Assembly (NCBI RefSeq): GCF_963921235.1
Contig: NC_086097.1
Span: 3,038,001 to 3,102,000 of the forward strand
Length of the DNA stretch: 64,000 nucleotides
Direction of reading: 5' to 3'
From: Mobula hypostoma
Taxonomy: Eukaryota
The notes under the pieces were generated by a model. The model was not told the origin of the DNA. It made no database searches and saw only the letters and a list, made by a program, of their open reading frames with translations. The translations under genes and the position numbers were made by a program. Positions 1-64,000 of this stretch are shown here, one piece after another; within the stretch, counting starts at the first letter, position 1, and each line of letters begins with the position of its first letter.

Positions 1-255
1 TGCTATAGGATTTTACCTTGTTAAGCAGCCTCATGTGTGGCACCTTACCAAACGCCTTCTGGATGTCCAAGTAAATGTCATCCATTGCTTCTCCTTCCTC
101 CACCCTGCTTGTTACTTCCTTGAAAAACTCTAACGGATTTGTCAGGCAAGATTTCCCATTACAGAAACCTTGCTGACTTTGACTTACTTTATCATTAGTC
201 TGTAAATACCCCAAAACCTCACACGTAATAATAGACTCCAACACCTTCCCAACCA
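1..255 (-). mobile_element. CR1-type LINE RT fragment
   Basis: Reverse complement resembles the KSCLTNL...[13 protein letters not shown] region seen in the other CR1 copies in this window. Confidence 0.8.
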
Positions 256-269
256 CTAATAACAAATAA

Positions 270-3200
270 GGATTGTTGTCTGAATTAGGAGGACTGTCTC
301 CTACTAATTAGGACATATTCTGATGTAATGTATTAATGCGTGGCTGAGAGACTGGTGTAGGGGGCAGGGATTCAGATTCCTGGATCATTGGGCCTCTTCT
401 AGGGGAGGTACGACCTGTACAAAAAGGACGGGTTATACCTGAAACCAAAGGAGTCCAATATCCTAGCGGGCACATTTAATAGGGCTGTTAGGGAGGGTTT
501 AAACATCTGGCAGAGGGATGGGAACTGGAGTGATAGGGCTGAGGAAGGGGAAAACAGAAATAAATCAAAGATAGCGTGCAGCCGAGATTATAGAAAGAAC
601 AGGCAGGAGATGAAGCTTAATCAAAGCCAGTGGCATGAGTTACAGGGCAATAGGGGTGTGGTGCAGTTAAAACAGAAAGCAACAAATATTGGATTGAGAG
701 TTGTATTTGAATGCACGCAGCATAAGGAATAAAATGGACGATATTGAAATTGGGAAATATGACGTTGTGGCCATCTCTGAAACTTGGCTAAAGGATGGCT
801 GCCATTGGGAGCTGAACATCCAAGGATATACGATATCTCGGAAAAATAGGTTAGTAGGCCGGGGGGTGGTGTGGAAAGAGTTGACATAGGATCGGAAGGT
901 GTAGGGTCTCTATGGGTTAAGTTAAGAAATGACAAGGGTAAAAGGACCCTAATGGCAGTTGTATACAGGCCTCCAAACAGCAGGCGGGATGTGGATTACA
1001 AATTACAGCAGGAGATAGAAAAGGCGTATCAGAAAGTGGATTGGGAAAACCAGGCCAGTACTGGACCTCAAGAGAGAGAATTTGTAGCATATCTAAGGGA
1101 TAGCTTTTTAGAACAGCTTGCTGTTGATCCCATTAGGGGATTGGCTGCACTGGATTGGGTGTTGTGCTATGACCCGGAGGTGATAAGAAGCTTAAGGTTA
1201 AGGAACCCTGAGAAAATAGTGATCACAATATGATTGAGTTCACATTGAAATTTGCGAGGGAAAAAATAAAATCCAATGTGTCAGTATTTCAGTGGAATAA
1301 AGGAAATTACAATGGCGTGAGAGGGAAACTGGCTGAAGTTGACTGGAAAGGGACATTTGCAGGAAAGACAGCAGAACAGCACTGGCTGGAGTTTCTGTGA
1401 AAAATGAGGGAAGTACAAGACAGATATATTCCAAATAAGAAGAAATTTTCAAAGAGAAGAAGGACACTACCATGGCTGACAAGTGAAGTCAGAGCCAAAG
1501 TAAAAGCAAAAGAGAGGGTATACAAGGAAGCCAGAGCTAGTGAGAAGATAGAGGATTGGGAAGCTTTTAAAAACTTGCAGAAGGAAACTAAGAAGGTCAT
1601 TAGGAAGGAAAAGATGAATTATGAAAGGAAGCTGGTGACTAATATCAAGGAAGATACTAAAAGCTTTTTTAAGTATCTAAAGGGTAAAAGAGAGTCGAAG
1701 GTAGATATAGGACCAATACAATATGATGCTGGAGATATTGTAATAAGAAATGCAGAGATGACAGAGGAACTGAATGCGTATTTTGCATCAGTCTTCACAG
1801 TGGAAGACATCTGCAGTATACTGGACATTCAAGAGTGTCAGGGAAGTGAAGTTTGTACAGTGAAAATTACAACTGAGAAGGTGCTCAGGAAGCTTAATGG
1901 TCTGAGGGTGGATAAATCTCCTGGACCTGATGGAATGCACCCTTGGGTTCTGAAGGAAGTAGCTGGAGAGATTGCGGAGGCATTAATGGTGATCTTTCAA
2001 GAATCAATAGATTCTGGTATTGCACCGGATGGAAAATTGCAAATGTTACTCTGCTATTTAAGAAGGGTGGGAGGCAGCAGAAAGGAAACTATAAACCTGT
2101 TAGCCTGACATCTGTGGTTGGGAAGAAGTTGGAATCAATTGTTAGGGATGAGATTACGGAATACCTGGAGGCAAATGGGAAGATAGGCCAAAGCCAGTAT
2201 GGTTTCTTGAAAGGAAAATCCTGCCTGACAGACCTACTGCAATTCTTTGAGGAAATTACATGCAGGGTAGACAAAGGAGATGCAGTAGATGTGGTGTACT
2301 TGGATTTTCAGAAGGCCTTTGACAAGGTGACGCACATGAAGCTGCTTAGCAAGGTAAGAGCCCATGGAATTACAGGGAAGTTACTAGTGTGGGTGGAGCA
2401 TTGGCTGGTCGGCAGAAAACAGAGAGTGGGAATAGAGGGATCCTATTCTGCCTGGCTGCCGTTTACCACTGGAGTTCCATAGGGGTCGGTGTTGGGACCG
2501 CTGTTTTTTACGATGTATGTCAATGATTTGAACTACGGTATTAAGGGATTTGTGGCTAAATTTGCCATGATACAAAGATAGGTGGAGGAGTGGGTATTGT
2601 TGAGGAAACAGAGAGCCTGCAGAGAGACTTGGATAGTTTAGGGGAATGGGCAAAGAAGTGGCAAATGAAATACAATGTTGGAAAGTGTATGGTCATGCAC
2701 TTTGGTTGAAGAAATAAACGGGCAGACTATGATTTAGATGGGGAGAAAATTCAGAATACAGAGTGTTACGAACCCACAGGTTTCGTTTACTGTGGACTGT
2801 TACTTTAAGAACGCCTAAGTGAGGTGGGACTATGACATCAGTCACAGGCTACTGTGAACGTAAACTCATATACAGAGAGTGACCTTCGGGAGGGAGGGAG
2901 GGATGGGGAGAGAGTGAGACTGAGACTGAAGCTTCAGCTGGTCACATCTGGGGCTTGGAACTCACTTATGCCCACAAGAGTGGGTTAAACATCGGCACGG
3001 AGTGCATTACGAATGTGTGTCTGTCACTTCGTATAATGCAAAGGAGTGGATTTTGGGGTATCTTGTGGGGACCACTTATGTGTTAACCCTTGCCTGGGTA
3101 TGTTGTGTGGCAACCACTTGACAGGTTATTTTTGGTGATAACGCGTATGTGGATTTGGAACAAAACGACGGTCAAGATCTTTGACGACGATACTTTCGTT

Positions 3201-4098
3201 TACCTCTGGAATTCGACGTAATCACCTTTTCTCCACGTTTCACACAAATATACTCATAACACTGTTAACATTTGTTTATCTTGGTTAAGTTACGATATTA
3301 TAAGTAGTCACTAATAAGGATAGTGGTCTTAGCATTGAAACCCGACTCAGTGTGAAATCTCTTGCTGCTGGTTTATTTTTAAAACATTAGAAAGGGACTT
3401 GGGAGTCCTTGTGCAAGATACCCTAAAGGTTAACCTCCAGGCCTAGTCGGTTGTGAAGAAGGCGAATGCAATGTTGGCATTCATTTCTAGAGGTATAGAA
3501 TGTAAGAGCAGGGATGTGATGTTGAGGCTCTATAAGACACTCGTGAGACCACACTTGGAGTATTGTGTACAGTTTTGGTCTCCTTATTTTAGAAAGGATA
3601 TACTGACATTGGAGAGGGTTCAGAGAAGATTCACAAGAATGATTCCAGGAATGAAAGGGCTACCATATGAGGGACGTCCGGCAGCTCTTGGGCTATATTC
3701 CCTGGAGTTCAGGAGAATGAGGGGGGATCTCATAGAAACATTCCGAATGTTGGAAGACCTGGAACAGATTAGATATGGCAAAGTTATTTCCCATGGGGGG
3801 GATTCTAGGACAAGAGGGTACAACTTCAGGATTGAAGTATGTCCATTTAGAACTGAGATGTGGAGAAATTACTTTAGTCAAAGGGTGGTAAATCTGTGGA
3901 ATTTGTTTCCATGAGAGGCTGTGGAGGCCAAGCCGTTCGGTGTATTTAAGGCAGCGATAGATAGGGCATCAAAGGGTATGGGGTGAAAGCAGGGGAGTGG
4001 AGATGACTGGAAGAATTGGATCAGCCCATGATTGAATGGCATAGCAGACTCAATGGGCTGAATGGCCTGCATCTGCTCCTATATCTTATGGTCTTATA
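270..4098 (+). mobile_element. Long degraded CR1 LINE (ORF1 3' remnant, APE endonuclease, RT, 3' UTR), interrupted at 2764-3386
   Basis: ORF pieces YLNARSIRNK, VYRPPNS, KSPGPDGMHP, YLDFQKAFDKV and [14 protein letters not shown]; tcttatggtcttat tail; many frameshifts. Confidence 0.93.
2764..3386. mobile_element. ~620 bp non-coding insertion in CR1, solo-LTR-like
   Basis: Splits the CR1 sequence ...aatacagag / aaagggacttggg...; starts TGTTA and ends AACA. No clean TSD. Confidence 0.5.
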
Positions 4099-4409
4099 AT
4101 GGACACACTCTCAAATCAATCCCTTGGCTGTTGTTGAAAGCACCTCTATCGCAATCCCATCAGCAGGACAGATCATGGAAAGTGCAGCTGATTGCTTCAT
4201 CAGAGGTCCCATGATATCAAGTAAACCAAGGAAGATAACTTCCTTCTGGTTACCAGTTAATTTCTCCTTACTATTGATAAATCAGCATCTGCTCACATTG
4301 CACAGCACTTGGTAAGAACACAGAATATGATTGGAGACTTCAGTGTCCGTCACCAGTGATTGTGTCCTAAAGATACAGCAGCTAAAATGAGCTAATGATA
4401 GTATATGAA

Positions 4410-4625
4410 TGAACCAACATTGAGTTCAATTTGGCATTGTCTGTAATGAGTTTGTATGCTCTGCCCATGAGTGTGTGTTTTCTCTAGGTGCTCCAGTTTC
4501 CTCCCACATTCCAAAGACATATGGTCGTTCTAAATTGTCCTGTGAAGAAGCTAATGTTAAATATGTGGGCTGCTGGATGACGTGGCTTGTTGGGCCAGTT
4601 CTATGCGTATCTCTGAATTAAAATA
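4410..4625 (+). mobile_element. V-SINE/HE1-like SINE fragment
   Basis: Core ggtgctccagtttcctcccacattccaaagac, shared with the copies at 11620, 27105 and 40113. Confidence 0.7.
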
Positions 4626-5115
4626 ATCAAATAAGCACAAGGGATAAGCCTGGTACTCACCAATTAACAAGGGAGCTGTTGGAAATACATAAGGCAATTG
4701 CTATTCCTCAGTCCTTGAAGAGCTGAAGGTGCATCTTCACGATGAGGACACTTCCATTATATTGAATGACTATCATTATGTTAGATTGGATTCATATATG
4801 TCAAATCTGCAGTAGCTGAATTATACCCAAGCACAAACTGTATATTCGTTATCCAGAATATCCCACACAGAGGGGTCTAATTCTAACTTAATGAAAAGTG
4901 TGGAAAAGAAAACTTGGAGCTTCAGGCATACAATAATGAATATCAATCTGCTAAAGGTACAATTTGAGATGACATGCTTTGTAATAAGTTCATAGAAACT
5001 ATTTTTGCTGCCCCCCACCCCATCACTCAGGTATGTCGTCAACTAATTCAATTCACAGTTAATTTCAAATCACAATGTGTCCATTGGTCTTGGTTGTTTC
5101 TTGATATCATGAGGC

Positions 5116-5540
5116 ATCAGAATCAGGTTTAATATCACAGGCATATGTTGTGAAATTTATTGTTTTGAGGCAGAAGTACAATAAAGCTTAAAGTAATAAT
5201 AAAGCATAAATTACAATAACTGCAAAAAGAGAGCAAAAAATACGAAAAACAAATACTGAGGTAGTTGTTCATTGTCCATTCAGAAATCTGAATGCAGAGG
5301 GGAAGAAGCTGTTCCTGAAATGTTGAGATTGTGCCTTCAGGCTCCTGTACCTCCTTTCTGATGGTATCAGTGAGAAGGGGGCATGTCCTGGGTCCTTAAT
5401 GATGGATGCTGCCTTTTTGAGATATCCATTTTGAAGATGTCTTCAATGCTGGGGAGGCTAGTGCCCAAGGTGGAGCTGACTGAGTTTACAACTTTCTGCA
5501 GCTTTTTCCAATCCTGTGCAGTGGCTCCTCCGTTCCAAAT
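5116..5540 (-). mobile_element. Rex1/Babar-type LINE 3' fragment
   Basis: - strand encodes ...KKLQKVVN... and SFFPSAFRFL; aaacctgattctgat tail. Confidence 0.75.
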
Positions 5541-5703
5541 GGAATTGGCTGCAGGTTCTACTATTATATACACCACTGAATACCAAATGACAAATGTTAC
5601 AACATTATTGGTTATTATTAAATGCTTTTATGTAACACAAGTTATGTTGTTTTGACTTTACTGCATTTGGTGTTAATTCAATATTCTCTTGTCCTGTATG
5701 TAG

Positions 5704-5885
5704 TGGAGAAAGTGGTGGTACTATGCAGATTTTTGGATATTCAGTCTGTGTCAAAGAATCATGTACTGAAGTACTCTCTCGCCCATGCCTTCTGCTGTTT
5801 CCTGGCTGCAGTTGAAGATGTTAATCCAGCAGTGGCAACGAGAGCCAGATTACTACTTGATTCCATAAAAAGGCCGGCTTTACAA
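5704..5885 (+). CDS. unc79: UNC79 internal exon A (182 nt, phase 1 to 0)
   Basis: tag|TGGAG acceptor and CAA|gtcagt donor. Encodes EKVVVLCRFLDIQSVSKNHVLKYSLAHAFCCFLAAVEDVNPAVATRARLLLDSIKRPALQ, recognised as UNC79. Confidence 0.93.
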
Positions 5886-7134
5886 GTCAGTTAAATACAT
5901 TGCAGAATTTCCTACCTTCTTGATAAAATTGTTGTATTCCTTCCTTTGTTTATTACAGTGGTCAGTGGAATTCACTAAGTTTTTTTTTACTTGTACAAGT
6001 TTTTACTTCAGTAAAGCAATCTATAGTTCATTGAAACTCTATTTTAAAGGTAAAGATGAGATTGTGCAGATGCTGAAAACACACACAAAATGCTGGAGGA
6101 GCACAGCAGTTCAGGCAGCATTAATGGAAATGAATAACCAGTCGACATGCTCATCTGCAAGCTAGTGGAGGGACATCTAGATATGGCTACAGCTATGCAA
6201 AACTGCCTTCCTCTGGGGCAGAGGTGCAAAACACAGTACATAGAGTCACACACACAAAACGTAGTTAATAGTTTTCAGAATCATGCAGATTGTTTGCCGA
6301 CTGTCTCTGGAGGCTGTGAAGTGCTTAATGGTCTTACTCCCATTCTTCAACACTTGGACTGTAACATTCTGTGTCCGAGCTTACAGGTGCTCATGTCAAT
6401 AATTACTAAATGTTTTGTGTGTCTGTGCCCCGACCATGTTCTCAGACAGTGATCTGAGATTCCATCCATCCTCTGACTGAACAAGTCTTTCCTTAGTCCC
6501 CTGAAATCTGCTACCCCTTACCTTAAACCTATGGCCTCTGGTTTTAGACATTTCATGAAAGGAAGAAGTTTGTTATTCTCTTCCAGTCTATGCCTCTCAT
6601 AAATTTATATACCTTATAAAATTATAATCTAGTCAGTCTTATCTGTAAGTAAACAAGCCTCTCCAGTTTGTCCTCGGAGCCAAACACCTCATCCCAGATG
6701 ATACCTTTGTGAATCTTCTCTGCAGCGCCTCTTGTACAATCACAATTTTGCCATGTTCTGTCTTGTATTCAAATTTCTGCAATTCAGCATCTTAATTTCC
6801 AGCCTATCTTTCTCTTTGCTTATAACGATGTTAAAACGTAAAGAGATATAATCACTTATCTCCAGAATCCTCTTCTAGTAACCACTCCCTCCACTTGCCT
6901 AGCTATTTTCCTAAAGAATGGATCCAGTAGCACTCCATTTCTCATAAGACTATGTATGTACAAGCTGAAGCTACAATCCTGCATGCCCTTTTAAAAGCCT
7001 TTTACATTCGTGTGGTCCCGGTTAATGCTGGGCAAGTTGAGGTTACCTATTACTATTATGGTATTGTCTTTACTTTTTTTGTTTTGATAGTTTTCAGCTC
7101 ATAATAATAATGCTAATATTATTTAAAGCTTTTT

Positions 7135-8982
7135 TAAAGCTTTTATAGATATGTGAAAAGAAAAAGATTGGTTAAGACAAATGTAGGTCCCCTACAGACA
7201 GAAACAGGTGAATTGATTATGGGAAGCAAAGACATGGCAGACCAATTGAATAATTACTTTGGTTCTGTCTTCACTAAGGAGGACATAAATAATCTTCTGG
7301 AAATAGTAGAGGACAGAGGGTCCAGTGAGATGGAGGAACTGAGCGAAATACATGTTAGTAGGGAAGTGGTGTTAGGTAAATTGAAGGGATTAAAGGCAGA
7401 TAAATCCCCAGGGCCAGATGGTCTGCATCCTAGAGTGCTTAAGGAAGTAGCCCAAGAAATAGTGGATGTATTAGTGATAATTTTTCAAAACTCTTTAGAT
7501 TCTGGACTAGTTCCTGAGGATTGGAGGGTGGCTAATGTAACCCCACTTTTTAAAAAAGGAGGGAGAGAGAAACCAGGGAATTATAGACTGGTTAGCCTAA
7601 CATCGGTGGTGGGGAAATTGCTAGAGTCAGTTATCAAAGATGTGATAACACCACATTTGAAAAGTGGTGAAATCATCGTACAAAGTCAGCATAGATTTGT
7701 GAAAGGAAAATCATGTCTGACGAATCTCATAGAATTTTTTGAGGATGTAACTAGTAGAGTGGATAAGGGAGAACCAGTGGATGTGGTATATTTGGATTTT
7801 CAAAAGGCTTTTGACAAGATCCCACACAGGAGATTAGTGTGCAAACTTAAAGCACACGATATTGGGGGTAAGGTATTGATGTGGATAGAGAATTGGTTGG
7901 CAGACAGGAAGCAAAGAGTGGGAATAAACGGGACCTTTTCAGAATGGCAGGCAGTGACTAGTGGGGTACCGCAAGGCTCAGTGCTGGGACCCCAGTTGTT
8001 TACAATATATATTAATGACTTGGATGAGGGAATTAAATGCAGCATCCCCAAGTTTGCAGATGACACGAAGCTGGGCGGCAGTGTTAGCTGTGAGGAGGAT
8101 GCTAAGAGGATGCAGGGTGACTTGGATAGGTTAGGTGAGTGGGCAAGTTCATGGCAGATGCAATTTAATGTGGATAAATGTGAAGTTATCCACTTTGGTG
8201 GCAAAAACAGGAAAACAGATTATTATCTGAATGGTGGCCGATTAGGAAAAGGAGAGGTGCAACGAGACCTGGGTGTCATTATACACCAGTCATTGAAAGT
8301 GGGCATGCAGGTACAGCAGGCGGTGAAAAAGGCGAATGGTATGCTGGCATTTATAGCAAGAGGATTCGAGTACAGGAGCAGGGAGGTACTACTGCAGTTG
8401 TACAGGACCTTGGTGAGACCACACCTGGAGTATTGTGTGCAGTTTTGGTCCCCTAATCTGAGGAAAGACATCCTTGTCATAGAGGGAGTACAATGAAGGT
8501 TCACCAGATTGATTCCTGGGATGGCAGGACTTTCATATGATGAAAGACTGGATCGACTAGGCTTATACTTGCTGGAATTTAGAAGATTGAGGGGGAATCT
8601 GATTGAAACGTATAAAATCCTAAAGGGATTGGACAGGCTAGATGCAGGGAGATTGTTCCCGATGTTGGGGAAGTCCAGAACGAGGGGTCACAGTTTGAGG
8701 ATAAAGGAGAAGCCTTTTAGGACTGAGATGAGGAAAAACTTCTTCACACAGAGAGTGGTGAATCTGTGGAATTCTTTGCCACAGGAAACAGTTGAGGCAA
8801 GTTCATTGGCTATATTTAAGAGGGAGTTAGATATGGCCCTTGTGGCTAAAGGGATCGGGGGTATGGAGGGAAGGCTGGTGCAGGGTTCTGAGTTGGATGA
8901 TCAGCCATGATCATACTGAATGGCGGTGCAGGCTCGAAGGGCCGAATGGCCTACTCCTGCACCTATTTTCTATGTTTCTATT
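7135..8982 (+). mobile_element. Young 5'-truncated CR1 LINE (RT domain)
   Basis: 447-aa ORF with [10 protein letters not shown] and FADD, one TGA at 8494, then a 133-aa continuation; tttctatg tail. Confidence 0.95.
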
Positions 8983-9174
8983 TATCGATCACTTTTCATA
9001 CAGACAGTGTAGTTCAAAGTGCTTAACATGGGATAAAATACAAACATGAAAATAAAAGACAAAAAGATGTCAGTTAAAAGCAAGGTTAAATAAATAGGTT
9101 TTGAGCTGGTGTTTAAAAGTGTCAACTGAGTCTGCATCCCTTATAGTTTTAGGTTTTGAGTTCCTTGGTGTATA

Positions 9175-11560
9175 AGTCCATAAGATGTACGAGCAGAATT
9201 AGACCATTTGGCCCATCGAGTCTGCTCTACTGATGGCTGATCCAATTTTCTTCTCAGCCCCAATTTCCTGCCTTCTCCCATTATCTCCTCATGCCCTGAC
9301 CAGTCAAGAATCTATCTATCAATCTCTACCTTGGCCTCCATAGCTGCCTGTGATGGTGAAATCCACAGATTCACCACTCTCTAGCTAAAGAAATTCCTCC
9401 TGTTTTAAAAGGATGCTCTGATATTCTGAGGCTATGTCCTCTGGTCTTAGATTCTTCCACCATCGGAAACATCCTCTGTACATCCACTTTATGAAGATAT
9501 TTCACCATTCAATAGGTTTAAAAGAGATCATCCTTCATTCTTCTGAGTTCTACTGAATACAGGCACAGAGCTATTAAATTATTTTCAAATGACAAGCCAT
9601 TCAATCCTGGAATCATTTTTATGAACCTCCTTTGAACTGCCTTCAGTTTCATCGCATCCTTTCTCAGATAAGGAGCCCAAACCTGCTCACAATACCCCAA
9701 GTGAGGCCTCATCAGTGCCTTATAAAGTCTCAACATTACATCCTTGTTTTTATATTCTAGTCCTCTTGAAATGAATGCCAACATTGCATTTGCCTTCCTC
9801 ACCACAGATTAACTTGCAATTAGGGAATCCTGCACAAGGATGTACAAGTTCCCTTGTGCCTCAGGTTTTTGTATTTTCTTTCCATTTAGATTCCCTTTTA
9901 TTTCTTCTACCGAAGTGCATGACCATACACTTCCCTGCACTGTATTCCATCTGCCTTTTCTTTGTCCATTTTCCTAATCTGTCTGTCCTTCTGTAGCCTC
10001 TCTACCTCTTCAAAATTACTTGCCTGTCCACCTATCTTCATATCTTCTGCAAACTTTGTAACAAAGCCATCAGTTCCATCATCCAAATCATTGACATATA
10101 ACATAAAAAGAATTGGTCCCAACACAGACCCATATGGAACACCACTAGTCACCACAGCTAGTCAGAAAAGGCTGTCTTTATTCCCACGCTTTGCCTCCTG
10201 CCAATCAGCTATTGCTTTCTTCATGCTAGAATCTTTCCTGTAGTACCATAGGCTTGTAGCTTGTTGGCAGCCTCATGTGAGGCACTTTGTCAAAGGCCTT
10301 CTGAAAATCCAAGTACACAACATCAACCAATTCTCCTTTGTGTATCTTGCTTGTTACTTCTTCAAAGAATTCCAACAGATTTGTCAGGCAAGATTTTCCC
10401 TTGAGAAAACCATGCTGACTATGGCCTATTTTATCATGTACCTCCAAGTACTTTGAGACATCCTTAATAATTGACTCCAACATCTATCCAACCACTGAAG
10501 TCAGACTAACTGGCCTATAGTTTCCTTTCTTCTGCATCTCCCTTATTTTGAAGAGTGGAGTAACATTTACTATTTTCCTGTCTTCTGGAATCATTCCAGA
10601 ATCTAGTGATTTTTGAAAGATCATTAGTAATGTCTCTATAATCTCTTCAGCCATCTCTTTCAGAACTCTGCAGTGTACACCATCTGGTCCAGTTGACTAT
10701 CTATCTTCAGACCATTTAGTTTTCCTAAGAACCTTCTCTCTAGTTATGGTAACTTCACACACTGCATGCCCCCCACACCTGGAACTTCCACCATACTGAT
10801 AGCTTCTCCCTCAGTGAAGACTGATGCAAAATACTTATTCAGTTTGTCCGTTATTTCGTTGTCCCCCATTACTACCTTGTACAAGGCCTTGGTGAGACCA
10901 CACTTAGAGTATTGTGTGCAGTTTTGGACCCCTAATCTGAGGAAAGACATTCTTGCCATAGAGGGAGTACAAAGAAGGTTCACCAGATTGATTCCTGGGA
11001 TGGCAGGACTTTCATATGATGAAAGACTGGATCGGCTAGGCTTATACTCTCTGGAATTTAGAAGATTGAGGGGGGATCTTATTGAAACATATAAAATTCT
11101 AAAGGGATTGGACAGGCTAGATGTAGGAAGATTGTTTCCGATGTTGGGGAAGTCCAGAACAAGGGGTCACAATTTGAGGTTAAAGGGGAAACCTTTTAGG
11201 ACCGAGATGAAGAAAAACTTCTTCACACAGAGAGTGGTGAATCTGTGGAATTCTCTGCCACAGGAAACAGTTGAGGCCAGTTCATTGGCTATATTTAAGA
11301 GGGAGTTAGATATGGCCCTTGTGGCTAAAGGGATCAGGGGGTATGGAGAGAAGGCGGGTACAGGGTTCTGAGTTGGATGATCAGCCATGATCGTACTGAA
11401 TGGCGGTACAGGCTCGAAGGGCCAAATGGCCTACTCCTGCACCTATTTTCTATGTTTCTACGTTTTACCTCTTCAGCATCGTTTTTCAGCGGTCCGATAT
11501 CCCCATTCTCACCTCTCTTGTACACTTTATGTATCTGAAGAAACTTTTGGTATCCTCTTT
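9175..11560 (-). mobile_element. Older CR1 LINE fragment, interrupted at ~10876-11461
   Basis: - strand ORFs 9518-9805, 9907-10155 and 10226-10483 carry RT motifs. Confidence 0.9.
10876..11461 (+). mobile_element. CR1 3' fragment nested in an opposite-strand CR1
   Basis: Nearly identical by eye to 8398-8980; same tail. Confidence 0.92.
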
Positions 11561-11619
11561 AATATTATTGTCTATCAGAGACATACCTGTGCACAGTGAG
11601 TAGAAATAACCACTGTACC

Positions 11620-12485
11620 GGGCCCCCATGGTAGTGTAGCGATTAGCGCAATGCTGTTGCAGCTGGGGCGTTGGAGATCAAGTTCAATTCCAGCATCCTC
11701 ACTAAGAAAATTTGTACACTCCTCCGTGTGTGTTTTGGTTTCCTCTGGGTGCTCCAGTTTCTTTCCACAGTCTAAAGATGTATTGGCCAGCAAAAACATA
11801 GAACATAGAAATTTACAGCACATTACAGGCTCTTCGGCCCACAATGTTGTGCTGACCATGTAACCTTCTCTAGAGATTGCCTAGAATTTCCCTGGCTCAT
11901 AGCTCTCTATTTTTCTAAGCTCCATGTACCTATCTAAGAGGCTCTTAAAAGACCCTGTTGTATCCGTTCCACTACCGCCGCCAGTAGTGCATTCCACGCA
12001 CACACCACTCTCTGTGTGAAAAACTTACCCCTTGCATCCCCTCTGTACCTACTTCCATGCACCTTAAAACTGTGCCCGCTCGTGTTAGCCATTTCAGTCC
12101 TGGGAAAAGGCCTCTGACTATCCACATGATCAGTGCCTCTCATCATCTTATACACCTCTATCAGGTCACCTCTCGTCCTCCGTCGCTCCAAGGAGAAAAG
12201 GCCGAGTTCACTCAACTTATTCTCGTAAGGCATGCTCCCCAATCCAGGCAACATCCTTGTAAATCTCCTCTGCAACCCTTTCTATAGTTTCCACATCCTT
12301 CCTGTAGTGAGGTGACCAGAACTGAGCATAGTACTCCAAGTGGGGGCTGACATAACACAGGTAGTTTAATTGGTCATTATAAATTGTACTGTGATTAGGC
12401 TAGGGCTAAATTGGTGGGCTGATGAGCAGTGTGGCTAGTTGGACCAGAAGTCCCTTTTCCATGCTGTCTCTGTAAATAAATAAAC
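11620..12485 (+). mobile_element. V-SINE/HE1-like SINE split by a CR1 insertion
   Basis: tRNA-like head (tggtagtgtagcg...agttcaattcc) and V-core at 11620-11790; body resumes at ~12360 and ends in (taaa)n. Confidence 0.8.
11795..12350 (-). mobile_element. CR1 3' fragment
   Basis: ORF 11934-12275 QRRFTRMLPG...FFTQRVV; (ttctatg)n tail. Confidence 0.9.
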
Positions 12486-12763
12486 ACAATCCTGTGAAGA
12501 TCAAAACACCTTCTCCCATGAGGGCATCCTCGAGTACACAAAGTAATTCTACTATTGTGGTTAAGAACTGACTGAAAGTGATCTAGAGGTCTGAAATTGT
12601 GCATTTGGATGTAAAGTGTGCCACCTTTTTAGGTAGAAATTTATCCTAGAATTGCTGTTCCTCTTTGACTTGAGAACAATAGCAGGCCTGTTACCTGTTA
12701 ACTGTCTACAAATTTGTATGTGTCTTTGTGACTAATCTTCATTTTTTATTTACTTTCACAAAG

Positions 12764-12965
12764 GGCCTCTGTCTTTGCCTGGACTTTCAGTTCGACACCG
12801 TTGTGAAGGACAGGCCAACTATTCTCAGCAAGTTATTTCTGCTCCATTTCTTAAAGCGTGACATTCCAGCTTTGAGCTGGGAGTTTTTTGTCAATAGGTT
12901 TGACACCTTGTCTCTGGAAGCTCAGCTTCATTTGGACTGCAATAAGGAATTTCCATTTCCAACAA
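12764..12965 (+). CDS. unc79: UNC79 internal exon B (202 nt, phase 0 to 1)
   Basis: aag|GGC acceptor and A|gtaagt donor. Encodes GLCLCLDFQFDTVVKDRPTILSKLFLLHFLKRDIPALSWEFFVNRFDTLSLEAQLHLDCNKEFPFPT; phase matches exon A. Confidence 0.95.
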
Positions 12966-13194
12966 GTAAGTGAAAAATTACTGATTTACTGCTTTGGCTG
13001 TGAAGATACTTTTCTCCTTTTTTTTAACAACTGTGGCATCTCTTGTTGTCGTGTAGCATTGGCACCTGATACCAGCTGCTTAGTTTTGCAGGGATTTTGT
13101 TTTGTTGCTTGTACAGAAGTTAATTTTAGATGTTTCTGAGCAAGTCCAAGCTAAAAACAAAGAAATTCTGTTGGTCTCGAGCTTAAAATCTTTA

Positions 13195-13450
13195 AATGTG
13201 GAGGAGAGGGTATCATTGAACAACCCAGTGTGTCACACAGAATGGCCAATGGTTCTAATGTAGAGGAGAGGGTATCATTCAGCCCAGTATGTCACACAGA
13301 ATGGCCAGTGATTCTAATGTAGAGGAGAGGGTATTGATGACCAACCCAATGTGTTACACAGAATGACAATGGTTCTAATGTAGTGGAGAGGGTATCATTG
13401 AACAACCCAGTGTGTCACACAGAATGGTCAATGGTTCTAATATAGAGGAG
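13195..13450. repeat. Minisatellite, ~59-62 bp unit, ~4 copies
   Basis: Unit aatgtagaggagagggtatcattgaacaacccagtgtgtcacacagaatggccaatggttct. Confidence 0.9.
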
Positions 13451-13767
13451 AACTTGGTGCTTAAATCGGCTGAACATCCCCGAAATTTCAATCTGGCCTG
13501 AAGTCTGCTCCAGTAACGGCTGCCATGGCTGTACCTGCATTCTTGACAATTCAGTTCAGTGACAGAAAATTCTTTTTATACTGGAGAGTGCATGTAGTCT
13601 AATCAGGGTTCATTACATGTTATTACTGTATAGCGCCGCTAGAAATCAGTCTCAGTACTTCGATTTCTTTATGCCTTTACCTGACACTGGAATTTTACAA
13701 GCTATTTATTTTAAAGTGTCTTCATTTTGCCAGGTACCTTTCATGCTTTGAGCTTGTTTTCCTCCAG

Positions 13768-13947
13768 CTATAACTGCTGTCCGGACAAATGTGGCAAACC
13801 TGAGTGATGCTGCCATGTGGAAAATCAAACGAGCTCGCTTTGCACGGAACCGACAGAGAAGTGTGCGTTCTCTCCGGGATAGTGTTAAAGGCCCAGGAGA
13901 GTCAAAGAGAGCACTTTCGCTTCCAGAAACCCTAAGCACTAAACTGC
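13768..13947 (+). CDS. unc79: UNC79 internal exon C (180 nt, phase 1 to 1)
   Basis: ttttcctccag|CT acceptor and C|gtaagt donor. Encodes (T)ITAVRTNVANLSDAAMWKIKRARFARNRQRSVRSLRDSVKGPGESKRALSLPETLSTKL. Translated by hand; absent from the ORF track. Confidence 0.95.
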
Positions 13948-14174
13948 GTAAGTTCCTCTTGTAATTTGCAGTACCTTTGGACTAGTTATTAAAAGCTGCT
14001 CTTTTAGAGGAATAAGACTGGCCAACACTTTTCATAGTGTTCAAATGTCACCAATATATGCTTACATTTATGTCCTTAATTTTATTCTATGGTACTAGTC
14101 ACATAGTACATGCACATGCTATAAGAACGGAAAGGCGGAGAGAGTTAACGTTGCACTGTTGCACGTCTGACAGT

Positions 14175-14655
14175 AAAGCAACAGACACAAAATGCTAGAG
14201 GAACTCAGCAAATCAGGCAGCATCTATGGAAATGAATGAACAGTTGATGTTTAAAGCCGAGACCCTTCACCAGGACTGGAAAGGAAGGAGGTAGATGCCA
14301 GATAATGAAATTTTGGAGGAGGGATAGGAGGACAAGGAAGAAGGTGAGAGGTGAAGTTGGGTGGTGGGGTGCGGTGGGAGGAAGCATAAAGAAAGAAGCT
14401 GGGAGATGATAGGTAGAAAAGATAAAGAACTGGAAAAGAAGGAATCTGATAGGAAAGGAGAGTGGATAATGGGAGAAAGAGAAGGAGGAGGGGTAGTAGG
14501 GGGAGGTGAAAGGTCAGTGAGGGGAAGAGGTAAGAGGTCAGTGTGCAGAAAGGGAGGCCATGGGCCAACATGTTGGAATGGGAAGTGTGTGTGTGTGTGT
14601 GTGTGTGTGTGTCTTGCTCTGGATTTCCAGCACCAGCAGAATCTCATGTGTTTAT
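14175..14655 (-). mobile_element. Penelope-like 3' terminal fragment with inverted end and (GT)n
   Basis: acacaaaatgctagaggaactcagc... terminus, degenerate hammerhead at 14241-14278, purine-rich UTR. Confidence 0.75.
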
Positions 14656-15250
14656 GGCAAGGATGTTGCTTGAAGGCTTCAGAGACCCAGCTTCAATCAT
14701 GATTGCCAAAATTGGCTACGTGAAGTTTGTCCATATGGCCATATGGGTTTCCTCTTGCATCCCATAAACATGCAAGTTGCTAGGTTAATTGGCCACAGTA
14801 AAGTCACTGTCCCAGTGCGTAGGTAGAGTGTTTGTGGTGAAGAATAAGATGGGATTAGTGCAGGATTTAGTGTAAACTGGTGATTGGTGTGGACTCAGCA
14901 GGTCAAAGTGTGAGTCCTGAGGCTTCTGAGCCACAGCCATGAGAAGAGAGCGTGACGTGGGTGATGGATGTCCCTGATGATGGATGCTGCTTTCCTGCAA
15001 CAGCGCTCCGTGTAGGTGTGCTCAGTGGTGTGGAGGGCTTTCCCCATGATGGGCCATATCGGACAGATAGTTACATCAGTAGAATTTAAGATGTTGAAAT
15101 TGTTTTAAAATGTTGAGATCAAACTTGCATGCACTAGTTACACTGGCAGCTTGTTCCACACTCTCATTCTTGAGCATAGTAATTGAAAAGAAATGTTTGA
15201 CACCGGTCAGAAGCAGTAATCCACTGACCTGTCCATCTTCTTGTTTACAG

Positions 15251-15319
15251 CATTGCGACTGACTAGACATGAGCAGTCAGCTCCAACTCTTGGGGCAATG
15301 ATGGAGCATGTTATACATG
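15251..15319 (+). CDS. unc79: UNC79 small symmetric exon D (69 nt, phase 1 to 1; likely cassette)
   Basis: ttgtttacag|CA acceptor and G|gtaaaa donor. Encodes (P)LRLTRHEQSAPTLGAMMEHVIH, in frame with exons C and E; resembles the RLTRHEQSAP segment I recall from long UNC79 isoforms. Confidence 0.85.
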
Positions 15320-15723
15320 GTAAAAGATAGTAATTTTTATGCTTATGTTGAATATTTTTTAGAATCAAAAGTTAGTGCTTGAGCATATTTGCATCAATGG
15401 CAGATCATCATCAAGGACTCTTAGATCTTGGAAGATTACCCAGAGGCAATTGCTGACTAACTTTTCAGTCTCATACAAAATAAAGGATTTACAATCAAAT
15501 AACTAACTTATAATTCTGAATTTAAAAAGCATATTTTCAAGATACTAGTTTTAAGCTGGATATTCGCCTTTACATAGCATAGTGTGCTGATTATCTGATT
15601 CTCAAATTATGTTCAACACAATACTTATTTCAGTCTTCTTCCAGTTTAATCAAAGAATCTAGAGTAAACAATTAAAATAAATAAGCCAGGAGAGATAAAC
15701 ATCATGTCTTGTCTCTTGTCTAG

Positions 15724-16010
15724 GCCAGCATTCTCCAGAGGACGATGCAATCATAAAGGATCCTTTACCAGAGGACGCTGGCATTGACCATCAAACAGTT
15801 CATCAGCTGATCACAGTTCTCATGAAATTCATGGCAAAGGATAAAAGCAGTGCTGAGGCAGACATCAGCAGTGCCAAGGCGTTCAACACTGTAAAGCGTC
15901 ATCTCTATGTACTGCTTGGCTATGACCAGCAGGAGGGATGCTTTATGATTGCCCCTCAGAAGATGCGCACTTCTACCTGCTTCAATGCTTTCATTGCCGG
16001 AATAGCACAG
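15724..16010 (+). CDS. unc79: UNC79 internal exon E (287 nt, phase 1 to 0)
   Basis: tctag|GC acceptor and CAG|gtaata donor. Encodes QHSPEDDAIIKDPLPEDAGIDHQTVHQLITVLMKFMAKD...FNAFIAGIAQ. Confidence 0.95.
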
Positions 16011-16179
16011 GTAATACAGATATATTGTTACTAAGGTGCCTTATTGTTGTTTCATATCCTTATATGACAGAATCTCGATTCTTTGAACATCATAGTATAG
16101 TTACAGGAATGTTTCTTACCTTTGAGTCTCACAAATTGATTTTGATATTATACGAGGAAATAATTTTGATATATTTTTC

Positions 16180-16800
16180 AGTAGTGAAGGCAAATACAAT
16201 GTTAGCATTCATTTTGATAAGACTAGATAATAAAAGTAAGGATGAAGTGCTGAGGATTTATAAGCCATTGGTCAGACTGCACTTGGAGTGTTTTGGGCAC
16301 CATATTTAAAGATGTGCTAGCATTGGAGATGTTCCTGAGGAGGTTCATAAGAACGATTTGGGAAGTGAGAGGGTTAACACATGATGAGTGTTTGATAGCT
16401 CTGGCTCTGTACTCACTGGAGTTTAAAGAAAGGGATGTGTGGAATCTCATTGAAACCTATCAAATATTGAAGGGCCTAGATGGAGTGAATGTGGAGAGGA
16501 TATTTCCTATAGTGGGAGAGTCTAAGACCAAAGGGCACACCTCAAAACAGTGGAGTGTTCCTTTTGAACAGAGATGAGGAGCAATTCTTTAGCCAGAGGG
16601 TGGTGAATTTGTGGAGTTCATTGCCACAGATGGCTGTGGAGGCCAAGTCATTGGGAGCATTTAAAGCAGAGGTTGATAGATTACATGGAGAAGGCAGGAG
16701 AATGGGATTGATTGGGATAATAAATCAACCATGATGGAATGGCAGAGCAGACTCGATGGGCCAAATGGCCTAATTCTGCTCCTATGCCTTCTGATCTTAT
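16180..16800 (+). mobile_element. CR1 3' fragment
   Basis: KANTMLAFI...LALYSLEF motifs and CR1 3' UTR. Confidence 0.85.
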
Positions 16801-16919
16801 AAGGAAAGCAAATAATGTGTTCATCTTTATTGTGAGAGATTGTGATTAGATGAGTTAAAGCAATTTATTACCATGACGTAAGGCCTTAGTAGGACTTTAC
16901 CTACAGTGTTGCTTATGGG

Positions 16920-17048
16920 AGAAAATTTGTAGATGCTGGAAATCCAAAGCAACACACGCAAAATGCTGGAGAAACTCAGCAGGCCAGGCAGCATCTATTG
17001 AAAAGAGTAAACAGTCAACTTTTTGGGCTGAGACCCTTCTTCAGGACT
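16920..17048 (-). mobile_element. Penelope-like terminal fragment with degenerate hammerhead
   Basis: - strand reads agtc CTGAAGA agggtctcagccc AAAA agttgact. Confidence 0.75.
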
Positions 17049-17076
17049 TAGGGTCTGTTTTCCAAACCAAGGAAGG

Positions 17077-17290
17077 GATATCTGCGACTGAGAGAGTACA
17101 ATAGGACTTACAACAGGTATCTGCGATTGAGAAAGTACAACAGGACTTACAACAGGTATCTGCGACTGAGAGAGTACAACAGGACTTACAACAGGTATCT
17201 GTGATAAAGAGAGTACAACAGGACTTACAACAGGTATCTGTGACAGAGTACAACAGAACTCACGACAGGGATATTTGTGATAGACAGAGT
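17077..17290. repeat. Minisatellite, 39 bp unit, ~4-5 copies, inside a CR1 remnant
   Basis: Unit ggtatctgcgactgagagagtacaacaggacttacaaca. Confidence 0.88.
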
Positions 17291-17759
17291 CCAACAGAAA
17301 TTCACCAGAATGACTTCAGGAATGTTATTCTCCTGCGAAGAAAGATCAAGCATATTTTAAAAGGAGTGATCTCATTGAAACATAGCAAATTCTTAATGGC
17401 TTGACAGATATTATGTTCCACCCGGTTCAGGTATTTCAAGACTCAAGAATCAAGGTTGTTTAATGGCATTTTCAATAAATGAGTGTAAAGAAGAACAAAA
17501 TAGTTGTTGCCCTGGATTCGATCCAGCACCAAAAAAACACAATAAGATGACAATAATAGTAACAAAAATTCCATAGTAATGATAAAAATACTTATTTTTA
17601 TTTTATATGATTTGGATGATGGAATCGATGGCTTTGTAGCCAAGTATGTGGATGATACAAAGATAGGCGGAGGGGCAGGTAGTTCTGAGGAAACGGAGGT
17701 GCCATGGAAGGACTTGGACAGAAGCAGAGAATGGGCAAAGCAGTGGCAATGGGACAACG

Positions 17760-19198
17760 TGAATCGAATTGAATTGACTTCATTTCTTACATCCTTCATA
17801 TACGTGAGGAGGAAAAATCTTTATGTTACATCTCAGTCTAAATGTGCAATGTGTAAATTTATAATAATTTATAATAAATAGAACAGTCAATGTAATATAG
17901 AAATACACTCAGATCAGTGTGAGTTAATCAGTTTGATGGCCTGGTGGAAGAAGCTGTCCTGGAGCCTGTTGGTCCTGGCTTTTATGCTGCGGTACCGTTT
18001 CCCGGATGGTAGCAGCTGGAATAGATTGTGTTTGGGAACTCAAGTCCCCAATGACCTTCGGGCCCTTTTCTCACACCTGAACAGTAAATGTCCTGAATCA
18101 TGGGAAGTTTACAACTACAGCTGCACTGGGCTGTACACACCACTCTCTGCAGAATCCTGTGATTGAGGGAGGTACAGTTCCCATACCAGGCAGTGATGCA
18201 GCCAGTCAGGATGCTCTCAGTTGTGCCCGTATAGAAAGTTCTTAGGATTTGGGGGCCCATACCAAAGTTTTTCAACCATCTGAAGTGAAAGAGGCGTTGT
18301 TGTGCCTTTTACACCACACAGCTGGTGTTTACAGACCACATGTGAGATTCTCAGTGATCTTTATGCCGAGGAACTTAAAGCTGTTTACCCTCTCAACCCC
18401 AGATCCATTGATGTCAACAGGATTTAGCCCATCTCCCTTCCTCGTCTTTGCGATATTGAGGGAACATAGAAAATAGAAAATCTACAGCACAATACAGGGA
18501 GAGGTTGTTTTCTTGACACCACTGTGTGAGACAGATGACTTGTTCCCTGGAGGCCACCTCATTATTGTTTTGAGATTATGCCAATCAGTGTAGTGTCGTT
18601 GTCAAATTTAATTAGCAGATTGGAGCTGTGAGTGGCAACACGGTCATGGGTACACAGGGAGTAAAGCAGGAGACTTAGTACACAGCCCTGAAGGGTTCCT
18701 GTGTTGAGAGTCAGAGGGGTGGAGATGAGGCAGCCCACTCTTACCACCTGCTGGTGATCTGACAGGAAGTCCAGGATCCAGCTGCACAAGGCAGGGTGAA
18801 AGCTGAGGTCTCTGGGCTTCTTGTCAAGCCTGGAGGGAATTACTGTATAGTGTTGAATGCTGAACTGTAGTCCAAGAACAGCTTTCTCACAATAGCATCC
18901 TTCTTCTCCAGGTGTGTAAGGATGGTGTGTAGGGCAGTGGCTATTGCATCATCTGTTGATCAGTTGTGTCAGTAGGCGAACTGTAGGGGATCCAGTTTGG
19001 GTAGTAGCAAGCTGCAGATGTAATCCTTGACCAGCCTCTCAAAGCATTTGCTTATTATTGAGATGAGTGTGACAGGACGCCAGTTGTTCAGACATGTTAC
19101 TTTGGTCTTTTTTGGTGCAGGAACAATGGTGGATAATTTGAAGCAGTAGGGCACTGTACACTGGGAGAGGAAGTGATTAAAAGTGTCTTAAAACACAC
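17760..19198 (-). mobile_element. Rex1/Babar LINE, degraded RT to 3' end
   Basis: CLNNWRPVTL, LDPLQFAY, CSWILDFL, QGCVLS and ESILTGCITAWYGNC. Confidence 0.88.
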
Positions 19199-19199
19199 G

Positions 19200-19820
19200 T
19201 CATAGTCATAGTCATACTTTATTGATCCCGGGGGAAATTGGTTTTTGTTACAGTTGCACCATAAATAATAAATAGCAATAAAACCATAAATAATTAAATA
19301 GTAATATGTAAATTATGCCAGGAAATAAGTCCAGGGCCAGCCTATTGGCTCAGGGTGTCTGACCCTCAAAGGGAGGAGTTGTAAAGTTTGATGGCCACAG
19401 GCAGGAATGACTTCCTATGACGCTCTGTGTTGCATCTCGGTGGAATGAGTCTCTGGCTGAATGTACTCCTGTGCCCACCCAGTACATTATGTAGTGGATG
19501 GGAGACATTGTCCAAGATGGCATGCAACTTAGACAGCATCCTCTTTTCAGACACCACCGTGAGAGAGTCCAGTTCCATCCCCACAACATCACTGGCCTTA
19601 CGAATGAGTTTGTTGATTCTGTTGGTGTCTGCTACCCTCAGCCTGCTGCCCCGGCACACAACAGCAAACATGATTGCACTGGCCACCACAGGCTTGTAGA
19701 ACATCCTCAGCATCGTCCGGCAGATGTTAAAGGACCTCAGTCTCCTCAGGAAATAGAGACGGCTCTGACCCTTCTTGTAGACAGCCTCAGTGTTCTTTAA
19801 CCAGTCCAGTTTATTGTCAA
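19200..19820 (-). mobile_element. Younger Rex1-type LINE 3' fragment
   Basis: ORF 19366-19713 ...HPLH...SFLPVAIKLYN; (atgact)n tail; related copy at ~24965-25260. Confidence 0.85.
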
Positions 19821-20651
19821 CCTGCTCGTTGCATTGGGAAGTGTATGGTCATGCACCGTGGTAGAAGAAATAAACACGTAGACTATTTTCTAAATGGGTA
19901 GAAAATTGAAAAATCTGAGGTGTAAATAGAGTTGGGAATGCTCATGCAGGATTCCCTGAAGGTTAATTTGCAGGTTGATTCTGGTGAAGAAGGCGAATGT
20001 GATGCTAGCATTCATTTTGAGAGGGACAGAGTACAAAAACAAGGATTTAAAGTACTCACCTGGAGTATTGTGAACAAATTTGGCCCCTTATTGTAGAAAG
20101 CATGACATTGGAGAGGTTCAAAGGAAGTTTATGAAAATCATTCTGGGATTAAAAGGTTTATCATACGAGGAGCCTTTGCCTCTGGAACTGTACTTACTGA
20201 ATTCAGAAGAATGAAGGCTGACCTCATTGAAACCTGCTGTATAGGGAAGTGCCTTGATAGTGTGGATGTGGAGAGGATGTTCCCCCTGTTGGGAGAGTCT
20301 AACACCAGAGGACACAGCCTCACAGCACGTCCTTTTATTACGGAGATGAGTTTTATGCTTTACCCATGATGGACTATGCTAAATCCACTAAAGAAATAAA
20401 TAATAAAAAAAAACACCTCCTTTGATTACAACATTACAAATGGATTTAACTTGAATGGATTTTTTTTATGATAATCCTTTATAACCCATATAAATTTAAA
20501 ATTTTCACTTAAAGCAATGTAACTTATTCTGTTCACACAGTTGGAATGTGTTGCGACATAAGATTGCAAAGTATTTCAGATTGTACAAAACTGCAAAAGA
20601 AAGAGAAGCCATGTTAATATCTGTAGGTTTACTACAGATTCCTGCATTTCA

Positions 20652-21385
20652 GAATGAGAATCAGGTTTAATATCACTTGTACAGTATATGTTGTGAAATT
20701 TGTTTTTGCAGCAATACATAATAAAAACTATAAATTACAATAGGAAGGTATGTAAAAATAAATTAAGTACCTAATGCAAAAAGAGAGCAAAAAATACTGA
20801 GGTGGTGTACATGGGTTCATTGTCCATTCAGAAATGTGATGGTGGAGGGGAAGAAGCTGTTCCTAAGCATTGATTGTCTCTCTTCAGGCTCCTGTACCGC
20901 CCCCTGGTGGTAGCATTGATTGTCTCTCTTCAGGCTCCTATACCGCCCCCTGGTGGTAGCATTGAGTGTCTCTCTTCAGGCTCCTATACCGCCCCCTGGT
21001 GGTAGCATTGAGTGTCTCTCTTCAGGCTCCTATACCGCCCCCTGGTGGTAGCATTGAGTGTCTCTCTTCAGGCTCCTATACCGCCCCCTGGTGGTAGCAT
21101 TGAGTGTCTCTCTTCAGGCTCCTATACCGCCCCCTGGTGGTAGCATTGAGTGTCTCTCTTCAGGCTCCTATACCGCCCCCTGGTGGTAGCATTGATTGTC
21201 TCTCTTCAGGCTCCTATACCGCCCCCTGGTGGTAGCATTGATTGTCTCTCTTCAGGCTCCTATACCGCCCCCTGGTGGTAGCATTGAGAAGAGGACATGT
21301 CAGTCTGGGTGATGGGGGTCCTTAATGATGGATGCTGTCACTTTGAGACATCACCTTTTGAAAATGTCCTCGATGCTGGGGAGTC
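20652..21385 (-). mobile_element. Rex1-type 3' fragment containing a tandem expansion
   Basis: Collinear with 5116-5460 apart from the array. Confidence 0.8.
20867..21287. repeat. Minisatellite, 46 bp x 9, near-perfect
   Basis: Unit gcattga(g/t)tgtctctcttcaggctcctataccgccccctggtggta; units start at 20867+46k. Confidence 0.97.
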
Positions 21386-22293
21386 TCCATTGTAAAATAG
21401 TTTTACTCCTTTTATGACTCAACATATCACATAACCAATAAGACAGAAAAACGTTTTGGTTTCCTTTGAGTCTCTGGCAGTGTCATTTTGAAGTTGGAGA
21501 AACTATAGAAATCCCATGACTAAATCTCTAATCGCACAATCATTCCAGTTGAGACTTGCTAACATAGTGGTGCTCTCTTGCGCCTTTGTTTCCCTTTTTT
21601 AGCTTTACAGAAGAGTAATGAGTAATTTTCAAAGCATATTTTTTGTTGAGTGGTACTTTGGGAAATCAGATGAAAAGTGTTACATATGAATTGCTTCAAG
21701 GCTAAGAGAGCTGCAGCAACAGGGCTCTTCATTTCATGTTCCTGAGATTTTAATGCTTATTATTATTTTATTTTTGTATTTGTACAACTTGCACATTGAT
21801 TATCCAACGGTTATATGCAGTTTTTCATTGATCCTATTGTTTTACTTTGTATTTGCTGTGAATGCCCGCAAGAAAACGAATCTCCAGGTTGTATGTAATT
21901 ACATATATGTACTTTGATTATAAATTTACTTTGAACTTTCAACACCTCTGACTTTATGCAGCAAAACCTTTACAAAACATTATAAACATTACAAAACATG
22001 TCCTCACAGACATTATGTTGCACACTGTTCAGATTCCACTCCAATTTTATCCTAGCTGATTTTTAAAAAAAAGTATTTTGCTTTTGATCTGTAATGTTTT
22101 TAGTTTTCAGGTTAACACAATCAGAATTAGGTTTAGTATCAATGGCATATTTCATGAAATGGCAGCAGAAAACTTTAATATGTAATAAAAACTGTAAATG
22201 ACAATAAGAAGTATATATAAATATATATTTTCATTTGCTATGTACCGCGTTGTATGATGCGATCATGCTCCTTCCATGACAATGATTGCTCTT

Positions 22294-23085
22294 TTTTTAT
22301 ATAATTTTTATTAAATTTTCAAAAAGAATACATGAAAAGATAAAATCTACCCCCCCTCCCCTTAACCCTGCCCCCCCCCCATATATAGTCCTACCTAAAA
22401 GAAAGAAAGAAAAAAAAGAGCCGCCTGGGTATTGGAAGGTTTCCACATGCTCCATGGGATTCAAAATAAATTTGGTATAATTATTCATTACTTTCCCCAA
22501 GTAACCAAATTCTTTGTCGGAGCACTTAAATATGACATCCTATCTTTTGTAAATGATTGCTCTTGGCAAATTGATGAAATAAATTGGTCAAGACTTTGTC
22601 CGGACAGTATGACAAATACAATAAATGTTCGACTTAGATTAGTACAATATAATTTTTTACACCAATTATATATTACACCACAAAAAATAAATAGATTAAA
22701 CTCAAATCTATCTGATAAATGTTTTCGGTGTAATCAAGAAATTGGTACTTTTTTACATTCTACTTGGTCTTGTTTTAAAATTCAACCTTTTTGGATAAAT
22801 TTAAGAATCTTATTCGAACAAATTACTGGAATTCAACTTCCACATAACCCTGTATTATTTCTATTAGGTGATATTGAAGGGATAAAACCGAAACTTAAAT
22901 TGAATAAATATCAGAAAGAATTTATAAAAATTGCATTGGCAGTAGCTAAGAAGACTATAGCAGTTACTTGGAAATCTGATTCGTATTTAAGTATGGATCG
23001 TTGGAATAATGAAATGGCTAGTTCTATTCCACTTGAAAAATTTACTTATAATTTAAGAGATAATTATGTAACATTCTTGAATATT
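22294..23085 (-). mobile_element. L1/Tx1-clade 3' fragment with 5' inversion
   Basis: T-rich tail and 3' UTR on the - strand (22294-22551). ORF2 C-terminus with CCHC knuckle CFRCNQEIGTFLHSTWSC on the + strand (22573-23085). 17-bp TSD tgacaatgattgctctt at 22277 and 23086. Confidence 0.9.
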
Positions 23086-23164
23086 TGACAATGATTGCTC
23101 TTGGCAAATTTTTCTACAGAAGTAGTTTGCCATTGTCTTCCTCTGGGCTATAATCAATATTCTA

Positions 23165-24735
23165 TAAGACTATAGATATTGGAGCAGAATTAGACTATTC
23201 TGCCCATTGAGTCTGCTCTGTCCTCTCAGCCCTAATCTCCGGCCTTCTCCCTGGATCCCTTCATACCCTGACCAATCATAAATCTATCAACCTCTGCCTA
23301 AACTAAAGGTAAATACTTGGCCTCCACTGCCGTCTGTGGCAACAAATTCCACAGATTCACCACTCTCTGGCTCAGGAAATTCATGGAACATAGAATAGTA
23401 CAGCACAGTACAGGCCTTTCGGCCCACAATGTTGTGCCGACCCTCAAACCCTGCCTCCCATATAACCCCCCACCTTAAATTCCTCCATATACCTGTCTAG
23501 TAGTCTCTTAAACTTCACTACTGACTCAGGCAGTGCATTCCACGCACCAACCACTCTCTGAGTGAAAAACCCTCCTCTAATATCCCCCTTGAACTTCCTA
23601 CCCCTTACCTTAAAGCCATGTCCTCTTGTATTGAGCAGTGGTGCCCTGGGGAAGAGGCGCTGGCTATCCACTCTATCTATTCCTCTTATTATCTTGTATA
23701 CCTCTATCATGTCTCCTCTCATCCTCCTTCTCTCCAAAGAGTAAAGCCCTAGCTCCCTTAATCTCTGATCATAATGCATACTTTATAAACCAGGCAGAAT
23801 TCTGGTAAATCTCCTCTGTACCCTTTCCAATGCTTCCAAATCCTTCCTATAGTGAGGCGACCAGAACTGGACACAGTACTCCAAGTGTGGCCTAACCGGA
23901 GTTTTATAGAGCTACATCATTACATCGCGACTCTTAAACTCTATCCCTCAACTTATGAAAGCTAACACTCCATAAGCTTTCTTAACTACCCTATCCACCT
24001 GTGAGGCAACTTTCAGGGTCTCTGGACATGTACCCCGAGATCCCTCTGCTCCTCCAAACTTCCCTGGATCCCATGCCTTCTGACTTTCTGAATAAGCCTA
24101 CCATGTGGAACCTTGTCAAATGCCTTACTAAAATCCATATAGATCACATCCACTGCACTACCCTCATCTATGTGCCTGGTCACCTCCTCAAAGAACTCTA
24201 TCAGGCTTGTTAGACACGATCTGCCCTTCACAAAGCCATGCTGACTGTCCCTGATCAGACCATGATTCTCTAAATGCCTATAGATCCTGTCTCTAAGAAT
24301 CTTTTCCAGCAGCTTTCCCACCACAGACGTAAGGCTCACTGGTCTATAACTACCCGGACTATCCTTACTACCTTTTTTTGAACATTCCTCCTCATCTCTT
24401 TTCTAAAAGGACAGCCCTCTATTCTGAGGCTGTGTCCTCTGGCCTTAGACTCTCTTACATCCTCTCCACATCCACTCTATCATGGTCTTTCACCATTCGA
24501 TAGGTTTCAATGAGGTCACCTCTCATTCTTCTGAATTCTAATGAATATTGACCCAGAGGCGTCAAACACTCTTCATATGACAATTTATTCAATCCTGGAA
24601 TCATTTTTATGAACCTCCTTTGAACCCTCTCCAGTTTCAGCACATCCTTTCTTAAATAAGGGGCCCAAACCTGCTCACAATACTCCAACTGAGGTCTCAC
24701 CAGTGCTTTATAAAGTCTGAACAGTACATCCTTGA
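23165..24735 (-). mobile_element. CR1 3' fragment with a nested, internally deleted younger CR1 (23385-24385)
   Basis: The nested copy closely matches 33260-34650 but jumps at ~24055. ORFs 23444-23779, 24013-24339 and 24455-24832. Confidence 0.88.
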
Positions 24736-24739
24736 TCTC

Positions 24740-25768
24740 ACATGGTCCGGACATACCGGCTGTGTGGTGAAAATGGTACAACAGCACCTCTTTCACCTCA
24801 GGTAGTTGAAGAAATTTGGTTTGGGCCCCCAAAGCCTAAGGACTTTCTACAGGGGCACAACTGAGAGCATCCTGACTGGCTGCATCATTGCCTGGTATGG
24901 GAACTGTACTTCCCTCAATTGCAGGACTCTGCAGAGATGTGAACTTCCCACTATTCAGGATATTGAGATAGATAGATAGACATACTTTTTTGATCCTGAG
25001 GGAAATTGGGTTTCGTTACAGTGGCACCAACCAAGAACAGAGTACAAACATAGCAATACAAAACCACAAACAACCAAATACTAATATGTAAACCATGCCA
25101 GATAGAAATATGTCCAGGACCAGCCTATTGGCTCAGGGTGTCTGACCCTCCAAGGGAGGAGTTGTAAAGCTTGATGGCCACAGACAGGAATGACTTCCCA
25201 TGACGCTCAGTGCTGCATCTCGGTGGAATGAGTCTCTGGCTGAATGTACTCCTGTGCCCAACGGTGTAAATGATGTTACACGCCGACGTCGAGTTGGCAG
25301 AGGAAGGGATATACACAACAACCACAATTGCGTGTGAGATTTCCCTCGGCAAATAATATGGCTGGAGTCCAACAGCAAAAAGTTCGATATCCGGGCTACA
25401 AACGCGTTCCTTGATCGTAATATGACCAGGATTGCACCATCATTTACAAAGGCAGGTGTGTAAAAAGGGCCCAAAGAATCATTGGGGGTGCATGTCACCC
25501 CAACCACAAACTGTTCCAGCTGCTTGAAACAGTACTGCAACATAAAAGCCAGGACCAACAAGCTCTGGGACAGCTCCTTCCACCAGGCCATCAGACTGTT
25601 TAATTCATGCTGACACGACTGTATTTCTATGTTATATTGACTGCCCTGTTTTACATACTATTTATTATAAATTACTATAAGTTGCACATTTAGACAGAGA
25701 TGTAACTTAAAGATTTCACTCCTCGTGTATATGAAGGATGTAAGCAATAATGTCAATTCAATTCAATT
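24740..25768 (+). mobile_element. Rex1-type 3' fragment with a nested opposite-strand Rex1 piece (~24965-25410)
   Basis: Reverse complement of the 17760-18330 family; (attca)n tail. Confidence 0.8.
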
Positions 25769-25769
25769 A

Positions 25770-26500
25770 GACTAAATGCTATGTTTGACATAAGCCGAAC
25801 ACCACACATCATCAAAAACACACCATCCCTACCGTGAAGCATGGTGGTGGCTGCATCATGTTGTGGGGATGCTTCATTGCAGCAGGCTCTGGAAGGCTTG
25901 TAAAGGTAGAGGATAAAATGAATGCAGCAAAATACAGGGTAATCCCAGAGGAAAACTTGGTGCAGTTTGCAAGAGAACTGCGACTTGGGAGAAGATGTGT
26001 TTTCCAGCAAGACAATGACCCCAAGCATAAAGCCAAAGCTATAGAGGAGTGGCTTAAAAACAACAAAGTTAATGTCCTGGAGTGGACAAGTCAGAGTCCA
26101 GACCTCAAACCAGTTGAGAATTTGTGGCTGGACTTGAAAAGGGCTGTTCACTCACTATTCCCATGCAACCTGACAGAACTTGAGCAGTTTTGTAGAGTGG
26201 GAAAAATTGCAGTGTTCATACGTGCAAAGCTGATAGAGACCTATCCACACAGACTCAAGGCTGTAAATGCTGCCAAGGGTGCATCTACTAAATACCGACT
26301 TGAAGGGGATGAACACTTATGCCATCAATTATTTGTAATTGATGTAGATCACTTTGTAACGATCTGTTTTCGCTTTGACACAAGAGTCTTTTTCTGTTGA
26401 TTAACGTTCAAGAAAACAAATTAAACCCACTGTGATTCAAATCTGTGAAAAAATAAAATATGAATACTTTCAAGGGGGTGAATACTTTTTATAGGCACTG
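25770..26500 (+). mobile_element. Tc1 transposon, 3' half (DD34E transposase remnant and right TIR)
   Basis: KHGGGCIMLWGCF...FQQDNDPKH...QSPDLKPVENLW with 34 residues between D and E; ends tactttttataggcactg followed by TA. Confidence 0.93.
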
Positions 26501-26561
26501 TATGTGCATCAGGCAATCTCTCCCTCTGTGGAGGGAGATGTCATTCACGGTGAACAGGACC

Positions 26562-26578
26562 GTCCACTAGATGGCATT
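26562..26578 (+). promoter_or_regulatory. Candidate CTCF site
   Basis: gtCCACTAGATGGCAtt matches the CCASYAGRKGGCR consensus. Motif match only. Confidence 0.4.
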
Positions 26579-27104
26579 CTTTGACCAAGTGGGAAATATG
26601 CACCAATTTTTTTTCCCTCAAGAAACTTGAAACAATAGTTTTACCATTCTGCACCTAAAAATTCAGTTGTAATCATTCTAATTGCATTGAACATTGAGTC
26701 TAATTGAACAGCAAATTTTTATAGCAAATTGAACAGGGCAGCAGCACAAGAATGAGCCTAAGATGCCAATCCAGTTTCTGTCACAGGGTCCACGTCTTCC
26801 ATGTGTCTCTGGAAATACCCTTAAATCAGTGCTGTTTTTCTACCTCCTCTGGCAGCATGTCTGAGGCACCTATCATTCTCTGTGTTTAAAAAAAAGAACT
26901 GCCTCGCACACCTCCTTAAATCCTGCCTCACACATCTCACTCAAACTTTCCTCACCCTGCCTTAAATCGTTGCCCTCTGGTATTTGACGTATCAATTCTG
27001 TGAAAATGAATCTCTATTCTGTCTGTGCCTCTCAGATTTTTACATACTAACAGGTACTATCGGTATATTTTATATATTTTATATGCTACATTCTCATCTC
27101 TCTG

Positions 27105-27368
27105 TTTATTTATTTACAGAAACAGTGTGGAATAGGCCTTTCTGGCCCACCGCCCAGTAACCCAACTGTTTAACTGTATCCTAACCCTAGAACACAGAAC
27201 AATTTACATTGACCAATTAACTACTAACTGGTACGTCTTGGAGTGTAGAGCACCCGGAGGAAACCCATGAGAGAACATATAAACCCCTCACAGAGGGGAT
27301 TGCAACTTAATTCTGAACTCCTACGCCCCAAGTTGTAATAGCATCATTCTAACTGCTACGCTACCATG
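27105..27368 (-). mobile_element. V-SINE/HE1-like SINE
   Basis: (ttta)n tail, gagcacccggaggaaaccca core, tRNA-like head. Confidence 0.75.
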
Positions 27369-27854
27369 CAACCGGTTGAGATAACTGAAACTATGAATTT
27401 AATGTTAACACAATCTTCTTGGTTTCTTGGCACAGCTGGATTAACATTTAGGTTCTGTATTTAGTTCTATAATCGGACTTGTGTTTTACTGGCTCTCTGG
27501 CAGTGGAGCACCTGTCCATTTGCTCCACTTTGATCACAACATTCAGCAGTGAAATACTAAAATACTGAGCTAAGTTCAGCCCTTCAGTGTTATGCCCAGG
27601 ACACTGATGAATGATACGCCACTCCTTCCTTTGAAAATTTGTTTGTCAGTTGAATCAGATTGCTCACTCTGAATAAAAAAGATAAATCATTTAATTGTTT
27701 TATCTTGCTGGTTTTAATTATGTTCCAATAAAATCTATTTGGACTACAAGAGTTATTTAAAAACACAAAAAAACCATTGATAGTGGAGTTCTGGGAGTGG
27801 TGTCACAGCAGGCACTGTCTGAGGCCTAGTTGTAGTTTGCCACCTGTTCCTCTT

Positions 27855-28186
27855 CAAATTACCTCAACCATCAGGCTTTTGAACCAGATGGAATAACCTC
27901 ACTCAATTTCACTCACCGCAACAATGAACTGTTCCCACAACCTATAGACTCACTTTCAAGAACTCTTCACCTCATGTTTTAGGTTTTTTGATACTTCATT
28001 ATTTTTCTTTTTGTATTTGCACAGTTTGTTGTCTTTTGCACAATGGCTGTTTGTCCATCCTGTTGGATGTGGTTTTTCATTGATTCTGTTGTGTTTCTTT
28101 CATTTACTATGATTGCCCACGAGGGTGGTATATATATGGTGACATATATGCATTTCGATAATAAATTTACTTTGAACCTTGAACTT
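27855..28186 (+). mobile_element. Rex1-type 3' UTR fragment (similar at ~21720-21945)
   Basis: Ends gataataaatttactttgaacc; reverse complement of 49270-49560. Confidence 0.65.
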
Positions 28187-28286
28187 GTAAACATTTGTTA
28201 AGTCACATATGTAGTCTATTTTACTGGCTTTCCTAACTTTTAGTGTATTAAGTGTACTTATGGAATGTTTGATAATGTTTTTGTAG

Positions 28287-28469
28287 GTTATGGATTACAA
28301 CATTAGCTTGGGCAACCAGCTCCTCCCACTGGTGGTGCAGGTGCTGAAGTATTGCACCTGCCCACAGCTGCGCCATTACTTTCAGCAGCCTCCGCGGTGT
28401 TCTCTTTGGACTCTGAAACCTCACATACGACAGATGTGGCTGAAGTCATTGCTCGTGATCCTGTACAAG
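28287..28469 (+). CDS. unc79: UNC79 internal exon F (183 nt, phase 0 to 0)
   Basis: ttgtag|GTT acceptor and AAG|gtagaa donor. Encodes VMDYNISLGNQLLPLVVQVLKYCTCPQLRHYFQQPPRCSLWTLKPHIRQMWLKSLLVILYK. Confidence 0.95.
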
Positions 28470-29874
28470 GTAGAATTATTATCTTAAAATATACAGTACA
28501 GATTTGGCTTGAGAGATATGCCAATGCAAAGTAATGCTTGATAGAATCTTATCATGAGGAAACTAAAACTGTTTGTATGTAAACTTTATGTGATGCACAA
28601 ATATAACTGAAGTAGCCTGACTGATTAAAATGACCAGGTTGCAAGTTTTTTTAACTGTGTGGTATTAGTTAGGATTACATAGAATTTTCACTGCAGGAAT
28701 TGAACTCAGCTGCCAACTGGACTCTATTGTGAAGAAGCAAAGGCGAGACCTGTAAAATGAGGCTGTAGACTAAACGCCTGGACACATTATCCAACAGAAT
28801 TATTTGAAGAAGTTCACATGATTTCTCAGTGTTTGGTGTTTCAGCCAATATTTACTTTTCAACTAATCACACTAAAGCAGATTAAGTAGTAGAGGCCAGC
28901 TTACTGGCTCCAAATAAAAAAAGGGAAAATTATAATACAATTTAATTTTATATGGAAAGAAGTATTTGTTCTGACTGCTGTTATTTTGAGTGAAAGCAAT
29001 TAACTGTAGAATACCATTTAAAATAAATGTGATGATAGGAGCTTTATGAACATGTATTAAAAGAATTAAGAGGAAAAATATATTATTTGTTCTGGCAATC
29101 TGTAGTTATGCTGACAGGAAAATTATCAGTGTTTATTTGTGTTATGCTATGTGTTATGGCAAGCCAAAACAATCAGCACCTAGTGGTCAGCTGAAACCAA
29201 TCCCAGGCTGATGTTCAGTGATTGGCCTTCGTCCCAATCAAGTACTCAGTTGTTCTGGTTAAACCATTTAATAGTTGTACAGGGAGGGTGAGTTTGAGTT
29301 GACTTGAATTTTGAGGATGATGTAGTTTTACCAAGCAAAGGGTTATTTCGAATTCCAGCTTGTTCTATTGTCTGGCTTGAATGCTCATCAGTAGTTAGGG
29401 AGGAGAGTGAATACAACACCATGTAACTGACAGCATTCAGGTGCAGCTTAATTGTGAAGATCAGCGTATTGCTGCCTCCTGATTCTTAACAGGGTGCAGT
29501 ATTATTAGTTTTCTCCAGAATAAACTTTAAAAATCAGACACATTTTAGATAGTTATGATTTCAGAAATAAATACCTTAAAAATTAGAAATTAATTTTAAT
29601 GGCCATAATTACTGTCCAATGCAACACACACAAAATACTGAAGGAACCCAGTGGGTCAGGCAAAATCTACGGAAAAGAATAGATAGTTGATGATTTGGGC
29701 CAGGACGCTTCATCAGTACTGACCAATAAACTCTCCAGTTCTAAATAAGGTCTTTTGCATGTATTGTTACTTTCTGTGGTAATTTCTTCCAAATTTAAAC
29801 AAATGTTTCTTATTTTATTTCTGCTTCTGTCTTTTCAATCTTTATTTTGCACTCTGTACTATAGTTAACATGTG

Positions 29875-31467
29875 CAGTGGATTCTGGATCACTGGGCCAT
29901 CAGTCAATCAGGGCAGCTGCTTATTTGGGACATCTCTTAAAGCACAAAAACAAATTGAGAAAATATCTAGGATTCCCTTTGTTTATTTGGAACACTATTC
30001 CACATAATTGCACCAGGAGCCTGTTGCTGAACATTTTCCAACTCGTGCCAGTGAGTGCGTGTCATTTGGCTGTCAAACACTACACTGTGCTTACAGCGAA
30101 CAGTTTTTAAATAGAATCAGTTGCATGTGTTTGTGTTCAAACAGCAGCAGTTTTTGTCACTGATAGTTAGTGAAAAATAGGCAGTATGATAATTTGGAAC
30201 TGTTTTGCTCGCTGCGGTCTCAAGCACTCAGGCTTGGAGATGCTAGGAACGGTAGTGAGTAAAAATGAAATGATCTTACTCTTTCAATAAGTTAGTAACT
30301 GTGAAAAATTTGAAGGCATGTCAATTGTCTTGAATATTACAATGAAAATGAAGATTTGGATGATGTCATTGTCAAAAGCATTGTATGAATGCAGTCCATT
30401 ATCTACACTAGGTGTCTGCACTGATTTTGTTCATTTATAATCAATGAAAAAAAACATGGCAGAGTACACTGGATGAATTCCTCTGTCGATAACTATTAGG
30501 AACTAATACAAAGTTTTATAGTATTGTTGTAGTTTTGGTAGTGTTCTAATTCTGTATTTCAAAGGTTTCAAAGGTACATTTACTGTCAGAGAAATGTATA
30601 CAATATACATCCTACAATGTTTTTTCTTTGCAAACATCCATGAAAATAGAGGAGTGCCCCAAAGAATGAATGACAGTTGAATGTTAGAACCCCAAAGTTC
30701 CCCCCCGCTACCCCCCCCGTATGTAAGCAGCAGCAAACAACAATCCCCCCTCCCCCCAGCAACAAAAAAAAGCATCAGCATCCGTCGCCGAGCACTCAGG
30801 CGTGAGCAAGCAACAGTAAAGACACAGACTTGTAGTTACCCCAAAGACTTTGCGTTTCACCTGGTATTCGACATGCCACAGGCTCGCTCTCTCTCCCTAA
30901 TAAGGGAGAAAGGTGTCTCTGTTTTCACGGTGAATGGGAAGACATAACAAACAACAGCTGGTTTGTGATGTTAAAAGTCTGCCACGTCGTTTTTTTCGAG
31001 CTCTGCCCAAAGATCCACAAGTCTCTGGGCACGCAGCCACAGATAGTCTGACTACCCCGACGACACACGGGTCTCCTGTCATGACACCGACCCTCGATCA
31101 CCTGTCTCCAGAGCCCCGCGATCCTAGGCTTCCAAAGCCAAGCCAAGTACTTAGGCTGAGCCCTTAGCATGCCAAACAACAACCACCGGTTATAAAACCT
31201 CAAGAGCGGGTCCCATTCCCGCAAAGAACTGTAGTCAGCGTGTAGCTCCAGGTCAGGGTCTTCAAAAGAACCCTGAAAGGGAAAAATTAAGATATTAAAG
31301 ATGGAAGGGCTTTCATTTAAATACATAATTTGTTACTCAATTAAATGGCAGTTTGTCTTTTTATACCTTTTCAACTATTTCCATGAAACTTCAGCTAATT
31401 TGAGCAGTTGCTTAATTGGGCCATAATGTACTGGTCCTGATGTGTCCCCATTAACTGGAATCCACTG
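29875..31467. mobile_element. Tigger/pogo-like non-autonomous DNA transposon with a nested insertion
   Basis: Imperfect TIRs cagtggattctgg...ggg at 29875 and cccattaactggaatccactg followed by TA at 31467. Confidence 0.65.
30558..31305 (-). mobile_element. Non-coding retroposon with a Rex1-like 3' tail
   Basis: CpG-rich body; - strand ends attaaatgtacc-like signal followed by a tttgaaacctttgaa tail. Confidence 0.5.
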
Positions 31468-31839
31468 TATTAGATAATAGTTAGCATATTTTTTAGTTTG
31501 GTGATTTTCTATCTATAAGAGCTCCTCGTTATAATGAGATGCTTAGTATTTATGGAATATCAGAAGCTATGGGGTTGATATAAAAACAGGAAGTGCTCAA
31601 CATGGTAGGCAGCATCTGGAGGGAGAGAAACCGAGTCAGTAACATTGGGCTGATTCCTGTCAGAAACCAGTGTTGGAAGAGAGGAAGTCTCAACTTTGGG
31701 CGTAGGTTTAGCTTTGGATAGCTTTCTTCAAATTCTGGGTGAGTGCAGTTGTTTTGTTGCTGAACAGAAAGTTCAGCTGTTTATTTTGAGATGTGTGCAT
31801 TTCTTTCACTACTTCTGCTAATGTTATTGTTTTTTTTAG

Positions 31840-32002
31840 TATCCCTACAGAGACTCTGATATCAGCAAGATTATATTGCATCTGATCCATATCACAATTA
31901 ATACCCTAAATGCTCAGTACCACAGCTGTAAGCCTCACCCTACTGCTGGACCCCTGTATAGTGATAACAGTAATATTAGCAAGTACAGTGAAAAAGAAAA
32001 AG
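31840..32002 (+). CDS. unc79: UNC79 internal exon G (163 nt, phase 0 to 1)
   Basis: ttttag|TAT acceptor and G|gtaaga donor. Encodes YPYRDSDISKIILHLIHITINTLNAQYHSCKPHPTAGPLYSDNSNISKYSEKEK. Confidence 0.95.
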
Positions 32003-32009
32003 GTAAGAT

Positions 32010-32280
32010 TTATTTAGTTATTTATTGAGATACAGCATGGAATAGGCCCTACATGCCCTTCAAGCCGTGCTGATGACACCCCCCAATTTAACCCGAATGG
32101 GACAATTAACAATGACCAAATAACCTACCCAGTACGCTTTTAGACTGAGCGGAAACTGGAGCATCTGGAAGAAACCCACGTATTCCACGGGGAGAATGTA
32201 CAGACAATGTCAGAATTGAACTCTGAACCCCAAACTGCACCACAAGCTATAATAGCACCATACTGACCACAATGTTACTG
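32010..32280 (-). mobile_element. V-SINE/HE1-like SINE immediately after exon G
   Basis: Same layout as 27105-27368. Confidence 0.7.
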
Positions 32281-33254
32281 TATTAATTCCCATTTCCACA
32301 ACCTATGGACTCACTTTTTTTTAACATGTTCTCAATATTATTTATTAGTTATTTATCCATTGTTGTTTTACTTTATGTATTTGCACAATTTGTTGTCTTC
32401 ACATTGGGCTGGGTTAATCACCATCTGCCATTTCTCCACCTATATCTGTAACTGATCTATATTCCGCTGTATTCTTTACCAGTCACTTATGCTGTCCACA
32501 GCATAACGAATCTTTGTATCATCTGCAAACTTACTAACCGATACCCTATAAATTTTCATCCAGGCCATTTATATACATCACAAACAGCAGAGGTCCCAGC
32601 ACAGGTCCCTGCAGAACACCACTTATCACAGACCTCCCAGCTAGAATAAGTCTCTTCGAGCATTACCTTCTGACTTCTATGGGAAGCCAATTCTGAAACT
32701 AAATGGCTAAAGCACCATTGATCTCATACATCTTAATCTTCTGGATGTAGCTTGTAAACGCCGTACGAAAATCCATGTAGACAACATCTCTGGCTCTACT
32801 TCCATCAAAATTTCTGCTCACCCTGTCAAGTAAACTCAGTCAGGTCAGTAAGGCATGACTAAGCCACGCCGATTCTCCCAAATTAGCGTATGATTTTCCA
32901 AATGCTCATAAATCCTGTCCCTAAGAATTCTGTCCAATCCCTTCTCTATCATGTTGAATATTACGGTACAGATATTGTTCCCTTTTTATCAGTCCATGAC
33001 ATTGTACATTGGAGGTTCCCAATCTGGAGTCCATGGACTCCTCAGTTAATGGTAGAGGTCCATGGCATAAAGAAGTTTGTGAACCACTGTTGTATTTGTG
33101 ATGTAGGATATTGTTGTACCTGACTTTATTTGTGAAAAATGAATGTTAGGTAGCCAATTTTCTTTGATGCTCCACTTTCCAATTCAGCAGGTAAAGTAAT
33201 GTCAATCAGTTATTGATAAATCCAGAATGCTACAGTATGTCTGCGGAGTAATAT

Positions 33255-36112
33255 GAACACAGAACATAGAATAGTACAGCACAGCACAGGCCCTTCGGCC
33301 CATAATGTTCTGCTGACCATTAAACCCTGCCTCCCATATAACCCCCCCACCTTAAATTCCTCCATATACCTGTCTAGTAGTCTCTTAAACTTCACTAGTG
33401 TATCTGCCTCCACCACTGACTCAGACAGTGCATTCCACACACCAACCACTCTCTGAGTAAAAAACCTTCCTCTAATATCCCCCTTGAACTTCCCACCCCT
33501 TACCTTAAAGCCACGTCCTCTTGTATTGAGCAGTGGTGCCCTGGGGAAGAGGCGCTAGTTATCCACTCTATTTATTCCTCTTAATATCTGTATCATGTCT
33601 CCTCTCATCCTCCTCCTCTCCAAAGAGTAAAGCCCTAGCTCCCTTAATCTCTGATCATAATCCATACTCTCTAAACCAGGCAGCATCCTGGTAAATCTCC
33701 TCTGTACCCTTTCCAATGCTTCCATATCCTTCCTATAGTGAGGCGACCAGAACTGGACACAGTACTCCAAGTGTGACTTAACCAGAGTTTTATAGAGCTG
33801 CATCATTACCTCGCAACTCTTAAACTCTATCCCTCGACTTATGAAAGCTAACACCATATAAACTTTCTTAACTACCCTATCTACCTGTGAGGCAACCTTC
33901 AGGGATTTGTGGACACGTATCCCCAGATCCCTCTGCTCCGCCACACTTCCAAGTATCCTGCCATTTACTTTGTACTTTGCCTTAGAGTTTGTCCTTCCAA
34001 AGTGGACCACCTCACGCTTCTCCAGGTTGAACTCCATCTGCTACTTCTCAGCCCACTTCTGCATCCTATCAATGTCTTTCTGCAATCTTCAACAATCCTC
34101 TACACTATCCACAACACCACCAACCTTTGCGTCGTCTGCAAACTTGCCAACCCACCCTTCTACCCCCACATCCAGGTCGTTAATAAAAATCAAGAAAAGG
34201 AGAGGTCCCAGAACCGATCCTTGTGGGACACTACTAGTCATAGCCCTCCAATCCGAATGTACTCCCTCCACCACGACCCTCTGCTTTCTGCAGGCAAGCC
34301 AATTCTGAATCCATCTGGCAAAACTTCCCTGGATCCCATGCCTTCTGACTTTCTGAATAAGCCTACCGTGTGGAACCTTGTCAAATGCCTTACTAAAATC
34401 CATGTAAATCACATCCACTGTACTACCCTCATCTATATGCCTAGTCACCTCCTCAAAGAACTCTATTAGGCTTGTTAGACACGATCTGCCCTTCACAAAG
34501 CCATGCTGACTGTCTCTGATCAGACCATGATTCTCTAAATGCCCATAGATCTTATCTCTAAGAATCTTTTCCAACAGCTTTCCCACCTCAGACATAAGGC
34601 TCACTGGTCTATAATTACCCAGACTATCCTTAATACCTTTTTTGAACAAGGGGACGACATTCGCCTCCCTCCAATCCTCCGGTACTATTCCCGTGGACAA
34701 CGAGAACATAAAGGCCTTAGCCAGAGGCTCAGTAACCTCTTCCCTCGCCTCATGGAGCAGCCTGGGGAATATTCTGTCAGGCCCTGGGGACTTATCCATC
34801 CTAATGTATTTTAACAACTCCAACACCTCCTCTCCCGTAATATCGACATGCTCCAGAACATCAACCTCACTTATATTGTCCTCACCATCATCAAGATCCC
34901 TCTCATTGGTGAATACCGAAGAGAAGTATTCATTGAGGACCTCGCTCACTTCCACAGCCTCCAGGCACATCTTCCCACCTTTATCTTGAATTGGTCCTAT
35001 CTTCACTCCTGTCATCTTTTTGTTCTTCACATAATTGAAGAATGCCTTGGGATTTTCCTTTACCCTACTCGCCAAGGCCTTCTCATGCCCCCTTCTTGCT
35101 CTCCTCAGCCCCTTCTTAAGCTCCTTTCTTGCTACCCTATATTCCTCAATAGACCCATCTGATCCTTGCTTCCTAAACCCCATGTATGCTGCCTTCCTCC
35201 ACCTGACTTGATTCTCCATCTCACTTGTCACCCATGGTTCCTTCACCCTACCATTCTTTATCTTCCTCACTGGGACAAATTTATCCCTAACATCCTGCAA
35301 GAGATCCCTAAACATTGACCACATGTCCATAATACATTTCCCTGCAAAAACATCATCCCAATTCACACCTGCAAGTTCTAGCCTTATAGCCTCATAATTT
35401 GCCCTTCCCCAATTAAAAATTTTCCTGTCCTCTCTGATTCTATCCTTTTCCATGATAATGCTAAAGGCCAGGGAGCGGTGGTCACTGTCCCCCAGATGCT
35501 CACCCACTGAGAGATCTGTGACCTGACCCGGTTCGTTACCTAGTACTAGATCTAGTTTGGCATTCCCCCTAGTCAGCCTGTCCACATACTGTGACAGGAA
35601 TCCATCCTGGACACACTTAACAAACTCTGCCCCGTCTAAACCCTTGGAACTAATCAGGTGCCAATCATTATTAGGGAAGTTAAAGTCACCCATGATGACA
35701 ACCCTGTTATTTTTGCACCTTTCCAAAATCTGGCTCCCAATCTGCTCCTCTGTATCTCTGCTGCTACCAGGGGGGGCTATAGAATACCCCCAATAGAGTA
35801 ACTGCTCCCTTCCTGTTCCTGACTTCCACCCATTCTGACTCAAAAGAGGATCCTGCTACATTATCCACCCTTTCTGTAGCTGTAATAGTATCCCTGACCA
35901 GTAATGCCACCCCTCCTCCCCTTTTTCCGCCCTCCCTATCCCTTTTAAAGCACTGAAATCCAGGAATATTGAGAATCCATTCCTGCCCTGGTGCCAGCCA
36001 AGTCTCTGTAATGGCCACTACATCATAATTCCATGTATGTATCCAAGCTCTCAGTTCATCACCTCTGTTCCTGATGCTTCTTGCATTGAAGTACACACAT
36101 TTCAGCCCTTCT
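33255..36112 (-). mobile_element. Young CR1 LINE, essentially whole ORF2 (APE and RT)
   Basis: ORFs 35764-36096 (YFNARSIRN), 34089-35843 (584 aa; GDFNFP, SDH, FADD) and 33555-34037; few lesions. Confidence 0.96.
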
Positions 36113-36151
36113 ACCTTTTATTGACATTTTATTAATTTTTTTCTTGGTCAG

Positions 36152-36301
36152 AAGAAGACAGCGTATTTGACGAATCAGATGTACATGATACCCCAACTGG
36201 AGCTGGAAACAAGGAATCTCAGACCTTCTTTGCAAGACTGAAACGGATTGGGGGGAGCAAATCAGTAAAATATCAACCAGTTGAGATGAATGCGCAGAAG
36301 A
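36152..36301 (+). CDS. unc79: UNC79 symmetric exon H (150 nt, phase 1 to 1; likely cassette)
   Basis: cag|AA acceptor and A|gtaagt donor. Encodes (E)EDSVFDESDVHDTPTGAGNKESQTFFARLKRIGGSKSVKYQPVEMNAQK, in frame with exons G and I. Confidence 0.9.
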
Positions 36302-36789
36302 GTAAGTGTTTATACTTTGCACAAGCAACACATATCTAGACGTGACTATTGAAATGATTCAGGATTAATCCCATCAGATTAGTGAACTTGATATTATGTA
36401 AACTTCCTGCCACCTGCTCACATTCCAGCATTGGTACAGCACTTTTAATCTGGAATGGTTTAGTAACCTGGTTTTGCTAGTCATGTCCCAGATTATTCCT
36501 TGTTATGGAATGTTGGATTCTGATGTTTTTGGATATCAGGAAAGAGGCATAATATCTGTTGCTTCATGATAATTTTATTAAGTGCTAACAGAACAAAGAA
36601 AGTTGGAAACAGACAGTAACAGAAGCAAAGGCTAGCAGCAGAATTGAGAGAAGAAGCAGAGATGGAGCAGCATGCTTAGTGTTTTTTATACCCCATCGAT
36701 TAGAAACATTGACAGTAGAGGAGGCCATGGATGGACATATCAGATTGGGAATGGGACGTGGAATTGAAATGTGTGTGTGTCTACTGTAA

Positions 36790-37352
36790 AGATGAAGCCA
36801 CACTCAGGTTGGAGGAACAACACCTTATATTCCGTCTGGGTAGCCTCCAACCTGATGGCATGAACATTGACTTCTCTAACTTCCATTAATGCCCCTCCTC
36901 CCCTTCGTACCCCATCCCATATATATATATATATATTTTATTTTTTCCCTTTCTTTCTCTTTTTTTCTCCCTCTGTCCCTCTCACTATATCTTTCTCTGG
37001 TGCTCCCCTCCACATTTCTTTCCTCCTAGGCCTCCCGTCCCCTGATCCTCTCCCTTCTCCAGCCTTGTATCCCTTTTGCCAATCAACTTTCCAGCTCTGA
37101 GCTCCATCCTTCCCCCTCCTGTCTTCTCCTATCATTTCAGATCTCCCCCTTCCACTTTCAAATCTCTGACGATCTCTTCTTTCAGTTAGTCCTGACGAAG
37201 GGTCTCGGCCCGAAACGTTGACTGTGCTTCTTCCTGTAGATGCTGCCTGGCTTGCTGCGTTCCACCAGCTGCGTTCCACCAGCATTTTGTGTGTGTTCAC
37301 CAGCAACTTTGATGTATGTTGCTTGAATTTCCAGCATCTGCAGATTTCTTCG
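36790..37352 (+). mobile_element. Penelope-like element 3' end (GIY-YIG C-terminus and terminal repeat)
   Basis: EATLRLEEQHLIFRLGSLQPDGMNIDFSNFH*, pyrimidine-rich UTR, hammerhead motif. Confidence 0.85.
37188..37223 (+). ncRNA. Minimal type I hammerhead ribozyme motif, intact core
   Basis: agtc CTGACGA a gggt ctcg gccc GAAA cg TT gact. Confidence 0.75.
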
Positions 37353-37695
37353 TATATACATACTGTGACCACTAGGAGACACACTGAACAACTGCATATA
37401 CATACTGTGACCACTAGGGGACACACTGAACAAACTGCATATGCACACTGTGACCACTGGGGGACACACTGAACAACTGCATATACACACTGTGACCACT
37501 AGGGGACACACTGAACAAACTGCATATGCACACTGTGACCACTAGGGGACACACTGAACAAACTGCATGTGCACACTGTGACCACTGGGGGACACACTGA
37601 ACAACTGCATATACACACTGTGACCACTAGGGGACACACTGAACAACTGCATATACACACTGTGACCACTGGGGGACACACTGAACAACTGCATA
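37353..37695. repeat. Minisatellite, 42-43 bp x 8
   Basis: Unit actgtgaccact(a/g)ggggacacactgaaca(a)actgcatatacac. Confidence 0.95.
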
Positions 37696-38510
37696 AACAA
37701 GAGAAAATCTGCAGGTGTTGGAAATCCAAGCAACACACACAGAATCCTGGAGGAACTCAGCAGTTCAGGCAGCATCTATGGAAAAGAATAAACAGTGGAC
37801 GTTTCTGGCTGAGACCCTTCATCAGGACTGTAAAGAAAAATGAGAAATTAGAACAAGAAGGTGGGGTGAAACTGAGAGGGGCGGGATGAAATAAAGAGCT
37901 GGGAAGCTGATAGGTGAAAGCGATACAGGGCTGGAGAAGAGGGAATCTGATAGGAGAGGGTAGCTGGCCATGGAAGAAAGGGAAGGGCGAGGAGCACCAG
38001 AGGGAGGTAATGGGCAGGTAAGGAGATGAGGTAAGAGAGGGAAGTGGGGATGGGAAATGGTTTAGGGGGGTCAATTACTGGAAGTTCGAGAAATTGATGT
38101 TCATGCCATCAGATTGAAGGCTACCCAGACAGAATATAAGGTGTTGCTCTTCCTGCTTGGGTGTGGCCTCATTGTGACAGTAGAGAGGACTGTGAACTGC
38201 CGTGTTGGAATGGAATGGAATGGGAAGCAGAATTGAAGTGGGTGGTCGCAGGGAGATTCTGCTTTTTCTGGCAGACAGAGCGTAGATGCTCGGCGAAGTG
38301 ATCTCCCAATCTACGTCGATGTACAGGAGGCCACACCGGGAGCACCAACAGATTTACAGGTGAAGTGTTGCCTCACCTGGAAGTTCTGTTTGGGTCCCTG
38401 AATGAAAGTGAGGGGGGAGGTGTAGGGACGGGTATAGCACTTGTTCTGTTTACAAGGTAAGTACCAGCAGGGAGATCAGTGGGGAGGGATGAATGGACAA
38501 GGGAGTCGGA
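37696..38510 (-). mobile_element. Penelope-like element 3' part (GIY-YIG remnant and terminal repeat)
   Basis: Reverse complement of the 36790-37352 and 39270-40112 family; hammerhead core at 37793-37830 with stem mismatches. Confidence 0.85.
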
Positions 38511-38853
38511 TCATCATCATATGCTGTGTCGGATGATGTAGGTGGTCATAATCTTTTGACCATGATTGTTCTTGGTAAATTTTTGTGACAGAAATGGATT
38601 GCCGTTTCCTCCTCCTGTGCAGTGTCTTTACTAAACAGGTGACTCCAGCCATTATCAATACTCTTCAGAGATTGCCTGCCTGGAGTCAGTGGTCGCATAA
38701 CCAGTGATATGCACCAGCTGCACCATGGTTTCATGTGACCCTGATCGGGGGCTAAGCAGGTGCTACACCTTGCCCAAGGGTGGCCTACAGGCTAGAGAAG
38801 GGAAGGAGTGCCTTACACCTCCTTTGGCAGAGATGTATCTCCACCCTGCCACC
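38511..38853 (-). mobile_element. SINE-like element with an RTE/BovA-type 3' module
   Basis: - strand ggaggaggaaacggcaatcca motif and (gat)n tail; related fragment at 22231-23148 is split by the L1. Confidence 0.55.
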
Positions 38854-39240
38854 GGGTCTTCTGGTTATGCCATTATTTTCCTTGTTGTGCATGTTGCCTG
38901 CAATTAGATACAGCTCCAATAATTTGTAATTTTAATACATTTCTATAATTTAAAACCCTCCCTCTCACTTTGTTGTCATTTTGTTTTATCGACTTATTTT
39001 ACTTACACTACGTTGCTGCTTGCTTTGTGCTTTCTCGTGCTGAGTTCCCTCTGAGATTCCCATTTCTTTGCCATGCTAGTTTATACTCATCCCAGTGACC
39101 ATAGTGCACACCAGCCTGGCAAGATTCTGCTGACGGATAAGCTGTCTTGACTTTTACAGTGCTGGGCGCCTCAAAAGCCTTAGAATCCTCAATCTCTTTA
39201 TTTTATTTATTCAGGGATATAGCATGGAACAGGCCCTCAG

Positions 39241-40112
39241 AAACGAGAAAATCTGCAGATATTGGAATCTTCACCTTCCCCCTCCCCCCTTTCTGCTTTC
39301 CGTAGGGATCACTCCCTACGTGACTCCCGTGTCCACTCATCCCTCCCCACCAATCTCCCTCCTGGCACTTATCTTTTCAAGCAGAACAAGTGCTACACCT
39401 GCCCCTACACCTCCTCCCTCACTATCATTTGGGGTCCCAAACAGTCCTTCCAAGTGAGGCGACACTTCACCTGTGAATCTGTTGGGGTCACATACTGTGT
39501 CCGGTGCTCGCGGTGTGGCCTCTTGTATACCGATTGGGATCTGACATAGATTGGGAGATGCTCCGTCGAGCACCTATGCTTCATCTGCCAGAAGAAGTGG
39601 GATCTCCTAGTGGCCATCCATTTTAATTCCACTTCCCAATCCCATTCAGATATGTCCATCCATGGCCTCCTCCACTGTTGTGATGAGGCCACACTTAGGT
39701 TGCAGGAACAACACGTTATATTCTGTTTGGATAGCCTCCAACCTGATGGCATGAACATTGATTTCTATAGCTTCCGGTATTGTCCACCCCCCCTCACCAT
39801 TTCCCATCCCTGTTTCCCTCTCTTACCTTACCTCCTTGCCTGCCCATCACCTCCCTCTGGTGCTTCTCCCCCTTTACTTTCTTCAAAGGCCTTCTGTTCT
39901 CTTCCCCCTTCTCCAGCCTTGTGTCTCTTTCACCAATCAACTTCCCAGCTCTTTACTTCATCCCTCCCCCTCCCAATTTCACCTATCACTCTCCCCTTCC
40001 CCAGCTTTTAAACTACTCTGCATCATTTTTTCTCCAGTCCTGCCGAAGGGTCTCGGCCCAAAACGTAGACTGTACTTTTTGCATGGGGATGCTGCCTGGT
40101 CTGCTGAGTTCC
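39241..40112 (+). mobile_element. Penelope-like (Neptune-type) element: Cys linker, GIY-YIG endonuclease and terminal repeat; inserted in a SINE
   Basis: AFRRDHSLRD...CYTC...FTCESVGVTYCVRCSRCGLLY..., then HFN...LQPDGMNIDF. Short inverted terminus at 39241-39269. SINE halves at ~39200-39240 and 40113-40375. Confidence 0.9.
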
Positions 40113-40774
40113 GTGGAGCAGCCCCTCCTGGCCCAACGAGCTGTACCACTCAGAATCCCCCGATTTAACACCAGTTTAATCACAGGACAATTGACAATGA
40201 CCCGTTAACCTACTAACTGGTATGTCATTGGACTGTGGGAGGAAACCTGAGCAGCTGGTGGAAACCCACACAATCAGGAGGACATACAAACTCCTTACAG
40301 ACAGCATTGGAATTGAACCCTGACCTCTGACGTCCAAGGCTGTAATCATGTCGTGCTAGCTGCGACACTGCCTTAATGCCCCATCCTCTCCCATGCATAA
40401 TTTTAGCAGCCCCTCCAATTACATCTAGTTTCTGGTCCTCCTGAATTCTTTGCATTTGGCATCTTTTCAGAAGCTGTGGCTTTCTCTTGGAGTTGATTAT
40501 TTAAGTGTTGGTGGCCAGTCCAATGATCAGAACTCTTAACTTTTGGAATTCCTCTTCTTAAGGCTGTTCTCTTTACATCATTGTTGGGATATAGTTGGGA
40601 TCACAGAGACATGGTAGGCTATGTTTCTATGTTTCTTTAAGGCCATCTTTAAAGCAGAGCTTTTGCTCATTTGCCTTAATAGCTCAATGTCAGTTTCTGT
40701 TTACAAATATTGCAAAGTTATGTTCATTTCTGTTACACAACGATGCTAAAAAACTAATTCAGGCTATAATTCAG

Positions 40775-41365
40775 TAATAGCCCAGATTACTGCAATCCAC
40801 TTTGTACTGGCCTTCCAAAGCAATCTATTGACAAAGTTCAACTCATTCAGAACTCCGCTGCTAAACTTTTAACCGAAACCAAGAGGAGGGAGCATATCAC
40901 TCCTGTCCTAACTACTCTGCATTGGCTTCTTGTATGTTTTAGACTTGATTTTAAAATTATTTTACTTATTTTTTAAGCTGTTAATGGTCTGGGACTGGAG
41001 TACATTGCAGAATCATTTTCGCTTCATAATCCTGCTCAAGCTCTCAGGTCTTCTTCCGCCGGTCTCTTAAATTTAAACGATCTCCTTCAAAAGATAATTG
41101 GCAGGTCAGCTTTTTTGAACTGCCCTCCCAAATTATAAAACTCAAAACCTAAAACTATAAGGGATGCAGACTTAGTTGACACTTTTAAACACCAGCTCAA
41201 AACCTATTTATTTAACCTTGCTTTTACCAAACATCTTTATGTGTTTTATTTTTTGTTTATTTTTATTTTTAATATTTTTATTATTTTCATGTTTCTATTT
41301 TTATCCCATTGTAAAGGACCTTAAACTACAGCATCCGTATGAAAAGTTCTCTGTAAGTAATAATA
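40775..41365 (+). mobile_element. L2 LINE 3' fragment
   Basis: Hand translation DYCN...QLIQNSAAKLL...EHITPVLTTLHWL...DFKI. Confidence 0.85.
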
Positions 41366-41374
41366 ATCAACTTT

Positions 41375-44300
41375 GCAGGCAGATTGGCTCGAGTTGTTCG
41401 GGAGGGTTTAAACTAATTTGGCAGAGGGATGGGAACTGGAGTGATAGTGCTGAGGATGAGGTAGCTGGTTTACAAACAAGAGCGATGTGCAGGAAGACTC
41501 CTAGCAAGGAGAGGCCGATAGTAGAGCAAAATTGCAGTCAACAGGATGAGGTGCAATGTAAAAGGTGGTCAGATTTGGAAAGGGTGAACACAGGACTGAA
41601 GGTGTTTGAATGCGCGTAGTATCTGGAATAAGGTAGGTGGTCTTGAGCACAGTTACAGATTGGCATGTGTGATGCGGTAGGCATCACTGAATCATGACTG
41701 AAAGAAGGTTACAGCTGGGAACTTAATGTCCAAGGATACACATTGTATTGAAAGGATAGGCAGAAAGGCAAAGAGGGTGATGTTGCTCTGCTGGTTAAAC
41801 ATAATTAAATCAATTTATTAGAAAGAGGTGACATCGGGTCAGAAGGTGTTGAATCATTGTGGACAGAACTCAGAAACTGCAATGGTAAAAAGAATCTGAT
41901 AGGAGTTGTATACAAACCTCCGAACAGTAGTAAGGATGTGGCCAACAAACTACAACAGGAAATAGAAAATGCACGCCAAAAGGGCAATGTTCAATAGTCA
42001 TGGGGATTTCAATATGCAGGTGGTTTGGGAAAATTGAGTTGGTGTTGGTTCCCAAGAGGGGAAATTTCAAGCAACACGCACAAAATGCTGGAAGAACCCA
42101 GCAGGCCAGGGAACATCTATGGAAAAGAGTATAGTTGTCATTTTGGGCCAAGACCCTTCATCACGACTGGCCCAAAACTTTTCCGTAGTTGCTGCCTGCT
42201 CTGCAGAGTCCCTCCAACATTTTGTAGGTGTTGCTTGGATTGCCAGAATCTGAAGATTTCCTCTTGTTTGTGAGAGGAAACTTCCAGAATGCCTATGAGA
42301 TGGGTTTTCGGAGCTACTTGTGGTTGAACCTGCTACGGGATCAGCTCTTCTGGATTGGGTGTTGTACAGTGAAATGGAATTGATTAGAAAGCTTAAGATG
42401 AAAGAACCCTTGCAGGAAAGTGATCATAACATGATCAAATGCACCCTGAAATTTGAAAAGGAGAAGCTAAAGTTCAGTGTATTAGTATTACAGTGGAGTC
42501 AAGGGGATTACAGAGCCAAGAGAGAAGACCTGGCCAGAATTGATTGGAAAAGAACACTGGCAGGGATGATGGCAAAGCAGCAATGGCTGGAATTTCTGGA
42601 AGCAATTTGGAAGGCACAAGGTCTATACATCCCAAAGAGGAAGAGGTATTCTAAAGGACACAACCATGGCTAACAAGAGAAGTCAAAGCCAACATAAAAG
42701 CCAGACAGAGGGCATATGATAGAACAAAAATCAGTGGGAAGTTAGTGAATTGGGAAGCCTTTAAAAACCACAGAAGGTCACTAAAAAGTCACTAAGAAGG
42801 AAAAGATGGGATACGAAAGTAAGCTAGTCAATAATATTAAAGAGGATACCAAGAAAAAAGGATCTGGTGCTTTTCCGGCATCTATGATGGACAAATTCTT
42901 CTGGAGCTTCCAGCAGGGTACAAGTATTGATTTTAACTGATTTCAGTGACAAAGTCTGCCATCGCCCTGATGAAGGTGGCAGAATTCGTCATCAAAATGT
43001 CAGTTTAAACTAATACCTGTACCCAGTTGGAAACCCGAGAAGGGTTTTTTTTTCATGATACCAAAAGTTTCTTCAGAGACATAAAGTGTAAAAGATAGGC
43101 GAGGGTGGATATCAGTCTGCTGGAAAATGATGCTGGAGAGGTAGTATTGAGGGACAAGGAAGTGGCGGATGAACTGAATAAGTATTTAGCATCAGTCTTT
43201 ATTGTGGAAGATGCTAGCAGTATGATGGAAGTCCCAGGTGTCATGGCCATGAAGTATGTGAAGTTATCATTACTGGAGAGAAGGGTCTTGGGAAACTGAA
43301 AGGTCTGAAGGTAGGTAAGTCAACTCAGGCAGATGATGTGCACCCTAGGATTCTGAAAGATGTGGATGAGAGGTTGTGGAGGCATTAGTAATAATCTTTC
43401 AGGAATCATGAGATGCTGGAATGGTTCCGGAAGACTGGAAAATTGCAAAAAGGAAAGAGGTAGAAGAAAGTAAATTATAGGCAAGTTAGTCTGACCTCAG
43501 TGGTTGGGAAGATGTTGGAATCGATTATTGAGGATGAGGTCTCTGAGTACTCAGAGGCACACAATAAAATAGGCCGTAGTCAGCATGGTTTCCTCAAGGG
43601 AAAATCTTGCCTGACAAATATGTTGGAATTCTTTGATAAAAAAACAACAAGCAAGATAGAGAAAGGAGAATTAGTTGATATTGTGTACTTGGATTTTCAG
43701 AAGGCCTTTGACAAGGTACCACACATGAGGCTGCTTTACAAACTACAAGCCCATGGTATTACAGGAAAGATTCTAGCATGGATAAAGCAGTGGCTGATTG
43801 GTAGGAAGCGAAGTGTGGAAATAAGGAACTGATTCTTTTTACGTTATCTGTCAATGATTTTGATAGAATTGATGGCTTTGTTGCAAAGTTTGCAGATAAT
43901 ACAAAGATAGGTGGAGGGGCAGGTAGTTTTGAGGAAGTAGAGAGGGTACAGAAGGACTTAGGTTTGGAGAAGGGGCAAGAAAGTGGCAGATGGAATACAG
44001 TGTCGGGAAGTGACGATTATGCATTTCTGTAGAAGAAATAAAAGGATAGACTATTTTCTATGTGGAGAGAAAACAAAAAAAAACTGAGGTGCAAAGGGAC
44101 TTGGGAGTTCTTGTGCAGGATTCCCTAAAGGTTAATTTGCAGGTTGAACTTGTAGTGTGGAAGGCAAATGCACTGTTAGTGTTTATTTGAAGAGGACCAG
44201 AAAATAAAAGTGAGGATGTAATGTTGAGACTTTAGAAAGCACTGGTGAGGCCTCACTTGGAGTATTCTGAGCAGTTTTGGTCCCCTTAGAGAACTGGAGA

Positions 44301-44765
44301 GGGTTCAGAGGAGATTCACAAAAATGATTCCTGAATTGAATGACTTGTCATATGAAGAGTATTTGATGGCTCTCAGCCTGTATTCACTGGAATTCAGAAG
44401 AATGAGCAGTGACCTCATTGTAATCTACTGAATGGTGAAAGGCCTTGATAGAGTGGCTGCATCCTCTGGTGGTAGAATCTAAGACCAGAGGACAGCCTCA
44501 GAAGAGAGATGAGGAGGAATTTCTATAGCTAGAGTGTGGTGGATCTGTGGAATTTGTTGCCACAGGCAGCTGTGGAGGCCGAGTCTTTATGTATATTTAA
44601 GGCAGAGGTTGATAGACTCTTGATTGGTCAGGGCATGAAAGGATACAGGGGGAAGGCAGGAAACTGGAGCTGAGAGGAAAAATGGATCAGTCATGATGAA
44701 ATGGTGGAGCAGACCTGATGGATTGAGTGGACTAATTGTGCTTCTATATCTTTTGGCTTTATGAT
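41375..44765 (+). mobile_element. Long degraded CR1 LINE with two small nested insertions
   Basis: APE-to-RT fragments ([33 protein letters not shown]) and 3' UTR. Confidence 0.92.
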
Positions 44766-45077
44766 CTTCAGCATTTCCCTTTGTTAAAGGTGCCAATTAT
44801 GTGGAATTTTTTTACTCTATCATTGGTTAGTATCCTCAGTTCTTCATGTATTTAAATTAATGACAATGTGAAATTTCGGTTTAAAAGTGACCACAACATT
44901 TGACTTCAGTATGTGTGAGGTGCATTGCTTATCTTAAGCGGGAAAAATGAAAAAATATTAATGTATGCTCTGTTTCTAATGAAGATACTCAATTTTATCT
45001 AACACTATGAATTTCAGTTGCTTATTTAAAATGTTACCTATAAAATCTTTTTGAAATATTAATTCTTTTTTTCTTAG

Positions 45078-46289
45078 GTTCAGAGATAGAACTGTCTGAA
45101 TACAGAGATTCAAGTCTTTTGCCAGATAATATTATGCATTGTGGCACATCTCCAAAATTACAGGAAGCCTTTGGTCAACAGAAAAAATTGCGTGCAATTA
45201 AGCAACAGTCACTTGATATTGGAAATGCAGACTCTGCTCTGTATTCTTTGGATGAGCATCGCAGAAGGTCATGTCTAGATCGATATCAATCTGAAAAGCG
45301 ATCAAGTTTTCCTTCCTATTATAATCAAATGGACAGTATGTATGGAAGAGCAGATCAGGATCTGACGACTGGAGAACTTCAGGAAAGGTCTTTGGCTGCA
45401 GAAGGCTCCCAGGAAGGGAAGAGACCTGAAGTTGTAATACCAGAAGTCAGACTCAATTGCACAGAAACATTTGAAGTTAAAAGTGCATCTCCTGAGAAAA
45501 GTACTTCCTTTGCAAAGGAGGAAACCGATTTGATTGACTTATCATCTGACTCATCATGTGCACCCGACAAACAGTCAATTCTTTCAAGTTCTGATAGTGA
45601 TTCTCTGGTCTTTGTGCCTCTCCCCCCTCTTAGGATTGTGGAAAGTGATGAGGAATATGAAATTCAGAATCCTCCTGGCAATAAACTAAATGTTGAAACT
45701 AATACGTTGCACAATACCACACCACTTGGCCTGAATATTACTCCAGTTGTACAAGTCAATGTTGAAGATTGTTCTAAAGACTCGCATTGTCTCGATTTTT
45801 CTAATACTTCTTTGCTGGATACTGAGAATATATTGTCAGTAGTTACAAATGATCAAAAAAACCTGGGAGAGCTAACACCACAGAAATATTCCAAGTGTTC
45901 AGGTTGTGAAAGTCCTCTTACTCTTAAGCAAAAGAGAGAAAATCTTCGGAAGTCGTCTGCTGTGTTGGAAGTATCCCAGGATGACATTTTTGAGTTGAAT
46001 AAAGATCAAACTAAATCTGATAGTCCTTTACCAAGTCCTGTTGTAAAAACAGTTCTCCTCAAACTTCCTTCAGAAGGTGAACAGAATGAAAAGACAGAGA
46101 CAGAGGCAGAGATCACTGTTGAGAAAGATAATGACCAAAAAGATGAAAGTGGTGAAGAAACAGAATTCAAAATCCAGATTGTCCCAAGGCAGAAGAAGCA
46201 AAGGAAGATTGCTGTCAGCGCAATTCAGAGGGAATACCTTGATATTTCTTTTAATATTTTAGACAGAATTGGAGATCAAAAAGACACTG
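45078..46289 (+). CDS. unc79: UNC79 large exon I (1212 nt, phase 1 to 1), acidic/Ser-rich region
   Basis: ttcttag|GT acceptor and G|gtaagg donor. Encodes SEIELSEYRD...SLDIGNADS...IPEVRLNC...SDSDSLVFVPLPPLRIVESDEE...FKIQIVPRQKKQRKIAVSAIQREYLDISFNILDRIGDQKDT. Confidence 0.95.
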
Positions 46290-46453
46290 GTAAGGAATTG
46301 ATACAAATTCATCATTCCCAAATTGGAATATTAAAACATGGAGGGGAATATGTTTCAAAAGCTGGCAGGCAAGAAATTTGGACACAACGTTGTTTTAAAC
46401 AATGCTACACGTCTGGCATCTCTAATTTCCAGCATGAATTTAACAAAATTGTT

Positions 46454-47490
46454 TCAGAATCAGAATCACAATATCTGGCATATGTCATGAAATTTGTTGT
46501 TTTGTGGAAGCAGTAATTTTATACACATTATATATATATATTTTGGGTACCTAAGACTTTTGCTCAGTACTGTATTTGTCAATGTGCAGCAGAGAGAGAG
46601 TTTGTAAACCTGACCTGACGGAAGTAGAGGATATTAGGAATGGCAAAGCTTGAGTGCAGCACGAGAGATATGGGGCAGGTGGCAGAGGAGGAGTGCCAGG
46701 GGCATGGGGGTGCTGTGGGTGCAGACCCACCTAGCCCTGAATGGTCATTTGATTCCAAACAATTGGTTTATTGATCATTACAGAATGTCTCTGTGGTGCT
46801 TCCCACTCTCTCCCCTCTCTCCCCTCTCTGTTCTTCTTTTCCCAACCATGATTCCTCTTTCCCTGACCTCTTCGGACTCTCAGTCCACAATAGAGACCCA
46901 TATCTGAATCAGATTTATCATCACTCACGTATGTGATGACACTTGTTTTGTTTTGCAGCTGAAGCACAGTACAATGTATATGTATAACATTAACGAAGTA
47001 GTGCGGAAATACAAGGGAAAAATAGTGGGGTGGTGTACATGGGATCATTGTCCGTTCAGAAATCTGGTGACAGAGGGGAAGAAGCTGTTCCTGGAATGTT
47101 GAGTGTGTCTTCACGCTCCCATACTCCTACGTGATGGGTGCAACGAGAAGAGTACTATTCCATGGGCACGTCAGGCCAGTCTGGGCACTTGAGGCCAAAG
47201 GTCATTCTTGTGCGCTGACATGATTTATGGCAGCTGTACATGGGATGACAGACTTCCCCCAGGAGAGCGCTCTCAGAGCTGTACAAGGAAATTAGACCAC
47301 CTTGTATTGAGACATCTGGCATATATCATGCAATTTGTTGTTTTACTTCAGCAGTACATTAATTTTATAAATCTGTAAATTACAATGAGTGGAGGTTGGT
47401 GAGGGTGTTGAGGTGGTGGTAGGGGGGAAGAAGCTGTTCCTAAAATGTTGAGTATGTGTCTTCAGGTTCCTGTACCTCCTCCCTGATGAG
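46454..47490 (-). mobile_element. Cluster of Rex1-type 3' fragments plus an unclassified repeat (~46545-46900)
   Basis: cagaatcagaatc tails and ggggaagaagctgttcct motifs. Confidence 0.55.
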
Positions 47491-47544
47491 AAGAGCAGTA
47501 GTTTTATCTAAATGGAAGGTCCAAGAGAATGTTCTAACCCAGCA

Positions 47545-49015
47545 TTTCAAGTCAAGTTTACTGTCATTTAACTATGTACATGTATATAACATATATAATG
47601 TATATAGAAATGAGGCAATATTTCTCTGAAGCAGGGTATAAAGCACAGTAGCACACATAACACATGATAACTTATGAAGGTCAGGATAAAATCTACAACT
47701 GAATCACACATAAATAACAAATGAAAGTGCATTAATATTAAATATGGTAAGATACGGAACAGATTAACTCAGATACAGTGCAGCAGGGTGTTCAGAAGCC
47801 TAATGGCCTAGGGGAAGAAATTGTTTCTCATCCTGACCAATCTTGTTTTTATGCATCGTTGTCTCCTGCCTGATGGTAGAAAGTCAGAGAAGATGCTGGA
47901 TAGATCCTTCATAATACTAAGGGCTGTGCATTTGCAGTGCTCCTGATAAGTGTCCTCGATAGATGGTACGGAGACCCCTGTGGTCCCCTCAGCTGTTCTC
48001 ACTGTCCTTCGTGGGGACTTCTGGACTGACACTGTGCTGCTCCAGTACCAGGCTGAGATGCAATGTCAGGATGCTCTGAATGGTGCTCCTGTAAAATGCA
48101 TTTAAGATGGGGAGGGGGTAGCCTTGCTTGCTTCAATCTTCTTAGGAAGTGGACGTATTGCTGTGCCTTCTTGTTCAGGGTGGTGACATTAAGGGGCCAG
48201 GTGAGGTTCTGTGATGTGAACTCCCAAGAACTTGGTGCACTTAACTTTCTCTTTGGAGGAGCCACGTATTCACAGAGGGGGTTCATCTGCACCTTCCTGA
48301 AGTCCACAGTGATTTCCTTTGTCTTCTGCACGTTCAGGCTCAGGTTGTTCTTCTCACACCAGTACACCAGCTTCCTCTCTATACCCTGTCTTGTCGTAGT
48401 ACTCATCCGCAAACTTGACACGGTTTGAGCTGGATCCTGTGACACAGTCATACGTCAGCGGTGGGCTGAGCACAACACACAGCCTTGGGGAGTGTGAGTG
48501 CTTGGCGTAATGGAGCAAGAGATGTTGCTGCCCACGTGGACTGACTGTGGCCCTGCTGTTAGGTCCAGTATCCAATTGTAGAGGGAAGTGTTGAGACCCG
48601 CTGAGGACAGGTTCCCCATCAGTTTCTGGGGTATGATGGTGTTGAATGCTGAACTGAAGTCTATAAACAGTAGTTTGGCATATGAGATCCCATTTTCCAA
48701 GTGGGACAGCACAGAGTGGGTGGCAGAGACTATTGCATCATCCCTGGATTGATTTGAGTGATAAGTGAACTGGAAAGGGTCCAGTGTAACTGGGAGAACG
48801 GCTTTAATGTTCTCCATGTACAGCCACTCAAAGCATTTCACAATGGTTGTTGTTAATGCCACTGGATAATAGTCATTTAGGCAGGTTACCCGAAACATCG
48901 TCTGTGCTTCTTCCTATGGATGCTGTCTGGACTTCTGCGTTCCACCAGCATTTTGTGTGTGTAGGCAGGTTACTGTTGCCTTCTTTGGTACTGGAATGAT
49001 GGTCGCTGCCTTGAA
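47545..49015 (-). mobile_element. Rex1/Babar LINE, RT to 3' end
   Basis: CLNDYYPVALT, LDPFQFTY, LFIDFSSAFNTI; (cttga)n tail. Confidence 0.88.
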
Positions 49016-49269
49016 CCTTTTTTTTTTACTACCTGCTATCCTTGTATCCTCCCAATTCTATTCACCCTCTCCATTATAATCACTTGAAAGTTGTCCTCTG
49101 GTGCCCTGAGTTTGCACTCCCACTCTTGCCCCTTTGTGTGTGCAGTTCTGGTCACTTGCTTGCAGGACAGATATCAATAAAATTGAAAGAGTGCTGATAA
49201 TATTTACAAGGATATTACCAAGACTTGAGGACCCGAGTTATAGGAAACGGTTGAATAAATAGTTTATGA

Positions 49270-51175
49270 CTTTAAAGTTCAAAGTAAATATTATCAAAGT
49301 ACCCAGTTGTCACATTATACAATTCTGAGATTAATTTTCTGCGGGCATTCGCAGGAGAGGCAATAAACGTTATAGAATCAATGAAAGACCGGCCCCAGCA
49401 GGACAGACAAACAACAATAATAATCATAAATAAATAGCAATAAATAATGAGATCATGAGATGACGAGACCTTCAAAGTGAGTCTGTAGGTTATGGGAACG
49501 GTTCATTGTTGTGGTGAGTGGAGTTATTCCGTCTACTTCAAGAGCCTGATGCTGAGGGGTGATAACTGTACCTGAACCTGGTGGTGTGGGTCCTGAGAAA
49601 CCTGCACCTACTTTCGAATGGCAGCAGTGAGAAGAGAGCATGGCCTGATGACGAGGGTCCTTAGTGATGGATGCTGCTTTCATGCGACAGTCCTCTATGT
49701 CGGTGTGCCTCATGGTCGGGAGGGCTTTACCTGTAATGGACTGAGCCATATTTAAAACAAGAGACAATCAGCAGATGCTGGAAATCCAGGCAACACACAC
49801 AAAATGCTGGAGGAACTCAGCAGGCCAGGCAGCTTCTAGAAAAAAAGTACAGTCGATGTTTCAGGCCAAGATCCTTTGGCAGGACCGTATACTGTCCACC
49901 ATACATCTATGAAAGTTTGTCAAAGGTTTAGATGACATAAGAAAGTAATGGCACATATGTGCTGGGCACAGGACAGGTCCTCTGAAGCGATGACTCTGTA
50001 CTGAGCAATTTTAAGTTGCTGATCCTCTCCACCTCTGATCCCCCCAGTGCGGACTGGCTCATGGACCTCTGGTTTCCTCCTTCTGAAGGCAGTAATCAGC
50101 TCTTTGGGCTTGCTGACATTACCTAAGTCATTGTTGTTACAGCACCACTCAACCATATTTTCAATCTCTCTCCTTTCCTATATGCTGTCTTACATCTTTC
50201 AGATACATGAGGAGTAAAAATCTTTACGTTACATCTCCATCTAAATGTGCAATGTGCAATCATAGTAATTTATAATAAGTAGAACAGTCTATGTAATATA
50301 GACTACACTCAAATCAGCGTCAATTCATCAGTCTGATGGTCTGGTGGAAGAAGCTGTCCCGGAGCCTGTTGGTCCTGGCTTTTATACTGCGGTAGCAGCT
50401 GGAATAGATTGTGGTTGGGGTGACTCGGGTCCCCAATGATCCTACGGGCCCTTTTTACACACCTGTCTTTGTAAATGTCCTGAATGCTCTCAATTGTGCC
50501 CCTGTAGAAAGTTCTTAGGATTTGGGGGTTCATACCAAATTTCCTCAACTGTCTGAGGTGGAAGAGGTGCTATTTTCACCACACAGCTGGTGTGTACAGA
50601 TGATGTGAGGTCCTTGGTGACGTGAATGCAGAGGAACTTACAACTGTTTATCCTCTCAAACCCAGATCCATTGGTGTCAATAGAGGGTAGCCCTTCTCCA
50701 TTCCTCCTGTAATCCACCACCAGCTGCTTTTTTTTTGCAACATTAAGGGAGAGGCTGTTTTCTTGACACCACTTTGTCAGAGAGATGACTTCTTCCCTGT
50801 AGGCCACCTCATTATTGTTTGAGATAAGGCCAATCAATGTAGTGTGGTCGGCATATTTAATTAGCAGATTAGAGTTGTGGGTGGCGATACAGTCATGGGT
50901 ATACAGGGAGTAAAGGAGGGGACTCAGTACGCAGCCCTGAGGGGCTCCTGTGTTGAAAGTCAGAGGGTTGGAGGTGAGGGAGCCCAATTTTACAACCTGC
51001 TGGCGATCTGACAGGAAGTCCAGGATCCAGCTGCACAAGGCAGGGTCAACGCTGAGGTCTCTGAGCTTCTTGTCGAGCCCGGATGGAACTATGGTGTTGA
51101 ATGCTGAACTGTAGTCCAAGAACAGCATTCTCACATTAGCCTATGACAGTGGTGTTGTCAGCAAACTTGAATATG
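49270..51175 (-). mobile_element. Two nested Rex1-type LINE fragments with a Penelope terminus at ~49755-49885
   Basis: ORF 50490-51134 [14 protein letters not shown]...GAPQGCVLSPLLYSLYT...YADHT. Confidence 0.85.
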
Positions 51176-53267
51176 GCACAGGACAAGCTTGAATAAGCTG
51201 TGCTTACATTCTAAGGAACAAAATCTGAACCTATTCAGTCTTTCCTTATAACTCAGGCCCTTCAGACCTGGCAACATCCTTGTAAATATTCTCGTTACTC
51301 ATTCAACCTTATTGACATCTTTCCTGCAGGTAGGTGACCAAAACTGCACACAATACTCTAAATTAGGCCTCACCAATGTCTTATACAACTTCAGCATAAC
51401 ATTCCATCTCCTGTACTCAATACATTGATTTATGAAGGCCAATATGCCAAAAGCTTTCTTTACAACCCTACCTTCCTGTGAAACCACTTTCAATGAATTA
51501 TATGGACCTGTATTCCCAGATCCCTTTGTTCTACCACACTCCTCGGTGCCTGCCATTGACTGTATAAGACAGCGTAGAAACCTGGTTGGTTCTACTGAAG
51601 CGCAACACCTTACACTTACTTGCATTAGGTTCCATTTGCCATTTTTCAGCCCATTTTTCCAGCTGATGCAAATCCCTCTGCAAGCTATGAAAGCCTTCTT
51701 CACTGTTCACTACACCTCCAATCTTCATGTCATCTGCAAATTTGCTGATCTAGTTAACAATGTTATCATCCAGATCATTGATAGAAATGATTCTTCTTCA
51801 GGTTTGTCCATCGAAATCCGATGACGATGTCCACTCCTTTAATGGTGAGATCTTCAATGACTATACAGTTCTATCCTGGACCCACAAGCTCTATTGCAGG
51901 TGGGACATGTATATGTGATAGTGGTGGCAACCGTGGCTGCATTTCTCCTGGCTCTCTTCTGCTGTCTTTTGGTTGTTCTTTCCATCTCCAGAATACGAAC
52001 CCCGTCCCTACACAGCTGTCGCCAAGTGGTACGGTCAGCAGCAACATCCTCCAGGTCCTCAGGTCTGATCTTGCACTTCCTTAAAGCATTCTTCATCTGA
52101 TCCTTATAGCGCTTCTTCAGCCCTCCAGCTGAGCGTTGACCATGATGGAGCTGGCTGTATAACCCTCTGCGGAGTAGCCGACATGGGGGCATCCTTATCA
52201 CGTGCCCCAGCCACTGCAGCTGACGCTGGGTGATCACGGCCTCAATACTCCTGCAGTTGGTCTTTACAAGTATTTCGGTGTGAGGCACCCGCTCACGGCA
52301 GGTAATTCCCAGGATGCGCTGGAGGCAGCTTATGTGGAAGCGCTCCAAGGACTTGATGTGACGGCTGTAGGTTACCCAAGCTTCACAGCTATAAAGGAGG
52401 GTGGTGACACAGACCGCTTGGTATACAGCGACCTTTGTGGGGGGACAAAGGCTCCTGTTCTGAAAGACTCTATGCCGAAGTCTCCTAAAGGCAGCTGATG
52501 CCTGTTTAATGCGGCTCTGGATGTCGTCGTCAATGCCGCTATCCTCAGAGAGAATACTCCCCAGATATTTGAAAGATGGCACTACTGACAGCTTTTCATC
52601 ACCAACAGTGAAGGCAGGTAGAGTGGGTGGGACACTGGTACTCGGTTGGCAAACCACTTCTGTCTCGGTGGTATTGACAGTCAGCCCCATCCTGCTGTAC
52701 GCTCTCACCACCACGGCAAGAACAGTCTGAAGATCTTCCGGAGTGTGGGCCACAAGAGCACAGTCGTCTGCATACTGCAGCTCCAGGACCCACTCTCTAC
52801 GGAGTTTGGTGGTTGCGTGGAGCCTCCTGATGTCAAAGAGGTTGCCATCTAATCTGATGTCCACTGCCACACCGCTGCTGTCTTCAGTCTCGTTGTGGAG
52901 AAGCTTGGTAACACACAAGAGGAAAATGTTAAAGAGCACTGGCGCTAGCACACACCCCTGCCTCACCCCTGTGCGTACCAGGAAGGGCTCGGACTCTTGT
53001 CCTCCTATGGTCACCTGAGCAGTCATCCCATCGTGGAACTGGCAGAGGATGTTAACAAATTTATTGGGACAGCCAAACCTGAGGAGGACATCCCATAAGA
53101 GCTCTCTTTGCACAGTATCGAATGCTTTGGAGAGGTCGACAAAGGCCATAAACAGGTCCTGATGTCGCTCCCGGCACTTTTCCTGAAGCTGCCAGGCTTT
53201 GAAGATCATGTCGATTGCGCTCCTGTTCTTCCTAAATCCACACTGCGATTCAGGCAGCATTGACTCA

Positions 53268-54547
53268 ATAGACAATAGACAATAGGTGCAAGAGTAGGCC
53301 ATTCGGCCCTTCGAGCCAGCACCACCATTCACTGTGATCATGACTGATCATCCACAATCAGTATCCAGTTCCTGCCTTATCCCCATAACCTTTGATTCCG
53401 CTATCTTTAAGAGCTCTATCCATCTCTTTTTTGAAAGCATCCAGAGACTTGGCCTCCACAGCCTTCTGGGGCAGAGCATTCCATATATCCACCACTCTCT
53501 GGGTGAAAAAGTTTTTCCTCAACTCCATTTCTAAATGGCCTACCCCTAATTCTTAAACTGTGGCCTCTGGTTCTGGACTCACCCATCAGCGGGAACATGC
53601 TTCCTGCCTGCAGCGTGTCCAATCCCTTAATAATCTTATATGTTTCAATAGGATCCCCTCTTAGCCTTCTAAATTCCAGAGTATACAAGCCCAGTTGCTC
53701 CAATCTTTCGACATATGACAGTCCCGCTATCCCGGGAATTAACCTTGTGAACCTATGCTGCACTCCCTCAATAGCAAGAATGTCCCGCCTCAAATTTGGA
53801 GACAAAACTGCACATAGTACTCCAGGTGTTGTCTCACCAGGGCCCTGTACAGCTGCAGAAGGATCTCTTTGCTCTTATACTCAATTCCCCTTGTTATGAA
53901 GCCCAACATGCCATTAGCTTTCTTCACTGCCTGCTGTACTTGCATGCTTGCTTTCAGTGACTGATGTACAAGAACATCTAGATCTCGTCGTGCTTCCCCT
54001 TTTCCTAACTTGACTCCATTTAGACAATAATCTGCCTTCCCGTTCTTACCACCAAAGTGGATAACCTCACATTTATCCACATTAAACTGCATCTGCCATG
54101 CATCTGCCCACTCACCCAGCCTGTCCAAGTCACCCTGCATTCTCATAACATCCTCCATTTCACACTGCCACCCAGCTTTGTGCCATCGGCAAATTTGCTA
54201 ATGTTACTTTTAATTCCCTCATCTAAATCATTAATATATATTGTAAACAGCTGCAGTCCCAGCACTGAACCCTGTGGTACCCCACTGGTCACCGCCTGCC
54301 ATTCCAAAAGGGACCCATTAATCGCTACTCTTTGTTTTCTGTCAGCCAGCCAATTTTCAATCCTTGTCAGTACTCTGCCTCCAATACCATGTGCCCTAAT
54401 TTTGCCCACTAATATCCTATGTGGGACTTTATCAAAGGCTTTCTGAAAGTCCAGGACAACTACACCCACTGGCTCTCCCTTGTCCATTTTCATAGTTACA
54501 TCCTCAAAAAATTCCAGAAGATTAGTCAAGCACGATATCCCCTTCGT
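53268..54547 (-). mobile_element. CR1 3' fragment nested in the RTE
   Basis: SCLTNLLEFF...FADGTKLGG; (ctattgt)n tail. Confidence 0.92.
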
Positions 54548-56215
54548 AAGCATCACCTTAGCCAGGACCTTTCCAGCAACAGAAAGGAGTGATATGCCCC
54601 TACTATTGCTGCAGATGGCCTTGTCACCCTTGTTCTTATAAATGACAACGATGTTTGCATTTCTCCATTGCTGTGGGACGTTCTCATCAGTCCGGGCCTT
54701 GGTGATGTACTGGTAGAGGGTGTGCATACACATGTACCCTCCGTTCTTCAGTAACTCAGCAGGGATACTGTCAGTGCCAGGGGACTTGTTGTTCTTAAGG
54801 GAATGGACAGCTGATAGAACTTCCTGGAAGGTTGGTGGTAGACTGAGGTCGTGGATAGGAGGAAGTTCAGGCAGTTCGTCCAGGATGGTGGGGTCTGCGT
54901 CAAAGTCCTGATTAAGCGGGGTGTTAAAATGCTCAGCCCACCTCAGCAGAATGGTATTCTGATTCTTCAGAAACCATCTACTGTTTTCAGAGGAGTAACG
55001 CATATATTTATTGGGCCGTAGATGGTTTTGACAGCATTGTAAAAATTATGCATGTTATTATTATCGGCAAAGGACTGGATTTCATGTGTCTTTTCAGTCC
55101 AGCACTCATTTTGTATGGCCCGTATTGCCTTTTGCACTTTCCTCCGAGCTGCCTGCCAATGCTACCTGATGCTGGTGGATGATGGGTTGTCTGAAGTTGC
55201 CCGGTGTGCTTTGTGCAAGTCCCTAAGCAAGTTGTGGATGGTGTCTGAGTTATCATCAAACCAGTCTTGGTGGTTCCTGCTGTTATGGCCGATGGATTGG
55301 GCTGCTGCCTCATAGAGCGCAGAGCTGATACAGGTCCACTGTTGTTCATTGGTATTTTCTGAGCTCAGACAAGGTCCCAGCTCCCTTAGTTTCTCAGCTG
55401 GGATGCGTCGAAACTCACTTCTTGCTTCTGTGTTTCTCATGTGGTTGCAATTTAGCCGCTTTTTATCGGGTTTTTGCAGCTGCAAGGGGGGGAGGGGGGA
55501 CGCACTTTCATATGGAGCTTGGCCACAATCATACAGTGGTCAGTCCAGCACTCTGCACCTCTCATGGCACGGGTGATAAGAACATCCTTGATGTCACTCA
55601 CAGTGATGAAGTCGATCATGTGCCAATGTTTAGAGTGAGGGTGCATCCAAAAGGTCTTATATTTTGCCTTCTGCTGGAAGATGATGTTGGTTATGGTAAG
55701 GTTATGCTCAGAGCAAAGAGTAAGTAACCTCATGCCATTTGCATTCACCTTGCCAATACCATGCCTACCTAGCACTCCACTCCATATCCTGTTGTTCTGT
55801 CCCACCCTAGCGTTGAAGTCCCCAAGCAAAAGGATCTTATCATTCTTAGGGATCTGGCAAAGAGCTTCATCCAATATCTGATAAAAGCCTTCCTTGGCCT
55901 CATTCTCAGATGGCAAAGTTGGTGCATAGGCACTGAGAAGCATGGCATAACGTTTCTTTGCCAGGGGGATACGGAGGGTCATCAGTCTTTCACTAATGCC
56001 AACAGGTGTTTCTGTGAGACTTGGTAGAGGGAAAACCTTTCCAGAAGAAGGTGTAACCCATCCCTTCCTCTGTTAAAGAGCCTTCTTCCGGTAGCCTGGT
56101 CTCACTCAGGCAGCAATGTCGATGTTGTAGCACCTCAGCTCAGCAGCGATCAAGGCTGTTCTCCGGTGAGGTCTGTCAGAGATGCCACACCAGTCCAGGA
56201 GAGTCCTCACATTCC

Positions 56216-57457
56216 TTTCTTTTTCAATCTTTCTATTAATTTCAGCATCATAGACATTACAGAAGATAGGTACAGAGAAATTGGGATTACATTATTGATA
56301 AATAGTTTATACAATTATGAGCTCAATTGACACATAATTAATGAACCTCCCAAAATCTCACAAAGTACAAATATAATATAGGAAAATATAAAGTGAAAAT
56401 ATAAAAATATCATGAAAAAAAAATTATACCCCAAAAGGAAAAAATCTAACCCAATTAAAAGAAAACTAAACTAAACTAAAAAAAGAAAAGAAAAAGAATG
56501 GGCTATTATGATACCTCAGATAAGACCATTAGTGTCGTTAACTCCGCTCCTCTCCCCGAATATGGAGTAACAAAATAGAATTGGAAAGGGTCAAATTACA
56601 TCATATGAAAGTATTGAATAAATGGTCTCCAAATCTCTTCAAATTTAATAGAAGGGTTGTAAATGACGCTTCTAATTTTTTCTAAATTTAAGCAAGACAT
56701 AGTTTGAGAAAACCATTGAAATGTAGTAGGAGAAATCTTTACAATTCAATAATATGGATCTTTTAGCCGTTAGTATAACAAAAACAATCATCCGACAAGC
56801 TGAGGGGGTCAGATGATGTTGTTCTATCGTTGGTAAATCAAAGATAGGATGAGGTTGTAAATCAATATCAAAACAGTTGAAATAATATCAAAGATGTCAT
56901 CCCAGTATTTCTTCAGCAAAGGACATGACCAAAACGTATGAGTTAATGAGGCTGTCTCAGAATTACATCTATCACATACAGGATTGATATGAGAGTAGTA
57001 ACGAGCTAATTTATCCTTGGATATGAGTCCTGTGCACTACTTTAAACATAGAGACGAAGAATTAACTAACAGAAATTTTTTTTTGCCATTTCTCTATAGG
57101 TAAAGTAAGCTTAAATTCCCTTTCCCAGTCGTTCTTAATTGAATTTGATACATCTGGATTTATTTTCATAATCATATTATAAATAATTGCTATTGAATCT
57201 TTCTGAAAAGGATTTAAATCTAGAATTCTTTCCATTATATCCGATGAATATGAAATCGGAAAGGTACTAAGAACAGTATTTAAAAAGTTTCAAATCTGTA
57301 AGTATCTAAAGAAATGGGATCTAGGTAGATTATGTTTATTAGATAATTGTTCAAAAGACGTAAAACATTTATCCAAAAATAAATCAGAAAAACATATCAT
57401 ACCTTTAGTTTTCCAGCCTAGATAGGCTTGATCCAAAAAAGAGGATTGAAAGAAAAA
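56216..57457 (-). mobile_element. L1/Tx1-clade 3' fragment nested in the RTE
   Basis: AT-rich, CDRC...THTFWSC knuckle, T-rich tail. 14-bp TSD agtcct(c/t)acattcc at 56202 and 57458. Confidence 0.88.
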
Positions 57458-58183
57458 AGTCCTTACATTCCATGTTGCCAGTTTTAGGTTGTATGGTTTC
57501 TTATTTCGACTGCAGCAGTGGAATAAACCGATTGGCGCGGTAACCTATCCAGGTGAGTGATTGAATGGGCAATTTTTAGGCCACCTTTTCTAGGCCCTTC
57601 CCCAATTGGGGTGAGCACTGCGGTCCCTAAATAGGGCTGCTCAGTCACACAGGGGTCTGCCGAGAACAGCTGCCACTCAGTCCCAGCTGCTAGCGACCAA
57701 ATACCCTGTGCCGCTGCCATGCAGGGTTCTGACTAGGAGCTCCCAGTCCATTCGTACCTGCTCCCATTGCCAGACACCCCATCACTGTCAGACTTCAACC
57801 ATATGTAATGTCCAGGTATTGTTCACCGTAGTCAGAGGTGGAGACCTGCGCAAGGAAAATTTTAAAGTGCCGCAGGGGGTGCGCCATCCCCAGTAGCACT
57901 ATCTTCACCATGATGAGGTAAATCCCGGTGACAAGGGTGATCCCAGGACAATCGGTCCCACATGTTGGCTGCAGGAGGCTGCCGGGTCCTTAGTCTGTTA
58001 AGGCCCGCCTATTGCGCGCCGCCAGTGCATTGCTTTTCTGTCAGGGTGTGCTCCCTTAGCCTTGTCTCAATAGACTTACCACAAGGCAGTGGGGCTATTT
58101 GCCCATAGCTGGGACAGTGGTTGACGGGCACCAGGGTGGGCCTGCACACCACGTCTCTGGGGCCCACTGCAGCTCTGAGATCC

Positions 58184-58468
58184 CCTGTAGTTTAGCCTGG
58201 GTCTGTAACATACCCAGTTTCCGTGTGTGGCTCCGAGGAGGCACTGCAGGAGTCTTGGTGGTGGAGAGGCTCTATACTGGCAGGAGGAGGCTTACAGACT
58301 CGGCTCCTCTTTTCACCCTCTGTTAAGAAGGCGAGCCAGCGTGAATGGCTGTAAGCAGAGAGTAGCAAGCAGAGAGCACTATGTGGCATGCAGCATGCAC
58401 TAACTACAAACACTACTGCACTAGGCACTTCACACGCACCCTGTGAGCAAATACTCCTACCCACACAC
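58184..58468 (-). ncRNA. Predicted HDV-like ribozyme at the RTE 5' end
   Basis: P1 GTGTGTG/CACACAC, P2 CCTGCAGT/ACTACAGG, P3 GCC/AGC, L3 TCCTCGG, P1.1 CC/GG, P4 CTGGGT/ACCCAG, J4/2 GCTAA, all in the correct order. Confidence 0.78.
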
Positions 58469-58939
58469 AAAACAGAGATGATAAACAACAGACCCAGCAC
58501 TGATCCCTGTGGCACTCCATTAGTCACAGGCCTCCAGTACGAGAGGGCAGCCCTCTACCACCTCCCTCTGGCTTCTGCCACAAAGTCAATGTCTAATCCA
58601 ATTTACCACCTCGTATTAGTAACAGATGCAAAATGCTGGAGGGACTCAGCAGGCCAGGTCAGGCAGCATCTATGGAAAAGAGTGCAGTTGACATTTTGGG
58701 CCAAGACCTTTCAGCAGTACAAAAGGGCTACTTCATCTTGAATGCTGAGTGACTCAACCTTCTTGACCAACCTACCATGTGGGGCCTTGTTAACATCCAT
58801 ATAGAGAATATCCATTGCCTTGCCTTCATCCACTTTCTTGGTAACTTCCTTGAAAGCTTCCTATAAGATTGGGTAGATATGACCTACCATGCTGACTATC
58901 CTTAATCAGTTCATGTCTGTCCAAATACTTACTTATGCT

Positions 58940-59710
58940 TCTGGTCAAGATGGGCCTGCATACAACGCTGCTTTGGTCGACTTCTGGATTGATTATGAAA
59001 CCACTTCTTTTATGTCCTTGACATTTGTTTCTCGTTGTGGATGTGACTCTGGAATTGTTGGAGCTTGTGATTTGCAATTTGGAGGTCTTCCAGCAATCTG
59101 CTGTCTCTGAGAGGATTCCAGGAAGCAGAGGCAGGGTGCCCAAACCTCAGGGCGAGAAGGCTGTAATGTCTGTGGTGCATAAGCTGATGTTTGACTCTAT
59201 TTCACCGATTAAAGAGACAAGGGAGATTGAAACATTGAGGTGACTGCAGAAGGTGAGCGCTGGCCGCCTGTTTTTTGATCGCTGGTGAGATCGGTTTCCT
59301 GCTGGAGAAGGAAGACTGCCTTTTGATCGCTGGGGGAATCGATCAGCTATGGAGAGAAGACGCTGCCTTTGGATCACTGGGGGATCACTCTGCTACAGAG
59401 GGGAAAGGCCGGGAGCATGCTACCCAGGTTTTCAGCATTTTGGATAGAAACTTGGACTCTAGACTTTTTTCAGTCTTACAGTTTTTATATTCTGTGTTTT
59501 TCGACCTATCTTTCTCATTTTTTTTGTGCATGGGAGAGGGGGATTATGGGGTTGATGTGCGTGTTCTGTTTTTTGTTCTTTTTTTTTGTGTGGGGAGGAG
59601 GAATTTGGTGGTTGATAATTGTATCCCATTCTTTTTTTTTATTGATTTCATTGCTATCTAAAGAAGAATTTCAGAATTGTATGTACTTTGATAATAGATG
59701 AACCTTTGAT
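58940..59710 (+). mobile_element. Non-coding retroposon with a Rex1-like tail, inserted in CR1
   Basis: Interrupts the CR1; starts near caagatgg and ends tactttgataatagatgaacctttga. Confidence 0.5.
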
Positions 59711-61807
59711 ATAGCCAGTCCCTTAGAATACCTTCCAATAACTTATCCACATCTGATAACAGACTCACCAGCTGATAATTTCCTGGTTTCTGTATAGAGC
59801 ATTTCTTAACAGCGGAACACGATCGGCTATCCTCCTTCCTCTAGCAACTCTCCTGTCGCTAAAGATGATTTAAATATGTCTGCTAGGAAAACTTCAAACC
59901 TTCTTTTAGCGCTCCTGGTTTCTTTCTCAAGTGTTCTCTTGAATTTCTTATTTTCCGTGAGTGCACCATTTGTTCCTACCTGCCGAGACCACCTGCACTT
60001 GTTGTTTTTACTTTTGGTTCTGACAGACACATGCAAACTTTGTACTGTTAAAGTTTCACTTCTGAAGGCCTCCCTCCCACTTACCATGACACCTTTGCCA
60101 GAAAGCAGCTTGTTCCAATCTACACTTGATGAAGGGTTTCGGCCTGAAACATCGACTAATGTTTTCAACTGATGCTGACTGACCTACTGAGTTCCTCCAG
60201 CGCATTGTGAGTGTTCCTTTGACAACAGCATCTGCAGATTATTTTGTGTTTCCAATCTATACTTGCCAGATCTTTTCTGATGCCATCACAATTGGCCTTT
60301 TTCTAATTTAGAATCTCAACTCATGCACCAGACCAATTTTTTTTGCATATTTACTTCGAAACTAATTGCATTTTGGTCATTAGGTACAAGTGTTCCCCTA
60401 CACAAACTTCTGTCACCTGTCCTGTCCCATTCCCAGCAGATCCAGTATCGTACACACTCTCATTGGGACTTCTATGTACTGATGAAGGAATCTTTCCTGA
60501 ATACATTTGACAAACTTTATCCCAATTAGTCCTTTTACAGTCAATATGTGGAAAGTTGAAATTACCTACTATAACAACCTTATGTTTATAACAGTCTGCG
60601 ATCTCTCTACAAATTTCTTCCTCTAAATCACACAGACTGTTGGGTGGTCTGTAATATTGCCCTATTAATCAGGCCATAGCTTTCTTATGTTTTAGTCCCA
60701 CCCATAACCTCTCTAGTCTGTCTTGACTGAACACTGCCATGACATTTTCCGCGACGAGTCACACCTCTCCTTCTCTTTTCATCCTTCCCGTTTTGTCATG
60801 TCTAAAACAACGGAACCCCGGAATATTGAGCTGCCAGTCCTGTCCCTCCTACAACCGCTCACTAATAGCGACAATACCAAGATTCCAGGTGTTGATCCAT
60901 GCCCTGAGATCATCTGCCTTCCCTGCAATGCTTGCATTGAAATATGTGCAGCTTAAGGCACTAGTCGCATCAGACTTAATCTTTTGATTCTTGACTTTTA
61001 TCTGAGGGCTTACCAACATTTGCTCTCAGAACCACTCCTCTAACTGTCTTTACACTCTGGTTCCCATCCCCCTGCAAATCCAGTTTAAACATCACCACGC
61101 AGTATTAGCAAATCTTTCCACTAAGATATCCGTGCCCTTCCAGTACAGGTGCAGATGGTCCCTTCTGTATAGATCCCGCCTGATCTGGAAGAGAGCTCAA
61201 TGATCCAAAAACCTTATGCCCTCCCTCGTACACCAAATCCTGAGCCACATGATGAACTGGATGAACTACTTATTTCTGGCCTCACTAGCACATGGCACAG
61301 GTGGCAATCCTGAGATCACATCCCTGGAGATCCTGTCCTTTACCTTAACATCTAATTCCCTGAACTTACTTGCCACTTTTCATATCTACATCATTCATCA
61401 TGGACCATGGCCTCTGGCTATACACCCTGCAGAGGACTCAATCCAAGCTGTCCTGGACTCTGGCACCCAGGAGGCAACATACCATCTGGGAATCTTGTTC
61501 TCACAGAACCTCCTTTCTGTTCCCATAACTAACGAATCCCCTATCACCACAGCTTGTCTCTTTTCCCCCCTTCCCTTCTGAATTGTGGTCAGACTCAGCG
61601 CCAGAGAACTAACCTCTGTGACTTTCCTATGATAGGTCATTTCCCCCTCCCCCCCCAAAAGTATGCAAAGCAATATACTTGTGGTTGGGGGGGATGGCCA
61701 GAGGGGTGCTCTGCACTGACTACTTAACCCCTTTCCCCTACCTGACTGTCACCCAGTTTCCTGCGTCCTTCACCACGTGTGTAACTACAAACGTTTGTAC
61801 CTTTCTA

Positions 61808-63505
61808 TGATGATGATCTGTCTGTCTGTCTGTCTGTAAGGATAATGGAAATGCAGTGTGCACTCTGGGTCAGTCTGTTGAAGAGCTGCAACATCTGCTA
61901 TGGCTGTACTGTCCAATCTTGGAGCAGCAAGTCTTGCTGCAGTTTTTGCAGTGAATCTAGTGTCTGGCTTTGGGGGTGGTGATGTTGATGCTCTTGTACC
62001 TTTTGCTCGCTCCTCTTTACACCAGCATTGATGGTCTGTCTCCAGCTGCTGCAGTCTGCTGCCACGACTTCCCAGACTTTTTTGGTCAATGTCCCTTGCT
62101 TTCATGTTGCGCTTACAGACAGGGCTGGTCTTCCAGTAGGTCTGGTGCCGGTGGCGAGCTCTCTTTGGGGATCTGACCATCTTCCACACCCCTGATGTGA
62201 CCAGGCCATCCCAGGTGATGCAGAGTGAGGAGGGTGAACATGGTTGCGATGCCTGCTTGTTCTAAAACATCCTTGTTTGGGACATGATCCTGCCATGCGA
62301 TGCCAGGATTGTTCCGTGGAGGTGGAAGGTGTTTAGGCTGTGCTCTTGGTGAAGGTAGATCGTTCATGTTTCACTGCCGTACAGGAGCGTACTGAGCACA
62401 CAGGCCTGGTTGACCTTCATCTTGGTGTTCTTGATTAACATGAGTTCACCCAGACTCTTGTTGCCAGCCGAGACATCATTGTTGCTGCTCTGCCGATCCA
62501 CTTGTTGAGCTTGACATTGAAGGAAAGGGTGCTTGAGACGAGGGAGCCAAGGTAGGTGAACTTATCCACTATGTTGAGGGTGCAGCCTCCCATGCAGATG
62601 TTTGGTTTGTTGTTGACATCTTGGCACATGGTGTTTGTCTTCTTGAAGCTGATAGTCAAACCAAAGTCTGCAAGTGAGTGTGAGGCAGTTGATGAGTCTC
62701 AGGAGGGCTTCCTCTGGGTGTGATGTCAGGGCGGCGTTGTCTGCAAACAGCAGCTCCCTTATCAGTACCAGTCACATCTTGGCCTTTGCTCTGAGATGTG
62801 CAAGGTTGAACAGCCTGCCATCACTTCTGGTGTGGAGGTGTACGTTGTCTTCTGATGAACTGAAGGCATGGGACAGTAGCAGGGAGAAAAAGCTGCTAAA
62901 GAACATAGGAACCAGTATGCAGCCCTGCTTCACACAGCTCTTGATTGGGAAGGGACTACATGTCTTCATGAAAAGATATGATTATCCCGAGGAACCTGTG
63001 AGGACATCCAATCTTTTGAACGGTGTGAAGAAGCCCTTTCTGCTGACCTGGCCTTTGTCAGGTAAATGAAGGTGACGTACAGTGGTTGTCCCTGCTCTCG
63101 GCATTTCTCTTGGAGTTGGTGTAGTGAGAAGATCTTGTCAATTGTTGACCGTCCCACTCGGAACCCACACAGTGATTTTGGGTTATCGAGCAGCCAGTGT
63201 CTGTAGATGGTTGAGTAGCATGTGAGGGAACACCTTGCCAATGATGTTGAGAAGTGAGGTGCCTTGGTATCTTATTGCAGTCATCACGGTCACATTTGTA
63301 CTTGTAGAGGTGGAAGATGTTGGAGTTGTGCATGTCCTGGGGTACTGACCCTTCCTCCCAATATTGGCAGAGAAGTTCATGCAAGTGCTGTAGCAGACCA
63401 TACTTCTTACCAGCCTTTATGACCTCAGGTGTAATGCCGTCTTTTCCAGGAGCCTTACCACTTGCTAGGCAATGGTTTGCTTTACTGAGTTTGTAAATAG
63501 AGGGC
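61808..63505 (-). mobile_element. Second, older RTE LINE fragment
   Basis: GKAPGKDGITPE, CGFRVGRSTID, VKQGCIL, FTYLGS, IAWQDHVPN. Confidence 0.85.
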
Positions 63506-63507
63506 AG

Positions 63508-64000
63508 CATGAGAGAGAAGTTGGTTGGAATTGATTGGAAAAGAACACTGGCAGGGATGATGGCAGAGCAGCAATTGCTGGAAGTTCTGAAAGTAATCCA
63601 GAAAGCACAGGATATCTACATCCAAAAGAGGAAGAAGTATTCTAAAGGAAAGATGACACAACCGTGGCTAACAAAAGAAGAGGGCATATAATAGAGCAAG
63701 AATTATTGGGAAGTTAGAGGATTAACAAGCTTTTAAAAGCCAATGGAAGGTAACTAAAGAAGTTATTAAGACGGTAAAGATGGAATGCAAAAGTAAGCTG
63801 GCTAATAATATTAAAGAGGTTACCAAAAGTTTATTCAGATAAATAAAGTGTAAAAGTGAGGTGAGAGTAGATACTGGACTGCTGGAAAATGATGCTGGAG
63901 AGGTAGTAATGGGGGACAACAAAATGATGGATGAATTAATTAAGTATTTTGCATTAGTCTTCACTAGCAGTATGGTGGAAGTTCCAGGTGTCAGAGGGCA
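63508..64000 (+). mobile_element. CR1 fragment running off the window
   Basis: IDWKRTLAG...QPWLT, as at 42530-43250. Confidence 0.85.

What the first reader, a model, noticed from the sequence alone, without database searches (positions are those of the whole stretch)
58184..58468. HDV-like self-cleaving ribozyme marking the 5' end of a full-length RTE retrotransposon
Seen on the - strand, in nested double-pseudoknot order: P1 5' GTGTGTG (58468-58462); a 211-nt J1/2; P2 5' CCTGCAGT (58250-58243); P3 GCC; L3 TCCTCGG; P3' AGC; P1 3' CACACAC (58229-58223); GG (P1.1 with the CC of L3); P4 CTGGGT/ACCCAG; J4/2 GCTAA with the candidate catalytic C at 58195; P2 3' ACTACAGG (58191-58184). The predicted cut, 5' of G58468, lies 3 nt from the independently located TSD (58472-58481), so the element starts almost exactly where the ribozyme would cleave. 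Established: HDV-like ribozymes process the 5' ends of R2, RTE and L1Tc elements. Inference: this fish RTE family releases itself from read-through transcripts in the same way. I do not know whether it has been described for this lineage. One C.A mismatch in each of P2 and P3 suggests this copy has decayed. It is antisense to UNC79.
Basis: partly seen in the sequence, partly recalled or inferred. Interest (0 to 1): 0.88.

Follow-up and report, generated by a model that had tools for sequence, protein, structure and literature searches.

The report
HDV-like ribozyme heading a fish RTE
A decayed copy of an RTE-type jumping gene begins with a self-cleaving RNA fold of the hepatitis delta virus type, and related elements from other sources keep the same fold through matching base changes, so the motif is real but belongs to a kind already known.

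Summary
Every strand sits at the stated coordinates.

- **Chance.** At the candidate's own tolerances the 67-nt core is not beyond chance (50 of 150 shuffles). The comparative evidence is what decides.
- **Insertion.** The RTE copy interrupts an L2-like element. It has a 10-bp target-site duplication, and 3 extra bases precede G58468.
- **Own family.** Sequencing contigs of three organisms show a multicopy family. Its majority letters restore P3 and extend P4.
- **Relatives.** A metagenome relative (L001) is homologous from exactly G58468. It has perfect P2 and P3 and a G.U pair at the cleavage site.
- **Model search.** A covariance model finds the core on the sense strand upstream of the ORF in 21 of 80 related RTE loci.
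- **Covariation.** 16 of 17 pairs of P2, P3 and P4 show compensatory changes. 10 of 16 loci have a perfect G-initiated P1 partner upstream, against a permuted mean of 1.4.
- **Rfam.** A compact relative matches the Rfam HDV ribozyme below threshold.

This particular copy is mutated and dead. HDV-like ribozymes in RTE elements are already in print, so this is a new member of a known kind. No cleavage was tested.

The parts
58472..58481 (-). 5' copy of the target-site duplication (tcatctctgt), last bases of the interrupted L2-like element
   Evidence: L2 family continuation in loose ends at 58484 (table 7)
58469..58471 (-). 3 extra bases (ttt) between the target-site duplication and G1. They are not L2 sequence and are not conserved in L001.
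58462..58468 (-). P1 5' strand GTGTGTG. Predicted cleavage is 5' of G58468, which is also the first base of the RTE copy.
   Evidence: the centroid fold pairs it with 58223-58230
58251..58461 (-). J1/2, 211 nt. Its 3' half (about 58340-58276) forms a three-way junction conserved in 6 sequences.
   Evidence: 7-nt length polymorphism at 58381-58385 among family copies (table 4)
58243..58250 (-). P2 5' strand CCTGCAGT
58240..58242 (-). P3 5' strand GCC
58233..58239 (-). L3 TCCTCGG. Its CC pairs with GG 58222-58221 to form P1.1.
   Evidence: L3 starts TCC in 18 of 20 model hits; it lines up with the Rfam HDV consensus as printed
58230..58232 (-). P3 3' strand AGC. The family majority is GGC.
   Evidence: 58232 T>C on the + strand in all 4 runs
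58223..58229 (-). P1 3' strand CACACAC
58221..58222 (-). GG of P1.1
   Evidence: GG present in 16 of 20 hits
58197..58217 (-). P4 hairpin. In this copy it has lost the inner 3 pairs that the family majority and L001 keep.
   Evidence: (58209, 58204, 58202)
58192..58196 (-). J4/2 GCTAA, with the candidate catalytic C at 58195
   Evidence: (C-N-R-A in 20 of 20 hits)
58184..58191 (-). P2 3' strand ACTACAGG. A58188 is G in L001 and L002.
51791..58468 (-). The whole RTE-type copy, complete from end to end but dead. About 4.15 kb is its own sequence. It is interrupted at about 57458-56216 and about 54548-53267, carries stops and frameshifts, and ends in (GAA)3.
51781..51790 (-). 3' copy of the target-site duplication (tcatttctat). 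The L2-like element continues from here.
   Evidence: table 7
57575..57655 (-). Second conserved structured block of the 5' UTR, just upstream of the ORF start. It is not part of the ribozyme.

Best explanation
Positions 58184-58468 (- strand) are the mutated 5' end of an old, dead copy of an RTE-type non-LTR retrotransposon (one ORF with AP-endonuclease and reverse transcriptase). Its family carries an HDV-like self-cleaving ribozyme as its first ~285 nt.

Proposed mechanism:
- The element is transcribed as part of a longer RNA.
- The first 7 nt (P1 5' strand) pair with a strand about 240 nt downstream.
- The 211-nt J1/2 folds into its own domain.
- P2, P3, P1.1 and P4 complete the nested double pseudoknot.
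- The cytosine in the G-C-N-A-A joiner catalyses scission 5' of G1.
- The freed RNA then starts at G1. It is translated and reverse-transcribed, so new full-length copies begin at G1, give or take a few untemplated bases.

Shown here: the fold's strands, their conservation and covariation in relatives, and the coincidence of P1 with element 5' ends. Inferred: catalysis itself, co-transcription, and any role in translation.

This copy carries G>A changes in P3 and P2, has lost the P4 extension and has a broken ORF. It is a relic and is probably a poor or inactive ribozyme.
For: - **Insertion boundary.** The target-site duplication and the L2 continuity put the copy's start at 58468-58471.
- **Own family.** The 5' region is multicopy in runs of 3 organisms. 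In all 4 runs the majority letters differ from the window at 58232 (restoring P3) and at 58209, 58204 and 58202. Those three create the A-T, T.G and C-G extension of P4 also seen in L001.
- **L001.** It is homologous from exactly 58468. Its core has a perfect 8-bp P2, a perfect P3 and a G.U pair at the cleavage site.
- **L002.** It changes the top P1 pair on both sides: GTGTGTT with AACACAT.
- **Model search.** Round 1 gave 20 hits at E<=1, 19 of them on the element's sense strand. 11 were loci not used to build the model. Round 2 gave 23 hits. 22 were sense-strand, meaning the window plus 21 of 80 loci, all upstream of the ORF.
- **Covariation of P2, P3 and P4.** 91.0% of cells pair, against 60.8% in shuffles (0 of 500 reach it) and 24-39% when partners are slid. 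16 of 17 pairs show changes on both sides.
- **P1.** 10 of 16 loci have a perfect G-initiated 7-nt partner within 350 nt upstream. With permuted strands the mean is 1.4 and the maximum 5 in 2000 trials. The same search downstream finds 1 of 16.
- **Core letters.** L3 fits T-[C/T]-C-N-N-G in 20 of 20 hits and the joiner fits C-N-R-A in 20 of 20.
- **Rfam.** The compact relative L051 (J1/2 of 9 nt) matches RF00094 HDV_ribozyme over the whole model at 36.4 bits, and RF02682 at 28.2 bits. These were the only two hits among 4227 families.
- **5' ends in other subfamilies.** Homology between L003, L046 and L006 begins at the predicted P1 strand.
Against: - No cleavage assay was run, and no run on record as RNA holds the stretch, so catalysis is inferred.
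- The window copy has no Rfam hit at E<=10.
- L051's Rfam hits are below the gathering scores (36.4 against 50; 28.2 against 44).
- The loose core descriptor is common in shuffles (50 of 150).
- The J1/2 fold is no more stable than shuffles (z = -0.83). The same holds for the whole 291 nt (z = 0.03).
- G1 pairs with C here, not with U.
- The P2 mismatch is not among the 41 listed majority differences of the window's own family (126 rows not shown). Its restoration is therefore seen only in the relatives L001 and L002.
- 6 of 16 loci lack a perfect P1 partner.
- 4 of 20 hits lack the GG.
- L016 and L017 have a central C.A mismatch in P3.
- L016, L017 and L045 share 3 bases upstream of the G1 that their best P1 register predicts.
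- By my hand count's table, 58 of the 80 loci have 600 nt or more upstream of the ORF match. 37 of those 58 gave no core hit at E<=1.
- The alignment used for the pair counts was fitted to the model, which leans towards the structure.
Confidence: 0.85

Rival explanations
1. A conserved HDV-shaped 5' UTR structure that no longer cleaves. It would serve only as a protein-binding or translation-initiation platform, and element 5' ends would be set by something else, such as an internal promoter.
For: No catalysis was shown. The J1/2 has a conserved three-way junction and a second conserved structured block lies upstream of the ORF, so the UTR clearly has structural roles. PMC6765202 (passages) reports protein binding and IRES-like roles for the R2 ribozyme fold. 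G1-C instead of G.U occurs in the window, L003 and L032.
Against: The letters needed for catalysis are the most conserved ones: the C-N-R-A joiner in 20 of 20 hits, and L3 starting TCC in 18 of 20. The P1 5' strand sits at the very start of the homology in independent copies. Cleavage explains that placement; a purely structural role does not.
Confidence: 0.1
2. A chance resemblance: a GT-rich run at an insertion junction that happens to match a CA-rich run beside an accidental stem set.
For: The loose core occurs in 50 of 150 shuffles. P1 is a simple GT/CA repeat. There is no Rfam hit. The fold energy is ordinary.
Against: Covariation in all four helices across relatives, restoration of P3 and P4 in the family majority, 0 strict-core hits in 438 Mb of random sequence, model hits only upstream of ORFs on the sense strand apart from one inverted copy, and an Rfam HDV match for L051.
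Confidence: 0.02
3. This very copy is still an active ribozyme that cuts transcripts of the locus.
For: All strands are present. P1 is 7 Watson-Crick pairs, and the centroid fold of 291 nt forms P1 and P4.
Against: It carries mismatches in the 3-bp P3 and in P2, has lost the P4 extension, and has G-C at the cleavage-site pair. The element is interrupted twice and its ORF is broken.
Confidence: 0.2

Closest known systems
HDV-like ribozymes at the 5' ends of RTE and Baggins non-LTR retrotransposons (Ruminski et al. 2011, J Biol Chem). The paper itself was not held. It is known here through its citation in PMC3774820 and the description in PMC6765202.
   Same: Same element type (single-ORF endonuclease plus reverse transcriptase), same position at the extreme 5' end, same fold, and the same proposed job of freeing the element from a co-transcript.
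   Different: The host lineage here is fish plus many aquatic metagenome contigs. J1/2 is long (about 100-330 nt in most members found here) and has a conserved three-way junction. I could not read the original paper, so I cannot say whether any of its RTE examples belong to this subfamily or come from vertebrates.
R2 element HDV-like ribozyme (PMC3774820, passages; PMC6765202, passages)
   Same: A 5'-terminal HDV-like double pseudoknot with a large insertion; the ribozyme occupies the first ~184 nt of R2. It sets the element's 5' end, and the G in L3 is conserved.
   Different: R2 is site-specific in 28S rDNA, uses a different endonuclease, and often takes its P1 strand from 28S sequence. Here insertion is not site-specific (a target-site duplication inside an L2 copy) and both P1 strands belong to the element.
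Rfam RF00094 HDV_ribozyme and RF02682 HDV-F-prausnitzii
   Same: The relative L051 aligns to the whole of both models, with P1, P3, L3, P4 and the G-C-N-A-A joiner in register. The window core shares the L3 and joiner letters of the printed consensus.
   Different: Scores are below the gathering thresholds (36.4 against 50; 28.2 against 44). The window copy gives no hit at all because 211 nt separate the P1 5' strand from the core.
L1Tc HDV-like ribozyme of Trypanosoma cruzi (PMC3185411, abstract seen in the listing)
   Same: An HDV-like ribozyme at the RNA 5' end of a LINE, acting co-transcriptionally.
   Different: A compact 77-nt ribozyme in an L1/ingi-clade element of a protist.
Twister-variant ribozymes at the 5' end of the RTE element Perere-3 in Schistosoma mansoni (PMC8501958, passages)
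   Same: An RTE-clade element with a 5'-terminal self-cleaving ribozyme that defines the 5' end of new copies.
   Different: A different ribozyme class (twister, not HDV-like).

Membership tests
HDV-like self-cleaving ribozymes | Strand order P1 - J1/2 - P2 - P3 - L3 - P3' - P1' - P1.1 - P4 - J4/2 - P2' (nested double pseudoknot) | tested here: met
   The window has all strands in that order. The same order holds in L001, L002, L017, L047, L049, L003, L032, L006 and L051.
HDV-like self-cleaving ribozymes | The helices are real, meaning supported by compensatory changes | tested here: met
   P2, P3 and P4: 16 of 17 pairs have changes on both sides, and 91.0% of cells pair against 60.8% in shuffles. 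P1: 10 of 16 loci have a perfect partner against a permuted mean of 1.4. Caveat: the alignment was fitted to the model.
HDV-like self-cleaving ribozymes | G at +1 forming a G.U pair at the base of P1 (feature recalled; the Rfam consensus pairs G with u) | tested here: inconclusive
   G1 is present in the window but pairs with C58223. It is G.U in L001, L002, L017, L047, L049, L006 and L051, and G-C in L003 and L032.
HDV-like self-cleaving ribozymes | P1.1: two C-G pairs between L3 and the GG that follows P1' | tested here: met
   Window: CC 58238-58237 and GG 58222-58221. L3 starts TCC in 18 of 20 model hits, and GG is present in 16 of 20.
HDV-like self-cleaving ribozymes | Catalytic cytosine in J4/2 (C-N-R-A just before P2') | tested here: met
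   Window: G-C-T-A-A at 58196-58192. The C-N-R-A motif is present in 20 of 20 hits and aligns to the GGCuAA of RF00094 in L051.
HDV-like self-cleaving ribozymes | Match to a curated Rfam model at its gathering score | tested here: not met
   Window: no hit at E<=10. Relative L051: RF00094 at 36.4 bits (gathering score 50) and RF02682 at 28.2 bits (gathering score 44), both over the whole model. The long J1/2 is outside what these models allow.
HDV-like self-cleaving ribozymes | Site-specific self-scission giving a 5'-OH and a 2',3'-cyclic phosphate | not testable with these tools
   No biochemical tool is available, and no run on record as RNA holds the stretch.
RTE-type non-LTR retrotransposon | A single ORF with an N-terminal AP-type endonuclease and a reverse transcriptase | tested here: met
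   Pfam Exo_endo_phos_2 and RVT_1 hit the window's ORF pieces. The RT ORF piece of the window (51854-53347) is 73% identical to the ~1100-aa relative P0121, which carries PF03372, PF14529 and PF00078.
RTE-type non-LTR retrotransposon | Short 3' UTR ending in a short tandem repeat, flanked by a target-site duplication | tested here: met
   (GAA)3 at 51791-51799 followed by the duplication. L001 ends in (CAAG)n. The clade name RTE itself was not tested by phylogeny.

The most novel reading that the evidence does not exclude
This RTE lineage is widespread in teleosts and in aquatic metagenome contigs. It carries a modular 5' leader with three parts: an HDV-like ribozyme; a long J1/2 holding a conserved three-way junction; and, about 500 nt further on, a second block conserved at 72-86% nucleotide identity between elements whose proteins are only ~45% identical. 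On this reading the leader both cuts the element out of host transcripts and recruits the element's protein or the ribosome to an uncapped 5'-OH RNA. That would give a vertebrate system in which ribozyme-dependent retrotransposition and cap-independent translation can be tested together.
Probability: 0.3. Interest if true: 0.6.

Novelty: new member of a known kind. Interest (0 to 1): 0.52.

Why it matters
Outside R2 and the mammalian CPEB3 intron, HDV-like ribozymes have rarely been tied to abundant vertebrate repeats in the papers I could search. Here one heads a multicopy fish LINE family and its many aquatic relatives.

The set of 22 sense-strand sequences gives a ready covariation data set for an HDV-like variant with a 100-330-nt structured J1/2. 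It explains why full-length copies of this family start where they do. It also shows that Rfam-type scans miss such members, because the P1 strand lies far from the core. For genome annotation, the motif marks true full-length 5' ends of this RTE lineage.

Tried and rejected
- **Own genome.** No whole genome is held for this window, so copies could not be collected from it.
- **Second copy in the window.** blastn of 57401-58700 against the window found no second copy of the RTE 5' region.
- **Exact pattern scan.** A 22-nt core pattern searched in metagenome contigs gave 0 matches.
- **Earlier findings of this scan.** Look-ups by sequence, by words and by place returned nothing.
- **Sequencing runs.** No RNA holder is listed. 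Run X15 is only guessed to be RNA and is kept as contigs, so it says nothing about transcript ends.
- **Alternative P2 partner.** CTGCAG at 58172-58167 could pair with the palindromic P2 5' strand. I rejected it because the family majority has A at 58171 (- strand), which destroys it, and because it would displace the joiner.
- **P4 changes.** I first read the majority changes at 58202, 58204 and 58209 as breaking P4. Comparison with L001 showed they build a 3-bp extension above a bulged T.
- **J1/2 stability.** It is not stabler than shuffles. Only the comparative fold supports a domain.
- **Papers not held.** Ruminski 2011, Webb and Luptak 2011 and Webb 2009 were not available. The species and J1/2 lengths of the published RTE ribozymes could therefore not be compared, and their supplements may bear on novelty.
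- **Not tested.** 'Antisense to UNC79' was not tested.

Full report
**What is in the sequence.**
- P1 is GTGTGTG (58468-58462) with CACACAC (58229-58223).
- P2 is CCTGCAGT (58250-58243) with ACTACAGG (58191-58184). It has one C.A mismatch and can be lengthened by two pairs.
- P3 is GCC with AGC and has one C.A mismatch.
- L3 is TCCTCGG, followed later by GG, a P4 hairpin, and G-C-T-A-A with C58195.
- J1/2 is 211 nt.
- The pair at the predicted cleavage site is G-C, not G.U.

**Is the motif alone beyond chance?** No. A descriptor with the candidate's own tolerances finds only this site in the window. The same core turns up in 50 of 150 dinucleotide shuffles, mean 0.44 per window. A stricter core that requires the L3 letters TCCTCG gave 0 hits in 438 Mb of Markov-random sequence, but that criterion was chosen after seeing the site. 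Rfam gives no HDV-family hit at E<=10, either over 50000-64000 or over 58170-58480 alone. Folding energies of J1/2 and of the whole 291 nt are ordinary (z = -0.83 and 0.03), although the centroid of the 291-nt fold does form P1 and P4. The case therefore rests on context and relatives.

**The element and its boundary.** Downstream on the - strand lie pieces of one ORF with an AP-type endonuclease and a reverse transcriptase. The RT piece (51854-53347) is 73% identical to a ~1100-aa relative, P0121.

Aligned to the intact relative L001, the copy runs 58468-57459, 56215-54549 and 53266-51804. It is therefore complete from end to end. Two later insertions interrupt it, an AT-rich repeat of about 1.24 kb and an L2-like fragment of about 1.28 kb, and it carries stops and frameshifts. 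It ends in (GAA)3 at 51791.

The copy sits inside an L2-like reverse-transcriptase fragment. The L2 reading continues from 58482 to 51790. The L2 family's own continuation, read from loose ends of sequencing contigs at 58484 (table 7), matches the sequence that follows the RTE's 3' end. The target-site duplication is tcatctctgt (58481-58472) and tcatttctat (51790-51781), each copy one change away from the L2 family's reading. Three bases (ttt, 58471-58469) lie between the duplication and G58468.

**The window's own family.** Twenty runs hold part of 57500-58700, and none is on record as RNA. Contigs of four runs were laid at 80% likeness or more. The runs came from three coded organisms, and one run is only guessed to be RNA.
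- The RTE 5' region is multicopy, and the L2 flank is about 100 times deeper from 58472 upward.
- One contig ends at 58468. Others stop matching at 58466 and 58461 and run on for 197 and about 1000 letters unlike the window.
- Among the 41 listed majority differences (126 more not shown), four fall in the core.
- 58232 (- strand A to G, all four runs) makes P3 GCC/GGC.
- 58209, 58204 and 58202 create three further P4 pairs above a bulged T.
- No listed difference touches either P1 strand, L3, the GG or the joiner.
- The P2 mismatch is not among the listed rows.

**Relatives.** Protein searches show the ORF is 64-86% identical to teleost proteins and to many products on 3-5-kb contigs. An alignment of 11 full-length products fetched 80 metagenome loci.
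- **L001.** blastn of the window's 5' region gives 81.6% identity to L001, starting exactly at 58468 = L001:49. Its core is CCTGCAGT GCC TCCTCGT GGC CACACAT GG ... GCTAA ACTGCAGG, with a perfect P2, a perfect P3 and a G.U pair at the cleavage site.
- **L002.** It has G at the window's A58188 position and changes the top P1 pair on both sides: GTGTGTT with AACACAT. Its J1/2 is 331 nt.
- **More distant loci.** They keep the core with different helix sequences. L045 has P2 CTCACAGT/ACTGTGAG. L049 has P3 ACC/GGT. L059 has GCG/CGC and L051 has ACG/CGT.

**Model search and counts.** A covariance model of P2, P3 and P4 built from 8 sequences found 20 hits at E<=1 in the window plus 80 loci (430,614 bases, both strands). 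Nineteen were on the element's sense strand, and 11 were in loci not used for the model.

A second round found 23 hits. Twenty-two were sense-strand, meaning the window plus 21 loci, all upstream of the ORF match. The one antisense hit (L031) lies where an inverted neighbouring copy would fit. By my hand count's table, 58 loci have 600 nt or more upstream of the ORF match. So 21 of 58 show the core and 37 do not at this threshold.

On the 20-row alignment, 91.0% of cells pair. Shuffles give 60.8% (0 of 500 reach the observed value) and slid partners give 24-39%. Sixteen of 17 pairs have changes on both sides. This alignment was fitted to the model, which favours the structure.

For P1, which the model does not contain, 10 of 16 loci have a perfect G-initiated 7-nt partner within 350 nt upstream. 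Permuted strands give a mean of 1.4 and a maximum of 5 in 2000 trials. The same search downstream gives 1 of 16. J1/2 lengths are 9 nt (L051), about 100 (L032, L047, L049), 134 (L017), about 150 (L003, L006), about 210 (window, L001) and 331 (L002).

Core letters:
- L3 fits T-[C/T]-C-N-N-G in 20 of 20 hits.
- L3 starts TCC in 18 of 20.
- GG is present in 16 of 20.
- The joiner fits C-N-R-A in 20 of 20.

**Rfam on relatives.** In 17.6 kb from five loci, the only two hits among 4227 families are RF00094 HDV_ribozyme (36.4 bits, E = 0.037, model 1-89) and RF02682 (28.2 bits). Both fall on L051:87-160, with P1, P3, L3, P4 and the joiner in register. Both scores are below the gathering thresholds.

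**5' ends in other subfamilies.** L003, L046 and L006 lose mutual homology at the G-run that is the predicted P1 strand. L024 is simply cut 21 nt short of it. L016, L017 and L045 share GGTGTGGTG, which starts 3 nt before the G1 of the best P1 register, so the exact cut there is uncertain by 3 nt. L001 carries 2.9 tandem copies of a 20-nt unit resembling its own 5' end, and its 3' flank is also GT-rich.

**J1/2.** Its 3' half (window about 58340-58276) folds in six sequences into a three-way junction. Six of its 18 pairs change on both sides. Family copies differ by a 7-nt indel at 58381-58385. The sample is small, so this is suggestive only.

**Verdict.** The finding is a genuine HDV-like ribozyme fold at the 5' end of an RTE-type family, and here it is seen in a decayed, dead copy. 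Catalysis is inferred, not shown.

The kind is known. Passages of PMC3774820 and PMC6765202 state that RTE elements carry HDV-like ribozymes at their cleavage-defined 5' ends, citing Ruminski et al. 2011, which I could not read. Four full-text searches found no paper tying HDV-like ribozymes to teleost RTE elements. The library lacks most subscription papers, so this is weak evidence of novelty. I file it as a new member of a known kind, of moderate interest.

Noticed in passing
window 57575-57655 (- strand); e.g. L001:870-960, L003:758-872: A second conserved block of the RTE 5' UTR lies 70-100 nt upstream of the ORF start. blastn finds it at 72-86% identity in more than 40 of the 80 metagenome loci, although their proteins are only ~45% identical. 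A comparative fold of 10 sequences gives three hairpins with 23 pairs, 6 of them with compensatory changes. There is no Rfam hit. Its function is unknown.
   Followed up: partly
window 58134-58185 and 58238-58315: In run X9 (organism C) these two stretches have word depths of 51,000-95,000 and 26,000-43,000. The stretch between them has about 2,000-2,600, and the other runs show 750-6,000. A derived, highly amplified repeat may carry pieces of the RTE 5' region in that organism.
   Followed up: no
window 58082-58107: This 26-nt bin is about 3-7 times deeper than its neighbours in all four runs. It may be a short segment shared with another, more abundant repeat.
   Followed up: no
L001:1-58 and L001:4300-4378; L045:~200-240: L001 begins with 2.9 tandem copies of a 20-nt unit resembling the element's own first 20 nt, and its 3' flank is also GT-rich. 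L045 has two tandem GGTGTGGTGG units at its 5' end. This is either insertion into GT-rich minisatellites or reiteration of the 5' end during reverse transcription.
   Followed up: partly
window 56216-57458 and 53267-54548: Two later insertions interrupt the RTE. One is an AT-rich repeat of about 1.24 kb inside the start of the endonuclease coding region. The other is a fragment of about 1.28 kb bearing reverse-transcriptase motifs like those of the L2-like host element.
   Followed up: partly
L031:70-117 (- strand): This is the only antisense model hit. It is nearly identical to L032's core and lies upstream of L031's ORF, as if a second copy sits head-to-head with the first.
   Followed up: no

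What the first reader, a model, noticed from the sequence alone, without database searches (positions are those of the whole stretch)
58184..58468. HDV-like self-cleaving ribozyme marking the 5' end of a full-length RTE retrotransposon
Seen on the - strand, in nested double-pseudoknot order: P1 5' GTGTGTG (58468-58462); a 211-nt J1/2; P2 5' CCTGCAGT (58250-58243); P3 GCC; L3 TCCTCGG; P3' AGC; P1 3' CACACAC (58229-58223); GG (P1.1 with the CC of L3); P4 CTGGGT/ACCCAG; J4/2 GCTAA with the candidate catalytic C at 58195; P2 3' ACTACAGG (58191-58184). The predicted cut, 5' of G58468, lies 3 nt from the independently located TSD (58472-58481), so the element starts almost exactly where the ribozyme would cleave. 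Established: HDV-like ribozymes process the 5' ends of R2, RTE and L1Tc elements. Inference: this fish RTE family releases itself from read-through transcripts in the same way. I do not know whether it has been described for this lineage. One C.A mismatch in each of P2 and P3 suggests this copy has decayed. It is antisense to UNC79.
Basis: partly seen in the sequence, partly recalled or inferred. Interest (0 to 1): 0.88.

Follow-up and report, generated by a model that had tools for sequence, protein, structure and literature searches.

The report
Self-cutting RNA motif starting a fish LINE
The first ~290 bases of a jumping-gene family in this fish genome have the layout of a hepatitis-delta-type self-cutting RNA, placed so that the cut would fall on the family's first base; this is a new example of a known trick, and cutting itself is untested.

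Summary
A descriptor scan of both strands of the window finds only this site.

The element is a TSD-flanked, single-ORF endonuclease plus reverse-transcriptase LINE (58468 to 51791, minus strand). This copy is broken by two nested insertions.

- **5' end.** In 29 copies picked with an internal probe, 23 end within -9..+5 nt of G58468. In a 105-row alignment, 48 of the 104 other copies start exactly GTGTGTG next to unrelated flanks.
- **Pairings.** The family majority restores P3 (C-G in 84 of 105 rows; the window's A is a minority state). P1, P1.1, P4, L3 and the J4/2 C are kept. The P2 C.A mismatch is family-wide (77 of 105). Contigs from two other coded organisms carry U there, giving U-A.
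- **J1/2.** Its ends are predicted to pair next to P1.
- **Against.** There is no Rfam hit and no real covariation. Alternative GT-rich P1 strands lie at nt 28-33. No RNA or cleavage data exist, and the RTE clade is unproven.

Verdict: probably (about 0.65) a genuine HDV-like 5'-processing ribozyme. It is a new member of a known kind.

The parts
58472..58481 (-). Upstream copy of the target-site duplication (TCATCTCTGT)
   Evidence: 8 of 10 identical to 51790-51781. Both copies lie inside the split RT motif region of an older LINE.
58469..58471 (-). Three extra T between the TSD and the element's first base. Probably non-templated addition at the 5' junction (inference).
   Evidence: In one search the base at -1 is T in 31 of the 48 copies that start exactly GTGTGTG.
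58462..58468 (-). P1 5' strand (GTGTGTG). G58468 is the family's first base and the predicted cleavage site lies 5' of it.
   Evidence: 48 of 104 other copies start exactly GTGTGTG next to unrelated flanks. Column majorities are 72-100 of 105.
58253..58461 (-). J1/2 peripheral domain (209 nt if P2 is taken as 10 bp). Predicted closing helix 58461-58454 with 58266-58260 directly after P1, leaving 7 nt (58259-58253) before P2.
   Evidence: the ends pair in both the MFE and centroid structures. Overall stability is not unusual (z -0.87). Small tandem units inside it vary in copy number between copies.
58243..58252 (-). P2 5' strand (CTCCTGCAGT)
   Evidence: 10 bp with 58191-58182. There is one U.G pair and one C.A mismatch (58246/58188), the latter kept in 77 of 105 rows.
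58240..58242 (-). P3 5' strand (GCC)
58233..58239 (-). L3 (TCCTCGG). C58238 and C58237 would form P1.1.
   Evidence: column majorities are 78-95 of 105. The low values fall at a CpG.
58230..58232 (-). P3 3' strand. It reads AGC in this copy and GGC in the family majority.
   Evidence: G at 58232 in 86 of 105 rows. The C58240-G58232 pair occurs in 84 of 105 and C.A in 10.
58223..58229 (-). P1 3' strand (CACACAC)
   Evidence: six columns at 94-99 of 105. The last column (a CpG) is C in 61 and T in 36, so the first pair is G-C in 38 rows and G.U in 28.
58221..58222 (-). GG that pairs with the CC of L3 (P1.1)
   Evidence: C-G in 90 and 71 of 105 rows. The second pair loses G to A at a CpG in 21 rows.
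58197..58217 (-). P4 hairpin: CTGGG/CCCAG, 5 bp in the family and a sixth pair only in this copy
   Evidence: the five pairs are kept in 74-88 of 105 rows. The sixth position is T.T in 84.
58192..58196 (-). J4/2 (GCTAA) with the candidate catalytic C58195
   Evidence: C in 91 of 105 rows and T in 9.
58182..58191 (-). P2 3' strand (ACTACAGGGG)
56216..57457 (.). Nested insertion 1 (1,242 bp, unclassified), absent from other family copies
   Evidence: other copies align 58468-57458 and then continue at 56215.
54548..56215 (-). Element body: end of the 5' UTR, the AP-endonuclease domain and the N-terminal part of RT
   Evidence: Exo_endo_phos_2 E 6e-5 (23.3 bits, below Pfam's 27.4-bit cut-off) and RVT_1 E 1e-15.
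53268..54547 (.). Nested insertion 2 (about 1,280 bp), which carries an RT fragment of a different LINE (VPQGSVLG...YINDL type)
51791..53267 (-). Element body: C-terminal part of RT, a C-terminal Cys2His2-like motif, stop TGA at 51856-51854, a 63-nt 3' UTR ending in (GAA)3
   Evidence: (RVT_1 E 9e-27)
51781..51790 (-). Downstream copy of the target-site duplication (TCATTTCTAT)

Best explanation
The first ~290 nt of this LINE family encode an HDV-like (nested double-pseudoknot) self-cleaving ribozyme. Its P1 5' strand is the element's first seven bases.

Proposed mechanism:
- When a source copy is transcribed as part of a longer RNA, P1 (nt 1-7 with CACACAC), P1.1, P2, P3 and P4 fold.
- A roughly 210-225-nt J1/2 domain closes on itself right after P1 and brings P1 next to the 10-bp P2.
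- The J4/2 cytosine catalyses cleavage 5' of G1.
- This yields an RNA that starts exactly at the element's first base and becomes the template for target-primed reverse transcription.

The window copy itself is a dead insertion. P3 is mutated (G to A at 58232), two nested insertions interrupt it, and the ORF is broken.

Shown here: the motif, its position at the family's 5' end, and its retention in the family majority. Inferred: catalysis, read-through transcription as the RNA source, and the role of the J1/2 domain.
For: 1. **Motif complete and in canonical order.** All segments are present at the stated coordinates. It is the only hit of the descriptor on both strands of the window. Simulations gave 16 cores in 25.6 Mb, and 0 of them had a P1 strand.

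2. **Predicted cut site is the family's 5' end, established independently.**
- Of 29 copies picked with an internal probe (nt 419-769), 23 have homology ending within -9..+5 nt of nt 1. Five are truncated at nt 46, 114, 144, 150 and 333. One has a look-alike flank.
- Of the 104 other aligned copies, 48 carry exactly GTGTGTG and 24 more have one mismatch, next to unrelated flanks.
- Copies of a variant that is 4 nt shorter at nt 8-11 (about 5 read off the rows printed) still begin GTGTGTG.

3. **Family majority keeps every element (105 rows).**
- P3 pairs: 90, 84 and 84.
- P1.1: 90 and 71.
- P4: 74-88.
- P1: the six inner pairs are kept in 73-89 rows. The first pair is G-C in 38 and G.U in 28.
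- J4/2 C: 91.
- The window's P3 mismatch is a minority state.

4. **Contigs of two other coded organisms (runs X8 and X10) cover the core.** They differ from this genome's majority at only two listed core positions. Position 58246 is C to U, turning the P2 C.A mismatch into U-A. Position 58223 is C to U, giving G1.U.

5. **J1/2 ends pair directly after P1.** This is seen in MFE and centroid folds of two copies. It matches the short-linker, structured-P1.2, extended-P2 arrangement shown to activate large HDV-like ribozymes (PMC4908430; part 1 of the text and passages read).

6. **The fold is energetically plausible.** Folds forced to contain P1+P3+P4 lie 4.4-9.6 kcal/mol above the MFE before P2 and P1.1 are counted.

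7. **Precedent.** Review passages state that HDV-like ribozymes sit at the 5' ends of R2, R4, L1Tc and RTE elements and cut at the 5' junction (PMC3774820; PMC6765202).
Against: - **No Rfam match.** No HDV-type model matches at E up to 10 in the window or in 20 other copies. A 200-nt insertion and unmodelled pseudoknots could explain this, but it is still a failed test.
- **No covariation.** The copies are one family (median 5.5% from the column majority). The 11 rows with C-G at the P2 mismatch do not form a subfamily.
- **P1 is low-complexity GT/CA.** Sliding the partner by 2 columns still pairs 57-75% of cells. Of the 25 copies with a strict core, 17 carry an alternative perfect P1 strand at nt 28-33, and 7 carry only that one.
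- **The J1/2 domain is no more stable than shuffles.** z is -0.87 and +0.49.
- **The majority P2 keeps a C.A mismatch.**
- **The first P1 pair is split.** It is G-C in 38 rows and G.U in 28, and which the source copy had is unclear because the site is a CpG.
- **T at -1.** T precedes G1 in 31 of 48 exact starts. I read this as non-templated addition, but it could mean the RNA starts one base earlier.
- **The descriptor was written post hoc.**
- **The table of differences is truncated** (16 rows not shown).
Confidence: 0.65

Rival explanations
1. The element's 5' end is set by transcription initiation from an internal promoter at G1. The HDV-like arrangement would then be a catalytically inactive or vestigial structured 5' UTR, for example a protein-binding or translation element.
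For: - A sharp common 5' end is what an internal promoter would also give.
- No cleavage or RNA data exist.
- The majority P2 has a mismatch.
- There is no Rfam match.
- L1Tc shows that one 5' segment can be both promoter and ribozyme (PMC8256844 passage), so the two roles are not exclusive.
Against: It does not explain why a complete double-pseudoknot layout, with the P1 strand on the first seven bases, should exist. It also does not explain why the two core differences in related organisms both improve the fold.
Confidence: 0.2
2. Chance resemblance. GT/CA-rich low-complexity sequence at the 5' end happens to complement a CACACAC run beside a fortuitous P2/P3/P4 arrangement.
For: - P1 is a dinucleotide repeat and several GT runs nearby could pair equally well.
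- The first-stage scan looked at very many windows.
- The descriptor is post hoc.
Against: - The core alone is expected about 0.08 times per window, and 0 of 16 simulated cores had a P1 strand.
- The core lies within 300 nt of an independently mapped element end, with P1 on its first base.
- L3, P1.1 and the J4/2 spacing all fit.
- The majority improves the fold rather than degrading it.
Confidence: 0.08
3. The ribozyme is real but uses one of the alternative GT strands at nt 28-33 as P1, so it cuts about 30 nt inside the element.
For: Perfect alternative strands exist in 17 of the 25 copies with a strict core.
Against: - None of the 29 copies sampled without bias starts at nt 28-33.
- Progeny of such a cut would lose nt 1-27, yet the family keeps them.
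- In the window copy the alternative strand is imperfect.
Confidence: 0.05

Closest known systems
Large HDV-like ribozymes of the mosquito drz-Agam-2 type (Webb et al. 2016, PMC4908430; part 1 of the text and passages read)
   Same: - Nested double pseudoknot with a 7-bp P1.
- An additional structured domain in J1/2 (P1.2).
- An extended P2 (12 bp there, 10 bp here).
- Short linkers, so that P1 and P2 are pinched together.

Their link to RTE-type retrotransposons is recalled from Ruminski et al. 2011, which I could not read.
   Different: - The host is a fish, not an insect.
- J1/2 is about 210-225 nt, and I could not check how this compares with the mosquito domain.
- There is no detectable sequence or Rfam-model similarity.
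- Activity is untested here.
R2 5' ribozyme (Eickbush and Eickbush; PMC3774820 and PMC6765202, passages read)
   Same: An HDV-like fold in the 5' UTR of a non-LTR retrotransposon. It frees the element RNA from a longer co-transcript by cutting at or near the 5' junction.
   Different: - R2 is a site-specific, restriction-like-endonuclease element in rDNA, co-transcribed by Pol I.
- This element has an AP-type endonuclease and inserts in dispersed sites.
- In many R2 lineages the cut lies 9-36 nt upstream in the 28S sequence. Here it would be exactly at the element's first base.
L1Tc Pr77 promoter/ribozyme of Trypanosoma cruzi (passages in PMC8256844 and PMC6765202)
   Same: An HDV-like ribozyme formed by the very first bases of a dispersed AP-endonuclease LINE. 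It releases the element from long transcripts.
   Different: - There, 77 nt act as both promoter and ribozyme.
- Here the motif spans about 290 nt with a large J1/2.
- No promoter activity has been tested here.
RTE-clade LINEs such as HmRTE-e01 and fish Rex3 (Tay et al. 2010, PMC2887409; passages and supplement passages read)
   Same: - A single ORF of about 970-990 aa with AP endonuclease then RT.
- A very short 3' UTR ending in GAA repeats.
- TSDs.
- RT motifs resembling the fish RTE rows shown in that paper's alignment. This was compared by eye only.
   Different: - The 5' UTR is about 0.95-1.2 kb, against 276 bp in HmRTE-e01.
- There is a C-terminal Cys2His2-like motif.
- Clade membership was not tested by phylogeny, so RTEX or Vingi are not excluded.

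Membership tests
HDV-like self-cleaving ribozymes (structure-defined family) | Strand order P1-P2-P3-L3-P3'-P1'-P1.1-P4-J4/2-P2', giving a nested double pseudoknot | tested here: met
   (sequence). In one search the descriptor finds this site only, on both strands of the window.
HDV-like self-cleaving ribozymes (structure-defined family) | P1 of 6-7 bp whose first nucleotide is the cleavage site | tested here: met
   7 bp, GTGTGTG with CACACAC. The six inner pairs are kept in 73-89 of 105 rows, and the first pair is G-C in 38 and G.U in 28. The register is ambiguous by 2 nt because of the GT/CA repeat.
HDV-like self-cleaving ribozymes (structure-defined family) | 3-bp P3 closing a short L3, and a 2-bp P1.1 between L3 and the bases after P1' | tested here: met
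   - Family majority: P3 pairs in 90, 84 and 84 of 105 rows; P1.1 in 90 and 71 of 105.
- Window copy: P3 has only 2 of 3 pairs (A at 58232).
HDV-like self-cleaving ribozymes (structure-defined family) | Cytosine in J4/2 positioned as the general acid/base | tested here: inconclusive
   A C sits at the expected place (58195; C in 91 of 105 rows). Its catalytic role cannot be shown by sequence.
HDV-like self-cleaving ribozymes (structure-defined family) | Match to a curated covariance model of an HDV-type family in Rfam | tested here: not met
   No HDV-type hit at E up to 10 in window 54000-60000, in 58170-58480, or in 20 other copies.
HDV-like self-cleaving ribozymes (structure-defined family) | Pairings supported by compensatory change | tested here: inconclusive
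   This is one young family and the C-G variants at the P2 mismatch are scattered. There is one one-sided change, C.A to U-A, in contigs of two other organisms.
HDV-like self-cleaving ribozymes (structure-defined family) | Divalent-metal-dependent self-scission giving a 5'-OH product | not testable with these tools
Retrotransposon 5'-processing ribozymes (R2, RTE, L1Tc type) | Cleavage site coincides with, or lies just upstream of, the element's 5' end | tested here: met
   23 of 29 unbiased copies end within -9..+5 nt of nt 1, and 48 of 104 start exactly at the P1 strand.
RTE clade of non-LTR retrotransposons | Single ORF with N-terminal AP endonuclease and RT, with no RNase H | tested here: met
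   Pfam finds Exo_endo_phos_2 (23.3 bits, below the 27.4-bit cut-off) and RVT_1 only. The ORF opens near nt 950 of the element.
RTE clade of non-LTR retrotransposons | Very short 3' UTR ending in a simple repeat | tested here: met
   A 63-nt 3' UTR ending in (GAA)3. Compare (GAA)2GA in HmRTE-e01 (PMC2887409 passage).
RTE clade of non-LTR retrotransposons | RT domain groups with RTE references in a phylogeny | not tested
   No labelled reference sequences could be brought into the tools. The named homologues are unclassified teleost and lancelet proteins. The closest solved structure is L1 ORF2p.

The most novel reading that the evidence does not exclude
This would be the first dispersed (non-R2) LINE family of a jawed vertebrate shown to make its own 5' end with an HDV-like ribozyme. 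Its unusually large (over 200 nt) J1/2 domain would not be a passive spacer but a second functional module, such as an internal promoter, a protein-binding site or a translation element. That would make it a vertebrate counterpart of the dual promoter/ribozyme of L1Tc. It might also be linked to an ORF that lacks an in-frame AUG upstream of the endonuclease domain in 25 of 26 copies.
Probability: 0.2. Interest if true: 0.65.

Novelty: new member of a known kind. Interest (0 to 1): 0.5.

Why it matters
If the family's source copies self-cleave, a promoter-less LINE in a fish genome can make a precise 5' end from any read-through transcript. That would extend a strategy documented for R2, insect and nematode RTE elements and L1Tc to a dispersed vertebrate LINE.

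It would also give a natural example of a very large J1/2 peripheral domain on which to test the 'pinch' model of activation. About 100 genomic copies serve as a ready-made mutational series.

Practically, such motifs mark true full-length LINE 5' ends in genome annotation.

Tried and rejected
- **Rfam scans.** Three scans gave no HDV-type match. Only chance-level hits to unrelated families appeared.
- **Stability of J1/2.** It is not above shuffles, so I make no claim of an unusually stable domain.
- **Covariation within the genome.** The 12 rows with G at 58188 looked like a compensatory subfamily. They are less alike than random pairs (0.79 against 0.86 identity), so I read them as scattered decay.
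- **RNA evidence.** No RNA holder was listed. The runs that were laid are contigs of uncertain kind. They gave no cover over 58404-58468 and no molecule ends.
- **Earlier notes of this scan.** There was nothing on this genome or this sequence.
- **Clade assignment.**
  - The names are uninformative.
  - PDB gives only L1 ORF2p and R2.
  - The Vingi paper, Ruminski 2011 and Webb 2009 are not held.
  - Reference RTE sequences seen in a supplement could not be brought into the tools, so I built no tree.
- **Print search.** Searches found no held paper reporting an HDV-like ribozyme in a fish RTE or Rex3 element. In one search, none of the 15 top-ranked papers holds both 'HDV-like' and 'Rex3'. Ruminski 2011 and its supplements, which I could not see, may bear on this.

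Full report
**What is in the sequence.**
- P1 5' GTGTGTG: 58468-58462
- J1/2: 211 nt
- P2 5' CCTGCAGT: 58250-58243
- P3 GCC, L3 TCCTCGG, P3' AGC
- P1 3' CACACAC: 58229-58223
- GG: 58222-58221
- P4 CTGGGT/ACCCAG
- GCTAA with C58195
- P2 3' ACTACAGG: 58191-58184

P2 can be extended by two pairs to 10 bp (58252-58243 with 58191-58182). That helix has one U.G pair and the C.A mismatch. The order of strands is that of a nested double pseudoknot.

**The element and its ends.** BLAST of the region against 29 other genomic copies shows that the family runs in three stretches: 58468 to 57458, then 56215 to about 54548, then 53267 to 51791.
- The window copy therefore carries two nested insertions: 57457-56216, and 54547-53268.
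- The second insertion holds an RT fragment of a different LINE.
- Without them the element is about 4.16 kb.
- It encodes an AP-type endonuclease (Exo_endo_phos_2, E 6e-5, 23.3 bits, below Pfam's 27.4-bit cut-off) and a reverse transcriptase (RVT_1, E 9e-27 and 1e-15).
- It stops at TGA 51856-51854. A 63-nt 3' UTR ends in (GAA)3 at 51791.
- It is flanked by TCATCTCTGT (58481-58472) and TCATTTCTAT (51790-51781), 8 of 10 identical.
- It sits inside the RT coding region of an older LINE. The older element's motif ...VPQGSVLG... lies upstream and ...INDLDDN... downstream.
- Three T's separate the TSD from G58468.

**Is G58468 the family's first base?** I used two samples.
- *Sample 1, internal probe.* probed with element nt 419-769, which does not select for the 5' end. 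It gave 172 candidates, of which 40 were scored, and I fetched 29 other copies. Homology to the window copy ends within -9..+5 nt of nt 1 in 23 of the 29. It ends at nt 46, 114, 144, 150 and 333 in five. It runs on to -69 in one. That last copy sits in another copy of the same older LINE, so the flank is alike for that reason.
- *Sample 2, pattern search.* A 26-nt pattern covering nt 8-33 with up to 2 mismatches has 100 matches in the genome, against 0 for the reversed control.
  - I fetched the 79 matches not yet held and aligned them with the 29 copies and the window.
  - Four of the 108 loci gave no BLAST match at E 1e-20 and were dropped, leaving 105 rows.
  - Some rows are near-duplicates from segmental duplication, for example L030/L098 and L106/L107.
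  - Nt 1-7 were not part of the selecting pattern.
- *Result.* Of the 104 other rows, 48 read exactly GTGTGTG and 24 have one mismatch, next to unrelated upstream sequence.
- A variant that is 4 nt shorter at nt 8-11 still begins GTGTGTG. I count about five such copies in the rows printed.
- The base before G1 is T in 31 of the 48 exact starts (A 11, C 3, G 3), while -2 to -4 look unbiased. I read this as non-templated addition at the 5' junction, which is inference. The three T's in the window copy fit that reading.

**Do the pairings hold in the family?** Counts are over the 105 rows.

| Feature | Rows keeping it |
|---|---|
| P3 pairs | G-C 90, C-G 84, C-G 84 |
| P1.1 | C-G 90 and 71 (the second loses G to A at a CpG in 21) |
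| P4, five pairs | 74-88 |
| P1, six inner pairs | 73-89 |
| P1, first pair | G-C 38, G.U 28 (CpG) |
| L3 columns | 78-95 |
| J4/2 G, C, T, A, A | 91-95 (the C itself 91) |
| P2 mismatch C58246.A58188 | C.A 77, C-G 11, U-A 3 |

- The window's A at 58232 is a minority state (15 rows), so its P3 mismatch is decay of this copy.
- The sixth P4 pair is T.T in 84 rows, so it is private to this copy.
- The remaining rows at the first P1 pair are mostly 5'-end variation.
- The P2 mismatch was therefore in the source copies here.
- Twelve rows carry G at 58188, and 11 of them pair it with C58246. These 12 rows are not a subfamily: mean identity is 0.79 within the group against 0.86 among the others.
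- Median divergence from the column majority is 5.5% (range 2.1-40.8%). The window copy is at 6.7%.
- Because copies decay neutrally after insertion, this alignment can show what the source looked like. It cannot show covariation.

**Related organisms.** No RNA holder was listed for the stretch. Contigs of four coded runs were laid at 80% likeness or more.
- Contigs from runs X8 and X10 (two coded organisms, neither the window's own, since word shares were at most 0.12) cover the core.
- Twenty listed differences fall in 58140-58400. Thirteen simply return the window copy to this genome's majority.
- Within the core, only two listed positions differ from the majority. Position 58246 is C to U, which turns the P2 C.A into U-A. 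Position 58223 is C to U, which makes the first P1 pair G.U.
- Both changes are compatible with the fold or improve it.
- Sixteen rows of that table were not shown, so this view is partial.

**Chance.** I wrote the descriptor after seeing the site, so it is post hoc.
- With P3 relaxed to 2 of 3 pairs, it finds one site on both strands of the window. The single G-initiated, fully pairing 7-mer within 300 nt upstream of it starts at 58468.
- In 200 Markov simulations (25.6 Mb) it found 16 cores, about 0.08 per window, and none had a P1 strand.
- With P3 strict, 25 of 105 family rows pass. Of these, 15 have the P1 strand at aligned nt 1. Three more (L087, L096, L099) have a perfect strand at aligned nt 5, apparently because their 5' ends align 4 nt further in. 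Three have none.
- The strongest single argument is that the strand complementary to the P1' position of the core is the family's independently mapped first seven bases.

**Caveats on P1.** P1 is a GT/CA repeat.
- Sliding the 3' partner by two columns still pairs 57-75% of cells.
- Of the 25 strict-core copies, 17 have an alternative perfect strand at nt 28-33, and 7 have only that one.
- No copy in the unbiased sample starts there. If the ribozyme cuts, the progeny-forming cut is therefore at nt 1.

**The J1/2 domain.**
- Folded alone, its ends pair (58461-58454 with 58266-58260) in both MFE and centroid structures. The same is seen in a near-majority copy.
- This leaves no gap after P1 and 7 nt before P2.
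- Its overall stability is not above shuffles (z -0.87 and +0.49).
- Small tandem units inside it vary in copy number between copies, which suits a tolerant peripheral region.
- Folds forced to contain P1+P3+P4 lie 4.4-9.6 kcal/mol above the unconstrained MFE in five copies, before P2 and P1.1 are counted.
- Webb et al. 2016 (PMC4908430; part 1 of the text and passages read) showed that large natural HDV-like ribozymes are activated when three things combine: a structured J1/2 domain, short linkers and an extended P2. Together these pinch P1 and P2. The layout here has those three features on paper.

**Negative tests.**
- Rfam gives no HDV-type hit in the window or in 20 other copies.
- There are no cleavage, RNA-end or expression data.

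**Mechanism proposed.** A source copy is transcribed within a longer RNA. The 5' part folds and cuts 5' of G1. The freed RNA is reverse-transcribed at a new nick. The RT adds an extra base or a few at the end of the cDNA, which appears as T before G1.
- Shown: the motif, its position and its retention in the family.
- Inferred: catalysis, the source of transcription and the role of J1/2.
- The window copy is dead.

**Comparison and novelty.**
- Review passages state that HDV-like ribozymes cut at the 5' junction of R2, R4, L1 (L1Tc) and RTE elements (PMC3774820). They also say that RTE and baggins elements carrying them lack promoters (PMC6765202).
- A review passage lists lamprey and lancelet among the hosts, but no jawed fish (PMC8256844).
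- My searches found no held paper on such a ribozyme in a fish RTE or Rex3 element. The primary paper, Ruminski et al. 2011, is not held.
- I therefore rate this a new member of a known kind.

**Clade.** The single ORF, the AP endonuclease plus RT, the short 3' UTR with GAA repeats and the TSDs all fit RTE. Compare HmRTE-e01 in PMC2887409.
- By eye, RT motifs resemble the fish RTE rows in that paper's supplement.
- The best named homologues are unclassified teleost proteins at 64-84% identity.
- I could build no phylogeny. A C-terminal Cys2His2-like motif leaves RTEX or Vingi open.

Noticed in passing
window 58489-58554 and 51640-51790 (minus strand); L012/L138: The element is inserted in the RT coding region of an older, abundant LINE, between the ...VPQGSVLG... 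and ...INDLDDN... motifs. A second, independent family copy (L012 = L138) sits 10-20 bp away in the same motif region of another, 68-75% identical copy of that older LINE. This could be chance in a high-copy target, or a target-site preference.
   Followed up: partly
window 57457-56216 and 54547-53268: Two nested insertions, absent from other family copies, break this copy. The second carries an RT fragment of a CR1/L2-like LINE. The first is unclassified.
   Followed up: partly
element nt ~950-1010 (window ~57520-57458) and loci: In 25 of 26 distinct copies with a recognisable start of the endonuclease domain (L[KR]LA[TS]WN), there is no in-frame AUG between the upstream stop and that domain. 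The stop typically lies 19 codons upstream. How the ORF is initiated is open.
   Followed up: partly
window 58469 and aligned copies: The base just before the element's first G is T in 31 of 48 copies that start exactly GTGTGTG, while positions -2 to -4 look unbiased.
   Followed up: partly
window 51860-51900 (minus strand); P0005, P0017: The ORF ends in a Cys2His2-like motif (C-x2-C-x12-H-x3-H in the intact homologues). I do not know this feature from classical RTE elements (recalled, not checked).
   Followed up: no
window ~58380-58430 and aligned copies: Inside the J1/2 region, an 8-nt unit (AGTAGTGY) and a 7-nt unit (TGCATGC) occur in one or two copies in different family members. The window copy has the short form of both.
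   Followed up: no
G000:C1:2908671-2984511 (+), 54-130 kb upstream of the window: Four UNC-79 domain exon matches (best E 3e-22) lie on the plus strand of the same contig. This is consistent with the window lying in later introns of UNC79, and with the element being antisense to it.
   Followed up: partly
L007, L014, L021, L104, L107, L109 and others: Several copies have a (GT)n microsatellite directly upstream of, and continuous with, the GTGTGTG start. This suggests expansion of the element's own 5' repeat, or insertion into GT repeats.
   Followed up: no
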